Part shown: in pieces, positions 1 through 46,325 of the stretch
How the letters are laid out: the number at the start of each line of letters is the position of its first letter
How positions within the stretch are numbered: the first letter of the stretch is position 1
Source of the DNA: Patescibacteria group bacterium
Lineage (GTDB): Bacteria; Patescibacteriota; Minisyncoccia; Phycocordibacterales; Phycocordibacteraceae
Direction of reading: 5' to 3'
NCBI GenBank assembly: GCA_013815345.1
Contig: JACDGK010000007.1
Span: 1 to 46,325 of the forward strand
DNA length: 46,325 nt
Notes under the pieces: model-generated
Seen by the model: only the letters and a program-made list of their open reading frames with translations
Told to the model about the DNA's origin: nothing
The model's database searches: none
Made by a program: the position numbers and the translations under genes

Positions 1-2
1 GA

Positions 3-3000
3 AACATTCTCGTCGGCAATAGTGGTGGGGGATACACATTGACCGCGACCTCTTCGCTTGGCTTTACCTCAGGCACCGTCACCAGTGTGAACGCAAGTGG
101 TGGCACCACCGGTCTCTCCTTCAGTGGTGGCCCTATTACCACATCTGGCACCCTTACTCTTGCAGGAACGCTCGGCGTACCAAACGGCGGCACCGGTACA
201 AGCACATTTGCCAACAACCAACTCCTCATAGGAGGACCCGGCAACACGGTCACCCAAATCGCAACAAGCTCACTTGGCCTCCTCACCACCAACGTCGCCG
301 AAGGCACGAACCTGTACTTCACGAATGCTCGTGCCATCGCCTCCACTCTCACCGGATACACCAGTGGAGCCGGTACCATCACTGCAGCTGACAGCATACT
401 AAGTGCTATACAGAAGCTCAATGGCAACATTGGTGGCCTAGTCACTGGTGTCTCCTCAGTCTCAAACGCAGACAGCTCACTCACCATTTCACCAACCACC
501 GGAGCTGTGGTGGCGTCCTTGAATCTTGCACATGCGAACTACTGGACCGCATTACAAAACTTTACGAATGCTTCTACTTCGCAGTTCACCTCTACATCGA
601 CGACCTACCTCGCTTCTGTAAGTGGAAACGTAGGCATTGGTGCGACAACAACTCCTGGCTCAATTCTTTCAATTGCGAATGTGGCAAACTTTAGTGCAGC
701 TACCTCAACATTTTATGGAGCAGGAGGCGGCATAAACCTCACTGGCGGCGGATGTTTCGCGATAAATGGAGGCTGTATTGGCGGCTCGGGAGGCTCGGTA
801 AGTTCGGTAACAGCTTCTGACGGAAGCCTCACGATTTCTCCAAATTCTGGTGCGGTACTTGCGTCACTCAATCTCGCAAACGCAAATAGCTTTACTGGTC
901 TTCAGTCATTTGCGAAGGCTTCGTCGACACTCTTTTCAAACACTGGTACTGCATACTTCGGTGGCACCTCAACCACTACCATTAGCAACAATGGTTCACT
1001 CACATTGCCAACCGCTGCTACGCTTACCCTTGGCACTTTGACCGGTCCACTTCAAGTAATTGGCGGTGTTGTTTCTGCTTCTTCGACGCTCAGCGTATTT
1101 TACGGTGGCACCGGAGCAACTACTCTTGGCGCAGGAGGTCTTTTGGTTGGTAACGGCGCTAGCGCCGTTACCACTGTTGCAGACACTTCTGCAGGCTCTG
1201 TTCTTATCTCTGGCGGCGTCGGTCTCCCTCCTTCTTATTCAAACTCACCAAGTATAACTGCACTTACTTCTCCGACTATCACCGTCTCCACATCACTCCA
1301 GGGAGGTAGCATCAACACTTCAAACCTTACTTTGAAAGGCTCATCAAACGCTACTCCTACGACCGGCGGCAATATTATTTTCCAGCCAGGTAACTCAGTT
1401 GAAGCAGGCCGTTTTGTGGGACTACGACTCGGCATTGGCACGACGACTCCACTTGGCCAGCTTCAAGTGGCGACTTCAACTAATCAAATAGGGGTCAGGG
1501 ATCAGCTTGTTCTTACCGATAATGCAGCAGGTGCAAACCTCAAGCACATTGGATTCGGTTCTGCCGGCGGCAATCTTTCGATAGACACGATAAATGATGC
1601 CTATGCAACCACTACTCGTCTTACGCTTCTCAGCAGTGGCAAGTTTGGTATTGGAACGACTTCTCCTGCAAGCACACTCACCGTAACGGGCTCGGCCTGT
1701 TTCTCACAAGGTGCAGCAGCAACCCTTGCGTGCGGTACGACGGCTGGAGATATTTATTATGGCACTGCAAATACCGGTGCATACGACGTGGCTGAAAATT
1801 ATGAGACGTCTGATCCTTCCGTGTCACCGGGAACTATTGTCGCGCTTGACGGCACGAAATCTAAGACCATTACGACCGCGCAACCTGGTGCACAAATCTT
1901 TGGCGTCGTTTCTACGAATCCTGGTCTTCTCCTCGGCGGCGCTGATGCGGCGATACAGAAAACGGCGTATCGATCAGTCGCGCTTTCAGGACGCGTACCG
2001 GTGAAGATAAGTATGGAAGGTGGAGCAGTTCATGTGGGCGATCGCATCGCACTCTCCTCAGTGCCGGGCGTTGGTATGAAAGCAACGAATTCAGGACAAA
2101 CGGTGGGTATCGCGCTTGATGACGCGCCATCAGCAGGTACCGTCGATCTATTTGTACAGCCCCAATACAGCTTTACGCCGGGCCAGCTTTCGATCGATGG
2201 ACCGACCGGCACGGTGAATGTCGGAACGAGTGCTGCTAATTCAAAACTGACGATCAATGGAGCAGTTACCGCCTCCAGCTATGTCGTCCCTGGTGCCGCA
2301 CAAAACTTCATAAACACCTTTGGAAATCTTTCGTCAGGAACGAATACGGCTTCATCCGTACTTTCCACTGATGGCACCGGCGTCGATCTTTACAAGCTTG
2401 CGACGTTTACGCTCTCGAATGTGCAAAAATTGGTCTCAACAACCGCCACACTTTCAACTCAGGTGAGTGACTTGCAGACTCGAGTGACGGCACTTGAAAA
2501 TATGAACATCTCGACTACGACGAATCAGGTTTCCACGACCACCTCTGGATTCTCAACTTCCACGCTCGCCAGTGCGCTTGAGAGTTTCGGTGTCTTACTC
2601 CAAAACGGTATCGCACAATTCAATACGCTTGTCGTGCATAATCTTGTCTTCTCAAAATCTGCTGATGGCAGTTCAGCAGCAGGGAATGGCACGGTGCTTG
2701 CAGGCAATACCGTGGTAGAAATTGACACGCCACACATGCTCTCGACATCGAAAGTTTCGATCACACTAACGTCTCCTCTTAGCGGCAATTGGTTCATCTC
2801 TGATAAGGAAGATGGAAAATTCCGTGTCACCCTATCGCAAGCACAGACGAGCGATGTCAGTTTCGACTACTTTATTGTTCAGACACAAGGACAGCTCGCA
2901 ACCTCAACCCCGACCGGATACGTTGGAAGTCCGTTTAGCTGGCTTGCCGGTCTCTTTGGAAGTACGTCATCAAGCACGAATACTAATCCTCCGCCTGCAA

Positions 3001-3440
3001 CTCCTCCTGCCGTGACGCCACCAACAGATACTGGTACTTCAATCCCACCAATAACGGGAACGACGACCCCGCCGGCCGACACTGGCACTAGTACACCACC
3101 AACAAGCGCTTCTTCGACGCCGCCAACCATAACACTTAAGGGAGCAAGTGCGATATCACTCAGCCAAGGCGACATCTTTACTGACCCCGGTGCTAAAGCA
3201 AAAAATGCTGCCGGCACCGATATTTCTAGCTCGATAGTAGAAACAGGATCAGTCGACACGACTGCGGCGGGTATATACACCCTTACGTATACAGCTACTG
3301 ACGGAGCAGGGAATAGTGCGCATGTTTCGCGCGTCGTAACTGTCTCTGCCGCCGCGACGCCACCACCATCGACGCCTCCTCCTGCACCTCCTACTCCTCC
3401 TTCAGACTCGGGCTCATCGACTCCGCCGGTGAGTCCGTGA
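3..3440 (+). CDS. Large Ser/Thr/Gly-rich surface protein (5'-truncated), tail-fibre/adhesin-like, with peptidase G2-like chaperone region, coiled coil and C-terminal DUF5011-like Ig domain
   Basis: The frame is open from base 3, so the true start lies upstream of the window. Motifs: GNVGIG/GIGTTxP repeats; YDVAENY...GVVSTNPG...VALSGRVPVK; LQTRVTALE coil; PTITLKG...FTDPGA...GSVDT...G.YTLTY.ATD.AGN; Pro-rich linkers. Confidence 0.75.
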   Translation, partial: NILVGNSGGGYTLTATSSLGFTSGTVTSVNASGGTTGLSFSGGPITTSGTLTLAGTLGVPNGGTGTSTFANNQLLIGGPGNTVTQIATSSLGLLTTNVAEGTNLYFTNARAIASTLTGYTSGAGTITAADSILSAIQKLNGNIGGLVTGVSSVSNADSSLTISPTTGAVVASLNLAHANYWTALQNFTNASTSQFTSTSTTYLASVSGNVGIGATTTPGSILSIANVANFSAATSTFYGAGGGINLTGGGCFAINGGCIGGSGGSVSSVTASDGSLTISPNSGAVLASLNLANANSFTGLQSFAKASSTLFSNTGTAYFGGTSTTTISNNGSLTLPTAATLTLGTLTGPLQVIGGVVSASSTLSVFYGGTGATTLGAGGLLVGNGASAVTTVADTSAGSVLISGGVGLPPSYSNSPSITALTSPTITVSTSLQGGSINTSNLTLKGSSNATPTTGGNIIFQPGNSVEAGRFVGLRLGIGTTTPLGQLQVATSTNQIGVRDQLVLTDNAAGANLKHIGFGSAGGNLSIDTINDAYATTTRLTLLSSGKFGIGTTSPASTLTVTGSACFSQGAAATLACGTTAGDIYYGTANTGAYDVAENYETSDPSVSPGTIVALDGTKSKTITTAQPGAQIFGVVSTNPGLLLGGADAAIQKTAYRSVALSGRVPVKISMEGGAVHVGDRIALSSVPGVGMKATNSGQTVGIALDDAPSAGTVDLFVQPQYSFTPGQLSIDGPTGTVNVGTSAANSKLTINGAVTASSYVVPGAAQNFINTFGNLSSGTNTASSVLSTDGTGVDLYKLATFTLSNVQKLVSTTATLSTQVSDLQTRVTALENMNISTTTNQVSTTTSGFSTSTLASALESFGVLLQNGIAQFNTLVVHNLVFSKSADGSSAAGNGTVLAGNTVVEIDTPHMLSTSKVSITLTSPLSGNWFISDKEDGKFRVTLSQAQTSDVSFDYFIVQTQGQLATSTPTGYVGSPFSWLAGLFGSTSSSTNTNPPPATPPAVTPPTDTGTSIPPITGTTTPPADTGTSTPPTSASSTPPTITLKGASAISLSQGDIFTDPGAKAKNAAGTDISSSIVETGSVDTTAAGIYTLTYTATDGAGNSAHVSRVVTVSAAATPPPSTPPPAPPTPPSDSGSSTPPVSP

Positions 3441-3515
3441 TCTGCCGGCAGAGTAAAAACGCATCATGATACACTTTAAAAATCTTAGTAATCAGACTTC
3501 TAATCTCGCTTTGAC

Positions 3516-4529
3516 ATGAACACTATCCGCATAGCAATTAATGGATTCGGCCGCATCGGTCGCGCATTTGTACGACAGACGTGGGATAACTCTGAAATCG
3601 AGCTTGTTGCCGTAAATGATCTCGGTTCGTTGGAAGATTTTGCGTATCTCTTGAAATACGACACGGTGTATGGTCATGCACCATTTTCAATCGAGCAGCA
3701 GGAAGGGGGGCTTCTTATGAATGGAAAGCTCGTGAAATTTCTTTCAGAAAAAGACGCAACGCTTTTACCGTGGAAGGATATGAACGTTGACGTGGTTGTT
3801 GAAGCAACGGGTGTCTATGACGATTATATAAAAGCAGGTGCCCATATAAAAGCAGGCGCTCGTCGTGTGGTCATTTCTGCTCCCGCAAAAAGTGATGAGG
3901 GAGGTGCGACCGTATTGATGGGAGTAAATGAAGAAAAACTGCAGACGTGCCCCATTACTTCGAATGCATCGTGCACCACGAACGCCTCGTCACCCGTGAT
4001 CGCTATCATGGATGAACACATCGGGATTGATCTCGCACTTCTGAATACGACGCATGCGTACACCGCAACGCAATCAATCGTCGACAGTCCGGTGAAGGGA
4101 AACGATTTGCGCCGTGGCAGAGCCGCGGCGCAAAACATCGTGCCGTCTTCTACCGGTGCTGCAATCGCCGTTACAAAAGCCTATGAAAATTTAAAAGATC
4201 GTTTCGACGGTATTTCTTTACGGGTACCCGTTCCTGCTGGATCAATTGCGGACGTGACGTTCATCGCGAAACGTGATACGAATGCAGAAGAAGTAAATGA
4301 GATTTTAAAAAAGGCAGCGAGCGAAGCTCGCTGGCAGGGAATTTTCCGCGCGAGTGAAGACCCTCTTTGCTCGAGTGATATTATCGGTGACCGTCATGCG
4401 TCGATAGCAGAGCTTTCGATGACGCGCGTCGTTGGGGGCAGACTGGTGAAGGTACTCGCCTGGTATGACAACGAAATGGGCTATACCGGTACTCTCGTGC
4501 GGCACGTACTGGCTACTGGCAATGTCTGA
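3516..4529 (+). CDS. gap: Type I glyceraldehyde-3-phosphate dehydrogenase
   Basis: INGFGRIGR, catalytic SNASCTTN, C-terminal AWYDNE. Confidence 0.97.
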   Translation: MNTIRIAINGFGRIGRAFVRQTWDNSEIELVAVNDLGSLEDFAYLLKYDTVYGHAPFSIEQQEGGLLMNGKLVKFLSEKDATLLPWKDMNVDVVVEATGVYDDYIKAGAHIKAGARRVVISAPAKSDEGGATVLMGVNEEKLQTCPITSNASCTTNASSPVIAIMDEHIGIDLALLNTTHAYTATQSIVDSPVKGNDLRRGRAAAQNIVPSSTGAAIAVTKAYENLKDRFDGISLRVPVPAGSIADVTFIAKRDTNAEEVNEILKKAASEARWQGIFRASEDPLCSSDIIGDRHASIAELSMTRVVGGRLVKVLAWYDNEMGYTGTLVRHVLATGNV

Positions 4530-5037
4530 TTCTGGAAAAAAGACGCGGGTATATATAGCGAGTGACCACGCAGGCTACGAGCTGAAAAATCTGCTTATAC
4601 CTTATATAGGTAATTTGCAGCAGAAGACGCAATTTGACGTGATAGATATGGGTCCGTTGGTGCTGGATCCTGAAGACGATTATCCAGAATTAATAGCGCC
4701 GTGTGCGGAAAAAGTGGCTCAAAATAAGGATTCTCTCGGCATTATTATCGGCAGCAGTGGGCAAGGAGAGGCAATGGTCGCGAATCGACAGAAGGGCATA
4801 CGGGCTGCTGTTTTTTATGGCGGCGCCAAGGCGCCACACTCTTTCGAAGAGGAGGGTACGAGTGGTACTGACCTTTTCGACATAGTACGGGCCACACGTC
4901 TGCATAATGACGCAAATATTCTTTCCCTGGGAGCTCGCTTTATATCTGAAGAAGAGGCAAAAGAGGCGGTGCGCATCTTTTTAGAAACGGCCTTTTCAAA
5001 TGCGGCGCGCCATGCGCGCCGCATCGCCGAATTCTAA
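4522..5037 (+). CDS. rpiB: Ribose-5-phosphate isomerase B (RpiB/LacA/LacB family)
   Basis: IASDHAGYELK, DDYP, GSSGQG.AMVANR, HNDANILSLGAR, RHARRI. ATG at 4522 overlaps the end of gap. Confidence 0.93.
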   Translation: MSDSGKKTRVYIASDHAGYELKNLLIPYIGNLQQKTQFDVIDMGPLVLDPEDDYPELIAPCAEKVAQNKDSLGIIIGSSGQGEAMVANRQKGIRAAVFYGGAKAPHSFEEEGTSGTDLFDIVRATRLHNDANILSLGARFISEEEAKEAVRIFLETAFSNAARHARRIAEF

Positions 5038-5082
5038 TTTTTACTCCATTTGAGCTAAGGTTCGCGCTATACTATTTATTAT

Positions 5083-5655
5083 ATGAAGTCCAGAAGTATT
5101 GAGTCTCACAATCGGGGTTTTACCCTCATTGAGCTTTTAGTGGTCATTGCTATTATCGGTCTCCTCTCATCTATAGTACTTGCTGCGGTCAACATCGCTC
5201 GAATGCACGCTATTGATGCTTCTCGCACCACCAATCTACTTCAAGTACAACAAGCAATCGAACTATACTACAGTGATAACAATCTCTACCCAAAATCTTA
5301 CAAAGAAAATAATCCGCAGAATACGGGAAACGGTATTTTTTATGTTTCCGGCCAATGTGTAGAGGGCAACAAAGCACCGATCATTCCTGACTCACTGGGA
5401 AGATCTGTTATTAATGGCCTACCTCTCGGCAATTTATCAGGTGGGTATATTGCTCAACTCCCCAGTGATACAAAAATGAATGTTAACGGAAATAATTGTT
5501 GCTACACCTATTACGTAACAGCGGATCATCAAAGCTACAAATACACCTTTGACGGTTGTGCGTTAACGGGCTCTGCCGATGGAACCGGATCATTTAAAGA
5601 TCCAGTGCATAGTGGTGCCTGGAGCGTATATTCTCCAGGGGGCGCTAACTTATAA
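5083..5655 (+). CDS. Type IV pilin / GspG-like prepilin
   Basis: Class III signal RG|FTLIELLVVIAIIGLLSSIV, then AIELYYSDN..YP and a Cys-containing variable C-terminus. Confidence 0.92.
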   Translation: MKSRSIESHNRGFTLIELLVVIAIIGLLSSIVLAAVNIARMHAIDASRTTNLLQVQQAIELYYSDNNLYPKSYKENNPQNTGNGIFYVSGQCVEGNKAPIIPDSLGRSVINGLPLGNLSGGYIAQLPSDTKMNVNGNNCCYTYYVTADHQSYKYTFDGCALTGSADGTGSFKDPVHSGAWSVYSPGGANL

Positions 5656-5657
5656 GC

Positions 5658-6377
5658 ATGGCAGCAATTGTCCCTGCCATACTTCCTGTATCGCAAGAGG
5701 ATTTGGAAGACAAACTTGCAGCCCTAGTCGGATTGGTGGATTCAGTGCAGATCGATATTGTTGACGGACGATTCATCTCACCTGCGTCGTGGCCGTATCG
5801 TACAGAATCAGATAAAGGATTGCCATCGTTTGCAGGAAAAACATTTTCGCATCTGGGCCAAATTCATTATGAGATGGATCTCATGGTTTCTGCACCAGAA
5901 GATGTGGCAGGCACATGGGTCGAAGCCGGAGCGGATCGCATCACGCTCCACGTCGAGAGTACGAATTATTTACCCAAAACGATAACCGATCTGGAAGTAC
6001 GGTATGGTCATGCGAAAGATTTTGCTCCGGAACTTCTCGCCATCGGTATCGCACTCAATATTCAAAGTGATCTTGCTATTATCGAGCCCTATATGGCCCA
6101 GATTGATTATGTGCAATTCATGGGCATCGCTACTATAGGAAAGCAGGGCGAACCATTCGATACGCGTGTATTGCAAAAAATCGCAACCTTTAAAAAAAAG
6201 CATCCCGAGATACCGGTGCAAGTCGATGGCGGTGTTTCACTTCAAACAGCTCCGGCGTTGCTTTCAGCGGGAGTGGAACGACTCATCGTCGGTTCCGCGC
6301 TCTGGAACGCACCTGATCTCGCAACGGAACTACAAAAATTCAACGAACTTCTTCACCAATACGGTATCTACACGTAG
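5658..6377 (+). CDS. rpe: Ribulose-phosphate 3-epimerase
   Basis: IVPAIL, QIDIVDGRF, EMDLMV, ITLHVE, GKQGEPF, QVDGGV, IVGSAL. Confidence 0.9.
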   Translation: MAAIVPAILPVSQEDLEDKLAALVGLVDSVQIDIVDGRFISPASWPYRTESDKGLPSFAGKTFSHLGQIHYEMDLMVSAPEDVAGTWVEAGADRITLHVESTNYLPKTITDLEVRYGHAKDFAPELLAIGIALNIQSDLAIIEPYMAQIDYVQFMGIATIGKQGEPFDTRVLQKIATFKKKHPEIPVQVDGGVSLQTAPALLSAGVERLIVGSALWNAPDLATELQKFNELLHQYGIYT

Positions 6378-6406
6378 AAGCGGCTGCAAGACATACCTGC
6401 CGCTTC
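6377..6406 (+). terminator. Hairpin after rpe
   Basis: GAAGCGGC...GCCGCTTC inverted repeat; the U-tract is weak. Confidence 0.4.
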
Positions 6407-6429
6407 CTTGTACGTGGTATTCTTTTTTT

Positions 6430-7305
6430 ATGAGTGTTAATGATTCTGAAATAAAAATACTAGAAGAGAAAGCAGAAAAGATTCGCGAGACGATTATCGA
6501 GATGCTGGTAGCTGCGGGAAGCGGGCACACTGCCGGTCCGCTCGATATGGCTGATATATTTGCAGCGTTTTATTTTCATATTCTTAGTCATGATCCGAAG
6601 AATCCCGACTGGGAAGAGCGGGATCGACTGATACTTTCAAATGGGCACATCGTGCCGGTGCGGTATGCCGCCATGGCGCATGCTGGCTATTTTCCTATTG
6701 AGGAATGTCTGACACTGCGGAAATTTGGCAGCAGATTGCAGGGTCATCCAGAGCGTGTGCGATTGCCGGGACTCGAGACAACTTCAGGTCCGCTTGGGGA
6801 GGGTCTTTCGCAGGGAGGGGGTATCGCGTATGCATTTCAAATGGATGCTAAGAAATCAGGAAAACCTGACCACCGCCGGGTGTATGTGGCTATGGGTGAT
6901 GGCGAGCAAGACGAAGGGAATGTATGGGAGGCGGTGATGTGGGTGGGGAAGAACAAGCTGCATAACCTCACAGCGATCATTGACCGCAACAACATTCAAA
7001 TCGATGGTATGACGGAAGACATTATGCCGCTCGAGTCGCTTCGCGCGAAGTACGAAGCATTTAATTGGCATGTGATTGAGGTGGACGGTCACAACATTCG
7101 TCGGTTCATCGAAGCCGTCGACGAAGCGAAAGCAATCTATGAGAAACCAACGGTAATCATCGCACACACAATTCCCGGAAAAGGTGTTCCTGACATTGAG
7201 TTCGATTATCACTGGCACGGTAAGCCACCGACCAAGGAGCAAGGAAAGGATTTTCTCAAAGAAATTCGTACCATGGGCGGCAAAGTCCCGCATGAGTATG
7301 CCTAG
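6430..7305 (+). CDS. Transketolase, N-terminal (TPP-binding) subunit
   Basis: AGSGH, RDRLILSNGH, LQGHP, TSGPLGEG, GDGEQDEG.VWEA TPP motif. ATG 6430 follows an extended -10. Confidence 0.93.
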   Translation: MSVNDSEIKILEEKAEKIRETIIEMLVAAGSGHTAGPLDMADIFAAFYFHILSHDPKNPDWEERDRLILSNGHIVPVRYAAMAHAGYFPIEECLTLRKFGSRLQGHPERVRLPGLETTSGPLGEGLSQGGGIAYAFQMDAKKSGKPDHRRVYVAMGDGEQDEGNVWEAVMWVGKNKLHNLTAIIDRNNIQIDGMTEDIMPLESLRAKYEAFNWHVIEVDGHNIRRFIEAVDEAKAIYEKPTVIIAHTIPGKGVPDIEFDYHWHGKPPTKEQGKDFLKEIRTMGGKVPHEYA

Positions 7306-7345
7306 TTCCGCGAATGCCTAATGCCTTGCAAGCATAATTTTTGGC

Positions 7346-7374
7346 TTGTATATCAATATCTGAGACTGTATAGT
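7346..7374 (+). promoter_or_regulatory. Sigma70-type promoter pointing toward the 3' end of the toxin gene
   Basis: TTGTAT (7346-7351), 17 bp spacer, TATAGT (7369-7374). Confidence 0.55.
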
Positions 7375-7380
7375 AGAGGT

Positions 7381-7457
7381 ACAGTTGGCTTCGGTCCCAC
7401 CTCCGCAAGGAGGAGAATGTAGAAATCCATCAGAACAAATCTCTGATGGATTTTCTT
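7381..7457 (+). ncRNA. Candidate structured small RNA convergent with and overlapping the PemK toxin 3' end
   Basis: cUUCGg hairpin 7387-7396; CCUCC-GCAA-GGAGG hairpin 7400-7413; 12-bp terminator-like stem 7423-7434/7442-7453; upstream promoter motif. Confidence 0.5.
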
Positions 7458-7819
7458 ATATGTGCGAAAGTCTCCCTTTGTAGAAGGCCAATTTTCTCCA
7501 CGAGGCGGCGAGTATCGATAACTCGCATCTGAGAAATATTCGCTCGTGCTGCACGACCATTAACGACACCTACAGAAACACGAAGTGGATGTTCACGAGT
7601 AGAAGTGGTGAGCGGAACGACAAGACACGCACCGTGACCAAATCCGCACAATATGAGTGCGGGGCGTAGAAAATTGTCGCCTCGACCGTCTTGTTCTGTT
7701 CCAATATTTATGCCAAAACGGCACCACCATATTTCTTGGACTTTGTAATATCGAGGATTTTCGTCATTCGTCTTTTTCTTTAGTTTATTCCATTCATCGA
7801 AATCTTTCTCCATTTCCAT
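7430..7819 (-). CDS. PemK/MazF-family endoribonuclease toxin with no adjacent protein antitoxin
   Basis: EIWWCRFGINIGTEQDG...RPALIL...VVPLTT...ISQMRVIDTRRL are PemK motifs; N-terminal KDFDEWN extension. Confidence 0.88.
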   Translation of the reverse strand: MEMEKDFDEWNKLKKKTNDENPRYYKVQEIWWCRFGINIGTEQDGRGDNFLRPALILCGFGHGACLVVPLTTSTREHPLRVSVGVVNGRAARANISQMRVIDTRRLVEKIGLLQRETFAHIRKSIRDLF

Positions 7820-7917
7820 TGAATACTAGACAATGGGTCTTAAAATTCTTCTCTAGATACATTAAAATCTTTCTAAAATTGATAGTAGAGGCGGTGTTGG
7901 TATATAGTAATGGGAGC

Positions 7918-8916
7918 ATGATTAATCCTGAAGCAAAACTCGTAGAAAATCTTTTCGATGCGAAGCTCGAACAGAAACCAACGCGCGATGGATTCGGCAC
8001 GGGCACCGTAGAGGCAGGGAAGGTAGATGAAAATGTTCTCGTGCTCTGTGCGGATCTTTCCGAATCAACGCGCGCAGAATGGTTCCAGAAAGAATTTCCG
8101 GATCGATTCATCGAAATGGGAATCGCTGAGCAAAATATGGCAGCAACCGCTGCCGGATTTGCGCTTGCCGGAAAAGTTCCTTTCATGGCATCATACGCAG
8201 CTTTTTCTCCCGGTAGAAACTACGAACAGATTCGCACTACTATCGCATTGAATAAAATGAACGTAAAAATTTGCGGCATGCATGCGGGCGTCTCCGTCGG
8301 TCCGGATGGTGCAACGCACCAAATGCTGGAGGACATCGGGCTGATGCGCATGTTGCCGGGCATGACGGTGATCGCACCTGCGGATGCAGAAGAGGCACGT
8401 AAGGCAGTTGTTGCAGCGGCGAAAACGTCCACACCCGTGTATCTACGATTTGGCCGCGCTGGAACCCCGGTCTTTACGACTCCTGAAACTCCCTTTACTA
8501 TCGGAAAAGCACTTACCCTCTGGGAAAGCGAGCATTTACAGCCTAAAATAACGATTCTTGCAACCGGTGCGATGGCGTACCAGGCCTTAGTCGCCGCCCG
8601 TGCGCTTGAAGTAGACGGCATCGGTTCAATCGTTAGCTCAGTGCCGACCGTGAAGCCTCTCGATAAAGAAACGATTATTGCTGCAGCAAAACGCACGTCA
8701 CGAGTGGTGACGATCGAAGAGCACCAAGCCGCAGGAGGTTTCGGAAGTGCGGTGGCAGAGATGCTGAGCGAAGACTATCCTGTTCCGGTTACCCGAATCG
8801 GGATACCGGATGTGTTCGGACAGTCTGGTGAACCAGACGAATTACTTACACACTATGGATTATCTTCTGTACACATCGAAGAAGTAGTGCGGAAACTTCT
8901 TAACGTTCCCCTATAA
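7918..8916 (+). CDS. Transketolase, C-terminal (pyrimidine-binding) subunit
   Basis: ADLSEST, EMGIAEQNM, GPDGATHQ, PVYLRFGR, KPLD, IEEH...GGFGS. Confidence 0.93.
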   Translation: MINPEAKLVENLFDAKLEQKPTRDGFGTGTVEAGKVDENVLVLCADLSESTRAEWFQKEFPDRFIEMGIAEQNMAATAAGFALAGKVPFMASYAAFSPGRNYEQIRTTIALNKMNVKICGMHAGVSVGPDGATHQMLEDIGLMRMLPGMTVIAPADAEEARKAVVAAAKTSTPVYLRFGRAGTPVFTTPETPFTIGKALTLWESEHLQPKITILATGAMAYQALVAARALEVDGIGSIVSSVPTVKPLDKETIIAAAKRTSRVVTIEEHQAAGGFGSAVAEMLSEDYPVPVTRIGIPDVFGQSGEPDELLTHYGLSSVHIEEVVRKLLNVPL

Positions 8917-8944
8917 GACAAGCAGGTAACTAATTTCTCAAGAC

Positions 8945-10132
8945 TTATTGCTTCACTACTCTCGTGCGAATAAACGTATTATTACTAAGCTGTACATTCG
9001 GATTTTGATTGAGATTGATTCGCCCATAGGCATCGGAGACCTGAGTATTCTTGATACTACCGCTTGCATCAAAGAAAGCGATCGCATCATCTCCCGTGGC
9101 ATCGAAGTTACAGTTTTCAATGACATGTCCCGAGGAAGGTTTACCCAACTCTCCAAGCTGCGGACCACCACCTGGTGAAGAAAGCACCGGAACCTGACCG
9201 TTAATAGCCGGTCCGCGAGCGATAACATCTCCATCGAGGTGTACATTATTGAAGCTACAATGCCAGATGCCGCGACTGCGCTCTGTCCACTTGATGTCTT
9301 TGAATTCGAAATCCGATCCTCCACAGAACTGATAGGCACTCTCCATATTCTTCGATTTGAGCGAAATAAGGCTTCCGATAGGATAGGGAGCTACAAGAGT
9401 GTCTTTCTTCAAAAGTATTGTCCATTCCGACGATGACCCAACGACAGCGACCGGCTTGCACCATGCGATCTGACTTTGATTCTCATCCATGATATGGGGG
9501 TCGGTCGTACTGTCCGTCCAAACCTTCATATATCTTCCCCATCCTTCTGCAGCAGCGGTATCCTGCGGACAAGCCTGACTCAAATCGTAGTGCGGATCTA
9601 TCACCTGAATCGGAGTCGGGAATCCAACTGGGACGCTGATGGTCACCTGACCCGGTGCGACAGCGACCACATTGCCTTGCGTGGTGGTTTGGTTCGGTAC
9701 AGTAAAGTGTATGCCGCTGAACGTTGTTCGATAGGTATTAGTCCCTAGTATGCCGACCGTATCTCCGCTCTGCACGATGGTCGTGTGATCCATGCCAGCT
9801 CCGGTAATAACGAGTTGTCCGTTAGGTCCTGGCTGAACATTTGAGACATCAATTGTATCGGGGATGCTGAATGAGCCTTCTGGAATGGTTATGGTGTAGA
9901 CGGCATTCGGATGTGAGGTGAAGTAGGTGCGTGCATCAGTTATAGCTTTATTAAGTGTTGCACTGGTAACTGCTCCATAGTCTGTTTTAAGATTTTTAGT
10001 CACATTTAGATTTCCGGCAGGACTAACCCAAGAAAAAGAGTGTAGAAGGAATCCGCAACCTATAAGAAAAAATAGTACCAGTCCTATTAAAAAGCCTTGG
10101 ATACATTCGACAGTTTGGGAAAGGTCATACAA
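8945..10132 (-). CDS. Secreted or membrane-anchored pectin-lyase-fold (right-handed beta-helix) protein, possible glycan hydrolase; start uncertain
   Basis: N-terminal hydrophobic segment; NLKTDYGA, ITIPEGSF, ITGAG..TTI, IENCNF..TGDDAIA beta-helix signatures. Confidence 0.6.
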   Translation of the reverse strand: MYDLSQTVECIQGFLIGLVLFFLIGCGFLLHSFSWVSPAGNLNVTKNLKTDYGAVTSATLNKAITDARTYFTSHPNAVYTITIPEGSFSIPDTIDVSNVQPGPNGQLVITGAGMDHTTIVQSGDTVGILGTNTYRTTFSGIHFTVPNQTTTQGNVVAVAPGQVTISVPVGFPTPIQVIDPHYDLSQACPQDTAAAEGWGRYMKVWTDSTTDPHIMDENQSQIAWCKPVAVVGSSSEWTILLKKDTLVAPYPIGSLISLKSKNMESAYQFCGGSDFEFKDIKWTERSRGIWHCSFNNVHLDGDVIARGPAINGQVPVLSSPGGGPQLGELGKPSSGHVIENCNFDATGDDAIAFFDASGSIKNTQVSDAYGRINLNQNPNVQLSNNTFIRTRVVKQ

Positions 10133-10155
10133 TACCTATATCGAGGGAGACTCCC

Positions 10156-11151
10156 CTAAGAGAGTGAATGTACTTTGTATGATTCGGGTGCATCGTGCAG
10201 AAACTTTTCCAATGCTTCTCGTGTGAGAAGACCTTTTTGCGCGCCGATCTCCTGAACGACCGACATCGAATTAATAGGTCCCCACAAAAGCGCTTCGTGT
10301 ATAGGCCGTCCAAGGGCGAGTGCTGCCGTTACGCTTGAAGCAAACGCATCGCCTGCACCGGTACGCTCAAATGGTTCGCGAGTGTCGGGATACATCGGCA
10401 CAAAAAGCATCTGGGTGCCATCGTATGAATACGCTCCGTGTGTGCCGTCCGTAATAATAACGGTCGTAGGCCCGAGGGTGCGAAGTCCTGCAAGAAGCAG
10501 TTTGATGTCTTGATCGGCGGGAAGTTTTAAGATGCGTTCAGCTTCTTCTTTGTTACAAAAAAGTATTTCGCAGTGAGCATAGATTTCTTTTAATGCATCA
10601 GTGCCCATCTTCATTTGAAACGTGCCGGGTTGAAAGACAAATTTAGTTTCTGGATGTGTCGCAAGCCACGCGGCGAGTTCGTTGTGAAATGTCGCACTTT
10701 CACCTAGCGAGGAAAGATAGATATAGCGAGGGGGGATAAGATTTGTGGGAATTGAATAGGGAAACGGGTTTTGTTTAACAAGAATAGTGCGTTCATTTTC
10801 ATACCACAATACATAGTGTTGGTTCGACTCTGCTCCTTCGATCGGAGAAATAAAAGAAGTATCGACCGCATCTTTAGCAAGAGAAGTCAGACACTCGCGA
10901 CCGTTCAGATCATTACCGACCCACGCGAGGAGACCCGAGGTAAGGCCAAGACGTGCGGCACTGACCGCTGCGTTTGGACTATTTCCCACAGCATGAAGGG
11001 TCGTCGCTGAGTCAAACGGAATCTTGTCACCCCACCGCATAGTAATAGTGCAGTTTTCGTTCGCTGCGTCGCAGCGAACCTCGGCTTCTTTCAGTTTTAT
11101 AAAAATGTCAGTAGTGATGTCGCCGATAGCGAGAAAATCTAATTGTTCCAT
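10156..11151 (-). CDS. PfkB/ribokinase-family carbohydrate kinase
   Basis: GNSPNAAVSAARLG, VGND..G, CNKEEA, ITDG..GA, ERTGAGDAF. Confidence 0.92.
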   Translation of the reverse strand: MEQLDFLAIGDITTDIFIKLKEAEVRCDAANENCTITMRWGDKIPFDSATTLHAVGNSPNAAVSAARLGLTSGLLAWVGNDLNGRECLTSLAKDAVDTSFISPIEGAESNQHYVLWYENERTILVKQNPFPYSIPTNLIPPRYIYLSSLGESATFHNELAAWLATHPETKFVFQPGTFQMKMGTDALKEIYAHCEILFCNKEEAERILKLPADQDIKLLLAGLRTLGPTTVIITDGTHGAYSYDGTQMLFVPMYPDTREPFERTGAGDAFASSVTAALALGRPIHEALLWGPINSMSVVQEIGAQKGLLTREALEKFLHDAPESYKVHSLS

Positions 11152-11202
11152 ATAGAGTGAGTTTAGCATGTAGCCGAAAACCCTCGTGGTACTATTTTCT
11201 AT

Positions 11203-12204
11203 ATGGTTGATCTTTCGGAAGAGGTACAGAAGATTTTCGCGCCAGGGAAGGGACTGCTCGCGGCGGATGAAAGCGATAATTCAGCAGATACTAAGCGATT
11301 GGCACCCTATGGAATTGAGATCGGTCCCGAAATGCGACAGAAATTTCGCGACATGCTTCTCGCGGCGCCGGGTATCGAGGAATACCTGAGTGGCGTGATC
11401 CTCTATTCGGAGACCCTCGAACAATCTGCCAATGACGGCACGCCCTTTGCAGAACTTCTGAGAAAAAAGGGAATCATACCGGGTATAAAAGTAGACGAAG
11501 GGCTCGAGCCATTTCCTGATAGCGAGAAGGAAACGATCACCAAAGGCCTCATTGGTCTTCCAGAACGGTTAAACGGTTTTTATACGAAGTATCATACTAG
11601 TTTTACCAAATGGCGTGCTGCCATAACGATAGAAGGGGACCAGCTTCCCACCGCACAGGCGCTCGTCGAAAACGCAAAGCGTCTCGCGATGTATGCATTC
11701 GAAGCCCAGAATGCCGGTATGGTGCCAATCGTCGAGCCTGAAGTATTACTCGACGGAAATCACAGCCGGTTGCGCGCACGTGAGGTCATCACCAAAATGA
11801 TGCACGTCTTAGTAGGTGCACTCGAAGATCACTCGGTCGATCTTTCGGGAGTGATTATTAAAAGTTCCATGGCTCTTTCGGGAAAAGAAAGCGGCCGTAC
11901 TGACACGCCCGAGGAAGTTGCGGAAGATACGCTCGGCGCGTTGCAGGAAGCAGTGCCAAAAACTATCGGCGGCATTGTGTTTCTTTCTGGAGGGCAGATC
12001 CCTGATCAGGCAATAGATAATCTGCGTGCTATTTGTAAGGTGGCGCGGACGAAGCCCGCGCCCTGGCCGCTTACTTTTTCCTACGCACGCGCATTCCAGG
12101 AAGAAGCCCTCGCGATTTGGAAAGGCCTACCGGAAAACCTGCCGGCGGCTCGAGAAGCGATGCTCGCCCGTTTAAAAAGCGCGTCAGAGGCATTGTCAGG
12201 ATAG
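11203..12204 (+). CDS. Class I fructose-bisphosphate aldolase
   Basis: PGKGLLAADES, PGIKVDEG, FTKWRA, VPIVEPEVL, VFLSGGQ, LTFSYARA. Confidence 0.94.
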   Translation: MVDLSEEVQKIFAPGKGLLAADESDNSADTKRLAPYGIEIGPEMRQKFRDMLLAAPGIEEYLSGVILYSETLEQSANDGTPFAELLRKKGIIPGIKVDEGLEPFPDSEKETITKGLIGLPERLNGFYTKYHTSFTKWRAAITIEGDQLPTAQALVENAKRLAMYAFEAQNAGMVPIVEPEVLLDGNHSRLRAREVITKMMHVLVGALEDHSVDLSGVIIKSSMALSGKESGRTDTPEEVAEDTLGALQEAVPKTIGGIVFLSGGQIPDQAIDNLRAICKVARTKPAPWPLTFSYARAFQEEALAIWKGLPENLPAAREAMLARLKSASEALSG

Positions 12205-12301
12205 GAATTGGTCAAAGAGGTACTAAGGCGAAAATTATTGGAGACCCTTACCTACTGTGGACAATCCATTTATTTACCGGTGCGCAGAGTACTATAAAGA
12301 T

Positions 12302-12499
12302 ATGGCAAACAACGTTGAATTCAATGACCCTTCATATGCACGTCCCCTTGCGCGCCAAAACAAAGGATCGTTTCTAAGCAAGATGGTTATTAGCATGGGC
12401 CTCGCAAAGGATGAAGCGAGCGCACAAAAGGCACTTATAGGAGTACTTGTCGTGGTGCTTGTTCTCACCGCTGCCGTTTGGTGGCTCACGCTTCGTTAG
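12302..12499 (+). CDS. Small membrane protein with a single C-terminal TM helix
   Basis: ATG 12302 lies 6 nt after TACTAT; hydrophobic LIGVLVVVLVLTAAVWW. Confidence 0.65.
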   Translation: MANNVEFNDPSYARPLARQNKGSFLSKMVISMGLAKDEASAQKALIGVLVVVLVLTAAVWWLTLR

Positions 12500-12570
12500 A
12501 AAGCCCATACGTAAAGCTTACGCTTTCCCTTGCGTAACGGGAGGTTTTCGGGCATACTCGGTCATACTAT

Positions 12571-13209
12571 ATGGCTACAACACTTAGCGTAGAGACCCGT
12601 GCCGTCGGGAAGGCAGCTCGCAAACTCGCAAAAAGCGAGCGCATGCCCGCTATCGTCTACGGACCAAAACAAGAAGCGATCGCTATCTCTCTCTCATTGC
12701 GCGACTTTGTTCGCATACTTCGCGACGAAGGCGAGTCCTCCGTCATCGAACTCACCGGACTCAAGTCACCCATCCAAGCTCTCATCCATGATGTCGATCA
12801 CGATCCCGTAACAAATCTTCCTCGGCACGCTGATTTTTACGCCATTGCAAAAGGTGCAAAGGTGGAAGTGGCGGTCCCGCTCTCATTTATAGGTGAGTCA
12901 GCCGCAGTGAAGGCAGGCGCGAATCTCGTGAAGGTATTGCACGAACTCGAGGTGGAAACCGCACCAGAACATCTTCCGCACGAAATCGAAATCGATATTT
13001 CAGTACTTGAAAACATTGGCGACCAAATCCATGTCCGCGATATCAAACTGCCGCATGGCGTAGTATCACTCATCGAAGCCGATGAAGTCGTCGCACTTAT
13101 CCAAGAAATAGAGATTGAGCCAGAAGAGCCAGTCGCAACTCCTGATATGGATGCTATCGAGGTAGAACAGAAAGGAAAGGCTGAGACGGAAGAAGAAACT
13201 CCCGCGTAA
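12571..13209 (+). CDS. rplY: 50S ribosomal protein L25 (long Ctc form)
   Basis: MPAIVYG, HADFY, beta-domain VPL.F.GE, acidic tail. Confidence 0.95.
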   Translation: MATTLSVETRAVGKAARKLAKSERMPAIVYGPKQEAIAISLSLRDFVRILRDEGESSVIELTGLKSPIQALIHDVDHDPVTNLPRHADFYAIAKGAKVEVAVPLSFIGESAAVKAGANLVKVLHELEVETAPEHLPHEIEIDISVLENIGDQIHVRDIKLPHGVVSLIEADEVVALIQEIEIEPEEPVATPDMDAIEVEQKGKAETEEETPA

Positions 13210-13253
13210 ATCTCTCAAAAAGCAGCTAGTGAGGAGTGGTATACTTACCATTC

Positions 13254-14705
13254 ATGAGCAGGTTTGAACTTCCTTTTACACTTTCAGAAAAGGTTACCCA
13301 AAAAGTCGTAACGGCGGCTTTTTTTGCGCTTTTACTTCTCGGAATAACACTCAGTGTCTCTCCCCGTTTCATTTTTGCGCAAACCGATCCAAATGCCGGC
13401 GATGTAGCCAGTAAACGAGCTGCGCTGCAAGCGCAGCTCGATCAGCTGGATAGTGAGATCGCACAGACGCAAGGCACGCTTAACACTCTCGGGTCACAAG
13501 ACAAATCACTTTCAAACCAAATCAGTACGCTTAACGCCCAGATAAAAAAAGCACAGCTCCAGCTGCAAGCGACGCAAATCCAGATTCAAGCGTTAAAAAG
13601 CAACATTGTCGTTCACTCGAATACCATCACTACGCTTTCCGGCAAGCTTTCAAATGAACAACAATCACTCGCTCAGATTCTCCGGCAGACCAATGAGATC
13701 GATAACTATTCGCTCGTCGCCGTCGCTCTTTCATCACAGGATGTTTCAAGTTTCTTCGGAGACGTCGGTTCGTTTGACGCCATAAAACAAGAGCTCGGCA
13801 CTTCCTATACGCAGATCACCACGACACGTTCAGCCACGCAAAACGAAAAGAGTGCGCTTGAAGATCAGCAGACCGAAGCGCAAAAGCTAGCCCAGGAACA
13901 AGCGCTCGAAGAAAAGCAGATACAAACCGCGCAAGCAGAGAAAAAGGTCTTGCTTTCACAAACAAAAAGTCAGGAAGCAACGTATCAGAGTATTTATAAT
14001 GTGCAGAAACAAACCATTTCACAGATTCGAGCAGCGCTCTTTGCCCTTGCTGGCGGCTCAGGACAGATATCACTGCCAAACGCAATCGCACTTGCAAAGA
14101 CTGCAGGTAGCGCCGTGGGCATACGGCCGGCACTTATTCTCGGTATCTTGAAACAAGAGACCGACATCGGAAAAAATGTCGGCACCGGCAGCTATCTTGT
14201 GGATATGAATCCGACACGCGACATGCCGGTTTTCAAAGTCATTCTTGTAAATAACGGACTCGATATAAATACGGCAAAAGTTTCTGCAGCGCAGGGAAGC
14301 GGATGGGGAGGTGCTATGGGTCCCGGCCAATTCATTCCTTCCACCTGGGCGTGTTACGCGGGATATATCAATACAACGACGGGCGCGTGCGGAAAGGGAA
14401 CCGACGGCACCTATGCAGGCCCATGGCAATACAGCGCCGCAAAGGATCGTGTCGCAAAGCTCGCTGGTCATCCAAGCACGCCTTCCAATCCTTACAACAA
14501 TCTCGACGCCTTTACTGCTACCGCTCTTCTCATGGCAGATAATGGTGCAACCGCGCAGACGCCTGCCGCGGAGCGCCTCGCGGCGCTCCGCTACTACGCT
14601 GGTTGGGGAGGCGCTACCAACCCCGCCTACTCTTTCTATGGTGACGACGTGATGGCCTTTGCTGCTCAATTCCAGCAAGATATCGATACGCTAGGTGGCG
14701 GTTAA
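13254..14705 (+). CDS. Exported coiled-coil protein with C-terminal lytic murein transglycosylase (MltB/SLT-like) domain
   Basis: Signal/TM segment, long Gln-rich coiled coil, LGILKQET (putative catalytic Glu), GAMGPGQFIPSTW, NPYN..DAF. Confidence 0.8.
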   Translation: MSRFELPFTLSEKVTQKVVTAAFFALLLLGITLSVSPRFIFAQTDPNAGDVASKRAALQAQLDQLDSEIAQTQGTLNTLGSQDKSLSNQISTLNAQIKKAQLQLQATQIQIQALKSNIVVHSNTITTLSGKLSNEQQSLAQILRQTNEIDNYSLVAVALSSQDVSSFFGDVGSFDAIKQELGTSYTQITTTRSATQNEKSALEDQQTEAQKLAQEQALEEKQIQTAQAEKKVLLSQTKSQEATYQSIYNVQKQTISQIRAALFALAGGSGQISLPNAIALAKTAGSAVGIRPALILGILKQETDIGKNVGTGSYLVDMNPTRDMPVFKVILVNNGLDINTAKVSAAQGSGWGGAMGPGQFIPSTWACYAGYINTTTGACGKGTDGTYAGPWQYSAAKDRVAKLAGHPSTPSNPYNNLDAFTATALLMADNGATAQTPAAERLAALRYYAGWGGATNPAYSFYGDDVMAFAAQFQQDIDTLGGG

Positions 14706-14780
14706 TTAAAGCTCTGAAAACGTTACTTATCCCCACATGTTTGTCGGGGAAAAACTAGAAGCTGGTACCATGAAATATAT

Positions 14781-15767
14781 ATGGATTCTACAACGATGCC
14801 TCCTCAGAGTGTAAGGAATCCTTCTTCACCGACACCTCATCGAACCGCAAAGCTCTTGCTCGCAGTGCTTGTTGTTCTTGTCGCGCTTGTGGCTCTGTGG
14901 TTCCTTCTTCGTAACTTCGTTCCCTCGTCTCAAACTCTTCTTCCGAAAGGAGATCATGTTTTAGTCGTTGCTGACCATCCGCCGCTCATGCCGGTGGTCT
15001 CTGTCGATTCGAATACCGGCTCGACGACCGTTTTCAAAATAGAGGGCCAAGGAACCGCTGTTGTCGTGGACGCCGCCTTTAGCGGAACGAGCACTCCCTA
15101 CTATCTCATCGCGAACCCGACATTCACTGCTTCAAATCTATACGCAGGAAAAAGCGACACGCCGAATGCGGGATTGACTCAGCTGACGTTCTCAAAAAAT
15201 CTAAAGTACGATCTTACCTATGACCCTTCTTCAGGATTTGCGGCATATGTGGAAATGGTCGGATCAAGTACCCCAAAAGTGCCTCATGTCTTTTTCTACT
15301 CATCACTCACTCAAAAAGAAATTGATCTTGGAGAAGGTAGCAATCCTACGCTTCTCACTGATGGATTCTATCTAGTCATGCGCCAAGGAGGCAGCATTGT
15401 CTCCGTAAATACATTTACCGGAAAGGTATATCCATCCCTTTCTATTGATCCTTCTGCGCCATTTGCTGTTGATACTCAAAACAAGGTAGTGGCATTATAT
15501 AATTCTGTTGCAGACTCAATCGATTATTTTTCAATTGCCTCTACGGTGAGTGCAAGCTACAAATCCTCGGTTCCGGTCACGGCTGCGCCAGCTGCGCTGG
15601 CCTTTGCGGAAGGAAAGTTGCTTATAATAAATGGCACAGCCGCGGCCTCACAGAGCAACTCTGACTTTACTGTCCAAGCAGTTGCTACTTCTCCACGCTC
15701 GCAAGTGTTACCAATACATCTCACACAATCCGTAAGTGGTTATAAACTTTCTATTCAACATGACTAA
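14781..15767 (+). CDS. Membrane-anchored hypothetical protein, possibly a beta-propeller
   Basis: N-terminal TM segment; the remainder is rich in short beta-strand-like segments. Confidence 0.6.
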   Translation: MDSTTMPPQSVRNPSSPTPHRTAKLLLAVLVVLVALVALWFLLRNFVPSSQTLLPKGDHVLVVADHPPLMPVVSVDSNTGSTTVFKIEGQGTAVVVDAAFSGTSTPYYLIANPTFTASNLYAGKSDTPNAGLTQLTFSKNLKYDLTYDPSSGFAAYVEMVGSSTPKVPHVFFYSSLTQKEIDLGEGSNPTLLTDGFYLVMRQGGSIVSVNTFTGKVYPSLSIDPSAPFAVDTQNKVVALYNSVADSIDYFSIASTVSASYKSSVPVTAAPAALAFAEGKLLIINGTAAASQSNSDFTVQAVATSPRSQVLPIHLTQSVSGYKLSIQHD

Positions 15768-18003
15768 ACTTCGTTCCTTCTTTCTTAACTTTTCCTTTTT
15801 CACGCTTGCGTTGGCTGCTGTGTTCCTTAGTCAGTCTGCCTCGCTCGCGTACGCTTCAGGCTCTACACTTTTTCAAGCCAATCCTGACCCTATTCAACCA
15901 GGCGGCACTTCCCGGTTAACCTGGCATAGCAGTCCTGTTAATTTGCCCTGTCATCAGACTTTTGATCCAGCGGATGACGGTAGTACGGCCCTTGTTACAT
16001 GGACGACGCCTCCTCTTTCTCAAACCACTACGTACTCAGTTACCTGCGGTAATCCTCCCGATACCACTACCGTCAATGTACCCGTTGTCGTATCGTATAC
16101 GGGTGTACTGGACGCGAGCTGTTATCCAGAACCAAGTACCGTGGGGGTTAATCAATCAGTTACGTGGCTTGCTGGAACTACGTACGGTGCTCAACCTTAC
16201 ACTTATACTTGGTCGGGGACCGATGGCTTCTCGGCCATTACTGCCTCAACAAGCGGCAGCTCCCTGCAGCGCTATTCTTACCCAGCACCTGGAGTAAAAT
16301 CAGCCTCTATTCATGTTATAGACTCTGACACAACCCAAAGCGATTCATCGATTGTATATACGACATCAACTCTTTGTAATGGACCTGTCGTACCAAACAC
16401 CGATAGATACTCGGACGTTGAGGACGGAGGTACTTTTTTAAATGCTCAGACAACGATTCGTGTGCTAGAAAACCAACTATTTAATAGTCCTACCTACGCT
16501 TCCTATTATAAGTATCCGGCAGACTTTACCACTAATCCGCAAAATTATTGTGTGCAGGGTGAAATACAAGAACAATATGACATACAGGATCCAAAATGCC
16601 GACAGTTTGGCGCCGGAACATGTCCCTTCGAGCTTGAAATAACACTGCATAACAATCCGAATACTACTCGGGCTCAGTTATATCCTGGTGATGAGAGATA
16701 TGGTTTCGCTCACGATTTGTATAGCACCTCCATCTATCAACCAGGCTCTAGTCAATCGAGTCCAAAAACGATCGATAGACTTTGCTCGGCTAAAGTAACG
16801 GTAACCGCACCAGACGTACCTATTGCTTCTCTCTCCGCAAATCCTATTTCTGTCCCTGTCGGCACTCCCTCTAATCTTACGTATGAATGTACTAATTCAA
16901 CCTCAGCTTCTATTACTCCCGCAACAGGTCTCGGCACTATTTCTCCGACCGGTTCTCATACCATACCAACGCCTAATCTAAATGACGGAACCACATACAC
17001 TCTAAAATGTATAAATGGAGCTGCGTCTGACACCGCGCAAGCCGATATTGACGTAACGCAAAACCTCCCTGATCTCACCGCTTCTGCCGCCACTATTTCA
17101 CCTTCTCCAGCCATTACAGGGGTGAGAGCGACCCTTTCGGGGAGGATAACGAATAGAGATACCCCAACCAGGGCAGTTTTCAAAGATTTCTTCCAGCAGG
17201 CTACGAGTCTTGATGCTGATGGAAATGGGGTGAATGTGAGTGATCTCTATCCGAGTGTTGATAATCCAGCGATGGACGCACCCGACACGAATGACATCAG
17301 CATCGGTCATATCTTTGACACTGCAGGTACCTACTATGTGCGCGTCTGCGCTGATAAGAGCGCAAGATCGGATACCGGTCTCATCGTTGAAAGCAACGAG
17401 GACAATAACTGCAGTACTAACTGGACACGGTTAACGGTAAACGACGACTCTAGTGCTCCCGGACTCTCTTGCAGCCCCTCACGAAGTACCGCAAAAATAG
17501 GCGACTCGATCACCTGGACACCGCTTCCTACTGGCGGCTTTACTCCAACTTCATACGCATGGTCAGATAGCAACGGTACGCCACAGACGGGCAACGGCTC
17601 TACATTCCAGAACTCATATAGCACCGATGGAAACTACTCAGTGCATCTGGTGGCTTCTCCTGGAGCCGTCACGGCCGACTGTTCGGTAGTTGCTATTGGA
17701 ACTGGCGCCAGCTGCAACGGCGGCAAGCCCCCAACCATTAAGGCAAACGGTCATAGCGTCTCCACACAAGTGCAATCAGGAAGCAAAGTACACATCAATT
17801 GGGACGCTACGGATACCTCAGGCACCTGTACCGTTAAAGGCCCAGGTCTTCCTGATACGAGTCTCTCGTGTAGCACCGTCCCGCCAACCGGCGCATCGAG
17901 CCCGGACCCTACTATCCTCACGCAAAGTACCTACACCATCACCTGTGGCAGTGGCAGTGCCTCAGTGACCGTGAACGTGGTGCCGAAGTTCCAGGAGTTT
18001 TAG
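15760..18003 (+). CDS. Secreted Cys/Thr-rich protein with PKD/Ig-like repeats and a CARDB-like domain
   Basis: Signal peptide; YTYTWSGTDG and SYAWSD PKD-like motifs; LPDLTA...YYVRVCAD...IVESNEDNNC CARDB signature. Confidence 0.75.
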   Translation: MTKLRSFFLNFSFFTLALAAVFLSQSASLAYASGSTLFQANPDPIQPGGTSRLTWHSSPVNLPCHQTFDPADDGSTALVTWTTPPLSQTTTYSVTCGNPPDTTTVNVPVVVSYTGVLDASCYPEPSTVGVNQSVTWLAGTTYGAQPYTYTWSGTDGFSAITASTSGSSLQRYSYPAPGVKSASIHVIDSDTTQSDSSIVYTTSTLCNGPVVPNTDRYSDVEDGGTFLNAQTTIRVLENQLFNSPTYASYYKYPADFTTNPQNYCVQGEIQEQYDIQDPKCRQFGAGTCPFELEITLHNNPNTTRAQLYPGDERYGFAHDLYSTSIYQPGSSQSSPKTIDRLCSAKVTVTAPDVPIASLSANPISVPVGTPSNLTYECTNSTSASITPATGLGTISPTGSHTIPTPNLNDGTTYTLKCINGAASDTAQADIDVTQNLPDLTASAATISPSPAITGVRATLSGRITNRDTPTRAVFKDFFQQATSLDADGNGVNVSDLYPSVDNPAMDAPDTNDISIGHIFDTAGTYYVRVCADKSARSDTGLIVESNEDNNCSTNWTRLTVNDDSSAPGLSCSPSRSTAKIGDSITWTPLPTGGFTPTSYAWSDSNGTPQTGNGSTFQNSYSTDGNYSVHLVASPGAVTADCSVVAIGTGASCNGGKPPTIKANGHSVSTQVQSGSKVHINWDATDTSGTCTVKGPGLPDTSLSCSTVPPTGASSPDPTILTQSTYTITCGSGSASVTVNVVPKFQEF

Positions 18004-18014
18004 TTTCAGATTCC

Positions 18015-18060
18015 AAAAGCAGAAGCGAGAGGGAAGCGTTTGCCCTCTCGCTCTGCTTTT
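18015..18060. terminator. Hairpin terminator overlapping the rpmE2 promoter
   Basis: AAAAGCAGA(A)GCGAGAGGG / CCCTCTCGCTCTGCTTTT; TTGCCC(18040)-17 bp-TATAGT(18063). Confidence 0.6.
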
Positions 18061-18076
18061 GGTATAGTCACTTCTA

Positions 18077-18331
18077 ATGAAAAAAGATACGCACCCAAAG
18101 GACTACCGACTGGTAATCTTCGAAGATATGTCTTCGGGGACGCAGTTTTTGATAGGCTCAACCATTCACTCGACGGAAACGGGAGTGTTCAAAGAGGATA
18201 AGAAAGAATATCCGAAAGTAACGGTTGAAATCTCAAGCAAATCGCATCCGTTCTATACCGGAGAAGACCGTACGCTCGACAAGACGGGACGTGTGGAGAA
18301 GTTTAAGCAGCGCGCTGCGAAGAAGGCATAA
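18077..18331 (+). CDS. rpmE2: 50S ribosomal protein L31 type B (Zn-free)
   Basis: MKKDTHP..YR.VIFED, EISSKSHPFYTG, GRVEKF; no Cys. Confidence 0.95.
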   Translation: MKKDTHPKDYRLVIFEDMSSGTQFLIGSTIHSTETGVFKEDKKEYPKVTVEISSKSHPFYTGEDRTLDKTGRVEKFKQRAAKKA

Positions 18332-18383
18332 ACAGAACAAGACGCAAAATGAATTAAAACTTAATTTCTGTTAGTATTGTAAA

Positions 18384-19337
18384 ATGGAGTATTCGCCGGA
18401 ATTTAAGAAAAATCATGCGACCGCATATCTAGCGGAGGAGTATGAGCGTTTGGCTATCGAGGCCCAGTCTTCAACCCATGCGGCCGGAAATGACCTGGAA
18501 CTCCTTACAATGGCTGCGGAGGATACCGCTCGCATAGAGACCCGCCAGAAAGAGATTTTGGAGGATATTGAACGTATTTTATCGCGAGAGAAAGAAGAAG
18601 CGGCAGCGCCCAAAGCTATCGTGCTGGAATTTCGAGCTGGAGCCGGCGGTGATGAGGCAACGCTTTTTGCGCAAGAACTCAAAGAAATGTACCAACGATA
18701 TGCTGACGCAAATGGTTGGCGTGTGCGAGTTATCGATGAGCTTACGCTTGAGATCGAGGGCGCAACGGCATACGAAGCGCTCCGCTATGAGACAGGAGTG
18801 CACCGCGTGCAGCGGGTACCGGTCACTGAAAAGACTGGACGTATCCATACCTCGACCGCATCAGTTGCGGCGCTCCCGATACGAGTGAAGCCAGTGATCG
18901 AGATAAATCCTGCGGACATCGAGATGGAGTTTACCCGCTCCGGAGGAGCGGGTGGTCAAAACGTAAATAAGGTGGAGACAGCCGTACGTCTCGTGCACAA
19001 ACCGACCGGAGTCGACGTGCGTTCCTCGAGCGAACGCAGCCAGCTCGCAAACCGTCAAAAAGCTATGGAAATTCTTTCTGCAAAACTCGAAGCGTTTGCG
19101 GTCGAAGAAGAGGCTCGCAAACACGCCGCGGATAGAAAAGGGCAGATCGGCACAGGAGATCGCTCTGAAAAGATTCGTACGTATAACTTCCTCCAAGACC
19201 GTGTTACCGACCACCGACTCAAAGAATCCTGGCATAACCTTCCAAAGATCATGCTCGGCGGCATTGAGCCTATTGTGGAGGCGCTTAGTGCCGCCGCCAA
19301 AGGCGGCGGCATTGGTGCAGCGGAAGACGACTCGTAA
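18384..19337 (+). CDS. prfA: Peptide chain release factor 1 (short N-terminus)
   Basis: [21 protein letters not shown] (PxT motif), [21 protein letters not shown]. Confidence 0.95.
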
Positions 19338-19352
19338 GAGAAAACAGTTTTT

Positions 19353-19622
19353 CTACGGATCATACACAGTATGGTCACCAATGTCTAAGAGTTGAGCAAC
19401 ATCTTTTGATTTTCCTGCGTATTGAAAAATTATGCGATAACGGAAATTTACTGAAAAACTCCATTTGCTCCGCAAGTCGCCTTTAAGCTTGTGAACTTTG
19501 AGGGAGGAGTGATTTCTTTGATGTTGAAAAAGCTCAATACGATCTATGACTTCGTCTTGTAAATCCCGAGGAAGTTTCTTCCAGGTCCTGATAAATTCCG
19601 GAGCATACTCGATACTCAGCAT
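19353..19622 (-). CDS. RelE/ParE-superfamily type II toxin (mRNA interferase-like)
   Basis: F.R.WKKL, LKVHKLKG.L...WSFSVN..YRIIF, LLDIGDH..Y. Confidence 0.85.
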   Translation of the reverse strand: MLSIEYAPEFIRTWKKLPRDLQDEVIDRIELFQHQRNHSSLKVHKLKGDLRSKWSFSVNFRYRIIFQYAGKSKDVAQLLDIGDHTVYDP

Positions 19623-19625
19623 GTG

Positions 19626-19847
19626 TTATTCGATGATGGTAGCCAATTTGCGTAAATCACCCTTCAATACTTTTCCTTCCCGGATTTCTTTCTCAGCTCT
19701 CGCCAACCTATTTGCAGCTTCATCTTGTGCAAGAAGGGTAATAGCCATTCTGACCGCGTGAGCTTTATTTGCAGCGCGACCGCTTTTCACCAAGCCTTTG
19801 ATGAACGTTTCTTGCTCGCTTGATACCGGTACCGTTATAACACTCAT
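19626..19847 (-). CDS. Ribbon-helix-helix antitoxin (ParD/CopG-like)
   Basis: 73 aa, ITVPVS...FI..LVKSGRA.NK..AVR.AI; ends 3 nt upstream of the toxin start. Confidence 0.75.
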   Translation of the reverse strand: MSVITVPVSSEQETFIKGLVKSGRAANKAHAVRMAITLLAQDEAANRLARAEKEIREGKVLKGDLRKLATIIE

Positions 19848-19853
19848 AGAAGT

Positions 19854-19904
19854 ACTATATTTTAATAATAAGATTTAGTATATTCCTTACGTCTCATACG
19901 TCAA
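19854..19904 (-). promoter_or_regulatory. TA operon promoter with candidate operator repeats
   Basis: On the minus strand TTGACG-16 bp-TATACT; TACGTC repeated at 19888 and 19897; a second TATAGT sits 6 nt before the ATG. Confidence 0.45.
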
Positions 19905-19953
19905 GAAATAGTCTGAATTGCGTGTTTACAGGCCGTATGATATCGTCTTCTGT

Positions 19954-20658
19954 ATGACTACCGACAATACGGCAGGAGTTGGCGTTGACCGACTTTTCGG
20001 CACCGGCGCGCATTTTGCGCAGCTGAAAAGCCGTCGTCACCCTTCTATGAAACCCTTCATCCTCGGGATGAAGTCACGCGTGGAGATCTTTGATCTCACT
20101 AAGACCGACGCACAGCTTGCGGAAGCAAAACAAGTGATGAGTGCGCTTGCGCGCGACGGAAAGATCGTGCTTTTCGTTGGCGGCAAACGCGAAGTGTCTG
20201 ATCAGGTTCGCGAAACAGCAGCACGTATCGGCCAGCCTTACGTAGCCGGACGCTGGCTCGGCGGCACCATCTCTAATTTTACCGAAATCAAAAAGCGCAT
20301 CGATCGTCTCGCTGATCTTCTTCAGAAGCGGGATTCAGGCGAGCTCGCGAAGCTCTACACAAAGCTCGAACGTATCTACATCGATCGTGAGATTGATCGT
20401 CTCTCCGAACGTCTCGGCGGCATTTCAGAGCTCGCTCGCAAGCCTGATGCCTTTGTTATCGTTGATACCAAACACGAGTCACACGCCACGAAAGAAGCAC
20501 GTGACGCGGGTATCCCCGTCATAGGTATCATGAGTTCTGACTGCGACCTCAAAGATGCCACGTATCCGATCGTCACGAACGACGCCTCACGCGCAACGGT
20601 CTCACTTATCCTCGGCGAGCTCGCGAGCGCCTTTGAAACAGGTCGTTCGGCAGCCTAA
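19954..20658 (+). CDS. rpsB: 30S ribosomal protein S2
   Basis: GAHFA, HPSMKPFI, LFVGGK, RWLGGTISNF, NDAS. Promoter TTGCGT-17 bp-TATCGT ends 7 nt before ATG 19954. Confidence 0.95.
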   Translation: MTTDNTAGVGVDRLFGTGAHFAQLKSRRHPSMKPFILGMKSRVEIFDLTKTDAQLAEAKQVMSALARDGKIVLFVGGKREVSDQVRETAARIGQPYVAGRWLGGTISNFTEIKKRIDRLADLLQKRDSGELAKLYTKLERIYIDREIDRLSERLGGISELARKPDAFVIVDTKHESHATKEARDAGIPVIGIMSSDCDLKDATYPIVTNDASRATVSLILGELASAFETGRSAA

Positions 20659-20667
20659 AACTCAAGA

Positions 20668-20796
20668 GAAAACTCGGGGTACCTCTCGAGCAACGCAGCA
20701 CTGGGGAAGAATATTTTGGCTCGAATAACGTTGAGCGCCTTAAAATATTCGTCGGGGCCCCAGTGCGAGTAGCACAGAGAGGTACCCCGAGTTTTC
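20668..20796. repeat. Nested inverted repeat forming a 129-nt rod-like structure between rpsB and tsf
   Basis: Perfect 20-bp outer stem 20668-20687/20777-20796; 9-bp stems 20698-20706/20758-20766 and 20709-20717/20742-20750. Confidence 0.85.
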
Positions 20797-20845
20797 CTCT
20801 CACTAATATTTTTGTATAATTGTTACATCATAATTATTTTCGACC

Positions 20846-21430
20846 ATGGACATCTCAACTGACGTAGTAAAAGTGCTTCGCGATAAAACCGGCGTATCTA
20901 TCATGCAGTGCAAGAAAGCTCTCGAAGAGGCGGAGGGAGATATGGATAAAGCAGAAGTAATCCTTCGTAAACGTTCTGGTGCCGCAGCAGATAAGAAAGC
21001 AGACCGTGAGCTTGGCGCCGGTACCATCGGCAGCTATGTTCATAATGGTGAAATTGGCGCCATGGTGGTTCTTTCGTGTGAGACTGACTTCGTAGCACGT
21101 AATGAGGAATTTCCAGCATTGGCCCGTGAAATAGCGATGCAGGTGGCGGCGACTAACCCTACCTACGCTACTGAGGAAGGGATAGCTCCCGAAGCACGTG
21201 CGGCTGCCGAAGCAGTGTTTAAAAAGGAGGTTGTTGACAAGCCTGCAGAGATGCAGGAAAAGATTCTTGAGGGAAAAATGAAAAGCTATTTTAGTGATCA
21301 AGTTCTTCTGGAGCAGCCATACATTAAAGATGAATCAAAAACCATTCGAGATCTACTCACCGAAGCATCGCAAAAATTTGGGGAGCGCATCGCGGTTTCT
21401 CGATTCGCACGCTTTTCTACACGTAACTAA
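20846..21430 (+). CDS. tsf: Elongation factor Ts (short form)
   Basis: LRDKTG.SIMQCKKAL, CETDFVARN, IAMQVAA, LLEQPYIKD. Confidence 0.95.
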   Translation: MDISTDVVKVLRDKTGVSIMQCKKALEEAEGDMDKAEVILRKRSGAAADKKADRELGAGTIGSYVHNGEIGAMVVLSCETDFVARNEEFPALAREIAMQVAATNPTYATEEGIAPEARAAAEAVFKKEVVDKPAEMQEKILEGKMKSYFSDQVLLEQPYIKDESKTIRDLLTEASQKFGERIAVSRFARFSTRN

Positions 21431-21855
21431 TGTTCTATTTGCTCCTCCTCTCGATTAGCATATTTGTATTTCTAGGGTTTCTCGCTCTTACTCTTGTCGA
21501 AGTACGCACAGGTACTCGTATTCTCGGAGGCGCTCGTTCTAAGCTTGATATACAGGTCGCGCGCGCAACGTACGTGATGAATCATGTGCGATGGAGTGAG
21601 TTTCTTTCGCACCTCGTACAAAGTATCGCAGCACGAATCGTGCACGACGTGGCGCACGCCTCTCTTTTTATCGTTCGTTTCGCAGAACGGCAGCTTACGC
21701 GTGTTGTTCGCTATTTACGTACGCGCCGCCCAAACGTGCTCGCGCCGCCCAATTCACGCGCCTCGCCACTACACCAGACAAGCACGTATTTGAAAAAGAC
21801 GATGCATGTTCGCCCTAAAGAGGAGAAAGAGAAAAAAGATAAGAACACGAAATAA
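21430..21855 (+). CDS. Hypothetical membrane protein
   Basis: TAATG overlap with tsf; N-terminal TM segment; basic C-terminus. Confidence 0.65.
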   Translation: MFYLLLLSISIFVFLGFLALTLVEVRTGTRILGGARSKLDIQVARATYVMNHVRWSEFLSHLVQSIAARIVHDVAHASLFIVRFAERQLTRVVRYLRTRRPNVLAPPNSRASPLHQTSTYLKKTMHVRPKEEKEKKDKNTK

Positions 21856-21859
21856 AGGG

Positions 21860-21932
21860 AGCCGGGAGCGAGGCTTGAACTCGCGACCTACGGTTTACAA
21901 AACCGTTGCTCTACCAACTGAGCTATCCCGGC
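21860..21932 (-). tRNA. tRNA-Thr(UGU)
   Basis: Reverse complement GCCGGGATAGCTCAGTTGGTAGAGCAACGGTTTTGTAAACCGTAGGTCGCGAGTTCAAGCCTCGCTCCCGGCT folds as a cloverleaf; anticodon TGT. Confidence 0.96.
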
Positions 21933-21936
21933 AGGG

Positions 21937-22638
21937 TTATTTTTGGGTTTTGGTTGTCGTGGTTGCCGTACTGGTGGCGAAAAGGGACGACGGCAAATTA
22001 CTCTCGAAATCGGTCAGTGAGGTGAATCCATAATATTGTTTATGATTGATGACGAACGCAGGGAACGAAGGCTGAACTTTCTCGAGGGTTTCGAGGGTCT
22101 TCAGCGCTCCTATCTTCAGATTATAATCGAATGAGTAGACACGCAAATTTGGATACGTCTGATGGAGATACGAAAGCGCATATCCTGCTCGATCACATAC
22201 ATCTTTGCAGTCGCCGGCATTTGAGTAAAAATACAATACAACAACGGGAGACGTATGGCAGGTCTTCGCGAGTTGCTCCGTGAGGAGATAGTCGCGGATC
22301 TCGAGCAGCGTGTATTGATTCTTGAGTTGAATAACTTGAGGATCAGTCCCCCCGAGACGATTTTCGGTGTACTGAAGCTTATCGCCGAGGTTGCTTACCT
22401 CTTGGGAGAGCGACGTACCCTCGCTAGAAGAACTAATTGCAAAGTCTTCGCAGGGAGCATTTGCGAGAAGTGAATACTGTGTTTCGACTGAAAGCGTGTC
22501 AGTCGAAAGCTGGTCCTCAATGGTATTGAGCTGCGCTACGCGCTGCTGGTTTAGGTAGTTGATCGCATACACCACCGTGCCTATGATGAGACCCGAAATG
22601 GCGAGTGAAAGGAGGATATTGCGGGAAAGGGTCGACAT
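21937..22638 (-). CDS. Membrane-anchored hypothetical protein with a thioredoxin-like C-terminal domain
   Basis: N-terminal TM segment and coiled region; VLYFYS...CKDVC...LRVYSFD...FPAFVIN....GF resembles a Trx fold with CxxxC. Confidence 0.6.
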   Translation of the reverse strand: MSTLSRNILLSLAISGLIIGTVVYAINYLNQQRVAQLNTIEDQLSTDTLSVETQYSLLANAPCEDFAISSSSEGTSLSQEVSNLGDKLQYTENRLGGTDPQVIQLKNQYTLLEIRDYLLTEQLAKTCHTSPVVVLYFYSNAGDCKDVCDRAGYALSYLHQTYPNLRVYSFDYNLKIGALKTLETLEKVQPSFPAFVINHKQYYGFTSLTDFESNLPSSLFATSTATTTTKTQK

Positions 22639-22681
22639 AGTCTCACTTAATCATGGGTGAAGTGGTAAGTAAATACTTTCT

Positions 22682-22825
22682 ACCACAGGGGTATTTCTTG
22701 TTCACTAATTCACCACAAGGATACTTCCAAATTTCTAATTCGCTGCACCGCTCATAAGAAATTTTGGTCGCGGGACTCATAAGTGAACAATGTCTGGCAC
22801 AAGGCCATTTCTTGTTTCCTAACTC
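22682..22825. repeat. Three degenerate 30-bp direct repeats
   Basis: Units at 22682-22711, 22712-22741 and 22796-22825 share CACA.GG..A.TTC......CTAA.TC. Confidence 0.6.
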
Positions 22826-22847
22826 GAGTACTCGTAAGGAAACAATG

Positions 22848-24089
22848 TCACCTCCAGGCACGGCGAGTTCCTGTCGCAAGATCGAAGAGTGCGCGCATAA
22901 GCCAGAATGGAGCGATGAAGCCGAAGAAAAGGACATACGTCACAATGCCAATGAAAAGATTGCCGGGCGTTTTTGAAATATGTTTTCCTAAAAGAATAGT
23001 GGTGACAGCGCCAGTGAGGGTGATGATGCTTAAAAGAATAACGCCGGTGAGCGGTAGGTAAAACCAACTAAGCGCGTGAAAGTGCGGTGTAAAAAGATAC
23101 GAAAGCGGAATGCCGCGAGTCACGAGGTACGTATTCACAATGTTCCGACCTATTTGATAGAGAATGACTACGAACATAAGAATGCCACTCACGTTTGCGA
23201 CAAGACCGAGCGGAAGCATGATCAAACCAAGCGTGCCGTATTTAGGATTTCCCACGAGATCACGATAGTCATATACCACATTACGCAGGAAGCCGGTGGT
23301 CCAGCGAGTACGTTGCTTTATGAGAGCTGGTACGCTGAGGGGAGTTTTGGTGTATACCCGTGCGCGCGGAGCGTTTTCAATGATATAGCCGCCGCGCTGG
23401 ATACGCAGTGCCATCTCAAGATCTTCGGTCTGATGTCCTTTTTGGAAACCGCCAAGTTCTAGCAGCGTCGTACGGCGATAAAAAGAAAAAGGCCCCGGGG
23501 TTACGTACAGGCCATTTAGTGAAGAAATAACATGACGGAGAGTGATGCCGTGAATGTAGTCTGCATGCTGCATTCGCTCGATCCATTTTTTGGGTTCGTG
23601 CACCGACATGGCGGCGGTCACGGCCGCAACTTTTGGATTATCGAAATAGCCGATGATCTCACGCAATGCATCTGGCTCGACGAATGAATCGGCATCAAGA
23701 CAGCCGACAAATTCCGCGTCGCTGGCAGCAGCAGCACCGGCATTCACCGCCGTATGTTTTCCTCCATTTTTCTGATGGATGACCGTCACCTGTGAATTGT
23801 CCGCGTAGCTATCCATGACACGTGCGGTGTCATCAGTGGAGCCATCATCCACGAGCACGAGAGAAAATTTATCTTTCGGATATTCGAGTGCGAGAAGGGA
23901 ATCGATAGTACCTTTAATCGTTTTTTCTTCGTTCCAGCAGGGTACGATCACGGCGACATTTGGCGTCTTTTCGGAAAGCTTTTGCGCTCGGCGCGCGCGC
24001 GCGGGGGAGGAGATGAATGTTACGAGCAAAAAGACTTCAAAGAAGACTGCGATAAAAAGGAAGGGATAGGTGAGCACTTCAACGTTCAT
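22848..24089 (-). CDS. Processive GT2 glycosyltransferase (PgaC/IcaA/BcsA-like), multi-TM
   Basis: VPCWNEE, DDGSTD, LDADS, TEDLE, QRTRW; N- and C-terminal TM helices. Confidence 0.9.
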   Translation of the reverse strand: MNVEVLTYPFLFIAVFFEVFLLVTFISSPARARRAQKLSEKTPNVAVIVPCWNEEKTIKGTIDSLLALEYPKDKFSLVLVDDGSTDDTARVMDSYADNSQVTVIHQKNGGKHTAVNAGAAAASDAEFVGCLDADSFVEPDALREIIGYFDNPKVAAVTAAMSVHEPKKWIERMQHADYIHGITLRHVISSLNGLYVTPGPFSFYRRTTLLELGGFQKGHQTEDLEMALRIQRGGYIIENAPRARVYTKTPLSVPALIKQRTRWTTGFLRNVVYDYRDLVGNPKYGTLGLIMLPLGLVANVSGILMFVVILYQIGRNIVNTYLVTRGIPLSYLFTPHFHALSWFYLPLTGVILLSIITLTGAVTTILLGKHISKTPGNLFIGIVTYVLFFGFIAPFWLMRALFDLATGTRRAWR

Positions 24090-24104
24090 AGTGCGGTAGG
24101 GAGC

Positions 24105-24166
24105 AGTATAGCAAAAATAGGCCGTTTTTTATAGCGCATAATAAAACAGCTCATTTTTGCTATACT
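24105..24166. promoter_or_regulatory. Mirror-image divergent extended -10 promoters for GT2 and pheS
   Basis: AGTATAGCAAAAAT (24105-24118) and ATTTTTGCTATACT (24153-24166) are perfect reverse complements, each giving TGCTATACT. Confidence 0.7.
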
Positions 24167-24175
24167 TGTAAGATA

Positions 24176-24919
24176 ATGGAGAAAGGTCGTCTGCATCCGA
24201 TAACCATAGCGGTCCGCGAAATCGCGGACATATTCGGTCGTATGGGTTTCGGCATCGTGCATGGGCCGGAACTCGAAGACGAGTGGCACAATTTTGATGC
24301 GTTGAATGTTCCGGCTGACCATCCTGCGCGCGACATGCAAGATACGTTCTGGATTAAAGATCACGCAGGAAAGGTCATGCGTACCCATACTTCGCCTATG
24401 CAAATTCGCTTCATGGAAGAAAATATGAAGAAAGGAATACTGCCTCCGTACCGCATCATCGTACCCGGAAAAATATTTCGTAATGAAGCGACGGACGCAA
24501 CACATGAAGCACAGTTTTATCAGAACGAAGGACTGGTCGTGGGAAAAGGAGTGACACTCGCACATTTAAAAGGGACGCTCGATCAATTTTTTAAGGAATA
24601 TCTCGGTACCGATGCAAAGACACGATTTCGTCCGAGCTTTTTTCCATTCACGGAACCATCGGTTGAAGTGGATGTATGGTTTCAACCCCAAAAGGACAAA
24701 ACGGATAAAGAGGGAAAGTGGCTCGAGGTGGGGGGCGCCGGCATGATCCATCCAGCAGTGCTCGAGAACGCGGGAGTCGATTCGAAGGAATATCAAGGTT
24801 TTGCCTTCGGTTGCGGTATTGAACGCTTGATAATGATCAAATACGGTATTCCAGACGTACGACTTTTCCATTCGGGAGATATTCGTTTTGTGTATGGTTT
24901 CGAAGAAAACGTTATATAA
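24176..24919 (+). CDS. pheS: Phenylalanyl-tRNA synthetase alpha subunit (catalytic core only)
   Basis: NFDALN.P.DHPARDMQDTF, RTHTSP.Q, FFPFTEPS, GFAFG.GIERL. Confidence 0.96.
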   Translation: MEKGRLHPITIAVREIADIFGRMGFGIVHGPELEDEWHNFDALNVPADHPARDMQDTFWIKDHAGKVMRTHTSPMQIRFMEENMKKGILPPYRIIVPGKIFRNEATDATHEAQFYQNEGLVVGKGVTLAHLKGTLDQFFKEYLGTDAKTRFRPSFFPFTEPSVEVDVWFQPQKDKTDKEGKWLEVGGAGMIHPAVLENAGVDSKEYQGFAFGCGIERLIMIKYGIPDVRLFHSGDIRFVYGFEENVI

Positions 24920-24922
24920 CCT

Positions 24923-26824
24923 ATGAAAGTATCTCGAGCATGGCTCCAAAAATATTTTGATACCGAATTACCGCCGATAGGGGATATTGCGGAAGCGCTT
25001 ACTTTTCATGCCTTCGAGATCGAGGAGGTAGTGGGTGATGTGATGGATATAAAAGTTCTTCCCGATCGCGCCGCGTACGCGCTTTCCCACCGCGGTATTT
25101 CCCGGGAGATCGGTGCCATTCTCGATCTTACGCTTATAAAAGATCCTCTTGCCGAAGCAGCTCCCACATTTGAAAAGAGCGAGGCCCTTATTGTTTCAAT
25201 AGAAGATTCTGCGAAGTGTCCTCGATATATGAGTGCCCTCGTACGTGGCTTGAAGGTGGGCCTTTCGCCAGTGTGGCTCAAGGAAGCTCTTGAGTCACTC
25301 GGGCAACGCTCGATAAACAACATTGTCGACGCGACAAATTATGTGATGCTCGATATCGGCCAACCGCTTCACGCGTTTGACGCGGCAAAGCTTTCGCCCT
25401 CGGAAGGTACCTATTCCATCAACGTTCGCGGTGCTCATCAAGATGAAAAGATAACGACGCTCACCGGCGAAGACTATGTTCTTTCGAAAGGCACACTACT
25501 TATTGTCGATGCAAATGCAGATGCTCCTATCGGTGTCGCAGGAGTAAAGGGTGGCAAGGCTGCGGAGATCACTGCGCGTACAACCGACATCATTATCGAG
25601 TCAGCAAATTTTGACGCTACTGCGATACGGCTCGCTTCCCAGAGATTAAAACTGTGGACGGACGCGAGTCTCCGTTTTCAGAATAAGCCGTCACCTGAAC
25701 TTGCCGCGTATGGAATGCAGGAAGTCTTATCGCTCATTATCGAAATCGCTGGAGGTGAATTGGAAGGTGTGACGGATGTATACGAGGCGCCGGCGAAGCC
25801 GGCGCCGGTCTCCGTAACACTCACGAAAATAAACGACGTACTCGGCTCCTCTTTTTCAACAGCCGAAGTCGCGAAGGTGTTCGAGAGGCTTGGGCTCTCA
25901 TACACGCATGAGAATGAAGCATTTGTCGTCACGCCGCCATTTGAGCGCCGCGACATTATCATTTCTGAAGATCTCGTCGAAGAGGTGGGCCGCATTTTCG
26001 GTTATGATCGCATTGCGCCACAAATGCTGCCGAGCGCCGAAAGCGTTTCGGACCAATCACGATACCGCGGTATTGAACGCATTAAAGACTTCTTCTCGGA
26101 AAGGGGGTTTATCGAGCTTTCTACTCAAACCTTCGCGCGTACGGGAGACATAGCCTTAGCAAATCCACTCGACCAAACACGACCAATGTTACGCATGAAG
26201 CTTTCAGAAAATATGCGTGAATCACTTCAACGTGCCGAGAAGGTGGCGCCCGGCGTGCTCGGTCCCGTTAAGGACGTACGACTTTTTGAAATAGGAACAA
26301 TTTTTAAATCAAAAGGAGAGAGCCTATCGCTGGTTCTCGGCATACAATTTTTCGAAAAGAAGAATGCATCTATTCTCGCGGAAGTTATCGATGCGCTCCA
26401 TGATGAATTCGGTATCGATGCAAAAGATTTTATTGTTGAGGAAGGTGTGGCAGAAATGAGTCTTGATGGGCTCGATTTTGAAAAATTGGGAATAGGATAT
26501 GAACCACAGAAGATCGCGCTTGGTACGTATCATCCATTTTCGATTTATCCATTCGCGCTTCGCGATGTTGCCGTATGGACTCCAGCAGGAACGGAGGAAG
26601 ATGAGGTTGCCAATAGCATACTTCGTGAGGCAGGTGAGCTGCTCGCGCGCATCGATCTTTTTGATCGTTTTACCAAAGCATCTGAGGGCACGGAACGAAT
26701 CTCGTATGCCTTTCGACTTGTGTTCGAGTCATTCGATCGAACGCTTTCCGACGAAGATCTCAATCCACTCATGGAGAAAATAACAGCAGTGCTTAACGCA
26801 GACGAAGGATGGGAAGTTCGCTAG
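24923..26824 (+). CDS. pheT: Phenylalanyl-tRNA synthetase beta subunit (shortened)
   Basis: MKVSRAWL, SINNIVDATNYVM..GQPLHAFD, DLVEEVGRIFGY, FDX-ACB RDVA...RTLSDE. Confidence 0.95.
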   Translation: MKVSRAWLQKYFDTELPPIGDIAEALTFHAFEIEEVVGDVMDIKVLPDRAAYALSHRGISREIGAILDLTLIKDPLAEAAPTFEKSEALIVSIEDSAKCPRYMSALVRGLKVGLSPVWLKEALESLGQRSINNIVDATNYVMLDIGQPLHAFDAAKLSPSEGTYSINVRGAHQDEKITTLTGEDYVLSKGTLLIVDANADAPIGVAGVKGGKAAEITARTTDIIIESANFDATAIRLASQRLKLWTDASLRFQNKPSPELAAYGMQEVLSLIIEIAGGELEGVTDVYEAPAKPAPVSVTLTKINDVLGSSFSTAEVAKVFERLGLSYTHENEAFVVTPPFERRDIIISEDLVEEVGRIFGYDRIAPQMLPSAESVSDQSRYRGIERIKDFFSERGFIELSTQTFARTGDIALANPLDQTRPMLRMKLSENMRESLQRAEKVAPGVLGPVKDVRLFEIGTIFKSKGESLSLVLGIQFFEKKNASILAEVIDALHDEFGIDAKDFIVEEGVAEMSLDGLDFEKLGIGYEPQKIALGTYHPFSIYPFALRDVAVWTPAGTEEDEVANSILREAGELLARIDLFDRFTKASEGTERISYAFRLVFESFDRTLSDEDLNPLMEKITAVLNADEGWEVR

Positions 26825-26833
26825 TAACTACCC

Positions 26834-27199
26834 ATGGATTATCTTACGATCGACGATCTTCATATTCTCGGCGCACATGGTCACTACGAACACGAGCGAA
26901 AGAATCAACAGGAATTTCTTATTGCACTTCGAGTAGGATTTGACGCGAAACGTGCCGCGAAGTCAGATACGCTTACCGATACCATTGACTACGACGCACT
27001 CCGCACGATAATCGAGGAAATATTTACAGGAGAGACGCACTATCTCCTCGAAAGACTGGCTGAAGATATTGCACAAAAAATTCTCCACGAGACGATTGCG
27101 CAGGAAGTTTCAATTTCAATACAAAAAACGGTAGTGTGGCCCAACGGCATCCCCGGAGTTTCTCTCACGCGAACGAGAGATCGCCAGAATTGCACCTAA
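26834..27199 (+). CDS. folB: Dihydroneopterin aldolase
   Basis: HG.YEHER...Q.F.I, SD.L.DTIDY, LLERLAE.IA, I.K. Confidence 0.88.
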   Translation: MDYLTIDDLHILGAHGHYEHERKNQQEFLIALRVGFDAKRAAKSDTLTDTIDYDALRTIIEEIFTGETHYLLERLAEDIAQKILHETIAQEVSISIQKTVVWPNGIPGVSLTRTRDRQNCT

Positions 27200-27247
27200 A
27201 TCGGTGAATTTTATGCTATACTCAATAGGCAAGAAACGACTATTTAT

Positions 27248-29335
27248 ATGGCTAAAACGACGGAAAAAGACGTGAAAAACCGCGCCAGCAAAGCTGGCGC
27301 GGGCCAGTCCTATGATGCGTCCTCAATCACTGTCCTAGAAGGCCTAGAACCAGTCAGGAAGCGTCCTGGTATGTACATCGGGACCACCGGTCCCGATGGT
27401 CTTCACCACCTCGTATGGGAGGTTTTCGACAACTCACGGGATGAGGCTATGGGTGGTTTTGCGAACGACATCGAGATTGCACTTTTGCCGAATAATCGCG
27501 TACGCGTCGTCGACAATGGCCGCGGCATTCCCGTCGACAAGCATCCGCACACGAAAGTCTCAGCGCTTGAGACCATCATGACCACGCTGCATGCAGGAGG
27601 TAAATTTGGTGGGGAAGCATCGGGATACAAAGTGTCGGGTGGTCTACACGGAGTGGGTGTCTCTGTCGTGAACGCTCTTTCCACCTGGGCACGTGCCGAA
27701 GTTCACAAGGACGGAGGCCGATACGAACAAGAATACAAAATCGGTAAAGCGCAGGCACCGGTAAAAAAAGTCGGCACGTCGGAGCATATCGGCACGATTA
27801 TTTCATTTGAAGCTGACGCAAGTATTTTCGAAGAGGTAAAATATGACTGGGCTAAGATTGTGGCGCATGTGCGCCAGCAAGCGTATCTTGTGAAAGATAC
27901 GCGTATCAGTGTTATCGATGCACGGGATCTTGAAAAGGTGAGCGATCAAGGAGTGTTCTATCTCCGCGAGCTCAACCTCGAGGTGCCCTCAATGACGTTT
28001 TATTTCGAGGGTGGTCTCCGCTCACTCATCGCTTTTTATAATCAGCACCAAACGATTGCGCACAAGAATATATTTTATGTGGATCGTGAATTAGACAAGG
28101 TGCAAGTGGAGATCGCATTTCAGTATGTCGATGACCTCACGCCGCGCTTTTTGGCGTTTGCAAACAACATCTACAATGCCGAGGGCGGCACGCATGTTAC
28201 TGGCTTTAAGACAGCACTTACTCGCACGCTCAATACCTATGGACGCAATGCGGGCATTTTGAAAGAGAGCGAAGAAAATTTCACGGGAGATGACGCGCTC
28301 GAAGGCATCACCGCGGTCATCTCGGTGAAGATGCAGGAGATACAGTTTGAAGGACAAACCAAAGGCAAGCTTGGCTCGGTCGAAGCGCGTGGCGCTGTCG
28401 ATACCGTATTCAGTGAATCACTCGCTGCTTTTCTCGAAGAAAACCCCGACGACGCACGTGCAATCATAAACAAAGTGCTGCTCGCACTCAAGGCGCGCAA
28501 AGCGGCAAAAGCGGCAAAAGACTCGGTGCTTCGCAAGGGAGCTCTCGAAGGAATGACACTTCCCGGCAAGCTCGCTGACTGTCAGACAAAAGATGCGTCG
28601 GAATCCGAGCTTTTCATTGTGGAAGGGGACTCTGCTGGTGGTACTGCAAAGACAGGACGCGATCGTCGCACGCAGGCTATTCTGCCGCTGCGCGGCAAGA
28701 TTCTGAATATTGAACGTGCTCGTTTGGATAAGATGCTTGCCTCGGAGCAGATCAAGAATTTGGTTGTGGCGCTCGGCACCGCTATCGGCGACGTGTTCGA
28801 TCTGAACAAGCTTCGCTATCACAAGGTGATCATTGCGACCGATGCAGACGTAGACGGTGCCCACATTCGCACACTTCTTCTGACGCTTTTCTATCGCCAC
28901 TTCCGGGCCATCATTGATGGGGGATTTATCTATATCGCGCAACCACCGCTCTATAAAATCAAACGAGGAAAGGAAACTTTTTATTGTTATTCTGACGAAG
29001 AAAAATTCAAAATACTCGGTAAGGATGCGGAGGTACTAGAAGTAGCAGAAGAAGCATCGGATACGGAAGAAGAAAACGATGAGGAAGAAGAGAGCGATAC
29101 TAAAGCAAAGAAATCTCCAAAGATATCAATTCAACGATACAAAGGACTGGGTGAGATGAATGCGTCAGAACTCTGGGAGACGACGATGGATCCAAAAAAC
29201 CGCGTATTGAAACGAGTGACGGTTGATGACGCGGAAGCCGCCGATCGAATATTCGATATTTTGATGGGCACCGATGTCGCTTCCCGCAAGTCGTTTATCC
29301 AGTCGAACGCGAAGCTTGCGAACTTGGATCTGTAA
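27248..29335 (+). CDS. gyrB: DNA gyrase subunit B
   Basis: LEPVRKRPGMYIG, LHAGGKF, EGDSAGG, PLRGKILN, TDADVDG, QRYKGLGEM. Confidence 0.96.
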   Translation: MAKTTEKDVKNRASKAGAGQSYDASSITVLEGLEPVRKRPGMYIGTTGPDGLHHLVWEVFDNSRDEAMGGFANDIEIALLPNNRVRVVDNGRGIPVDKHPHTKVSALETIMTTLHAGGKFGGEASGYKVSGGLHGVGVSVVNALSTWARAEVHKDGGRYEQEYKIGKAQAPVKKVGTSEHIGTIISFEADASIFEEVKYDWAKIVAHVRQQAYLVKDTRISVIDARDLEKVSDQGVFYLRELNLEVPSMTFYFEGGLRSLIAFYNQHQTIAHKNIFYVDRELDKVQVEIAFQYVDDLTPRFLAFANNIYNAEGGTHVTGFKTALTRTLNTYGRNAGILKESEENFTGDDALEGITAVISVKMQEIQFEGQTKGKLGSVEARGAVDTVFSESLAAFLEENPDDARAIINKVLLALKARKAAKAAKDSVLRKGALEGMTLPGKLADCQTKDASESELFIVEGDSAGGTAKTGRDRRTQAILPLRGKILNIERARLDKMLASEQIKNLVVALGTAIGDVFDLNKLRYHKVIIATDADVDGAHIRTLLLTLFYRHFRAIIDGGFIYIAQPPLYKIKRGKETFYCYSDEEKFKILGKDAEVLEVAEEASDTEEENDEEEESDTKAKKSPKISIQRYKGLGEMNASELWETTMDPKNRVLKRVTVDDAEAADRIFDILMGTDVASRKSFIQSNAKLANLDL

Positions 29336-29340
29336 GACGA

Positions 29341-29408
29341 AACAAACAGAGCAAAAGAAAAACCCAGCGGGAGTAGTCCCGCTGGGTTTTTCTTTTGCTC
29401 TGTTTGTT
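29341..29408. terminator. Bidirectional terminator with a perfect 32-bp stem
   Basis: 29341-29372 pairs with 29377-29408 around a GTAG loop; lies between convergent genes. Confidence 0.9.
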
Positions 29409-30213
29409 AGCTCGCTACTACGCTCACTACACCAACGGCGTTATTGTTTGCCTCATTAGTTTCCTGGATAAGGTTGTTGGGATCAACGAGGATATTGATA
29501 GGCTCGTTGCTTCCGGGAGGTACTTGGTCGAAACCAAGGGTGAAAATAACACCATCACCAGGATTCAGAGATGCCTCGATGGGGGAGTTATAGGTGTAGC
29601 CGTTCTGGGTTGGGATGCGAGCGCCAAAATTCCAGGGGCCGGAGGCATTCGTGCCTGCATTAGAGATCGTAAAACGAACGGCGGCACGTGCGCCAACCGG
29701 AATAACTGGTGCAGCGACAAAAGAATCATTGGAGGCATTTGCGAGATAGCCGACCGAAATAATCGTGGTCGCTAGATCAGGAAGACCGTAGGGAGCACGC
29801 GTGCCACGTCCACCATTATTCGAAGGATAGCTAGGAGGGTAATTAGAAGGATAGTTCGTACGAGTCGGATACGTAGCAGGAGGGGAGTATGTTTGTATGT
29901 TTGTCGCCTGCGGTATGGTGACGGAGTAAGGCGTTGTTACCGTCGATGTCGCGTTATAGCCAAAAGGCACCGTTGTGCTTGATACGACCGCAAGCTGTGC
30001 CGGATATTCAGAACCACCTGGATGTGAGAGGTAGGCGCTTGCCGAAGAAAGCTTCGATACAGCATCAGACACATAGCGGGCGCTATAAATAGCAAGTGCG
30101 ATGCCGATAAAGAGAAGAATGATAAAACCAAGAATGGTAACCGCAGTCAAAGCCGGATTACGAGGCTTTTCAGTCTTTTTTGTCTCGGTCGTATGAATTG
30201 TTGTTGATTCCAT
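29407..30213 (-). CDS. Membrane-anchored protein with Thr/Pro/Tyr-rich stalk and C-terminal CARDB domain
   Basis: TM segment ILGFIILLFIGIALAIY; LPDL...ISNAG...VDPNNLIQETNEANN. Confidence 0.8.
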   Translation of the reverse strand: MESTTIHTTETKKTEKPRNPALTAVTILGFIILLFIGIALAIYSARYVSDAVSKLSSASAYLSHPGGSEYPAQLAVVSSTTVPFGYNATSTVTTPYSVTIPQATNIQTYSPPATYPTRTNYPSNYPPSYPSNNGGRGTRAPYGLPDLATTIISVGYLANASNDSFVAAPVIPVGARAAVRFTISNAGTNASGPWNFGARIPTQNGYTYNSPIEASLNPGDGVIFTLGFDQVPPGSNEPINILVDPNNLIQETNEANNNAVGVVSVVAS

Positions 30214-30244
30214 AGGTGCGTACTGTTTAACACATCGCATATTC

Positions 30245-30292
30245 CTTGTCAAGAGGCCCGATAGTGGGCCTGAATAGGGGGTACTTGACAAG
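30245..30292. promoter_or_regulatory. Back-to-back TTGACA boxes / candidate operators between the CARDB and sortase genes
   Basis: CTTGTCAAG (30245-30253) and CTTGACAAG (30284-30292), with an AGGCCC/GGGCCT hairpin between them. Confidence 0.45.
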
Positions 30293-30326
30293 AGTATGAT
30301 TGTAGTGTATTTATGTATAAGAACAT

Positions 30327-31052
30327 ATGGATACAAAGCAAGGGACATCTGCTCCGCAAGGAACACTACAGAACGTCTATGCCCGGAAGTGGACCTTCTT
30401 GGTGGCGTTTTTGGTGATTCTCTTCGTAGTGGTACGCGTGTTCACGGTGATCGGATTCGTCCCGAATCCGATCACGACAACCGTCGCGAGCAATGCCGGC
30501 GACACTATCATGACGCCCGTGACGCTCACGAATTCACCGCTTATCGCGAATGCGTCTGCAAATGGTGGAAATGTGGCGGCAACGAATGGATCGCTCAATA
30601 TGAACGGCGAGCTACCGACAAAAGTGGTAATTTCGAGTATTGGTGTTTCGGCACAGATAGCAAATCCTGCCACGACGAACATCGAAGCACTCGATCAATC
30701 TCTTTTGTCTGGTGCTGCACGTTATCCGACGTCAGCTACGCTTGACCAGCAGGGAACCGTTGTTCTCTTTGGGCATTCAAGCTACTTGCCAGTGGTCATC
30801 AACCGTTCGTTCAAAACGTTTGACGGTATCCAGAATTTGAAAGAAGGTGATCAGATCACCGTCTATAGCACTACACATGTATTTACCTACGCGGTAACGG
30901 GAGTGCAGCATGAGAGCGCGACTTTGGACGCGATCCCGCTTACGAGCACTGGTCATACGTTGGTGCTGGCGACCTGCAATTCGTTCGGACAGAAAACCGA
31001 TCGCTTTGTGGTCACCGCAACGCTTGTTGGAAGCTCTGCGCTTGGAAGCTAG
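30327..31052 (+). CDS. Sortase
   Basis: N-terminal TM segment; catalytic His (LFGHSS), Cys (LVLATC, cf. TLxTC) and Arg (TDRFVV); F..I..L..GD.I.V motif. Confidence 0.9.
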   Translation: MDTKQGTSAPQGTLQNVYARKWTFLVAFLVILFVVVRVFTVIGFVPNPITTTVASNAGDTIMTPVTLTNSPLIANASANGGNVAATNGSLNMNGELPTKVVISSIGVSAQIANPATTNIEALDQSLLSGAARYPTSATLDQQGTVVLFGHSSYLPVVINRSFKTFDGIQNLKEGDQITVYSTTHVFTYAVTGVQHESATLDAIPLTSTGHTLVLATCNSFGQKTDRFVVTATLVGSSALGS

Positions 31053-31165
31053 TTCTTCGGAACTGGTTTTCTCGGTGTAGAGCTCACTGCAAACGCAGAG
31101 GGGGCAAAAGTTCTTGCCGCGCTCGTTCCATTCCGGGATGAGGCGGCTCCATTGGAGGAAACCAC

Positions 31166-32113
31166 ATGAGGAAACTCATCGGCCTACTCATGGCGCCGCT
31201 CGCGGCGCTCATGATGCTCGCTTCTTTCTCGCCGGCTCACGCCGCCGAGGGAGACAGCTTCATGCGGGACGTGCCAAATCCGCATGCGCTCTCGGGGATC
31301 ATTAAGGAGAGTCTTCTGCTCGACCCAAGCGGAAAGAGCCTGCTCTCTCCGTCGAAGTGTCATCAGGCTTCGGCGCGTTCGTGCGCCAACGCCTGGGATT
31401 ACCTGGTTATGTTGTGGGAATCGGACCCGGAGGCGAAAGCCGACGGACGTCTGACGACCGTCGATCAACTCCCCGGCTTTCTCGACTCACTCGTCGAGGC
31501 GAAGATGGGCGACGAAGAGTACAACATGGCCTGTCTGGCCCCCATAGGGTCAGACGTCTTCAATCCCGTCTTCAACTGCATTCAAAGGCGGTTCGAAGCG
31601 AACGAACCGGGCTGGCAAGACCCCGTGTCCGGCCGGATCGTGCTGGCGCGTAACTGCACCAACCCGGTCGGTCAGACGACGGAGCTTATTGTCACGGTTC
31701 AGCCGTGCGTCACCGTCGGTGTTCCGGAAATTCCGCCGGGAACCGTCGTTCTCCACTACGAAGTGGTGAGCGGCGGGAAGATCCCACACTCGGTGCGCTG
31801 CCCCGACATCAACCCCTGCGATGATTGCAGGTGGGGGGCCGTGGAGGAAGATTTCACCTCCAAGACCGGGCTGGTGATCAAGGACCGTGAGGAACACAAG
31901 ATCATCAGTCCCAAACCAGGTTTCGGGGAGAAGATCAAGCTCTCCCACGACATCCTCAAGGAGGGCGGCGCCGTCATCTTCTGCGCCGATGTCATGGGAA
32001 GCGATGGCAAAATCCATCGCTCCGGATGGCGGGCCATGTTCTTCCGTCCGGGAACAACCGGGGGCCCTGCGTTCCAGGTTCCCTCGAAGTTTACCTTTCG
32101 GGATCCTCTCTAA
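31166..32113 (+). CDS. Secreted Cys-rich hypothetical protein
   Basis: Sec signal ending AHA-A; 10 Cys; GGAGG SD upstream; visibly GC-rich third codon positions. Confidence 0.7.
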   Translation: MRKLIGLLMAPLAALMMLASFSPAHAAEGDSFMRDVPNPHALSGIIKESLLLDPSGKSLLSPSKCHQASARSCANAWDYLVMLWESDPEAKADGRLTTVDQLPGFLDSLVEAKMGDEEYNMACLAPIGSDVFNPVFNCIQRRFEANEPGWQDPVSGRIVLARNCTNPVGQTTELIVTVQPCVTVGVPEIPPGTVVLHYEVVSGGKIPHSVRCPDINPCDDCRWGAVEEDFTSKTGLVIKDREEHKIISPKPGFGEKIKLSHDILKEGGAVIFCADVMGSDGKIHRSGWRAMFFRPGTTGGPAFQVPSKFTFRDPL

Positions 32114-32129
32114 CCTCGAGGTGAGTCTA

Positions 32130-32172
32130 GTGTGGCGGGCATCTATGCGCCCGCCACACACTCTCCTCTTTT
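32130..32172 (+). terminator. Rho-independent terminator
   Basis: GTGTGGCGGGC / GCCCGCCACAC stem followed by a pyrimidine/T run. Confidence 0.6.
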
Positions 32173-32249
32173 TATACGCCGTTATAACGGCATGGAATCA
32201 TTATTTAACAAAGAAGCAAATTATTATCGAAGAAGTTACTCAGAAAATT

Positions 32250-34589
32250 ATGAAAACAATCAATCAAATCGCAAATCTCAAAAACCGACCGATCGCGCTC
32301 GGTGTGATTACCGTATTCGCGGTAATCCTTCTAGGTGCATCAATTGCGTTTGCAGCGGGATTTGCAAACCCTCTCAAAACCTTTGCCGATGATTTTGGCG
32401 GAGATGTACCCTGTGATTGTGGAGGAATCCCCATCGACATACCACCAATAGATATCGGGGGTGATATTCCTTGTGACTGTGGAGGCCTTCCTCCTATCGA
32501 TGTACCACCTATCGATGTGGGCGGCGATGTACCCTGTGATTGTGGCAATCTTCCTCCTGAAGTTCCACCAGTTGATGTACCTCCCGTAGATGTACCTCCA
32601 GTGATTCCACCAGTTATTCCCCCATTTGCGCAGTGTATCTCGCTCACGGGAACACCTCAGAATATTCAGCCAGGAGCAGCGGTTACGATTACCTGGCGCA
32701 CGCTCAATGCCACATCCATCTATATTACTGGTATTGGTTTTGTGACGCCCGTGCCTGGCGGCTCGGCTGTCGTACATCCGATTCACGACACTACGTATGT
32801 TGCGACCGTGAGGGGTGTGGGGGGTACGGTGAATTGTCAGACAGTAGTGCACGTCACAACGCCACCACCACCAGTATTGCCACAGTGTGTTTCGCTCACC
32901 GGATCGCCAGCAAATATAAAATCAGGAGAGGCGTTTACGCTTACCTGGAAAACGCTCCGTGCGAACTCAATTTACATTAATAACGGTATTGGTTTCGTAA
33001 CGCCTGTTGCAGGAGGCTCCATTGTCGAGCATCCTACCCATGACACTACCTATATCGCGACGGTGAAAAACGCCGCAGGAAGTGTGAATTGTCAGACATC
33101 AGTGCACATTACGACGCCACCGCCACCGGTATTGCCACAGTGTGTTTCGCTTACGGGAACACCACACACCATTAGGTCAGGTGACGCGTTTACCATCGCA
33201 TGGAAAACGCTTAATGCGACTTCAATCACTCTTAACAACGGTATCGGGCGCGTAACGCCGGTCGCGGCGGGCTCAATTGTTGAGCATCCGACCCACGACA
33301 CTACGTATATCGCGACCGTTGCTAATGCCGCGGGCAGTGTAAATTGTCAGACGTCAGTCGTGGTCACTACTACACCACCACCTCCCGTACCTGAATGTAT
33401 TCAGCTTACGGCAAGTGCCACTGTTATAAATCCAGGGGACGCCGTCACACTTAGCTGGGTAACATCGCACGCGAATTCACTCTTTATCGATAACGGCATC
33501 GGCTCGGTTAGTCCTGTTGCAAATGGTTCGATCGTGGTGCATCCAAACGGAAACACGACCTACCACGCAACGGTGCCTGGTGCGGCGATCAATCCGAATT
33601 GTAGCGTGAGTGTTGTTATCCAAACACCACAAGTATGTACCTATAACTGTGGCGGAGGAGGCGGATATTTCCCACCCCCACCCCCACCATATATTCCTCC
33701 GGCACCACCGACTGCAGCGTACATCTCACTTTCTCAGATCCCGTATACCGGTCTTGATCTGGGGCCTGTAGGCACTGTCGTGTACTGGGTCGCCCTCATC
33801 GTCTTCTGTGCCTCAGCAGCCTACCTCACCTTGTTTAATCTCGTGCCATTCCTGTATCGCCGTTTGCATCTCTTTGGTGCTGGCGTGTCGCAGGTAATCA
33901 ATCAGCCAAGTGCTGTTATGCCGCTTGCGTCATACGCTGCTGCAGCAGCTCCGGTACTCACTGCATCTGCGTATCCTGTGGAGTCACCACTCTCTCCGAG
34001 CTACACAGTACCTGCCCCGGTGAAAAGTTACTCTTCGGCGCAAGGATTCAGTTCGTTTGCGCAGGGAAGTGCCCTCACGATCGATGATATTGTAAAAGGT
34101 CTCGCCCGTGAAGCAGGGGTCTCACCCGACGCTCCTGCGGTTGCGGCCTACACGGCTGCGGCGAACGCTGAAGCTGCACGGAATACTCAGGTGGTCATGT
34201 CAGAAGCGCGTCCTGCCACTACTTCTGCTGCATCTCCGCAGCAATCTACAAACGCTCCTATATCTACGGACGTTCGTGATTTCATCGCATCACTTTTACA
34301 AGGAGATCGCGATGTAGTGTTCGGCTCGATCCGTCAGATCGTTCGTGAAGGAGGTAATGCGGAAACGTTCCTCACCCAGGTTGTGTGTGGACTTGATGAC
34401 GCGTATCGCGCTCGTCTTGACGGCACGAAAGTAAACGCAGAGATCGCCACGCTCACCGAAAAATGTGCAACGCCATTCCTCGAGCGTCTTACGGCTGCTC
34501 TTACGAATGCCGTTGACTCGAGCTATTCACCGGGCATTTCCGGCGCAAAGCTTGCGGTCACCCGTGCGCTCGGAATTATCGAAGGTTAA
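32250..34589 (+). CDS. Surface protein: signal peptide, CDC repeats, four Ig-like repeats, internal IPYTG sorting-like signal, TM helix and long cytoplasmic domain
   Basis: 779 aa from ATG 32250; GGD[VI]PCDCG x3; four 84-85-aa repeats; IPYTG at 33738-33752, then a hydrophobic helix, then RR. Confidence 0.8.
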   Translation: MKTINQIANLKNRPIALGVITVFAVILLGASIAFAAGFANPLKTFADDFGGDVPCDCGGIPIDIPPIDIGGDIPCDCGGLPPIDVPPIDVGGDVPCDCGNLPPEVPPVDVPPVDVPPVIPPVIPPFAQCISLTGTPQNIQPGAAVTITWRTLNATSIYITGIGFVTPVPGGSAVVHPIHDTTYVATVRGVGGTVNCQTVVHVTTPPPPVLPQCVSLTGSPANIKSGEAFTLTWKTLRANSIYINNGIGFVTPVAGGSIVEHPTHDTTYIATVKNAAGSVNCQTSVHITTPPPPVLPQCVSLTGTPHTIRSGDAFTIAWKTLNATSITLNNGIGRVTPVAAGSIVEHPTHDTTYIATVANAAGSVNCQTSVVVTTTPPPPVPECIQLTASATVINPGDAVTLSWVTSHANSLFIDNGIGSVSPVANGSIVVHPNGNTTYHATVPGAAINPNCSVSVVIQTPQVCTYNCGGGGGYFPPPPPPYIPPAPPTAAYISLSQIPYTGLDLGPVGTVVYWVALIVFCASAAYLTLFNLVPFLYRRLHLFGAGVSQVINQPSAVMPLASYAAAAAPVLTASAYPVESPLSPSYTVPAPVKSYSSAQGFSSFAQGSALTIDDIVKGLAREAGVSPDAPAVAAYTAAANAEAARNTQVVMSEARPATTSAASPQQSTNAPISTDVRDFIASLLQGDRDVVFGSIRQIVREGGNAETFLTQVVCGLDDAYRARLDGTKVNAEIATLTEKCATPFLERLTAALTNAVDSSYSPGISGAKLAVTRALGIIEG
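32631..33620 (+). repeat. Four intragenic repeats of 252-255 bp (Ig-like, two Cys each)
   Basis: Units start at 32631, 32883, 33138 and 33393: [QE]C..LT....W.T..A.S....GIG.V.PV..GS.V.HP...TTY.ATV......NC. Confidence 0.85.
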
Positions 34590-34602
34590 AAATAGAGGGC
34601 GC

Positions 34603-34662
34603 AAAAGCCCCCATGCAATTCGCAGCGAAAGCACTTAGGCTGCGAATTGCATGGGGGCTTTT
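34603..34662. terminator. Bidirectional terminator with a perfect 24-bp stem
   Basis: 34603-34626 pairs with 34639-34662; lies between convergent genes. Confidence 0.88.
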
Positions 34663-34667
34663 TGCTT

Positions 34668-36428
34668 TTACGCTCGTTCTCTAATCTCGGTTTGGATCAG
34701 TCCAATGAAATTTGAAATTGCCACCGGCTCGAGTTTTCCTTTGTCACGACTCTCGACGGAAACGGTCTGTTCTTCGATTTCCTTATCGCCGACCACGAGC
34801 ACATAGGGAATTTTCTCGGTCTTTGCGTTGCGGATCTTTTTGCCCATTGATTCGTTTGCGTCATCAATATCCGCACGTATGTTTGCGGCGCGAAGCGCCG
34901 TGAGAATTTCAGCACCATACGCTACCTGTTTTTCGGATACCGGCACAATACGTACTTGTACCGGCGCGAGCCAGGTAGGAAAGGCACCTGCGTAGTGCTC
35001 GATAAGAAATCCAAATATGCGTTCAAGACTTCCAATAGTGGAGCGATGGATCATGACCGGACGTTTCTTTTTGCCGTCGCTATCAATGTATTCGATGTCG
35101 AATTTCTGTGGCAGGAGGAAGTCTATCTGCGCAGTGAAAAGGGTGTCTTCTTTACCGTTTACATTTTGGGCCTGCACATCGAGTTTTGGCCCGTAAAATG
35201 CGGCTTCATCAAGGGCTTCGATATACGAAAATCCAAGTTCATCAAGCGCCTCTTTCATCATTGCTTCGGCAGTATTCCACAATTCATCATCGGGGTAGTA
35301 TTTCTCTTTATTGCTTGGGTCACGTTTTGAAAACCGATACGTCACGATATCGAGAAGTCCAAGACCTTTCATTCCTTCCACGATCATGCGGCATACATTT
35401 TTAAATTCTTCTTTGAGCCCCTCAGGCGTTACGAAAAGGTGACCGTCCGTGAGTTGGAATTTGCGCACGCGAATCATACCCATTAATTCGCCCGATTTCT
35501 CATACCGGTTGTAGTCGCAAATCTCTGCGTAGCGCACTGGAAGCTCGCGATAGCTCCACGGCTTTCGTTGATACATGCGGATGTGGTGTGGACACGCCAT
35601 AGGGCGTAGATAAAATTTGTCGCCATCCATGTCGATCGGGGCATACATATTGTTGGCGTAGTGCTCGAGATGGCCGGAGGTACGATACAGTTCTTCACCC
35701 CCGAGATAGGGAGTGGATACATGTTCGTACCCATATTTGCGTTCAAGCTCACGCGTAAAGTTTTCAAGTTCAAATTTCACCGCCGTGCCTTTTGGCGTCC
35801 ACATTGGAAGCCCACGTCCAACTTTTTCATCGATAATAAAAAGATCGAGGTCGCGGCCGAGTTTCTTGTGGTCGCGCTTCTCTGCTTCTTCTCGTTGGGC
35901 TTTATAAGCCTCAAGTTTAGCTTTTGTATCAAACGCTAGGCCGTATATTCTTGTGAGCTGTGCGTTTTTTTCATCGCCCCGCCAGTACGCGCCCGCAATG
36001 CGGTCAAGGGTGAAGGAATCTGCCGGAATGTCATGCGCAGGTCGTTCAGAGTGCCCCCCGCGACAGAGATCACTAAAATCACCAGCGGTGTAAAGCGTCA
36101 TTGACTCTCCTTTAGTAACGATCTCATCAATGAGCTCGAGCTTATAAGGGTTTCCAGCGAATCGGGCTCTCGCATCTTTTTCAGAAATCTCCACGCCACT
36201 CATTTCAGTCCATGTCGGAAGAAGTTCGCGCATGGTTTCTTCGAGGGACGCGAGATCATCTTCGCCGGGAGCTTTTTCGCTTTCTAATCCTCCTGCGAAA
36301 TCGAAGTCGTAATAGAAGCCGTTATCAATGGCTGGCCCGATAGTCGGCTTCGCATTCGGATATCGTTCTTGAACCGCTGCAGCGAGCAAATGGGCGAGCG
36401 TGTGGCGTTTTTCCGGCAGGGAAGTCAT
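34668..36428 (-). CDS. thrS: Threonyl-tRNA synthetase (no N-terminal TGS domain)
   Basis: RHTLAHLLA, DLCRGGH, GAYWRG, RDHKKLG, PMACPHH, AFYGPKLD, IHRS..GS.ER. Confidence 0.96.
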   Translation of the reverse strand: MTSLPEKRHTLAHLLAAAVQERYPNAKPTIGPAIDNGFYYDFDFAGGLESEKAPGEDDLASLEETMRELLPTWTEMSGVEISEKDARARFAGNPYKLELIDEIVTKGESMTLYTAGDFSDLCRGGHSERPAHDIPADSFTLDRIAGAYWRGDEKNAQLTRIYGLAFDTKAKLEAYKAQREEAEKRDHKKLGRDLDLFIIDEKVGRGLPMWTPKGTAVKFELENFTRELERKYGYEHVSTPYLGGEELYRTSGHLEHYANNMYAPIDMDGDKFYLRPMACPHHIRMYQRKPWSYRELPVRYAEICDYNRYEKSGELMGMIRVRKFQLTDGHLFVTPEGLKEEFKNVCRMIVEGMKGLGLLDIVTYRFSKRDPSNKEKYYPDDELWNTAEAMMKEALDELGFSYIEALDEAAFYGPKLDVQAQNVNGKEDTLFTAQIDFLLPQKFDIEYIDSDGKKKRPVMIHRSTIGSLERIFGFLIEHYAGAFPTWLAPVQVRIVPVSEKQVAYGAEILTALRAANIRADIDDANESMGKKIRNAKTEKIPYVLVVGDKEIEEQTVSVESRDKGKLEPVAISNFIGLIQTEIRERA

Positions 36429-36605
36429 GAGTCAGAGCATATCATAAAGTGAGGGCCCCCGGCATATAAAACTATTTTGGAGAGTTAAGCGTAGTGCGCC
36501 ATCATTGTATGAAAACACCCTATGAGAAATATGATAATTAATTGTTGGGTAACATGCGGAATTGAACGTAACGCTCTCCAAAATAGTTTTATATGCCGGG
36601 GGTGC

Positions 36606-39600
36606 CTACAACGCTTTGAGATTTTCGACGGAGAAACTAGTTTCACCGTTGCGCAGCGATACGGCTCCTTTTATCAGAACGCAGGTGCCGGGAGTGATGA
36701 GTGCCGAATGTTCTTTGAAGAGTTTCGGAAAGATGACGGCTTCAATTGAATCGGTCTTGTCTTCGAAGCGGACAAATGCCATGCGGTCGCCGCCTTTTGT
36801 GAGGACGGTGCGTACCTCAGCGACGAGTACGGGAAGTATGAGTGACTGGCCAGCTTGCGGTTCTGCGTTGATAGCACCGATCGTCGTATACGCCTTTTCA
36901 AGCTTGGCGGTGTGGGCATCGAGAGGATGACCGGACACATAAATACCCAGAAGATCTTTTTCCCATTCGAGTTTATCGGAAAGGGAGACCGGGTACTCAA
37001 GAGTGGGAAGGACAAGCGTCGGCGCTTGCGCCGACGCACCGAAAAGAGAATCCTGCGGATGTTCAGTGGTCACATCGCGATGAAAAGCCAGTAAAAGTTC
37101 AATGTTCGCGAGCAAGCTTGCGCGACTTACGTCACCAGCGAGACCATCAAGCGCTCCACACTTTATCAATGATTCGAGCGCTTTCTTATTGAGATTTCGC
37201 GAACCAATGCGGCAAAGAAAATCAGAAAGCGAAGTGAAGGGCCCTGTAGCTTTACGCTCCGCAATGATGGCTTCTGAAATGCCTTCGCCGAAATTTTTGA
37301 TCGTAGTTAACCCAAACCGAATAGTATCCTTATCCTCGCCTGCTACAGTAAACTCTGCATCTGACTCATTAACATCAGGCGGTAGCACAGGAATTCCCAT
37401 ACGTTCACATTCACCGACAAAAGTAGCGATTTGCGCTGTATCTCCCGCATCAGCCGTGAGAAGTGCAGCCATATATTCGACTGGATAGTTCGCCTTCATG
37501 TAAGCCGTCTGGTACGCGACTTTGCCATAACTTGCCGCGTGCGCTTTGCCGAAGCCGTATGCGGCAAAGGGTTCAATAAGTTTCCAAAGGTCTTCTGCTT
37601 TTTGCGGCGAGAGATCACTGTGTTCAGCAAATCCTTCAATAAGTTTTACTTTCTGCGCGCGCATCTCTTTCGGAATCTTTTTACCCATCGCTTTGCGAAG
37701 CGAGTCCGCATCCTTCCATGAATAACCTGCAAGGTGCACCGCGATAAGTAGCACATCATCTTGATAGGTCACGACGCCATACGACTGATCAAGGATGGAT
37801 TCAAGTTTTGGATGAAGATATCGTACGAGCTTCGGATTTCTTTTACGCTCAATGTATGAAGGAATTGATTCCATCGGACCTGGACGATACAGTGCAACCA
37901 TCGCGTTAATATCGAAAATCGACGTAGGTCGAAGCTCTTTCAGATAGCGCGTCATCCCGGAACCGTTCAATTGGAAGATTCCTTCAGTCTCACCACGCGC
38001 AAGCATGCTGTAGGTATTTGCATCGTCGATTGGAATGTTCTCAATATCGATCCAACGATCGCGCGAAAGCCGCACCCGTTCGACTGCATCCCCAAGGATG
38101 GCGAGGTTTTTAATACCGAGAAAATCGAATTTAAGAAGCCCGACGCCGCCGTATTCATCGGTAATCGAGTACATGTCATATTGCGTGATGATCCCACCGC
38201 CCTTGGGATCAAACTGAAGGGGTGCCCAGTCAGTGAGCGGAGAAGGAGCAATGACAACACCAGCGGCATGTACGCCTACGTGCCGCACACAGCCTTCGAT
38301 GCGTTTGGCAAGATCAAGTATTTCACGCACGTCATCATCTTCGTCGTACAGCGTTTTTAACTCTTTTTCAAGCTCCATCGCGCGATCAATGGTCATCGGG
38401 AACCCTTGCGAGCCGATGGGTATAAGTTTCGCGATACGATCACCGACACCATATGAATGGCCGAGTGCGCGACAGACATCGCGTACCGCCGCTCGAGCCA
38501 TCATCGTGCCAAACGTACCGATCTGCGCTACGCGATCCTCGCCGTATTTGCGTTTGGCGTACGCGATCATCTCACCGCGGCGATTATCGGCAAAGTCCAT
38601 GTCGATATCCGGCGCTTTCGGACGTTCTGGGTTTAGGAAGCGTTCAAAAGGAAGTTTATAGAATATGGGATCGACGTTCGTAATGCCGGTGAGGTACGAA
38701 ACCAGGGACCCCGCGGCGGAGCCGCGGGTCGTCGTGAGAATGCCTTCTTGTTTTGCGAAGGTAAGAAGGTCAGACACCACGAGGAAATATTTTTCGTACC
38801 CTTTTCCGTTAATGATGCGCAGCTCGTACTCAATGCGTTCTTCAATTTCCGGCTCGAGCTTTATACCGCGCATAGAAAGACCGGCGTACGCTTTATCCCG
38901 GAGCATTTGGGCGTGCGTTTTGCCTTCTTCCTGGGGAAATTCCGGAAACACCCAGGTGCCCAGCTCGAAAGAGAGATTACAGCGGTCGGCAATTTCTTTT
39001 GAACGATCAACCGCGTCAAGTGTTTCTTTAAAAAACTTAAGTGCTTCTTTCTCGCTGATAAAAGAGAAGTCCTCTTCTTCATTACGACCACGCTGACCGC
39101 CATGTTGAATTCGTCGCAATACTTCACAGGCTCCTTGATCACTGGATTTTAGATAATACACATCATGTTGCGCGACAAACGGTACGCCGGATTCCTTGGA
39201 GAGTTCAATGAGCTTCTTCATTTTTTCTGTATGACCTGCCACTTTCGGATGATGCGTGATTTCGAGAAAGACATTTTCTTTTCCGAAAATACTTACGTAT
39301 TCCGCAAGGGCAGCGGCAGCACCTCGGGCGTCACCTGCAGCGAGCATGAGCGGTACTTCGCCCGCAAAAGAGGGAATGAGCGCAATAAGTCCTTCGTGAT
39401 ATTCACGCAAGAGTTCTTTATCGACGCGTGGTTTTTCGAAAAATCCTTCCGTGTGAGATTTCGTGACGAGAGAAAGAAGATTTTTATACCCTTGGTTATT
39501 TTCAGCAAGGAGCACCAGACGGGTGCGTTTGCCAGCCTCACTGCGTTCTTTGTCAAAACGGGAGCGGGCAGCAACATACATATCGACGCCGATAATCGGT

Positions 39601-39782
39601 TTTATTCCCTCAGCGGTCGCCGCCTTATAAAACTCGATGGCACCGTGCAAATTGCCCGAATCAGTAAGAGCGACCGCTCCCATACCGTTTTTTTTAGCGG
39701 CCTCTACCAACTCATCAACTTTCGGGAGTGCCTCGAGAAAAGAGTAATGGCTATGCGCATGGAGATGAATGAACCGAGACAT
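36606..39782 (-). CDS. dnaE: DNA polymerase III alpha subunit
   Basis: PHP HLHAHSHYS, RGSAAGSLV, PDIDMDF, HAAGVVI, KFDFLG, OB-fold C-terminus. ATG 39782 follows TGCTATTCT. Confidence 0.96.
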   Translation of the reverse strand: MSRFIHLHAHSHYSFLEALPKVDELVEAAKKNGMGAVALTDSGNLHGAIEFYKAATAEGIKPIIGVDMYVAARSRFDKERSEAGKRTRLVLLAENNQGYKNLLSLVTKSHTEGFFEKPRVDKELLREYHEGLIALIPSFAGEVPLMLAAGDARGAAAALAEYVSIFGKENVFLEITHHPKVAGHTEKMKKLIELSKESGVPFVAQHDVYYLKSSDQGACEVLRRIQHGGQRGRNEEEDFSFISEKEALKFFKETLDAVDRSKEIADRCNLSFELGTWVFPEFPQEEGKTHAQMLRDKAYAGLSMRGIKLEPEIEERIEYELRIINGKGYEKYFLVVSDLLTFAKQEGILTTTRGSAAGSLVSYLTGITNVDPIFYKLPFERFLNPERPKAPDIDMDFADNRRGEMIAYAKRKYGEDRVAQIGTFGTMMARAAVRDVCRALGHSYGVGDRIAKLIPIGSQGFPMTIDRAMELEKELKTLYDEDDDVREILDLAKRIEGCVRHVGVHAAGVVIAPSPLTDWAPLQFDPKGGGIITQYDMYSITDEYGGVGLLKFDFLGIKNLAILGDAVERVRLSRDRWIDIENIPIDDANTYSMLARGETEGIFQLNGSGMTRYLKELRPTSIFDINAMVALYRPGPMESIPSYIERKRNPKLVRYLHPKLESILDQSYGVVTYQDDVLLIAVHLAGYSWKDADSLRKAMGKKIPKEMRAQKVKLIEGFAEHSDLSPQKAEDLWKLIEPFAAYGFGKAHAASYGKVAYQTAYMKANYPVEYMAALLTADAGDTAQIATFVGECERMGIPVLPPDVNESDAEFTVAGEDKDTIRFGLTTIKNFGEGISEAIIAERKATGPFTSLSDFLCRIGSRNLNKKALESLIKCGALDGLAGDVSRASLLANIELLLAFHRDVTTEHPQDSLFGASAQAPTLVLPTLEYPVSLSDKLEWEKDLLGIYVSGHPLDAHTAKLEKAYTTIGAINAEPQAGQSLILPVLVAEVRTVLTKGGDRMAFVRFEDKTDSIEAVIFPKLFKEHSALITPGTCVLIKGAVSLRNGETSFSVENLKAL

Positions 39783-39893
39783 ATATACAGAATAGCAAAT
39801 TATAGCCAAATCTCCGGTCGTTGACATTTATGCCGGTCAGGAATGTAATACGAGCAGACGTTCATTGGCCAGTTTCGCAAAGAGGCTTCTCAA

Positions 39894-40580
39894 ATGCACA
39901 TGCAGCACGCACCGCGCATGGCAGATCCCTACCTCTATGCATTCGAGGAAAGGGTTCTTGCGGGAATTGGGATGTTCTGCCGCATGATGTGGCAAAATGC
40001 TCCGCGTTCCGTCCAGCGCAAGTACGCTCGTTTCTCGATGCGCCGCAATGCATTCGTTCAAGAAATGATTGCGTATGATGAGGCAGATTCCGAGGTGTGT
40101 ATACCACTTGATACAATCGTGTACGGTGTCCTCGGATGGTTTTCAGATGTCCCGAGCATCTATGATGGCCCAAGTCTCACTGCTCAAGATTTTGGTGACA
40201 TGCTCGAAATTGCGTCCTACACGAACTGCTTTTTGGGAGGGAACGCTTCACGAGGGGACTTAACCTTCTTTCTACGCGAATTCTCCGCGAGAGAAATGTC
40301 GAAAAAAGACGCAACCACCTTCCGAGAAACTTGTTTGAAATACAAGAGTGGTGATAACACATGTCTCATTCTTCTGCTCAATCATTTGCTCGCTGGCACA
40401 ATGCGTCATCGGAAGATTCTTACCCCGACACGTGAACGAAATCTGGTCGAGCACGCCCCTTCGCTATGGCGGAGACAGAGTGAAGATGGAGCGTTCATTG
40501 ATTTTCCTCTGGCTCATTCCCGATACCATTTATATAGTTCCTTGCTCAGACATCTTGAGATCGTTCGCGGAACAGCGTAA
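39894..40580 (+). CDS. Hypothetical protein (start may be 39918)
   Basis: Long ORF filling the dnaE-rnhB gap; no family recognised. Confidence 0.5.
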   Translation: MHMQHAPRMADPYLYAFEERVLAGIGMFCRMMWQNAPRSVQRKYARFSMRRNAFVQEMIAYDEADSEVCIPLDTIVYGVLGWFSDVPSIYDGPSLTAQDFGDMLEIASYTNCFLGGNASRGDLTFFLREFSAREMSKKDATTFRETCLKYKSGDNTCLILLLNHLLAGTMRHRKILTPTRERNLVEHAPSLWRRQSEDGAFIDFPLAHSRYHLYSSLLRHLEIVRGTA

Positions 40581-40632
40581 TACCACTCGAGTGACAAGGG
40601 TGGTATTTTCTTTAATCTGGTATGCTTTTTGT

Positions 40633-41217
40633 ATGACGACGATTGTGGGAGTGGATGAAGCCGGACGAGGACCATTAGCAGGACCGGTGGCGGTGGGGGC
40701 GGTGGCAGTCGAGGATGGCTTTGATCTACTAACCGCTTTTCCGGGCCTTAACGATTCGAAAAAACTTTCAGAAAAGAAACGAGAAATGTTATTTTCAATA
40801 CTTGAAGAACAATCATGTGCCGGGAATGTTCGTTTTCGGGTTGAATTTTCAAGCGCCGAGATGATCGATGAAAAAGGAATCATGCCCGCAGTTTGCGCGG
40901 CACTCGAGAGGGGAGTGAGGAATCTTTTGCCTGACCCTGAAAAAGGAAAAGTTTTTTTAGATGGCGCGCTGCGCGCGTCGAGTGAATATGAGCAAGAAAC
41001 GATCATCGGGGGCGATGGGTTGGTACCAACGATCATGCTTGCCTCGATTGCGGCGAAAGTGACGAGAGATCGATTGATGCAGGGAATCGCGAAGCGATTC
41101 CCTGCATATGGCTTCGATCAGCATAAAGGATACGGAACCAAAGCACATTACGCAGCCCTTATCGAGTATGGTCTTTGCGAAGAACATCGTCGAACATTCA
41201 TTCACTTAGGAAGTTGA
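40633..41217 (+). CDS. rnhB: Ribonuclease HII
   Basis: GVDEAGRGPLAGPV, LNDSKKLS, ASIAAKVTRD, HKGYGT, HRRTF. Confidence 0.95.
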   Translation: MTTIVGVDEAGRGPLAGPVAVGAVAVEDGFDLLTAFPGLNDSKKLSEKKREMLFSILEEQSCAGNVRFRVEFSSAEMIDEKGIMPAVCAALERGVRNLLPDPEKGKVFLDGALRASSEYEQETIIGGDGLVPTIMLASIAAKVTRDRLMQGIAKRFPAYGFDQHKGYGTKAHYAALIEYGLCEEHRRTFIHLGS

Positions 41218-41295
41218 ATAGATACATGTAAGAAATAAAGCAGGAAAATAGGACTCTTTTTGCCTTTTTATACCTGACATGGTACGGTGTGGGAC

Positions 41296-41673
41296 ATGTC
41301 AGTACGAATGCGCCATACCAGTTCTCATACCAAGAATCGCCGCAGCCATCATGCGCTGGCGGGCACCACGATCGTTACCGATAAAGAAAGCAGCAAGCTC
41401 CGCTTACCGCATCGTATCGATGAATCGACCGGGATGTATCGCGGTATCCAAATTGTTTCCACGAGAGAGCTACGAAAAGAAGAGAAAAAAGAAACCAAGA
41501 AAGAGGCACGTAAGCGTGAACACATCCACGCCGACGGCTCAAAAGAACCAGTGCACGGCGAAAAGCATCTCGCAAAAGAGGAGAGCGACAAGAAGTCACA
41601 GGGCCTACTTGGCCGTATGGTGACGGGACGTGCGAAGGCGCGTTCGGGAATGGGAGGAGGAACGGGGTCATAA
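41296..41673 (+). CDS. rpmF: 50S ribosomal protein L32 (Cys-free) with a long C-terminal extension
   Basis: RHTSSHTKNRRSHHAL...LPHRI...GMYRG; located before nusB and rnc; promoter TTGCCT-17 bp-TACGGT. Confidence 0.85.
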   Translation: MSVRMRHTSSHTKNRRSHHALAGTTIVTDKESSKLRLPHRIDESTGMYRGIQIVSTRELRKEEKKETKKEARKREHIHADGSKEPVHGEKHLAKEESDKKSQGLLGRMVTGRAKARSGMGGGTGS

Positions 41674-41708
41674 ACTCTTTAGCCCCCTTTGCAACATAAA
41701 GTTATGCA

Positions 41709-41734
41709 CACGCCCGTGCTCTTGCGCGGGCGTG
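41709..41734 (+). terminator. Hairpin between rpmF and nusB
   Basis: CACGCCCGTGC-TCTT-GCGCGGGCGTG; poor U-tract. Confidence 0.4.
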
Positions 41735-41766
41735 TTGCGTAGCCTACTCTGTATAGAGATCTTTAT

Positions 41767-42693
41767 ATGGCCAATCGGCACCTTGCACGTTCAGTCGTTC
41801 TTCAGACACTTTTTGAGTGGGATACCTCGTCTGCGCCTGATGCTGAACTTCCCCATATACTCGTGCGCAACATCGAAGAGTTCGGAGGTGAGGATACCGA
41901 TCGTGCGTTTATGGAGCAATTGAGCCAAGGCGTGCTTGCAAAAAAACCTGATCTTGACCTTGTGATCGAGAAAGCTGCACCGGACTGGCCACTTGATAAA
42001 ATCGCACCGGTTGATCGTAATATTCTTCGCATCGGACTGTTCGAACTCCTCTTTGCCGATCGCACTCAAGTGCCAGCAAAAGTCGCTATCAACGAAGCAA
42101 TCGAACTTGCAAAAATATTCGGAGGCGATTCTTCTGGACGTTTTGTAAACGGCGTGCTCGGTGCCGTATACAAAGAAATGGGCGAGCCGGGAAAAGATGA
42201 AAAAGGAAAACGTGACAGAGTCAGACGCGAGGACTTACCCGTTGAGCAGCTCGGCGGCGCTATTGTCTACGCATACCACGAAGGTCAATACTATTTGGCG
42301 CTTGTGCATGACGTGTTTGGACACTGGACGCTTTCCAAAGGAAAGATAGGGGACAACCCAAGTATTGCGAATGAAAGCGTTGAGGAAGGAACGGTTCGAG
42401 AAATAAAGGAAGAAATAGGCATCGATATTGTTATTGAGGAAAAGATCGGCGAAAACGAATATATCGCTTCGCATCCTGAAAAAGGGAAATTCCGCAAGCA
42501 TGTCGCTTATTTTCTCGCGCGCGCTGATTTCGAACCTCTAAAACTGCAAGAAGGAAAGGGAGGTCTTGATGATACAAAATGGTTTCGACTTCAGGACATC
42601 CTTGACCTGAATTTTTATGATGATATGCTCCCAATCGTTACTGCAGCCGTGCAAAAATTACTCGATCATGCACGCGCAGCGGCTATCTCATAA
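41767..42693 (+). CDS. nusB: NusB fused to a C-terminal Nudix hydrolase domain
   Basis: RHLARS.VLQ.LFE, VDRNILR, VAINEAIELAK.FG, FVNGVL; then WTLSKG...E..EEG.VREIKEEIGI. Confidence 0.9.
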   Translation: MANRHLARSVVLQTLFEWDTSSAPDAELPHILVRNIEEFGGEDTDRAFMEQLSQGVLAKKPDLDLVIEKAAPDWPLDKIAPVDRNILRIGLFELLFADRTQVPAKVAINEAIELAKIFGGDSSGRFVNGVLGAVYKEMGEPGKDEKGKRDRVRREDLPVEQLGGAIVYAYHEGQYYLALVHDVFGHWTLSKGKIGDNPSIANESVEEGTVREIKEEIGIDIVIEEKIGENEYIASHPEKGKFRKHVAYFLARADFEPLKLQEGKGGLDDTKWFRLQDILDLNFYDDMLPIVTAAVQKLLDHARAAAIS

Positions 42694-43383
42694 ATGCCCG
42701 ATTTTTCATCCTACGCCGCTACTCTTAAGCTCTCATTCAAAAACCCCGATCTCTTGATCGAGGCATTGACGCATCGCTCATATTTAAATGAGAATCGAGG
42801 AAGTGTTTCCGTGCATAATGAACGTCTTGAATTTCTCGGGGACGCCGTACTCGAGCTTGCCGTTACCCATTTTCTTTTTATAAAATTCCCGAAGCATGAT
42901 GAGGGAAGTCTAACGGCGTATCGTGCTTCACTCGTGAACACTGTCTCGCTTGCAACCGTTGCGGAAGCCATCGGTTTGAATGATATGCTCCTTCTTTCTA
43001 AAGGTGAGTCGAGAGACAGGGGTCGCGCACGACAAATTATTCTTGCGAATGCGTTCGAAGCGTTGCTTGGCGCTATCTATCTTGATCAAGGGTATCAGCG
43101 GACTGAAGAATTTCTCGCAACACATCTTTACTCAAAGATCGAAGGAGTCATCGAAAATCGAGCGTGGCAGGATGCAAAAAGTCATTTTCAAGAAGTGGCC
43201 CAGGAAAAGAAGGGAATTACGCCACATTACAAAACAGTGAGCGAAAAGGGACCTGATCATGACAAGCAATTTACCGTCGGAGTATTTCTCGAAACTGAGG
43301 AGATTGCGCACGGCACCGGCAAATCAAAACAAGAAGCGGAACAGTCCGCCGCTCAGAACGCACTTGACAGAGTAGGCTGGTAA
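42694..43383 (+). CDS. rnc: Ribonuclease III
   Basis: ALTHRS, NERLEFLGDAVL, EALLGAIYLD, dsRBD GPDH...K.EAEQ.AA. Confidence 0.96.
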   Translation: MPDFSSYAATLKLSFKNPDLLIEALTHRSYLNENRGSVSVHNERLEFLGDAVLELAVTHFLFIKFPKHDEGSLTAYRASLVNTVSLATVAEAIGLNDMLLLSKGESRDRGRARQIILANAFEALLGAIYLDQGYQRTEEFLATHLYSKIEGVIENRAWQDAKSHFQEVAQEKKGITPHYKTVSEKGPDHDKQFTVGVFLETEEIAHGTGKSKQEAEQSAAQNALDRVGW

Positions 43384-43440
43384 TGGCTAACTAAATAGTA
43401 CGGGACAAGACGTTCCTCAACATAACATATAGGAAAAGAA

Positions 43441-43620
43441 ATGAAGATTCGTGAGAATGTGGGCTTTTCAAAGCCCACCTGGAGCGAGTGGTGGAATTCT
43501 CTCACCAAGATCCAGCAAGTCCTCTTTCTCGGCGCGGTTGGCGTCGGGGCGTGGATTATCTCGAGCGCGTTTCTCTATGCCGTTTATTCGAATGTCGGGG
43601 TAGGCCTCACCCCCTTCTGA
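43441..43620 (+). CDS. 59-aa membrane protein not in the ORF track
   Basis: MKIRENVGFSKPTWSEWWNSLTKIQQVLFLGAVGVGAWIISSAFLYAVYSNVGVGLTPF; AGGA upstream; terminator downstream. Confidence 0.6.
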   Translation: MKIRENVGFSKPTWSEWWNSLTKIQQVLFLGAVGVGAWIISSAFLYAVYSNVGVGLTPF

Positions 43621-43640
43621 AGATGGACTTCTCAGGACTC

Positions 43641-43675
43641 ACGTCTCGGTTTTAAAACCGGGACGTTTTTATTTA
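43641..43675 (+). terminator. Rho-independent terminator
   Basis: ACGTCTCGGTTT / AAACCGGGACGT stem followed by TTTTATTT. Confidence 0.7.
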
Positions 43676-43723
43676 TTGAAAAAGTGCACGAATACTCTCT
43701 AGAGTGCGCTATAATTCTTACAA

Positions 43724-45934
43724 ATGTTGAAGCGCCTTGAAATGGCGGGATTTAAATCGTTTGCACGGAAAACCGTGCTTGACTTCTCGTCTGCCGCTAC
43801 GGCCATTGTCGGTCCGAACGGTTCAGGTAAATCAAATGCTGCAGAGGCATTTCGTTTTGCCCTCGGAGAACAGTCGATGAAATCGATGCGCGGAAAGCGA
43901 AGCGAAGATCTCATCTTTGCCGGTTCGCACATGTCTTCGAGGGCAAATCGTGCCGCAGTTGCAATCGTCTTTGATAACGCACGACGTATATTCCCTCGAT
44001 TGGACTTTGACGAGGTGACTATCGAGCGAGCGGTGTTCCGAGATGGCAGTAGTGAGTACTCTATAAATGGTACTAAGACGCGCCTTCGTGACATTCAAGA
44101 ACTACTTGCGTCAGCAAATATTGGCCAGACCGGGCATCACATCATTTCACAAGGAGAAGCAGATCGTATCCTGCTTGCGCATCCTCGTGAACGCCGCGCT
44201 ATGCTTGAAGACGCACTCGGACTTAAAATATTTGAATTTAAAAAACAAGAAGCCGAAAGAAAGCTCGAGAAGACGGAGGAAAACGTAAAGCAGGTTGAGG
44301 CCTTGCGCAGAGAAATCGCACCACATATTCGCTTTCTCGGAAAACAGGTGGAGCGTCTAGAACGTGCCGATGAGTTGCGGAAGGATCTCCAAAATGCATA
44401 CCAAATGTATTTCTCGATCGAAGAAACGTATCTGGTGGTAGAAAAAGATACAACACTTCGCGAACAATCAAAGGTATCTGAACGCCTTTCTATCGCCGAA
44501 GCAGAGCTCGCCGTTTTCGAAGAACGCACGACCCATGATACCGAGGGAATGAAACGTACGGAAGCGGTACGGCACGCCGAGAAAGAAGTCGATCGCGTTA
44601 CGAGTGAACGTGGCCAGCTTGCACGCGAGATCGGCCGTGTAGAAGGAGCGCTCGACGCAGCAAAGAAACGCAGCATGCAAGTAGCGCGCGACCCCTACGT
44701 GAAAGTCTCGCGTGATGATCTTTCAGCACTTCGTGATGAAATCTCGAGTCAGAGCGAGCTGCCAGAACACGCAGAGAACGCCGCGCTTCGCGCGGCACTG
44801 GTCTCTGTTCGTCATGCCATCACCGTATTTTTCGAGCGTTTCGCGGCTCCTACCGACGACTATCTAGCGGAAGAAGAAAACGCTGTCTTTACCTATGAGA
44901 ATGAGTTGAAAGTACTTACTGAAAAGGATGCGAAACTCGATGCTGCACTCGAAGAAACCCGTGGAGCACTCCGTCGTGCTCGTGAAGTTGTTTTTGCGTA
45001 TGAGGAAACAGGAAGAGAAGAACGTCATCGAGTACTCGCGCTCGCGGAAAGCAAAGCCCAGGAGGAAGCGTCGCGCGCGCGTCTCGAAGCTCGCCTTCAT
45101 CAGCTCGCGCAGGAGAAGGAGTCGTTTGATCGAGAGCGCGCGGAAGCGATGACCTTAGTAGGAACGCCCGCCTTTTCCTACACGGCAGTTTCGGAGCTTC
45201 CCCAAGAAGAACGTCGTGTTCAAGAGGATCGGTTGCGGGGAATCGATCGTTTAAAAATTAGAGTAGAGGAAGCTGGCGGCGCAGGAGAAGACGTACGTAC
45301 TGAGTACAAAGACGCCGTAGATCGGGAGGCGTTTCTTTCGCACGAGCTTGAAGATCTGGCAAAATCCGCAGCAGGACTTCGCTCACTCATCCAGGATCTC
45401 GACGAAGAACTGAGTAAAAGCTTCGCGGAGGGATTATTAAAAGTGAATACCTCATTTGGTGAATTCTTTTCGCTCATGTTTGGCGGCGGCTCTGCCAAAT
45501 TAGTCTTGGAAGAGATAGTGACGATTGCCGAAGAAGAGGACGAATACGAAGAAGACTCCGTAGCTATGCCCAAAGGGAAGCCCGGCATCGAGATCTCCGT
45601 CGCGTTGCCAAAAAAGAAAGTGCAGTCACTCATGCAGCTTTCCGGAGGCGAGCGAGCGCTTACGTCTATTGCTCTTATTTTCGCGATGAGTCAGGTAAAT
45701 CCGCCGCCATTCCTTATACTCGATGAAACCGATGCAGCCCTCGATGAAGCCAATAGCCGCCGCTATGGAGATATGATCGAAAATCTTGCCAAAAAATCAC
45801 AGCTGATCGTTATCACCCATAACCGCGAGACCATGAGCCGTGCGGGAATTCTCTACGGCGTCACTATGGGTGCCGACGGCATTTCAAAATTGCTTTCGGT
45901 TAAATTCGAAGAAGCGGCAGCGGTAGCAAAATAA
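43724..45934 (+). CDS. smc: SMC-family ATPase, short (736 aa)
   Basis: GFKSF, Walker A GPNGSGKSN, Q-loop IISQG, LSGGE, Walker B/D-loop LDETDAALD, ITH; located downstream of rnc. Confidence 0.88.
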   Translation: MLKRLEMAGFKSFARKTVLDFSSAATAIVGPNGSGKSNAAEAFRFALGEQSMKSMRGKRSEDLIFAGSHMSSRANRAAVAIVFDNARRIFPRLDFDEVTIERAVFRDGSSEYSINGTKTRLRDIQELLASANIGQTGHHIISQGEADRILLAHPRERRAMLEDALGLKIFEFKKQEAERKLEKTEENVKQVEALRREIAPHIRFLGKQVERLERADELRKDLQNAYQMYFSIEETYLVVEKDTTLREQSKVSERLSIAEAELAVFEERTTHDTEGMKRTEAVRHAEKEVDRVTSERGQLAREIGRVEGALDAAKKRSMQVARDPYVKVSRDDLSALRDEISSQSELPEHAENAALRAALVSVRHAITVFFERFAAPTDDYLAEEENAVFTYENELKVLTEKDAKLDAALEETRGALRRAREVVFAYEETGREERHRVLALAESKAQEEASRARLEARLHQLAQEKESFDRERAEAMTLVGTPAFSYTAVSELPQEERRVQEDRLRGIDRLKIRVEEAGGAGEDVRTEYKDAVDREAFLSHELEDLAKSAAGLRSLIQDLDEELSKSFAEGLLKVNTSFGEFFSLMFGGGSAKLVLEEIVTIAEEEDEYEEDSVAMPKGKPGIEISVALPKKKVQSLMQLSGGERALTSIALIFAMSQVNPPPFLILDETDAALDEANSRRYGDMIENLAKKSQLIVITHNRETMSRAGILYGVTMGADGISKLLSVKFEEAAAVAK

Positions 45935-45946
45935 CTTTTATTTTCT

Positions 45947-46300
45947 ATGAATACTCATGTCGGTAGATGCCAGTGCGGGAAGGTGCGATATGAAGCGGAA
46001 ATCGATCTCGAAAAAGCGGTCATTGACTGCAATTGTTCGATCTGCAGCAAGCAAGGGTTGATGCTGACATTCATTCCTGCCGAGAGCTTCACGCTCATCT
46101 CAGGTGAGGGAAACTTGACGGAACACAAATTTAATAAAGAACGGATCAGACATTACTTTTGTAAAACGTGCGGCGTTGAATCGTTTGGAAAGGGGAATGG
46201 GCCGAATGGTAACGCGATGGTTGCCATAAATGTGAGAACACTCGATAACATCGAGCTTTCGAAACTCATCGTCATGCCGTTTGATGGGAAAAGTTTGTAA
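45947..46300 (+). CDS. GFA/CENP-V family Zn protein
   Basis: G.CQCG.VRY, CNCSICSK, FCKTCG, AINVR. Confidence 0.9.
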   Translation: MNTHVGRCQCGKVRYEAEIDLEKAVIDCNCSICSKQGLMLTFIPAESFTLISGEGNLTEHKFNKERIRHYFCKTCGVESFGKGNGPNGNAMVAINVRTLDNIELSKLIVMPFDGKSL

Positions 46301-46325
46301 CAAAAAAGCGGCCGACTTTGTCGGC

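Follow-up and report, generated by a model that had tools for sequence, protein, structure and literature searches.

In the type I systems txpA/RatA and bsrG/SR4 of B. subtilis, small membrane peptides serve as toxins and each is faced by a convergent antisense RNA that overlaps at the 3′ end. The RNAs of the E. coli systems SymE/SymR and RalR/RalA act at the 5′ end or in the ribosome-binding region, and SymE is AbrB-like. The antitoxin RNAs of ToxIN, CptIN and TenpIN are encoded as tandem repeats upstream of the toxin gene and on the same strand, and are cut by the toxin into toxin-binding units. The pemK motif that Weinberg et al. described in 2017 is said to be a structured RNA located upstream of, and on the same strand as, pemK genes of Firmicutes that have no obvious antitoxin. 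Titles in the reference list of PMC5961336 present RalR as a DNase and SymR as an antisense RNA.

For a MazF-like toxin with a convergent RNA, plasmid pVir of Campylobacter jejuni 81-176 offers the relevant case. With dRNA-seq and a Northern blot, Dugar et al. (2013, PMC3656092) detected the small RNA CJpv3 (77 nt) on the minus strand of pVir from 31119 to 31043. Its start belongs to the class antisense to pVir0047 and has a step height of 16164, compared with 28 for the start of the toxin. Among the three sRNA candidates listed there for pVir, CJpv3 is the sole one opposite to its flanking genes (><>). Citing passages in PMC7826846 and PMC10470494 describe the pVir antitoxin CjrA as an antisense type I RNA, and the supplement of PMC7826846 contained no cjrA entry. 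The gene pVir0047 is the sole member of the toxin family annotated on pVir, with no annotated protein antitoxin gene alongside. By exclusion CjrA is probably CJpv3 and CjpT pVir0047, which would make CJpv3/pVir0047 the CjrA/CjpT type I system of Shen et al. 2016 (Mol Microbiol 101:909). Apart from the passages citing CjrA, our literature search turned up no account of a MazF/PemK-family toxin with a convergent small RNA.

Here, a PemK/MazF-fold toxin gene and a candidate RNA antitoxin were analysed in a 46,325-nt stretch of DNA from a Patescibacteria group bacterium (contig JACDGK010000007.1, positions 1 to 46,325), which is referred to as the window. We consider it likely that the two constitute a module in which a MazF-fold toxin is paired with a convergent small RNA antitoxin, antisense to the toxin transcript at its 3′ end and possibly toxin-binding too. 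The toxicity, its neutralisation by the RNA and the mode of action are what we infer from comparative data. The kind of RNA antitoxin to which this module belongs is little known, and no Rfam family matches it. The features of the locus are as follows.

7346-7374, + strand: small-RNA promoter, with -35 TTGTAT (7346-7351), a 17-nt spacer and -10 TATAGT (7369-7374)
7381-7458, + strand: small RNA of approximately 78 nt, candidate antitoxin, from the A of ACAGUUGG (predicted start) to the U-rich tail
7387-7396, + strand: hairpin H1, GGC-UUCG-GUC
7400-7413, + strand: hairpin H2, CCUCC-GCAA-GGAGG
7422-7454, + strand: terminator hairpin (12-13 pairs, loop of 7 nt) with an A-run on one side and a U-run on the other
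7430-7458, both strands: overlap of the small RNA and the toxin ORF, covering the stop codon (7430-7432) and approximately nine codons
7430-7813, − strand: toxin gene of the PemK/MazF fold, encoding 127 aa when read from the second ATG
7823-7828, − strand: possible toxin -10 element TAGTAT, 9 nt before the ATG at 7813

The locus shares with txpA/RatA and bsrG/SR4 a convergent RNA with its own promoter, the (here proposed) pairing with the 3′ end of the toxin mRNA and the lack of a protein antitoxin, but its toxin is a 127-aa MazF-fold putative nuclease and not a membrane peptide, the overlap is short (about 30 nt, with a shared terminator), and a structured domain is conserved outside the overlap. 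Judged at the DNA level, it has the cis-encoded antisense RNA predicted to overlap the toxin transcript that defines type I systems, whereas the small hydrophobic peptide toxin that is typical of type I, though not universal, is replaced by a soluble protein. As in SymE/SymR and RalR/RalA, a cytoplasmic nuclease-type toxin would be controlled by a small antisense RNA, but the toxin folds are unrelated and the RNAs of those systems do not act at the 3′ end. ToxIN, CptIN and TenpIN resemble the locus in having an RNA antitoxin (a candidate one here), no protein antitoxin and an endoribonuclease of the wider Kid/MazF-like fold class, and in being mobile and associated with phages and plasmids. 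In contrast to the upstream, same-strand tandem repeats of type III, however, the RNA of the window is present in one copy, downstream of the toxin gene and convergent with it, and no tandem repeats were found at 7000-8300. The likeness to ToxN/ToxI drawn in the original prediction thus does not amount to family membership, the fold of the toxin being that of canonical MazF and the repeats being absent. The toxin of the window has the fold of the MazEF and PemIK (Kis-Kid) toxins and a candidate for their catalytic Arg/Thr pair, but it has an extra N-terminal helix, a candidate RNA partner and no MazE/PemI-type gene. The pemK RNA motif is likewise a structured RNA found with PemK-family genes that lack a protein antitoxin; it differs in its upstream, same-strand placement from the convergent downstream RNA described here.

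The promoter that had been read on the strand opposite to the toxin was found to be present, although with 8/12 consensus matches it is weaker than that of most relatives and was missed by a consensus scan. Conservation in the same register was evident among 80 distinct homologues, in which at least 9/12 matches occurred in 66 (1.3% of random positions) and at least 10/12 in 51 (0.2% of random positions), and in 66/80 the -10 element sits 6 nt ahead of the conserved 5′ ACA. For the RNA itself a covariance model, R1, was built from homologues with the structure supplied by hand; the RNAalifold consensus on the MAFFT alignment lost H2 through misaligned variable loops. R1 matched the window at 7381-7462 (+ strand, 82.2 bits, E 4.5e-18) and all 86 close homologue loci (L001-L006 and L011-L090, 76 of them distinct) with 48.7-99.9 bits, most of these being loci from which the model was built, and in all 86 the match was located on the strand opposite to the toxin, overlapping the toxin 3′ end in the same register. 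Matches outside the seed were obtained at L041, L068 and L071, at L115 (the same as G120) and at five places in G002, G004 and G005, and all of them adjoin a toxin homologue except G002:C27, in which the toxin gene is deleted.

The two tetraloop hairpins of the original prediction, cUUCGg and GCAA, were both recovered and are supported by covariation. Paired cells made up 96.8% of the RNA structure against 85.2% in shuffled alignments, with compensatory changes in 19/23 pairs, counts that are biased towards the model's structure by being taken on an alignment fitted to it. The covariation score was 0.452 against 0.219 when shuffled (0/500 as high) and at most 0.164 when the structure was slid along the alignment. 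The middle pair of H1 was G-C in 54, C-G in 25 and G-U in one of the 80 homologues, with a UUCG loop in 74/80; in H2, 98.2% of cells were paired, compensatory changes were found in 3/5 pairs and the loop was GNRA in 53/80. Compensatory changes affected 14/15 pairs of the terminator, where G-U cells (n = 117) outnumbered A-C cells (n = 28) and so favoured the + strand; the corresponding numbers for the whole structure were 125 and 33. The G-U excess, the tetraloops that read as UUCG and GNRA on the + strand and the conserved promoter together identify the + strand as the functional one. A helix formed by 7380-7386 and 7416-7421, which would have closed the hairpins into a three-way junction, did not hold up: 50.9% of its cells could pair in the 80 homologues against 51.0% in shuffled alignments, and 344/500 shuffles scored as high. 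Mutual information across the RNA alignment revealed no further Watson-Crick pairs, only clade markers.

The terminator stem predicted to run into the last toxin codons consists of 12 perfect pairs (7423-7434/7442-7453), or 13 if a G-U pair is counted, and extends over the toxin stop codon, with a 3′ half that runs antisense to the final codons of the toxin. Being located between an A-run and a U-run it is likely to be bidirectional. The RNA shares 29 nt with the toxin ORF in the window; in 67/74 homologue loci the shared stretch measures 30 nt. The best-conserved part of the RNA is the 5′ domain outside the overlap (ACAnnUGGCUUCGGCC, H2 and GAGAA), where A1, C2, A3, U6, G7 and the UUCG loop are conserved at 90% or more. 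A small ORF within the RNA, in the window an AUG-UAG after an SD-like AGGAGG, was considered and discarded, as its AUG is missing from the ACAA clades. Comparison with Rfam 15, covering 6800-8400 of the window, yielded no relevant family at E up to 10, nor did 15 + 3 related loci; the window and these 18 loci thus had no Rfam match, neither to the pemK motif nor to ToxI, if these are in release 15.

The folding energy of 7378-7462 was lower than that of shuffled sequences (z -2.85), mostly on account of the terminator, whereas 7378-7423 alone was unremarkable (z +0.57), and folding energy by itself does not establish an RNA structure above chance. These values would fit a locus without an RNA gene, in which the 3′ UTRs of the toxin gene and tktN form a bidirectional terminator and otherwise fold by chance. 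This reading is barely credible and already contradicted: the promoter is conserved at a fixed distance, H1 and H2 covary, the element follows the toxin gene and not tktN, and the homologous RNA of C. jejuni is Northern-positive.

The toxin ORF extends over 7430..7819 (− strand), and an alternative ATG at 7819 would give 129 aa; the relatives, however, begin at the second ATG (7813). A search against Pfam at E up to 1 returned PF02452 (PemK_toxin) alone, above its curated cut-off of 23.1 bits (score 52, E 9.4e-14), and no other family, hence no ToxN model. On the NCBIfam MazF equivalog the protein scored 23.7 bits against a cut-off of 120, which makes it a member of the PemK/MazF superfamily and not an orthologue of E. 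coli MazF. An AlphaFold model made from 88 diverse sequences reached a pLDDT of 95.4 (61.4 in an earlier model from 31 close sequences). Its top Foldseek matches were MazF-mt1, B. subtilis MazF and E. coli MazF (TM 0.59-0.71, E 5e-8 to 4e-6), and all structural matches listed were canonical MazF/PemK-type toxins. As modelled, the protein has the SH3-like barrel of the MazF/Kid fold. T69 was aligned by HMMER to T48 of B. subtilis MazF, whereas R50-P51, which is shifted by an insertion in the HMMER alignment, was matched to the R-P motif by eye only; R50 is invariant in the 88 diverse members. R25 and T48 are the catalytic Arg and Thr of B. subtilis MazF, and R50 and T69 are candidates for the equivalent pair. 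With the MazF fold and the invariant R50 the protein looks competent. The family carries in addition an N-terminal helix (FDxWNxxKK), in which F5, W8 and K12 are conserved at 90% or more in the 88 members; solved MazF proteins are not known to have it.

The possible -10 element of the toxin gene is weak in the window (4/6 consensus matches). Among 70 relatives, a -10 element with at least 5/6 matches ending 4-13 nt before the ATG was found in 31, against 5% of controls, and 23 of these 31 also have a TGn extension, while a Shine-Dalgarno-like core upstream of the ATG was found in only 2/70. By these sequence signals, the toxin mRNA would have little or no leader.

The original prediction had noted that the divergent starts of the toxin gene and tktC leave no room for a protein antitoxin. 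With the tktC start at 7918 the two are exactly 98 bp apart (7820-7917), and there is no ORF in between. Among 808 ORFs around approximately 76 loci there was no conserved neighbouring protein and no upstream MazE/PemI-type gene; the largest cluster of neighbour ORFs, from 8 loci only, consisted of spurious frames over the small RNA itself. Ten long forms of the toxin were scanned, which are fused to HD, RpiB, GNAT, glyoxalase or HAD domains or are without a second domain, and none contained an antitoxin domain. The adjacent, co-transcribed protein antitoxin of type II MazEF/PemIK systems is thus absent from these loci. A protein encoded in trans might neutralise the toxin instead, with the small RNA merely tuning expression, and control of solo toxins in trans has been proposed in general terms (Makarova et al. 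2009, PMC2701414). We regard this as very unlikely here, since toxin and RNA move together into unrelated contexts and phyla, where a trans-encoded protein would not follow, and no antitoxin domain was fused or adjacent at any locus examined.

This mobility is apparent in the window, where the module occupies the spacer between the two transketolase genes tktN and tktC. The spacer measures 612 nt against about 35-140 nt in 4/5 relatives, a length difference that points to the module as an insertion. The small RNA travels with the toxin gene and not with tktN, and the neighbourhoods vary from locus to locus. Small genomes (0.5-0.9 Mb) contain 1-5 copies each, and copies in tandem occur. The module was found in only 15/151 sampled genomes of the phylum; R1 alone matched in 2/151, being too narrow a model for distant relatives. 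In 3/86 loci the toxin frame is broken and the RNA kept (74-99.9 bits), and in L014 and G002:C27 the toxin gene is replaced or internally deleted, again with the RNA kept. In these loci decay of the module begins with the toxin, the RNA being retained. The module is mobile and present in multiple copies, and it behaves as toxin-antitoxin modules do.

Mobile, patchily distributed elements of this kind, with relatives on Campylobacter prophages, phages, plasmids and 5 viral contigs, might also be units of RNA processing or phage defence, in which the RNA is a substrate, guide or sensor, or in which the protein matures the RNA for another role. In ToxIN, RNA decay on infection is reported to release the nuclease; E. 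coli MazF cuts at ACA, and the 5′ ACA of the RNA resembles this motif. Such a function is improbable as an alternative: no PADLOC defence model matched, no conserved defence-gene neighbours were found at approximately 76 loci, and a defence reading is compatible with an RNA antitoxin and not opposed to it. For a guide role no target was found, and no pairing was apparent between the 5′ domain and the start of the toxin mRNA (-14.74 kcal/mol for cognate against -14.60 for shuffled combinations, 69 pairs).

R1 reached E <0.001 in only 2/19 divergent and related loci (L115 and L114), and distant members were examined by a promoter-plus-fold scan with a control in place of R1. An antisense promoter with at least 9/12 matches within 170 nt of the toxin stop was present in 21/25 of these, against 24% of controls, followed by a small hairpin and then a G+C-rich hairpin with a U-run. 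A good promoter was missing in 4/25, among which L122 seems to have a protein gene in this position. Relatives whose proteins are 30-45% identical again have a similar 5′ leader and H1. The pVir0047 protein is a PemK-like homologue of the toxin (tblastn 33.3% identity, E 2e-12, in an alignment that spans residues 5-116 and covers 88% of the protein) with the N-terminal motif FDEWN and the RP and PLSS motifs. On pVir, the promoter scan placed the RNA start at L110:1965, equal to 31119, which is exactly the published CJpv3 start. Transcribed from an extended -10 promoter of its own, the pVir RNA has one hairpin on its 5′ side and ends in a G+C-rich hairpin that directly adjoins the toxin stop.

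The two loci thus have in common a homologous toxin and a convergent small RNA downstream of its gene. Their RNA sequences, however, are not alignable, and R1 had no match on the pVir locus L110. CJpv3 ends, by its published coordinates, 5 nt short of the toxin stop and does not reach the coding sequence, whereas RNA and ORF share 29-30 nt in the family of the window, so overlap with coding sequence is not universal and pairing on pVir would require a 3′ UTR on the toxin mRNA. The pVir toxin mRNA has a leader of 26 nt, while that of the window is apparently leaderless.

The mode of action of the module may be depicted as follows: The module would be a self-contained, mobile, toxin-antitoxin-like unit of approximately 480 bp with two parts. 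The toxin would be a MazF-fold endoribonuclease translated from a mostly leaderless mRNA. The antitoxin would be the RNA of approximately 78 nt, not a protein, transcribed convergently from its own sigma-70 promoter and consisting, in order, of a single-stranded ACAGUUG, the UUCG hairpin, the GNRA hairpin and a terminator hairpin serving both transcripts. Because of this shared hairpin the last ~30 nt of the RNA would form a perfect complement to the toxin mRNA at its 3′ end. Present in large excess, the RNA would pair with this end and open the message to double-strand-specific and 3′-exonucleolytic decay, as in 3′-overlap type I systems, and toxin synthesis would be kept off by the decay. 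Loss of the module or of RNA synthesis would then allow the toxin to be made. The conserved 5′ domain outside the overlap would probably have a second function, either in stabilising the RNA or in binding the toxin directly; its conservation is not accounted for by antisense action alone.

That the RNA acts solely by binding and inhibiting the MazF-fold protein, in the manner of type III antitoxins and with the 3′ overlap reflecting compact terminator sharing, is unlikely. In detail, the 5′ ACA(A/G)nUG would occupy the groove as a pseudo-substrate while the hairpins contact the N-terminal helix. In line with this, the non-overlapping 5′ domain is the part of the RNA most conserved and recurs in relatives, the extra helix is nearly invariant in the toxin family, and one RNA survives as an orphan, its promoter and terminator intact, where the toxin gene is gone. 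But binding to a protein needs no particular gene position, and the strictly convergent, 3′-abutting position of the RNA has been kept superfamily-wide. Within a single genome, paralogous modules have the 5′ domain in common and differ in the terminator stem, so specificity seems seated in the overlapping part; moreover, neither tandem repeats nor signs of processing sites were found, and the pVir antitoxin is reported, in the passages cited above, as an antisense type I RNA. A dual-mode antitoxin combining the features of types I and III, with the 3′ hairpin antisense to the toxin mRNA and the 5′ domain docking on the toxin, is a possibility that we consider less likely than not. The ACA(A/G)nUG and the UUCG and GNRA hairpins would in that case dock on the N-terminal helix and the substrate groove.

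The preferred reading, a toxin without a protein antitoxin faced by a single convergent RNA antitoxin, was supported by every comparative test run, namely by the conservation of RNA, promoter and structure downstream of the homologues, the lack of a protein partner, the toxin-first decay and the RNA mapped in C. jejuni. At 50% identity the toxin superfamily falls into at least 2250 clusters of proteins (E up to 1e-3; 1278 at 1e-10) and extends over very distant hosts, from Patescibacteria to plasmids and phages of Campylobacterota. All named members examined bear, in databases, the name 'type II toxin-antitoxin system PemK/MazF family toxin' or the name MazF, and with no protein antitoxin beside them they would count as orphan toxins. 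The comparative data point to a small RNA without an Rfam family as their partner, and the whole class of modules, those of the tiny genomes of Patescibacteria included, would then escape annotation pipelines and censuses of toxin-antitoxin systems. With its conserved 5′ domain, the RNA prompts the question whether a single antitoxin can act both in antisense and by binding its toxin. If dual-mode action were true, a superfamily of at least 2250 clusters would be RNA-controlled, its named members all carrying type II or MazF annotation, and MazF enzymes could be inhibited by structured RNA. The module may thus offer a compact model for RNA control of a MazF-fold nuclease.

The space between tktN and tktC, the genes for the N- and C-terminal halves of a split transketolase, holds a putative toxin gene of the MazF/PemK fold and, convergent to it, a predicted small RNA of about 78 nt (7381-7458, + strand), with the following features:

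7305, + strand: end of tktN
7346-7374, + strand: small-RNA promoter, TTGTAT, 17 nt, TATAGT, read from the sequence
7387-7396, + strand: UUCG hairpin (H1), GGC-UUCG-GUC, read from the sequence
7400-7413, + strand: GCAA hairpin (H2), CCUCC-GCAA-GGAGG, read from the sequence
7422-7454, + strand: terminal hairpin of 12-13 pairs with a U-rich tail, covering the toxin stop codon and about 9 codons
7430-7432, - strand: toxin stop codon
7430-7819, - strand: PemK/MazF-fold toxin ORF (Pfam PemK_toxin match, E 9.4e-14)
7918, + strand: start of tktC

The promoter boxes, the two tetraloop hairpins and the terminator-like stem over the last toxin codons were all present where the original prediction had placed them, and 6 nt separate TATAGT from the 5′-end of the RNA, ACAGUUG. 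The 98 bp given for the gap between the toxin and tktC starts proved exact. The proposed comparison with Rfam gave no family match in the window region around the module. The folding z-score was -2.85 for positions 7378-7462 and +0.57 without the terminator part, and folding energy would not by itself be sufficient to single out the small RNA.

Homologous loci were fetched from reference genomes (n = 10), metagenomes (the best 80 of 402) and viral contigs (n = 5). The stretch 3′ of the toxin stop could be aligned to the window in every close locus, and 74 sequences, with the structure supplied by hand, went into a covariance model, R1. R1 found one strong match of 48.7-99.9 bits (82.2 bits in the window) in each of 86 loci (L001-L006 and L011-L090; 76 distinct), always on the strand opposite to the toxin and overlapping its 3′-end, which is partly so by construction because 73 of these loci were in the seed. 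Matches outside the seed were found in the loci L041, L068, L071 and L115/G120 and in five further places in the related genomes G002, G004 and G005, all of them convergent to a toxin homologue except for one orphan.

The covariation that was to be sought downstream of toxin homologues was found. Among 80 distinct sequences, in an alignment fitted to the structure and hence biased in its favour, 96.8% of cells were paired against 85.2% after shuffling, 19 of 23 pairs displayed compensatory changes, and the covariation score of 0.452 compared with 0.219 for shuffled alignments (0 of 500 as high) and at most 0.164 with the partners slid. Variation on both sides was seen in H1 (G-C in 54, C-G in 25), in H2 and in the terminator. 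The helix predicted to close a three-way junction was rejected by the same test, being paired in 50.9% against 51.0% after shuffling. In the paired columns 125 G-U cells were counted against 33 A-C cells, and the helices are therefore better formed on the + strand of the window; on this strand the H1 loop was UUCG in 74/80 and the H2 loop GNRA in 53/80. A sigma-70-type promoter preceded the conserved 5′ ACA with at least 10/12 matches in 51 and at least 9/12 in 66 of the 80 homologues, compared with 0.2% and 1.3% of random positions in the same loci. The distance from the end of the -10 element to the conserved A was 6 nt in 66/80. With 8/12 matches, the promoter in the window is among the weaker ones.

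Relatives of the toxin have 127 aa, their start corresponding to the second ATG of the window ORF, at position 7813. Its AlphaFold model (pLDDT 95.4, from an input alignment with 88 diverse family members) was closest to the canonical MazF structures of MazF-mt1, B. subtilis, E. coli and S. aureus (TM 0.59-0.71), and contained an additional N-terminal helix at residues 5-16 in which F5, W8 and K12 are nearly invariant in the family. T69 was aligned by HMMER with the catalytic Thr of B. subtilis MazF, and R50-P51 matches, by eye only, the Arg-Pro of that protein, which contains the catalytic Arg; R50 is invariant among the 88 members. A Shine-Dalgarno core was absent from the toxin start in 68/70 loci and a -10 element ended 4-13 nt before the ATG in 31/70 (5% in controls), which together suggest that the toxin mRNAs are leaderless. 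A word-indexed search gave 376 relatives, with 63-76% identity among the 119 listed; the legible record names were all Patescibacteria (Kaiserbacteria, Parcubacteria, Sungbacteria) or unclassified MAGs with the exception of one Bradyrhizobium record. This protein, P0096 (127 aa, 69% identical to the window toxin), is encoded on a 9.77-Mb contig of Bradyrhizobium elkanii, far outside the Patescibacteria, and may reflect horizontal transfer or contamination.

No recurrent neighbour family was found among 808 ORFs of at least 35 aa around about 76 loci; the largest cluster comprised 8 loci and consisted of spurious frames over the small RNA. Neither was an antitoxin domain present in any of the 10 long toxin forms scanned, whose second domains were HD, RpiB (twice), GNAT, glyoxalase or HAD, the remainder having none. 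Both surveys agree with the claim of a toxin without a protein antitoxin. In the long forms P0122, P0186, P0252, P0202, P0229 and P0237 the toxin domain is C-terminal to one of these domains, and such forms could reflect genuine insertion, in frame, at the 3′-ends of housekeeping genes, or else miscalling of leaderless toxin genes.

Searching 1.84 billion representatives with a profile gave 2250 clusters at E ≤1e-3 and 1278 at 1e-10. Twenty-five distant members, 26-46% identical to the window toxin, were examined from other Patescibacteria, viral contigs and plasmids of Campylobacter, Helicobacter and Nitratiruptor. An antisense promoter within 170 nt past the stop was detected with at least 9/12 matches in 21 of them (control 24%) and with at least 10/12 in 14 (control 5.9%). 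The predicted transcripts have a short 5′ leader, a small hairpin, a G+C-rich hairpin and usually a U-run. In Campylobacterota and viral-contig relatives (L110, L091, L092, L095, L112) a terminal-hairpin loop of about UC(A/U)UAG(A/U)G recurs, on CCC(C/G)G and CGGGG-type arms unlike the Patescibacteria type.

Among the 25 is pVir0047 of C. jejuni 81-176; no other gene annotated on pVir belongs to a toxin family. The promoter scan placed the start of its RNA at L110:1965, which is pVir 31119. According to Dugar et al. 2013 (PMC3656092), CJpv3 is a Northern-positive sRNA of 77 nt on the minus strand from 31119 to 31043. Its start site, with a step height of 16164, was assigned to the class antisense to pVir0047, against a step height of 28 for the start of the toxin itself at 30608. 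CJpv3 is the sole one of three listed pVir sRNA candidates on the strand opposite to its flanking genes (><>). Passages in PMC7826846 and PMC10470494 that cite Shen et al. 2016 describe CjrA, an antisense RNA of pVir, as a type I antitoxin that has been validated. Since there is a single annotated toxin-family gene and a single oppositely oriented sRNA, CjrA and its toxin are probably CJpv3 and pVir0047.

Judged from these comparisons, the small RNA is probably the antitoxin of the MazF-fold toxin. The RNA gene adjoins or overlaps the toxin 3′-end in all cases, and this conserved geometry favours antisense action there. An A-run and a U-run border the shared hairpin, so both transcripts probably terminate in it and would be complementary over about 30 nt, the RNA pairing with the 3′-end of the toxin mRNA. 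The layout resembles that of 3′-overlapping type I systems. That the RNA is far more abundant than the toxin mRNA in C. jejuni also fits antisense control. The best-conserved part of the RNA is its 5′ domain, which lies outside the overlap and for which no pairing with the 5′-end of the toxin mRNA was found; antisense action leaves this conservation unaccounted for. The domain may serve in RNA stabilisation or toxin binding, for which the N-terminal helix specific to the toxin family is a candidate contact. The main rival, a purely protein-binding, type III-like action, has the invariant convergent placement of the RNA gene and the lack of repeats against it and is rather improbable.

The genes flanking the module vary between loci, genomes of 0.5-0.9 Mb carry 1 to 5 paralogues each, and among 151 genomes sampled from the phylum a member at E ≤1e-10 was present in only 15. 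Tandem paralogues were seen in L020, L021 (two identical copies and a third at 37% identity) and L072 (three copies). In five related genomes (G001-G005) tktN and tktC are neighbours, with spacers of about 35-140 nt in four, as reckoned from match ends, and of 427 nt in G004, where the spacer holds an unrelated ORF of 141 aa in the orientation of the tkt genes. The window spacer (7306-7917) is 612 nt and contains the module, and by this comparison of lengths we infer that the module is inserted between tktN and tktC. Just upstream of tktN lies a ribulose-phosphate 3-epimerase-like ORF (5658-6377, + strand), recognised by eye, which places the module inside a pentose-phosphate gene cluster; it follows a type IV pilin-like ORF (5083-5655, + strand) with an N-terminal GFTLIELLVV motif. 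In the window tktC has its own promoter-like site (TTGATA, 18 nt, TATAGT, 7879-7908). A 19-nt direct repeat (7370-7388 and 7882-7900; 15/19 identical, ATAGTAGAGG exact, spacing 512 nt) brackets the module, the left copy spanning the small-RNA -10 element and 5′-end and the right copy lying within the tktC site. The repeat may be the scar of an insertion, what remains of a second RNA gene, or a chance similarity.

In L041, L068 and L071 the toxin has a stop or frameshift and the RNA is kept at 74-99.9 bits, and in G002:C27 promoter, RNA and terminator are intact beside an internally deleted toxin frame. L014 has a second RNA copy (2322-2406, 80.5 bits) with the promoter down to 6/12 and the toxin gone; a 79-aa HicB-like ORF (2031-2270, - strand), on the opposite strand, takes the toxin's place, and part of one toxin-antitoxin element seems to have been replaced by another. 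No toxin gene without the RNA was seen in the close clade, and in decayed copies it is the toxin that is lost first. One toxin paralogue, intact in other respects (L106, G004:C17), and tktC of G001 (G001:C4:70808-71785) each contain a single in-frame TGA codon, which could reflect a pseudogene, a sequencing error or recoding. The Kaiserbacteria locus L001 has a tRNA gene (2587-2657, - strand, 54.7 bits) about 150 nt past the small-RNA promoter.

The toxin fold places the module in the MazF/PemK superfamily, and those family members that bear a name are annotated as type II toxins; lacking a protein antitoxin, the module falls outside the type II systems. It does not have the defining anatomy of type III systems, and agrees with type I in geometry, although its toxin is not a small peptide. 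As far as the literature searched goes, nothing appears to have been published on how large and widespread the family is, on its occurrence in Patescibacteria, on the conservation of its RNA architecture or on the type II naming of its members. Most likely the module is a distant member of the same kind as the pVir pair.

Follow-up and report, generated by a model that had tools for sequence, protein, structure and literature searches.

Within the window, i.e. the whole 46,325-nt stretch of DNA analysed here, a sortase, a secreted Cys-rich protein and a 779-aa membrane protein are encoded one after the other on the same strand (Table 1). On balance, we consider it likely that these genes form a dedicated cassette of sortase and substrate that belongs to a Kaiserbacteria-type clade of the Paceibacteria, and in which the sortase is predicted to cleave the 779-aa protein at a PYTG motif and to transfer its ectodomain, leaving a functional remnant in the membrane. 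An earlier note on this DNA had placed the sortase two genes upstream of the 779-aa protein and described in the latter an IPYTG pentapeptide (residues 497-501), a hydrophobic helix, an RR dipeptide and 241 further residues. On re-reading of the sequence, this layout and every one of the coordinates were borne out, with a single gene separating sortase and candidate substrate. The latter was read from the ATG that agrees with the N-termini of its homologues.

Table 1 Features of the cassette and of the 779-aa protein (positions in the window)
Feature	Position	Strand	Remarks
CARDB-domain protein	29407..30213	-	N-terminal membrane anchor; divergent from sortase; Pfam CARDB E 7.1e-07; start codon inferred
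Sortase, lineage-specific subfamily	30327..31052	+	241 aa; N-terminal TM anchor and catalytic domain
Secreted Cys-rich protein	31166..32113	+	315 aa; signal peptide, alpha/beta domain, FN3/Ig-like sandwich
PYTG-module protein	32250..34589	+	779 aa; type I membrane protein, candidate sortase substrate
Signal peptide or signal anchor	32250..32354	+	Residues 1-35; hydropathy scan; N-terminus agrees with homologues
Variable ectodomain	32355..33662	+	From sequence; repeats and stalks
LSQIPYTG	33729..33752	+	Pentapeptide IPYTG at 33738-33752; juxtamembrane
Transmembrane helix	33768..33857	+	Residues 507-536; conservation profile; model helix pLDDT >90
RR	33858..33863	+	Residues 537-538; positive charges, cytoplasmic side
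Conserved cytoplasmic element	34044..34112	+	GF(R/S)SFAxG..LTIDDIVKGL(S/A)RE; near-invariant columns; short helices in model
C-terminal six-helix bundle	34263..34586	+	Resembles clamp-loader (DnaX/delta/RFC) domain III, the 'collar'; pLDDT 94-98

Topology prediction from the sequence indicated the 779-aa protein to be exported and to span the membrane once, with a variable Ig-like ectodomain outside; searches against Pfam and NCBIfam matched it to no family. From the N-terminus, the ectodomain comprises a Pro-rich stalk with three GGD[VI]PCDCG repeats, then four ~90-aa Cys-bracketed Ig-like repeats and a Gly/Pro stalk, with 55% identity in its internal repeat. Among homologues this portion varies, with a dockerin in two of 69 and weak Ig-like matches. 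As in LPXTG-type signals, an xPxTG pentapeptide precedes a hydrophobic helix and positive charges, but the signal does not lie at the protein end, as 241 residues follow the RR. In relatives, 200-460 residues lie beyond the motif. The helix itself is unusually conserved in sequence (YW..L..W..AAYL.LF...PF).

The earlier note had made its reading hinge on conservation of the motif, and xPxTG is indeed present in all 176 members of a 236-strong profile alignment that have the motif columns aligned and at least 100 residues upstream. Within these 176, it is residues 1 and 3 of the pentapeptide that are replaced, not P, T or G; the latter are invariant columns, Y is nearly so and position 1 varies, giving L-S-Q-[IVLM]-P-Y-T-G. 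A search with residues 480-779 found xPxTG in 119/119 among the matches listed, 258-323 residues from the C-terminus. When the tail was searched separately, without motif and helix, 269 matches were obtained at E ≤0.001; among those listed with at least 330 aa (n = 99), 93 carry xPYTG within the distance window and four a variant there, and in the remaining two, exceptions at first sight, PYTG is present but not within that window. True decay of the motif was confined to four short relatives (ISYAG, VATLG, ATSTG and FPYSG) that have no ectodomain and keep helix and tail, a restriction that fits a role of the motif in ectodomain processing. In the most distant members, the motif is better preserved than the tail, and two of them (module E ~1e-23 to 1e-26) still read Q[IV]PYTG.

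The sortase matches Pfam PF04203 with 69 bits (cut-off 26.6; E 4.2e-19), and its catalytic residues are intact, as previously noted, with His150, Cys217 (TLxTC-type) and Arg226 invariant in 56/56 aligned sequences of the subfamily. None of the NCBIfam sortase class models (A-F/GN) reached its cut-off, the best being class E (37.9 bits vs 160); class D gave 34.1 bits (cut-off 165) and TIGR01076 30 bits (cut-off 39.35). Three of 401 phylum-sampled genomes carry the module, and the same three were recovered among 201 class-sampled genomes, marking a narrow family. In exactly these three, the profile of the sortase subfamily scored 372, 191 and 173 bits, the next-best score among the 401 being 85.5 bits, and the 398 module-less genomes of this phylum-wide sample yielded no subfamily-level match; this co-occurrence rests on three positive genomes of possibly one origin. 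The host of the window is an uncultured ultra-small soil bacterium.

In the genomes G001, G004, G005, G148 and G342, the cassette sortase is the single sortase detected. The clade also encodes another, different sortase, whose neighbour is a protein ending in a canonical LPSTG signal, and the PYTG system is therefore a distinct, specialised one. A substrate census of a 687,765-bp contig of relative G001, which screened non-polytopic ORFs for xPxTG with a helix behind it, returned the counterpart of the 779-aa protein alone. Complex prediction for sortase residues 85-241 with a 40-residue motif segment gave a score of 0.01, which speaks neither for nor against binding.

Linkage to a sortase gene, the other premise of the earlier note, held as well: all 54 loci with enough upstream sequence (sources with >600 bases upstream) have a sortase of the dedicated subfamily upstream of the target and in the same orientation. 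For a dedicated sortase-target pair, we thus find the subfamily in 3/3 module genomes and adjacency in 54/54 loci, within a broadly syntenic neighbourhood. The order of gyrB, the CARDB gene, the cassette, thrS and dnaE is shared by 44-50 of 53 loci, and also by the two distant members. Since this synteny with housekeeping genes is lineage-wide, adjacency counts are not independent events and overstate the support; by the same measure, gyrB and thrS would count as 'linked' to the target. We therefore dropped the 54/54 adjacency as strong independent evidence. The CARDB-domain protein, a homologue of which is present in 49/53 related loci, is probably a fourth member of the cassette set, and at loci L073 and L077 it accompanies the cassette though gyrB, thrS and dnaE are missing.

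Homologues of the middle gene lie between sortase and target in 53/54 loci, as counted by BLAST clustering of the intervening ORFs (a first jackhmmer search had given 34/54); in two distant members, sortase and target are immediate neighbours, with no middle gene in between. The secreted Cys-rich protein encoded by this gene matched no Pfam or NCBIfam family. Its structure model (pLDDT 80.6) gave generic FN3/Ig matches only (Z ≤5.7) with Foldseek and VIA-align, and the Atlas returned nothing usable (best score 0.79).

The tail of the 779-aa protein, ~240 residues that are cytoplasmic by predicted topology, is conserved. Its conserved element, which includes LTIDDIVKGLARE (residues 609-621; 34074-34112), is flanked by disordered Ala/Pro linkers on both sides. 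The terminal domain, described by the earlier note as helical-looking, is modelled as a six-helix bundle (Table 1). VIA-align placed clamp-loader subunits at ranks 1-8 throughout (Z 14.1, rmsd 2.9 and 108 aligned residues to 8gj0_B), and the best Foldseek match fell on the same domain (E 3.6e-3). The last 108 residues of the tail superpose on domain III of E. coli DnaX, and also on B. subtilis delta, RFC and T4 gp44. In sequence comparisons, weak signals pointed the same way: hhalign against the clade's own DnaX gave P 1.8e-4 (probability 48%), and the module profile matched DnaX domain III weakly in two genomes. PF12169 (DNA_pol3_gamma3), the Pfam model of clamp-loader domain III, had no match in the 779-aa protein at E ≤1, and thus none at the Pfam cut-off; in two of 69 relatives it matched below threshold (E 0.05 and 0.08). 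The module profile found no match at E ≤10 among sequences of solved structures, and its match to ArgRS in genome G519 was treated as chance. Unlike clamp-loader proteins, the tail has no AAA+ ATPase or lid ahead of the bundle, which is instead preceded by disordered linkers and a membrane helix and is thereby membrane-tethered. A normal DnaX is retained elsewhere in the genomes. The bundle represents a clamp-loader collar-like domain recruited outside replication. Together with this collar-like end, the strong conservation of helix and tail suggests that they serve a separate function and are not merely an anchor to be discarded.

In the mechanism we propose from these sequence features, the sortase would cut between Thr and Gly of IPYTG and pass the ectodomain on to an amine acceptor, in the cell wall or elsewhere, while a membrane-anchored fragment, GLDLGP-helix-tail, would stay behind. 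Because it is conserved, this remnant may have a job of its own, in signalling or localisation; most likely it would self-associate through the collar-like domain, and so cluster or position the precursor and the sortase, or report processing. The tag is internal throughout the clade, and what would remain after cleavage is the most strongly conserved portion of the protein and includes a folded domain in the cytoplasm.

That same conservation of helix and tail, far beyond expectation for a discarded anchor, is a point against cleavage, as it would equally fit a permanent bitopic protein. PYTG would then be an uncleaved structural or docking motif next to the membrane, the protein would connect a variable domain outside the cell with an oligomerising one in the cytoplasm, and the sortase would act elsewhere or as a partner only. 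The ectodomain-less short relatives, which lose the motif and keep helix and tail, argue for a tail function independent of the motif, and the adjacency to the sortase could be inherited synteny. However, the conserved positions are precisely those that define sortase sites (invariant P, T and G, then helix and basic residues), in the most distant members the motif outlasts the tail, the 688-kb contig of a single-sortase genome offers no other substrate, and the sortase subfamily is found only where the module is. We therefore regard a permanent bitopic protein as a minority reading, albeit the foremost of the alternatives. Slightly less probable still is that the sortase cuts PYTG but joins the ectodomain to a protein rather than to the cell wall, be it to a lysine or the N-terminus of the middle-gene protein or to another ectodomain copy, yielding a fibre or coat. 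While the secreted FN3/Ig-like protein encoded between sortase and target in nearly all loci and the accompanying CARDB surface protein would suit such a role, the middle gene is missing from that position in the two distant members, its product shows no standout pilin-like fold (the best Z, 5.7, being generic), and no acceptor motif was found.

An artefactual origin of the tail, as a separate gene joined by an assembly or sequencing error, had been entertained in the earlier note. Family member P0153 is clearly chimeric, with a helicase N-terminus in front of the tail, but the same fused architecture recurs, in one continuous open frame, in ~180 independent full-length relatives from many assemblies and in 80 GTDB species loci, which refutes this reading for practical purposes. 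Building on sortase cleavage, we also consider, as an improbable extension, a transmembrane relay in which the cut, e.g. on wall attachment or host contact, would alter the state of helix and tail, and the collar-like domain would form rings or dock to the collar of the clamp loader. Surface display would thereby be coupled to replication, and ultra-small bacteria would possess a Notch-like device for signalling or tethering that is driven by a sortase. In most genomes, the cassette sits between gyrB and dnaE.

In canonical LPXTG sorting by housekeeping sortases of class A or E, e.g. S. aureus SrtA acting on protein A, sorting signals are by definition C-terminal and disposable, and normally end the protein within a few residues. 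The PYTG system has in common with it an N-terminal export signal, xPxTG, a helix ~5-8 residues on, basic residues and a membrane-anchored His/Cys/Arg sortase. It differs in its internal signal with 241 conserved residues after the charges, in the conservation of the helix sequence itself, in a position 3 fixed as Tyr, and in a sortase that scores below every class cut-off and is dedicated to one neighbouring protein. In one-sortase/one-target pairs, such as SrtB with IsdC (signal NPQTN) or TIGR03784, the 'marine' class GN sortase, with its lone target, a specialised sortase likewise sits beside its only substrate, which carries a private motif, and the two strictly co-occur. However, targets of the SrtB/IsdC and TIGR03784 type end right after the signal, and we know of no target of such a dedicated pair with a folded cytoplasmic domain behind it. 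Ectodomain shedding with regulated intramembrane proteolysis, as in Notch and bacterial anti-sigma factors, is similar by analogy only, namely in a single-pass protein cut just outside the membrane to leave a stub with a cytoplasmic domain; orientation and enzyme (a transpeptidase) differ, no intramembrane protease is linked to the cassette, and nothing indicates release of the PYTG tail.

The earlier note did not recognise the arrangement as described, and the literature on PYTG, on sortases of CPR, Patescibacteria and Parcubacteria, and on internal sorting signals bore this out: an internal sortase-type tag combined with a conserved helix and a large cytoplasmic tail is not described for sortase substrates in the publications searched. 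Should cleavage be confirmed, sortases could make functional membrane-anchored cytoplasmic fragments, extending the C-peptide idea to a full domain, and the cassette would provide a first handle on how Kaiserbacteria-type CPR bacteria, with their little-understood envelopes, organise their surface proteins. In C-peptide signalling of Streptococcus gordonii, as cited in PMC11502775, a histidine kinase is reported to sense the membrane remnant left by sortase A, a post-cleavage fragment with its own function. That remnant is the ordinary ~30-residue anchor, whereas the PYTG remnant would run to ~280 residues, in which helix and linear motif are both conserved and a folded domain follows, and has no evident kinase partner. 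Sortases are mentioned in passing only in the accessible parts of PMC5220378 and PMC13278184, and Méheust 2019 (PMC6744442) reports a sortase family in more than half of CPR.

Three plus-strand genes lying between housekeeping genes in the window encode a sortase, a secreted Cys-rich protein (hereafter the product of the middle gene) and a 779-aa protein whose PYTG motif, hydrophobic helix and C-terminal tail together form the module followed here. The window is an entire contig of 46,325 bp and derives from a soil Paceibacterota/Kaiserbacteria-type bacterium, the names of homologues including Candidatus Kaiserbacteria and Paceibacterota and the run being labelled soil metagenome. An earlier note had described an internal sorting signal near a sortase gene, and all its coordinates were reproduced on re-checking the sequence. 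No Pfam or NCBIfam family was detected in the 779-aa protein at E up to 1.

Features of the sortase locus, of the 779-aa protein and of a second sortase locus in a related genome
Feature	Position	Strand	Remarks
gyrB	27248-29335		housekeeping gene near the locus
CARDB-domain protein	29407-30213	-	N-terminal membrane anchor; divergent from the sortase
Sortase, 241 aa	30327-31052	+	
Secreted Cys-rich protein, 315 aa	31166-32113	+	middle gene
779-aa module protein	32250-34589	+	
thrS	34668-36428	-	housekeeping gene near the locus
dnaE	36606-39827	-	housekeeping gene near the locus
folB			housekeeping gene near the locus
N-terminal hydrophobic signal			779-aa protein, first element
Three GGD[VI]PCDCG repeats within a proline-rich stalk			779-aa protein, after the signal
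Four Cys-bracketed Ig-like repeats, ~90 residues each			779-aa protein, after the proline-rich stalk
Gly/Pro stalk			779-aa protein, between Ig-like repeats and motif
LSQIPYTG	residues 494-501		779-aa protein
Hydrophobic helix, then RR	helix, residues 507-536		779-aa protein
241 residues beyond RR			779-aa protein, C-terminal tail
Second sortase	9160-9744 (L118)	-	G002, related genome
604-aa LPSTG protein	10391-12205 (L118)	-	G002, related genome

Searching with residues 480-779 returned 189 matches at E up to 0.001. Among the matches listed, 119 relatives cover 95-100% of the query region, and all 119 carry xPxTG 258-323 residues before the C terminus, their N-terminal parts being of very different lengths. 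To avoid circularity, a tail-only query (residues 539-779) left out motif and helix; it gave 269 matches at E up to 0.001, all at the protein C terminus. Of 99 listed tail-query matches of at least 330 aa, 93 have xPYTG within the set distance window, four have a variant there and the remaining two have PYTG just beyond it, while shorter matches, most of which begin within the helix or tail, resemble truncated gene calls. In a profile alignment of 236 members, xPxTG is present in every aligned member with at least 100 upstream residues (176/176), which bears out the motif conservation that the earlier note had proposed to test. Four more long members have unaligned motif columns: two with VPYTG further upstream, one chimera (P0153) and one without the motif (P0237). 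The 176 motifs and 15 more from members with a shorter upstream part bring the count to 191, namely IPYTG (133), VPYTG (32), LPYTG (10), MPYTG (9), TPYTG (2) and one each of IPQTG, VPHTG, FPSTG, VPVTG and IPHTG. Substitutions are thus seen at positions 1 and 3, with P, T and G unchanged, the pattern expected of a sortase site. The possibility that the tail had been joined to a surface protein by sequence error, also raised in the earlier note, is ruled out by the recurrence of the motif-helix-tail architecture throughout the aligned family. On these alignments, we regard the predicted internal-signal architecture as real and conserved. The chimera P0153 (376 aa) starts with the N-terminus of a UvrD-like helicase (GPGTGKTH) and runs on into the last part of the module helix and the tail; it is probably an assembly chimera or the remnant of a rearrangement.

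The module is encoded at 205 GTDB species loci, of which 80 were fetched. In 27 of these, the contig ends at most 568 bases upstream of the module ORF, and they were left out. The remaining 53 loci and the window make up 54 sources in which the upstream sequence exceeds 600 bases; in all 54, a sortase of the same subfamily lies upstream on the same strand, its end 0.8-3.3 kb from the start of the module ORF, and in 53 the middle gene belongs to one family. The proposed synteny between sortase and target thus holds, although the 54 loci are non-independent events, since the wider neighbourhood is conserved as well (thrS in 50, CARDB in 49, dnaE in 45 and gyrB in 44 of 53 loci). Could the linkage reflect nothing but inherited gene order? 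Two sets of arrangements count against this. At L073 and L077, two of the species loci, gyrB, thrS and dnaE are missing and sortase, middle gene, module and CARDB gene are still together; the CARDB-domain protein may be a fourth component. In G148 and G342, genomes from a phylum-wide sample that carry distant members (module E 1.7e-26 and 2.3e-23), the middle gene is missing and the sortase directly abuts its target, the motifs reading DQIPYTGFEAG and SQVPYTGFEAG.

The sortase itself matches PF04203 with 69 bits and reaches no NCBIfam class cut-off, the best being class E (37.9 bits vs 160). Across 56 aligned relatives, His150, Cys217 and Arg226 are invariant and the N-terminal membrane anchor is partly conserved (K21, W22, F24, L25, F28). 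Some sortase occurs in 303 of 401 genomes drawn evenly from the phylum. The subfamily profile scores high only in G001, G148 and G342 (372, 191 and 173 bits; next best, 85.5 bits), exactly the three module-bearing genomes among the 401, and a class-level sample of 201 genomes yielded the same three. In these and in the genomes G004 and G005, it is the only sortase detected. A substrate census on the 687,765-bp contig of G001, a relative of the window organism (1,677 ORFs of at least 80 aa), found xPxTG ahead of a helix in the module protein and otherwise only as APLTG within a polytopic protein of 12 helices. G002 has a second sortase, unrelated to this one and missed by the subfamily HMM at E up to 1e-3; it adjoins a 604-aa protein whose end is a canonical signal of LPSTG, a hydrophobic stretch and KKRTA. 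The clade therefore has ordinary sorting signals too, and the PYTG system is separate and dedicated. In the window, three other genes are surface-related: the product of 39-3440 (+) exceeds 1,133 aa and combines Peptidase_G2 with Ig-like domains, 15736-18003 (+) encodes a 755-aa PKD/CARDB protein that has an Ig-like repeat in common with the ectodomain of the 779-aa protein (31% identity), and 5083-5655 (+) encodes a type IV pilin-like protein (N_methyl). No sortase-type signal was found in any of the three.

Residues 472-779 were modelled with AlphaFold, using 95 homologues as input (mean pLDDT 77.6). The model contains a single long membrane helix (pLDDT >90), followed by a disordered Ala/Pro linker, short helices coinciding with a conserved GF(S/R)SFAxG..LTIDDIVKGL element, a second linker and a bundle. 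The terminal domain that had looked helical from sequence is modelled as a confident six-helix bundle (residues 672-779, pLDDT 94-98). When this bundle was searched against 48,161 chains with VIA-align, ranks 1-8 were all clamp-loader subunits, comprising E. coli DnaX domain III (8gj0_B; Z 14.1, rmsd 2.9, 108 aligned), B. subtilis delta (Z 12.6), RFC subunits (Z 10.5-10.6), E. coli delta-prime and delta, and T4 gp44 (Z 7.9), with MgsA C-terminal domains next below; a Z near 13 may mean no more than a common arrangement when helical bundles are compared, but here the matched family is consistent and other lines agree. The best Foldseek matches were the same clamp-loader domain III (E 3.6e-3). 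Language-model neighbours of the tail were PF12169 clusters (score 0.87, a lead only), and 2 of 69 relatives gave sub-threshold PF12169 matches in their tails, the tail domain falling below the curated threshold for membership. Using hhalign, the tail domain aligned with the clade's own DnaX over 49 columns at the start of domain III (probability 48%, P 1.8e-4), and the module profile weakly matched DnaX domain III, with DnaX confirmed by Pfam, in two other genomes (E 0.003 and 0.006). Module-bearing genomes keep a normal DnaX elsewhere. The modelled terminal domain thus adopts the fold of the clamp-loader collar, and distant homology to domain III is probable. As this domain holds the subunits together in clamp loaders, self-association would be the most economical role for it in the tail.

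The analysis shows the 779-aa protein to be exported and single-pass, with a conserved sortase-type tag at the outer membrane face, a dedicated sortase with intact catalytic residues, and a conserved helix and tail. We propose that the sortase would cut between T and G of the PYTG motif in the juxtamembrane peptide AYISLSQIPYTGLDLGP; with the ectodomain transferred to the wall or a different acceptor, ~280 residues would stay behind as a membrane fragment. That both this fragment and the sortase anchor are conserved suggests helix-helix recognition, with the tail serving to cluster, position or report. Chief among the rival readings is a bitopic protein that is never cleaved. Relatives almost devoid of an ectodomain bear on the choice. 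Four (P0183, P0198, P0203 and P0206; 304-317 aa) consist of an N-terminal anchor followed by the conserved helix and tail, and their motif survives only in decayed form (ISYAG, VATLG, ATSTG or FPYSG); P0179, a fifth such relative, has apparently lost it by deletion (such short relatives span ~305-325 aa overall). P0180, likewise ectodomain-less, retains the motif. Only where an ectodomain exists does the motif thus seem to be required, whereas helix and tail are kept either way, which fits a motif for ectodomain processing and a tail with a function of its own. Alternatively, cleavage could occur as proposed with the middle protein or another ectodomain as acceptor, a reading that differs from ours only in the acceptor.

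No published description of the system was found in the literature searched, supplements lying outside its reach; the closest published concept is C-peptide signalling following cleavage by sortase A, as cited in PMC11502775. Overall, the feature is real, lacks annotation and is conserved throughout its clade; it is a variation on the sortase/sorting-signal theme in which cleavage at the tag is the predicted key step. Distant family members (L120 9273-11723, L121 9843-16619, and proteins P0231, P0237 and P0239) have, between helix and terminal bundle, an additional conserved element on the cytoplasmic side, ...Y(A/P)(T/R)EDGW(I/M/L)xLN..., which is absent from the 779-aa protein of the window. 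Finally, in 44-45 of 53 related loci the cassette of sortase, middle and module genes has two replication genes, gyrB and dnaE, on its flanks. That the tail of the module protein is clamp-loader-like as well may be a coincidence.
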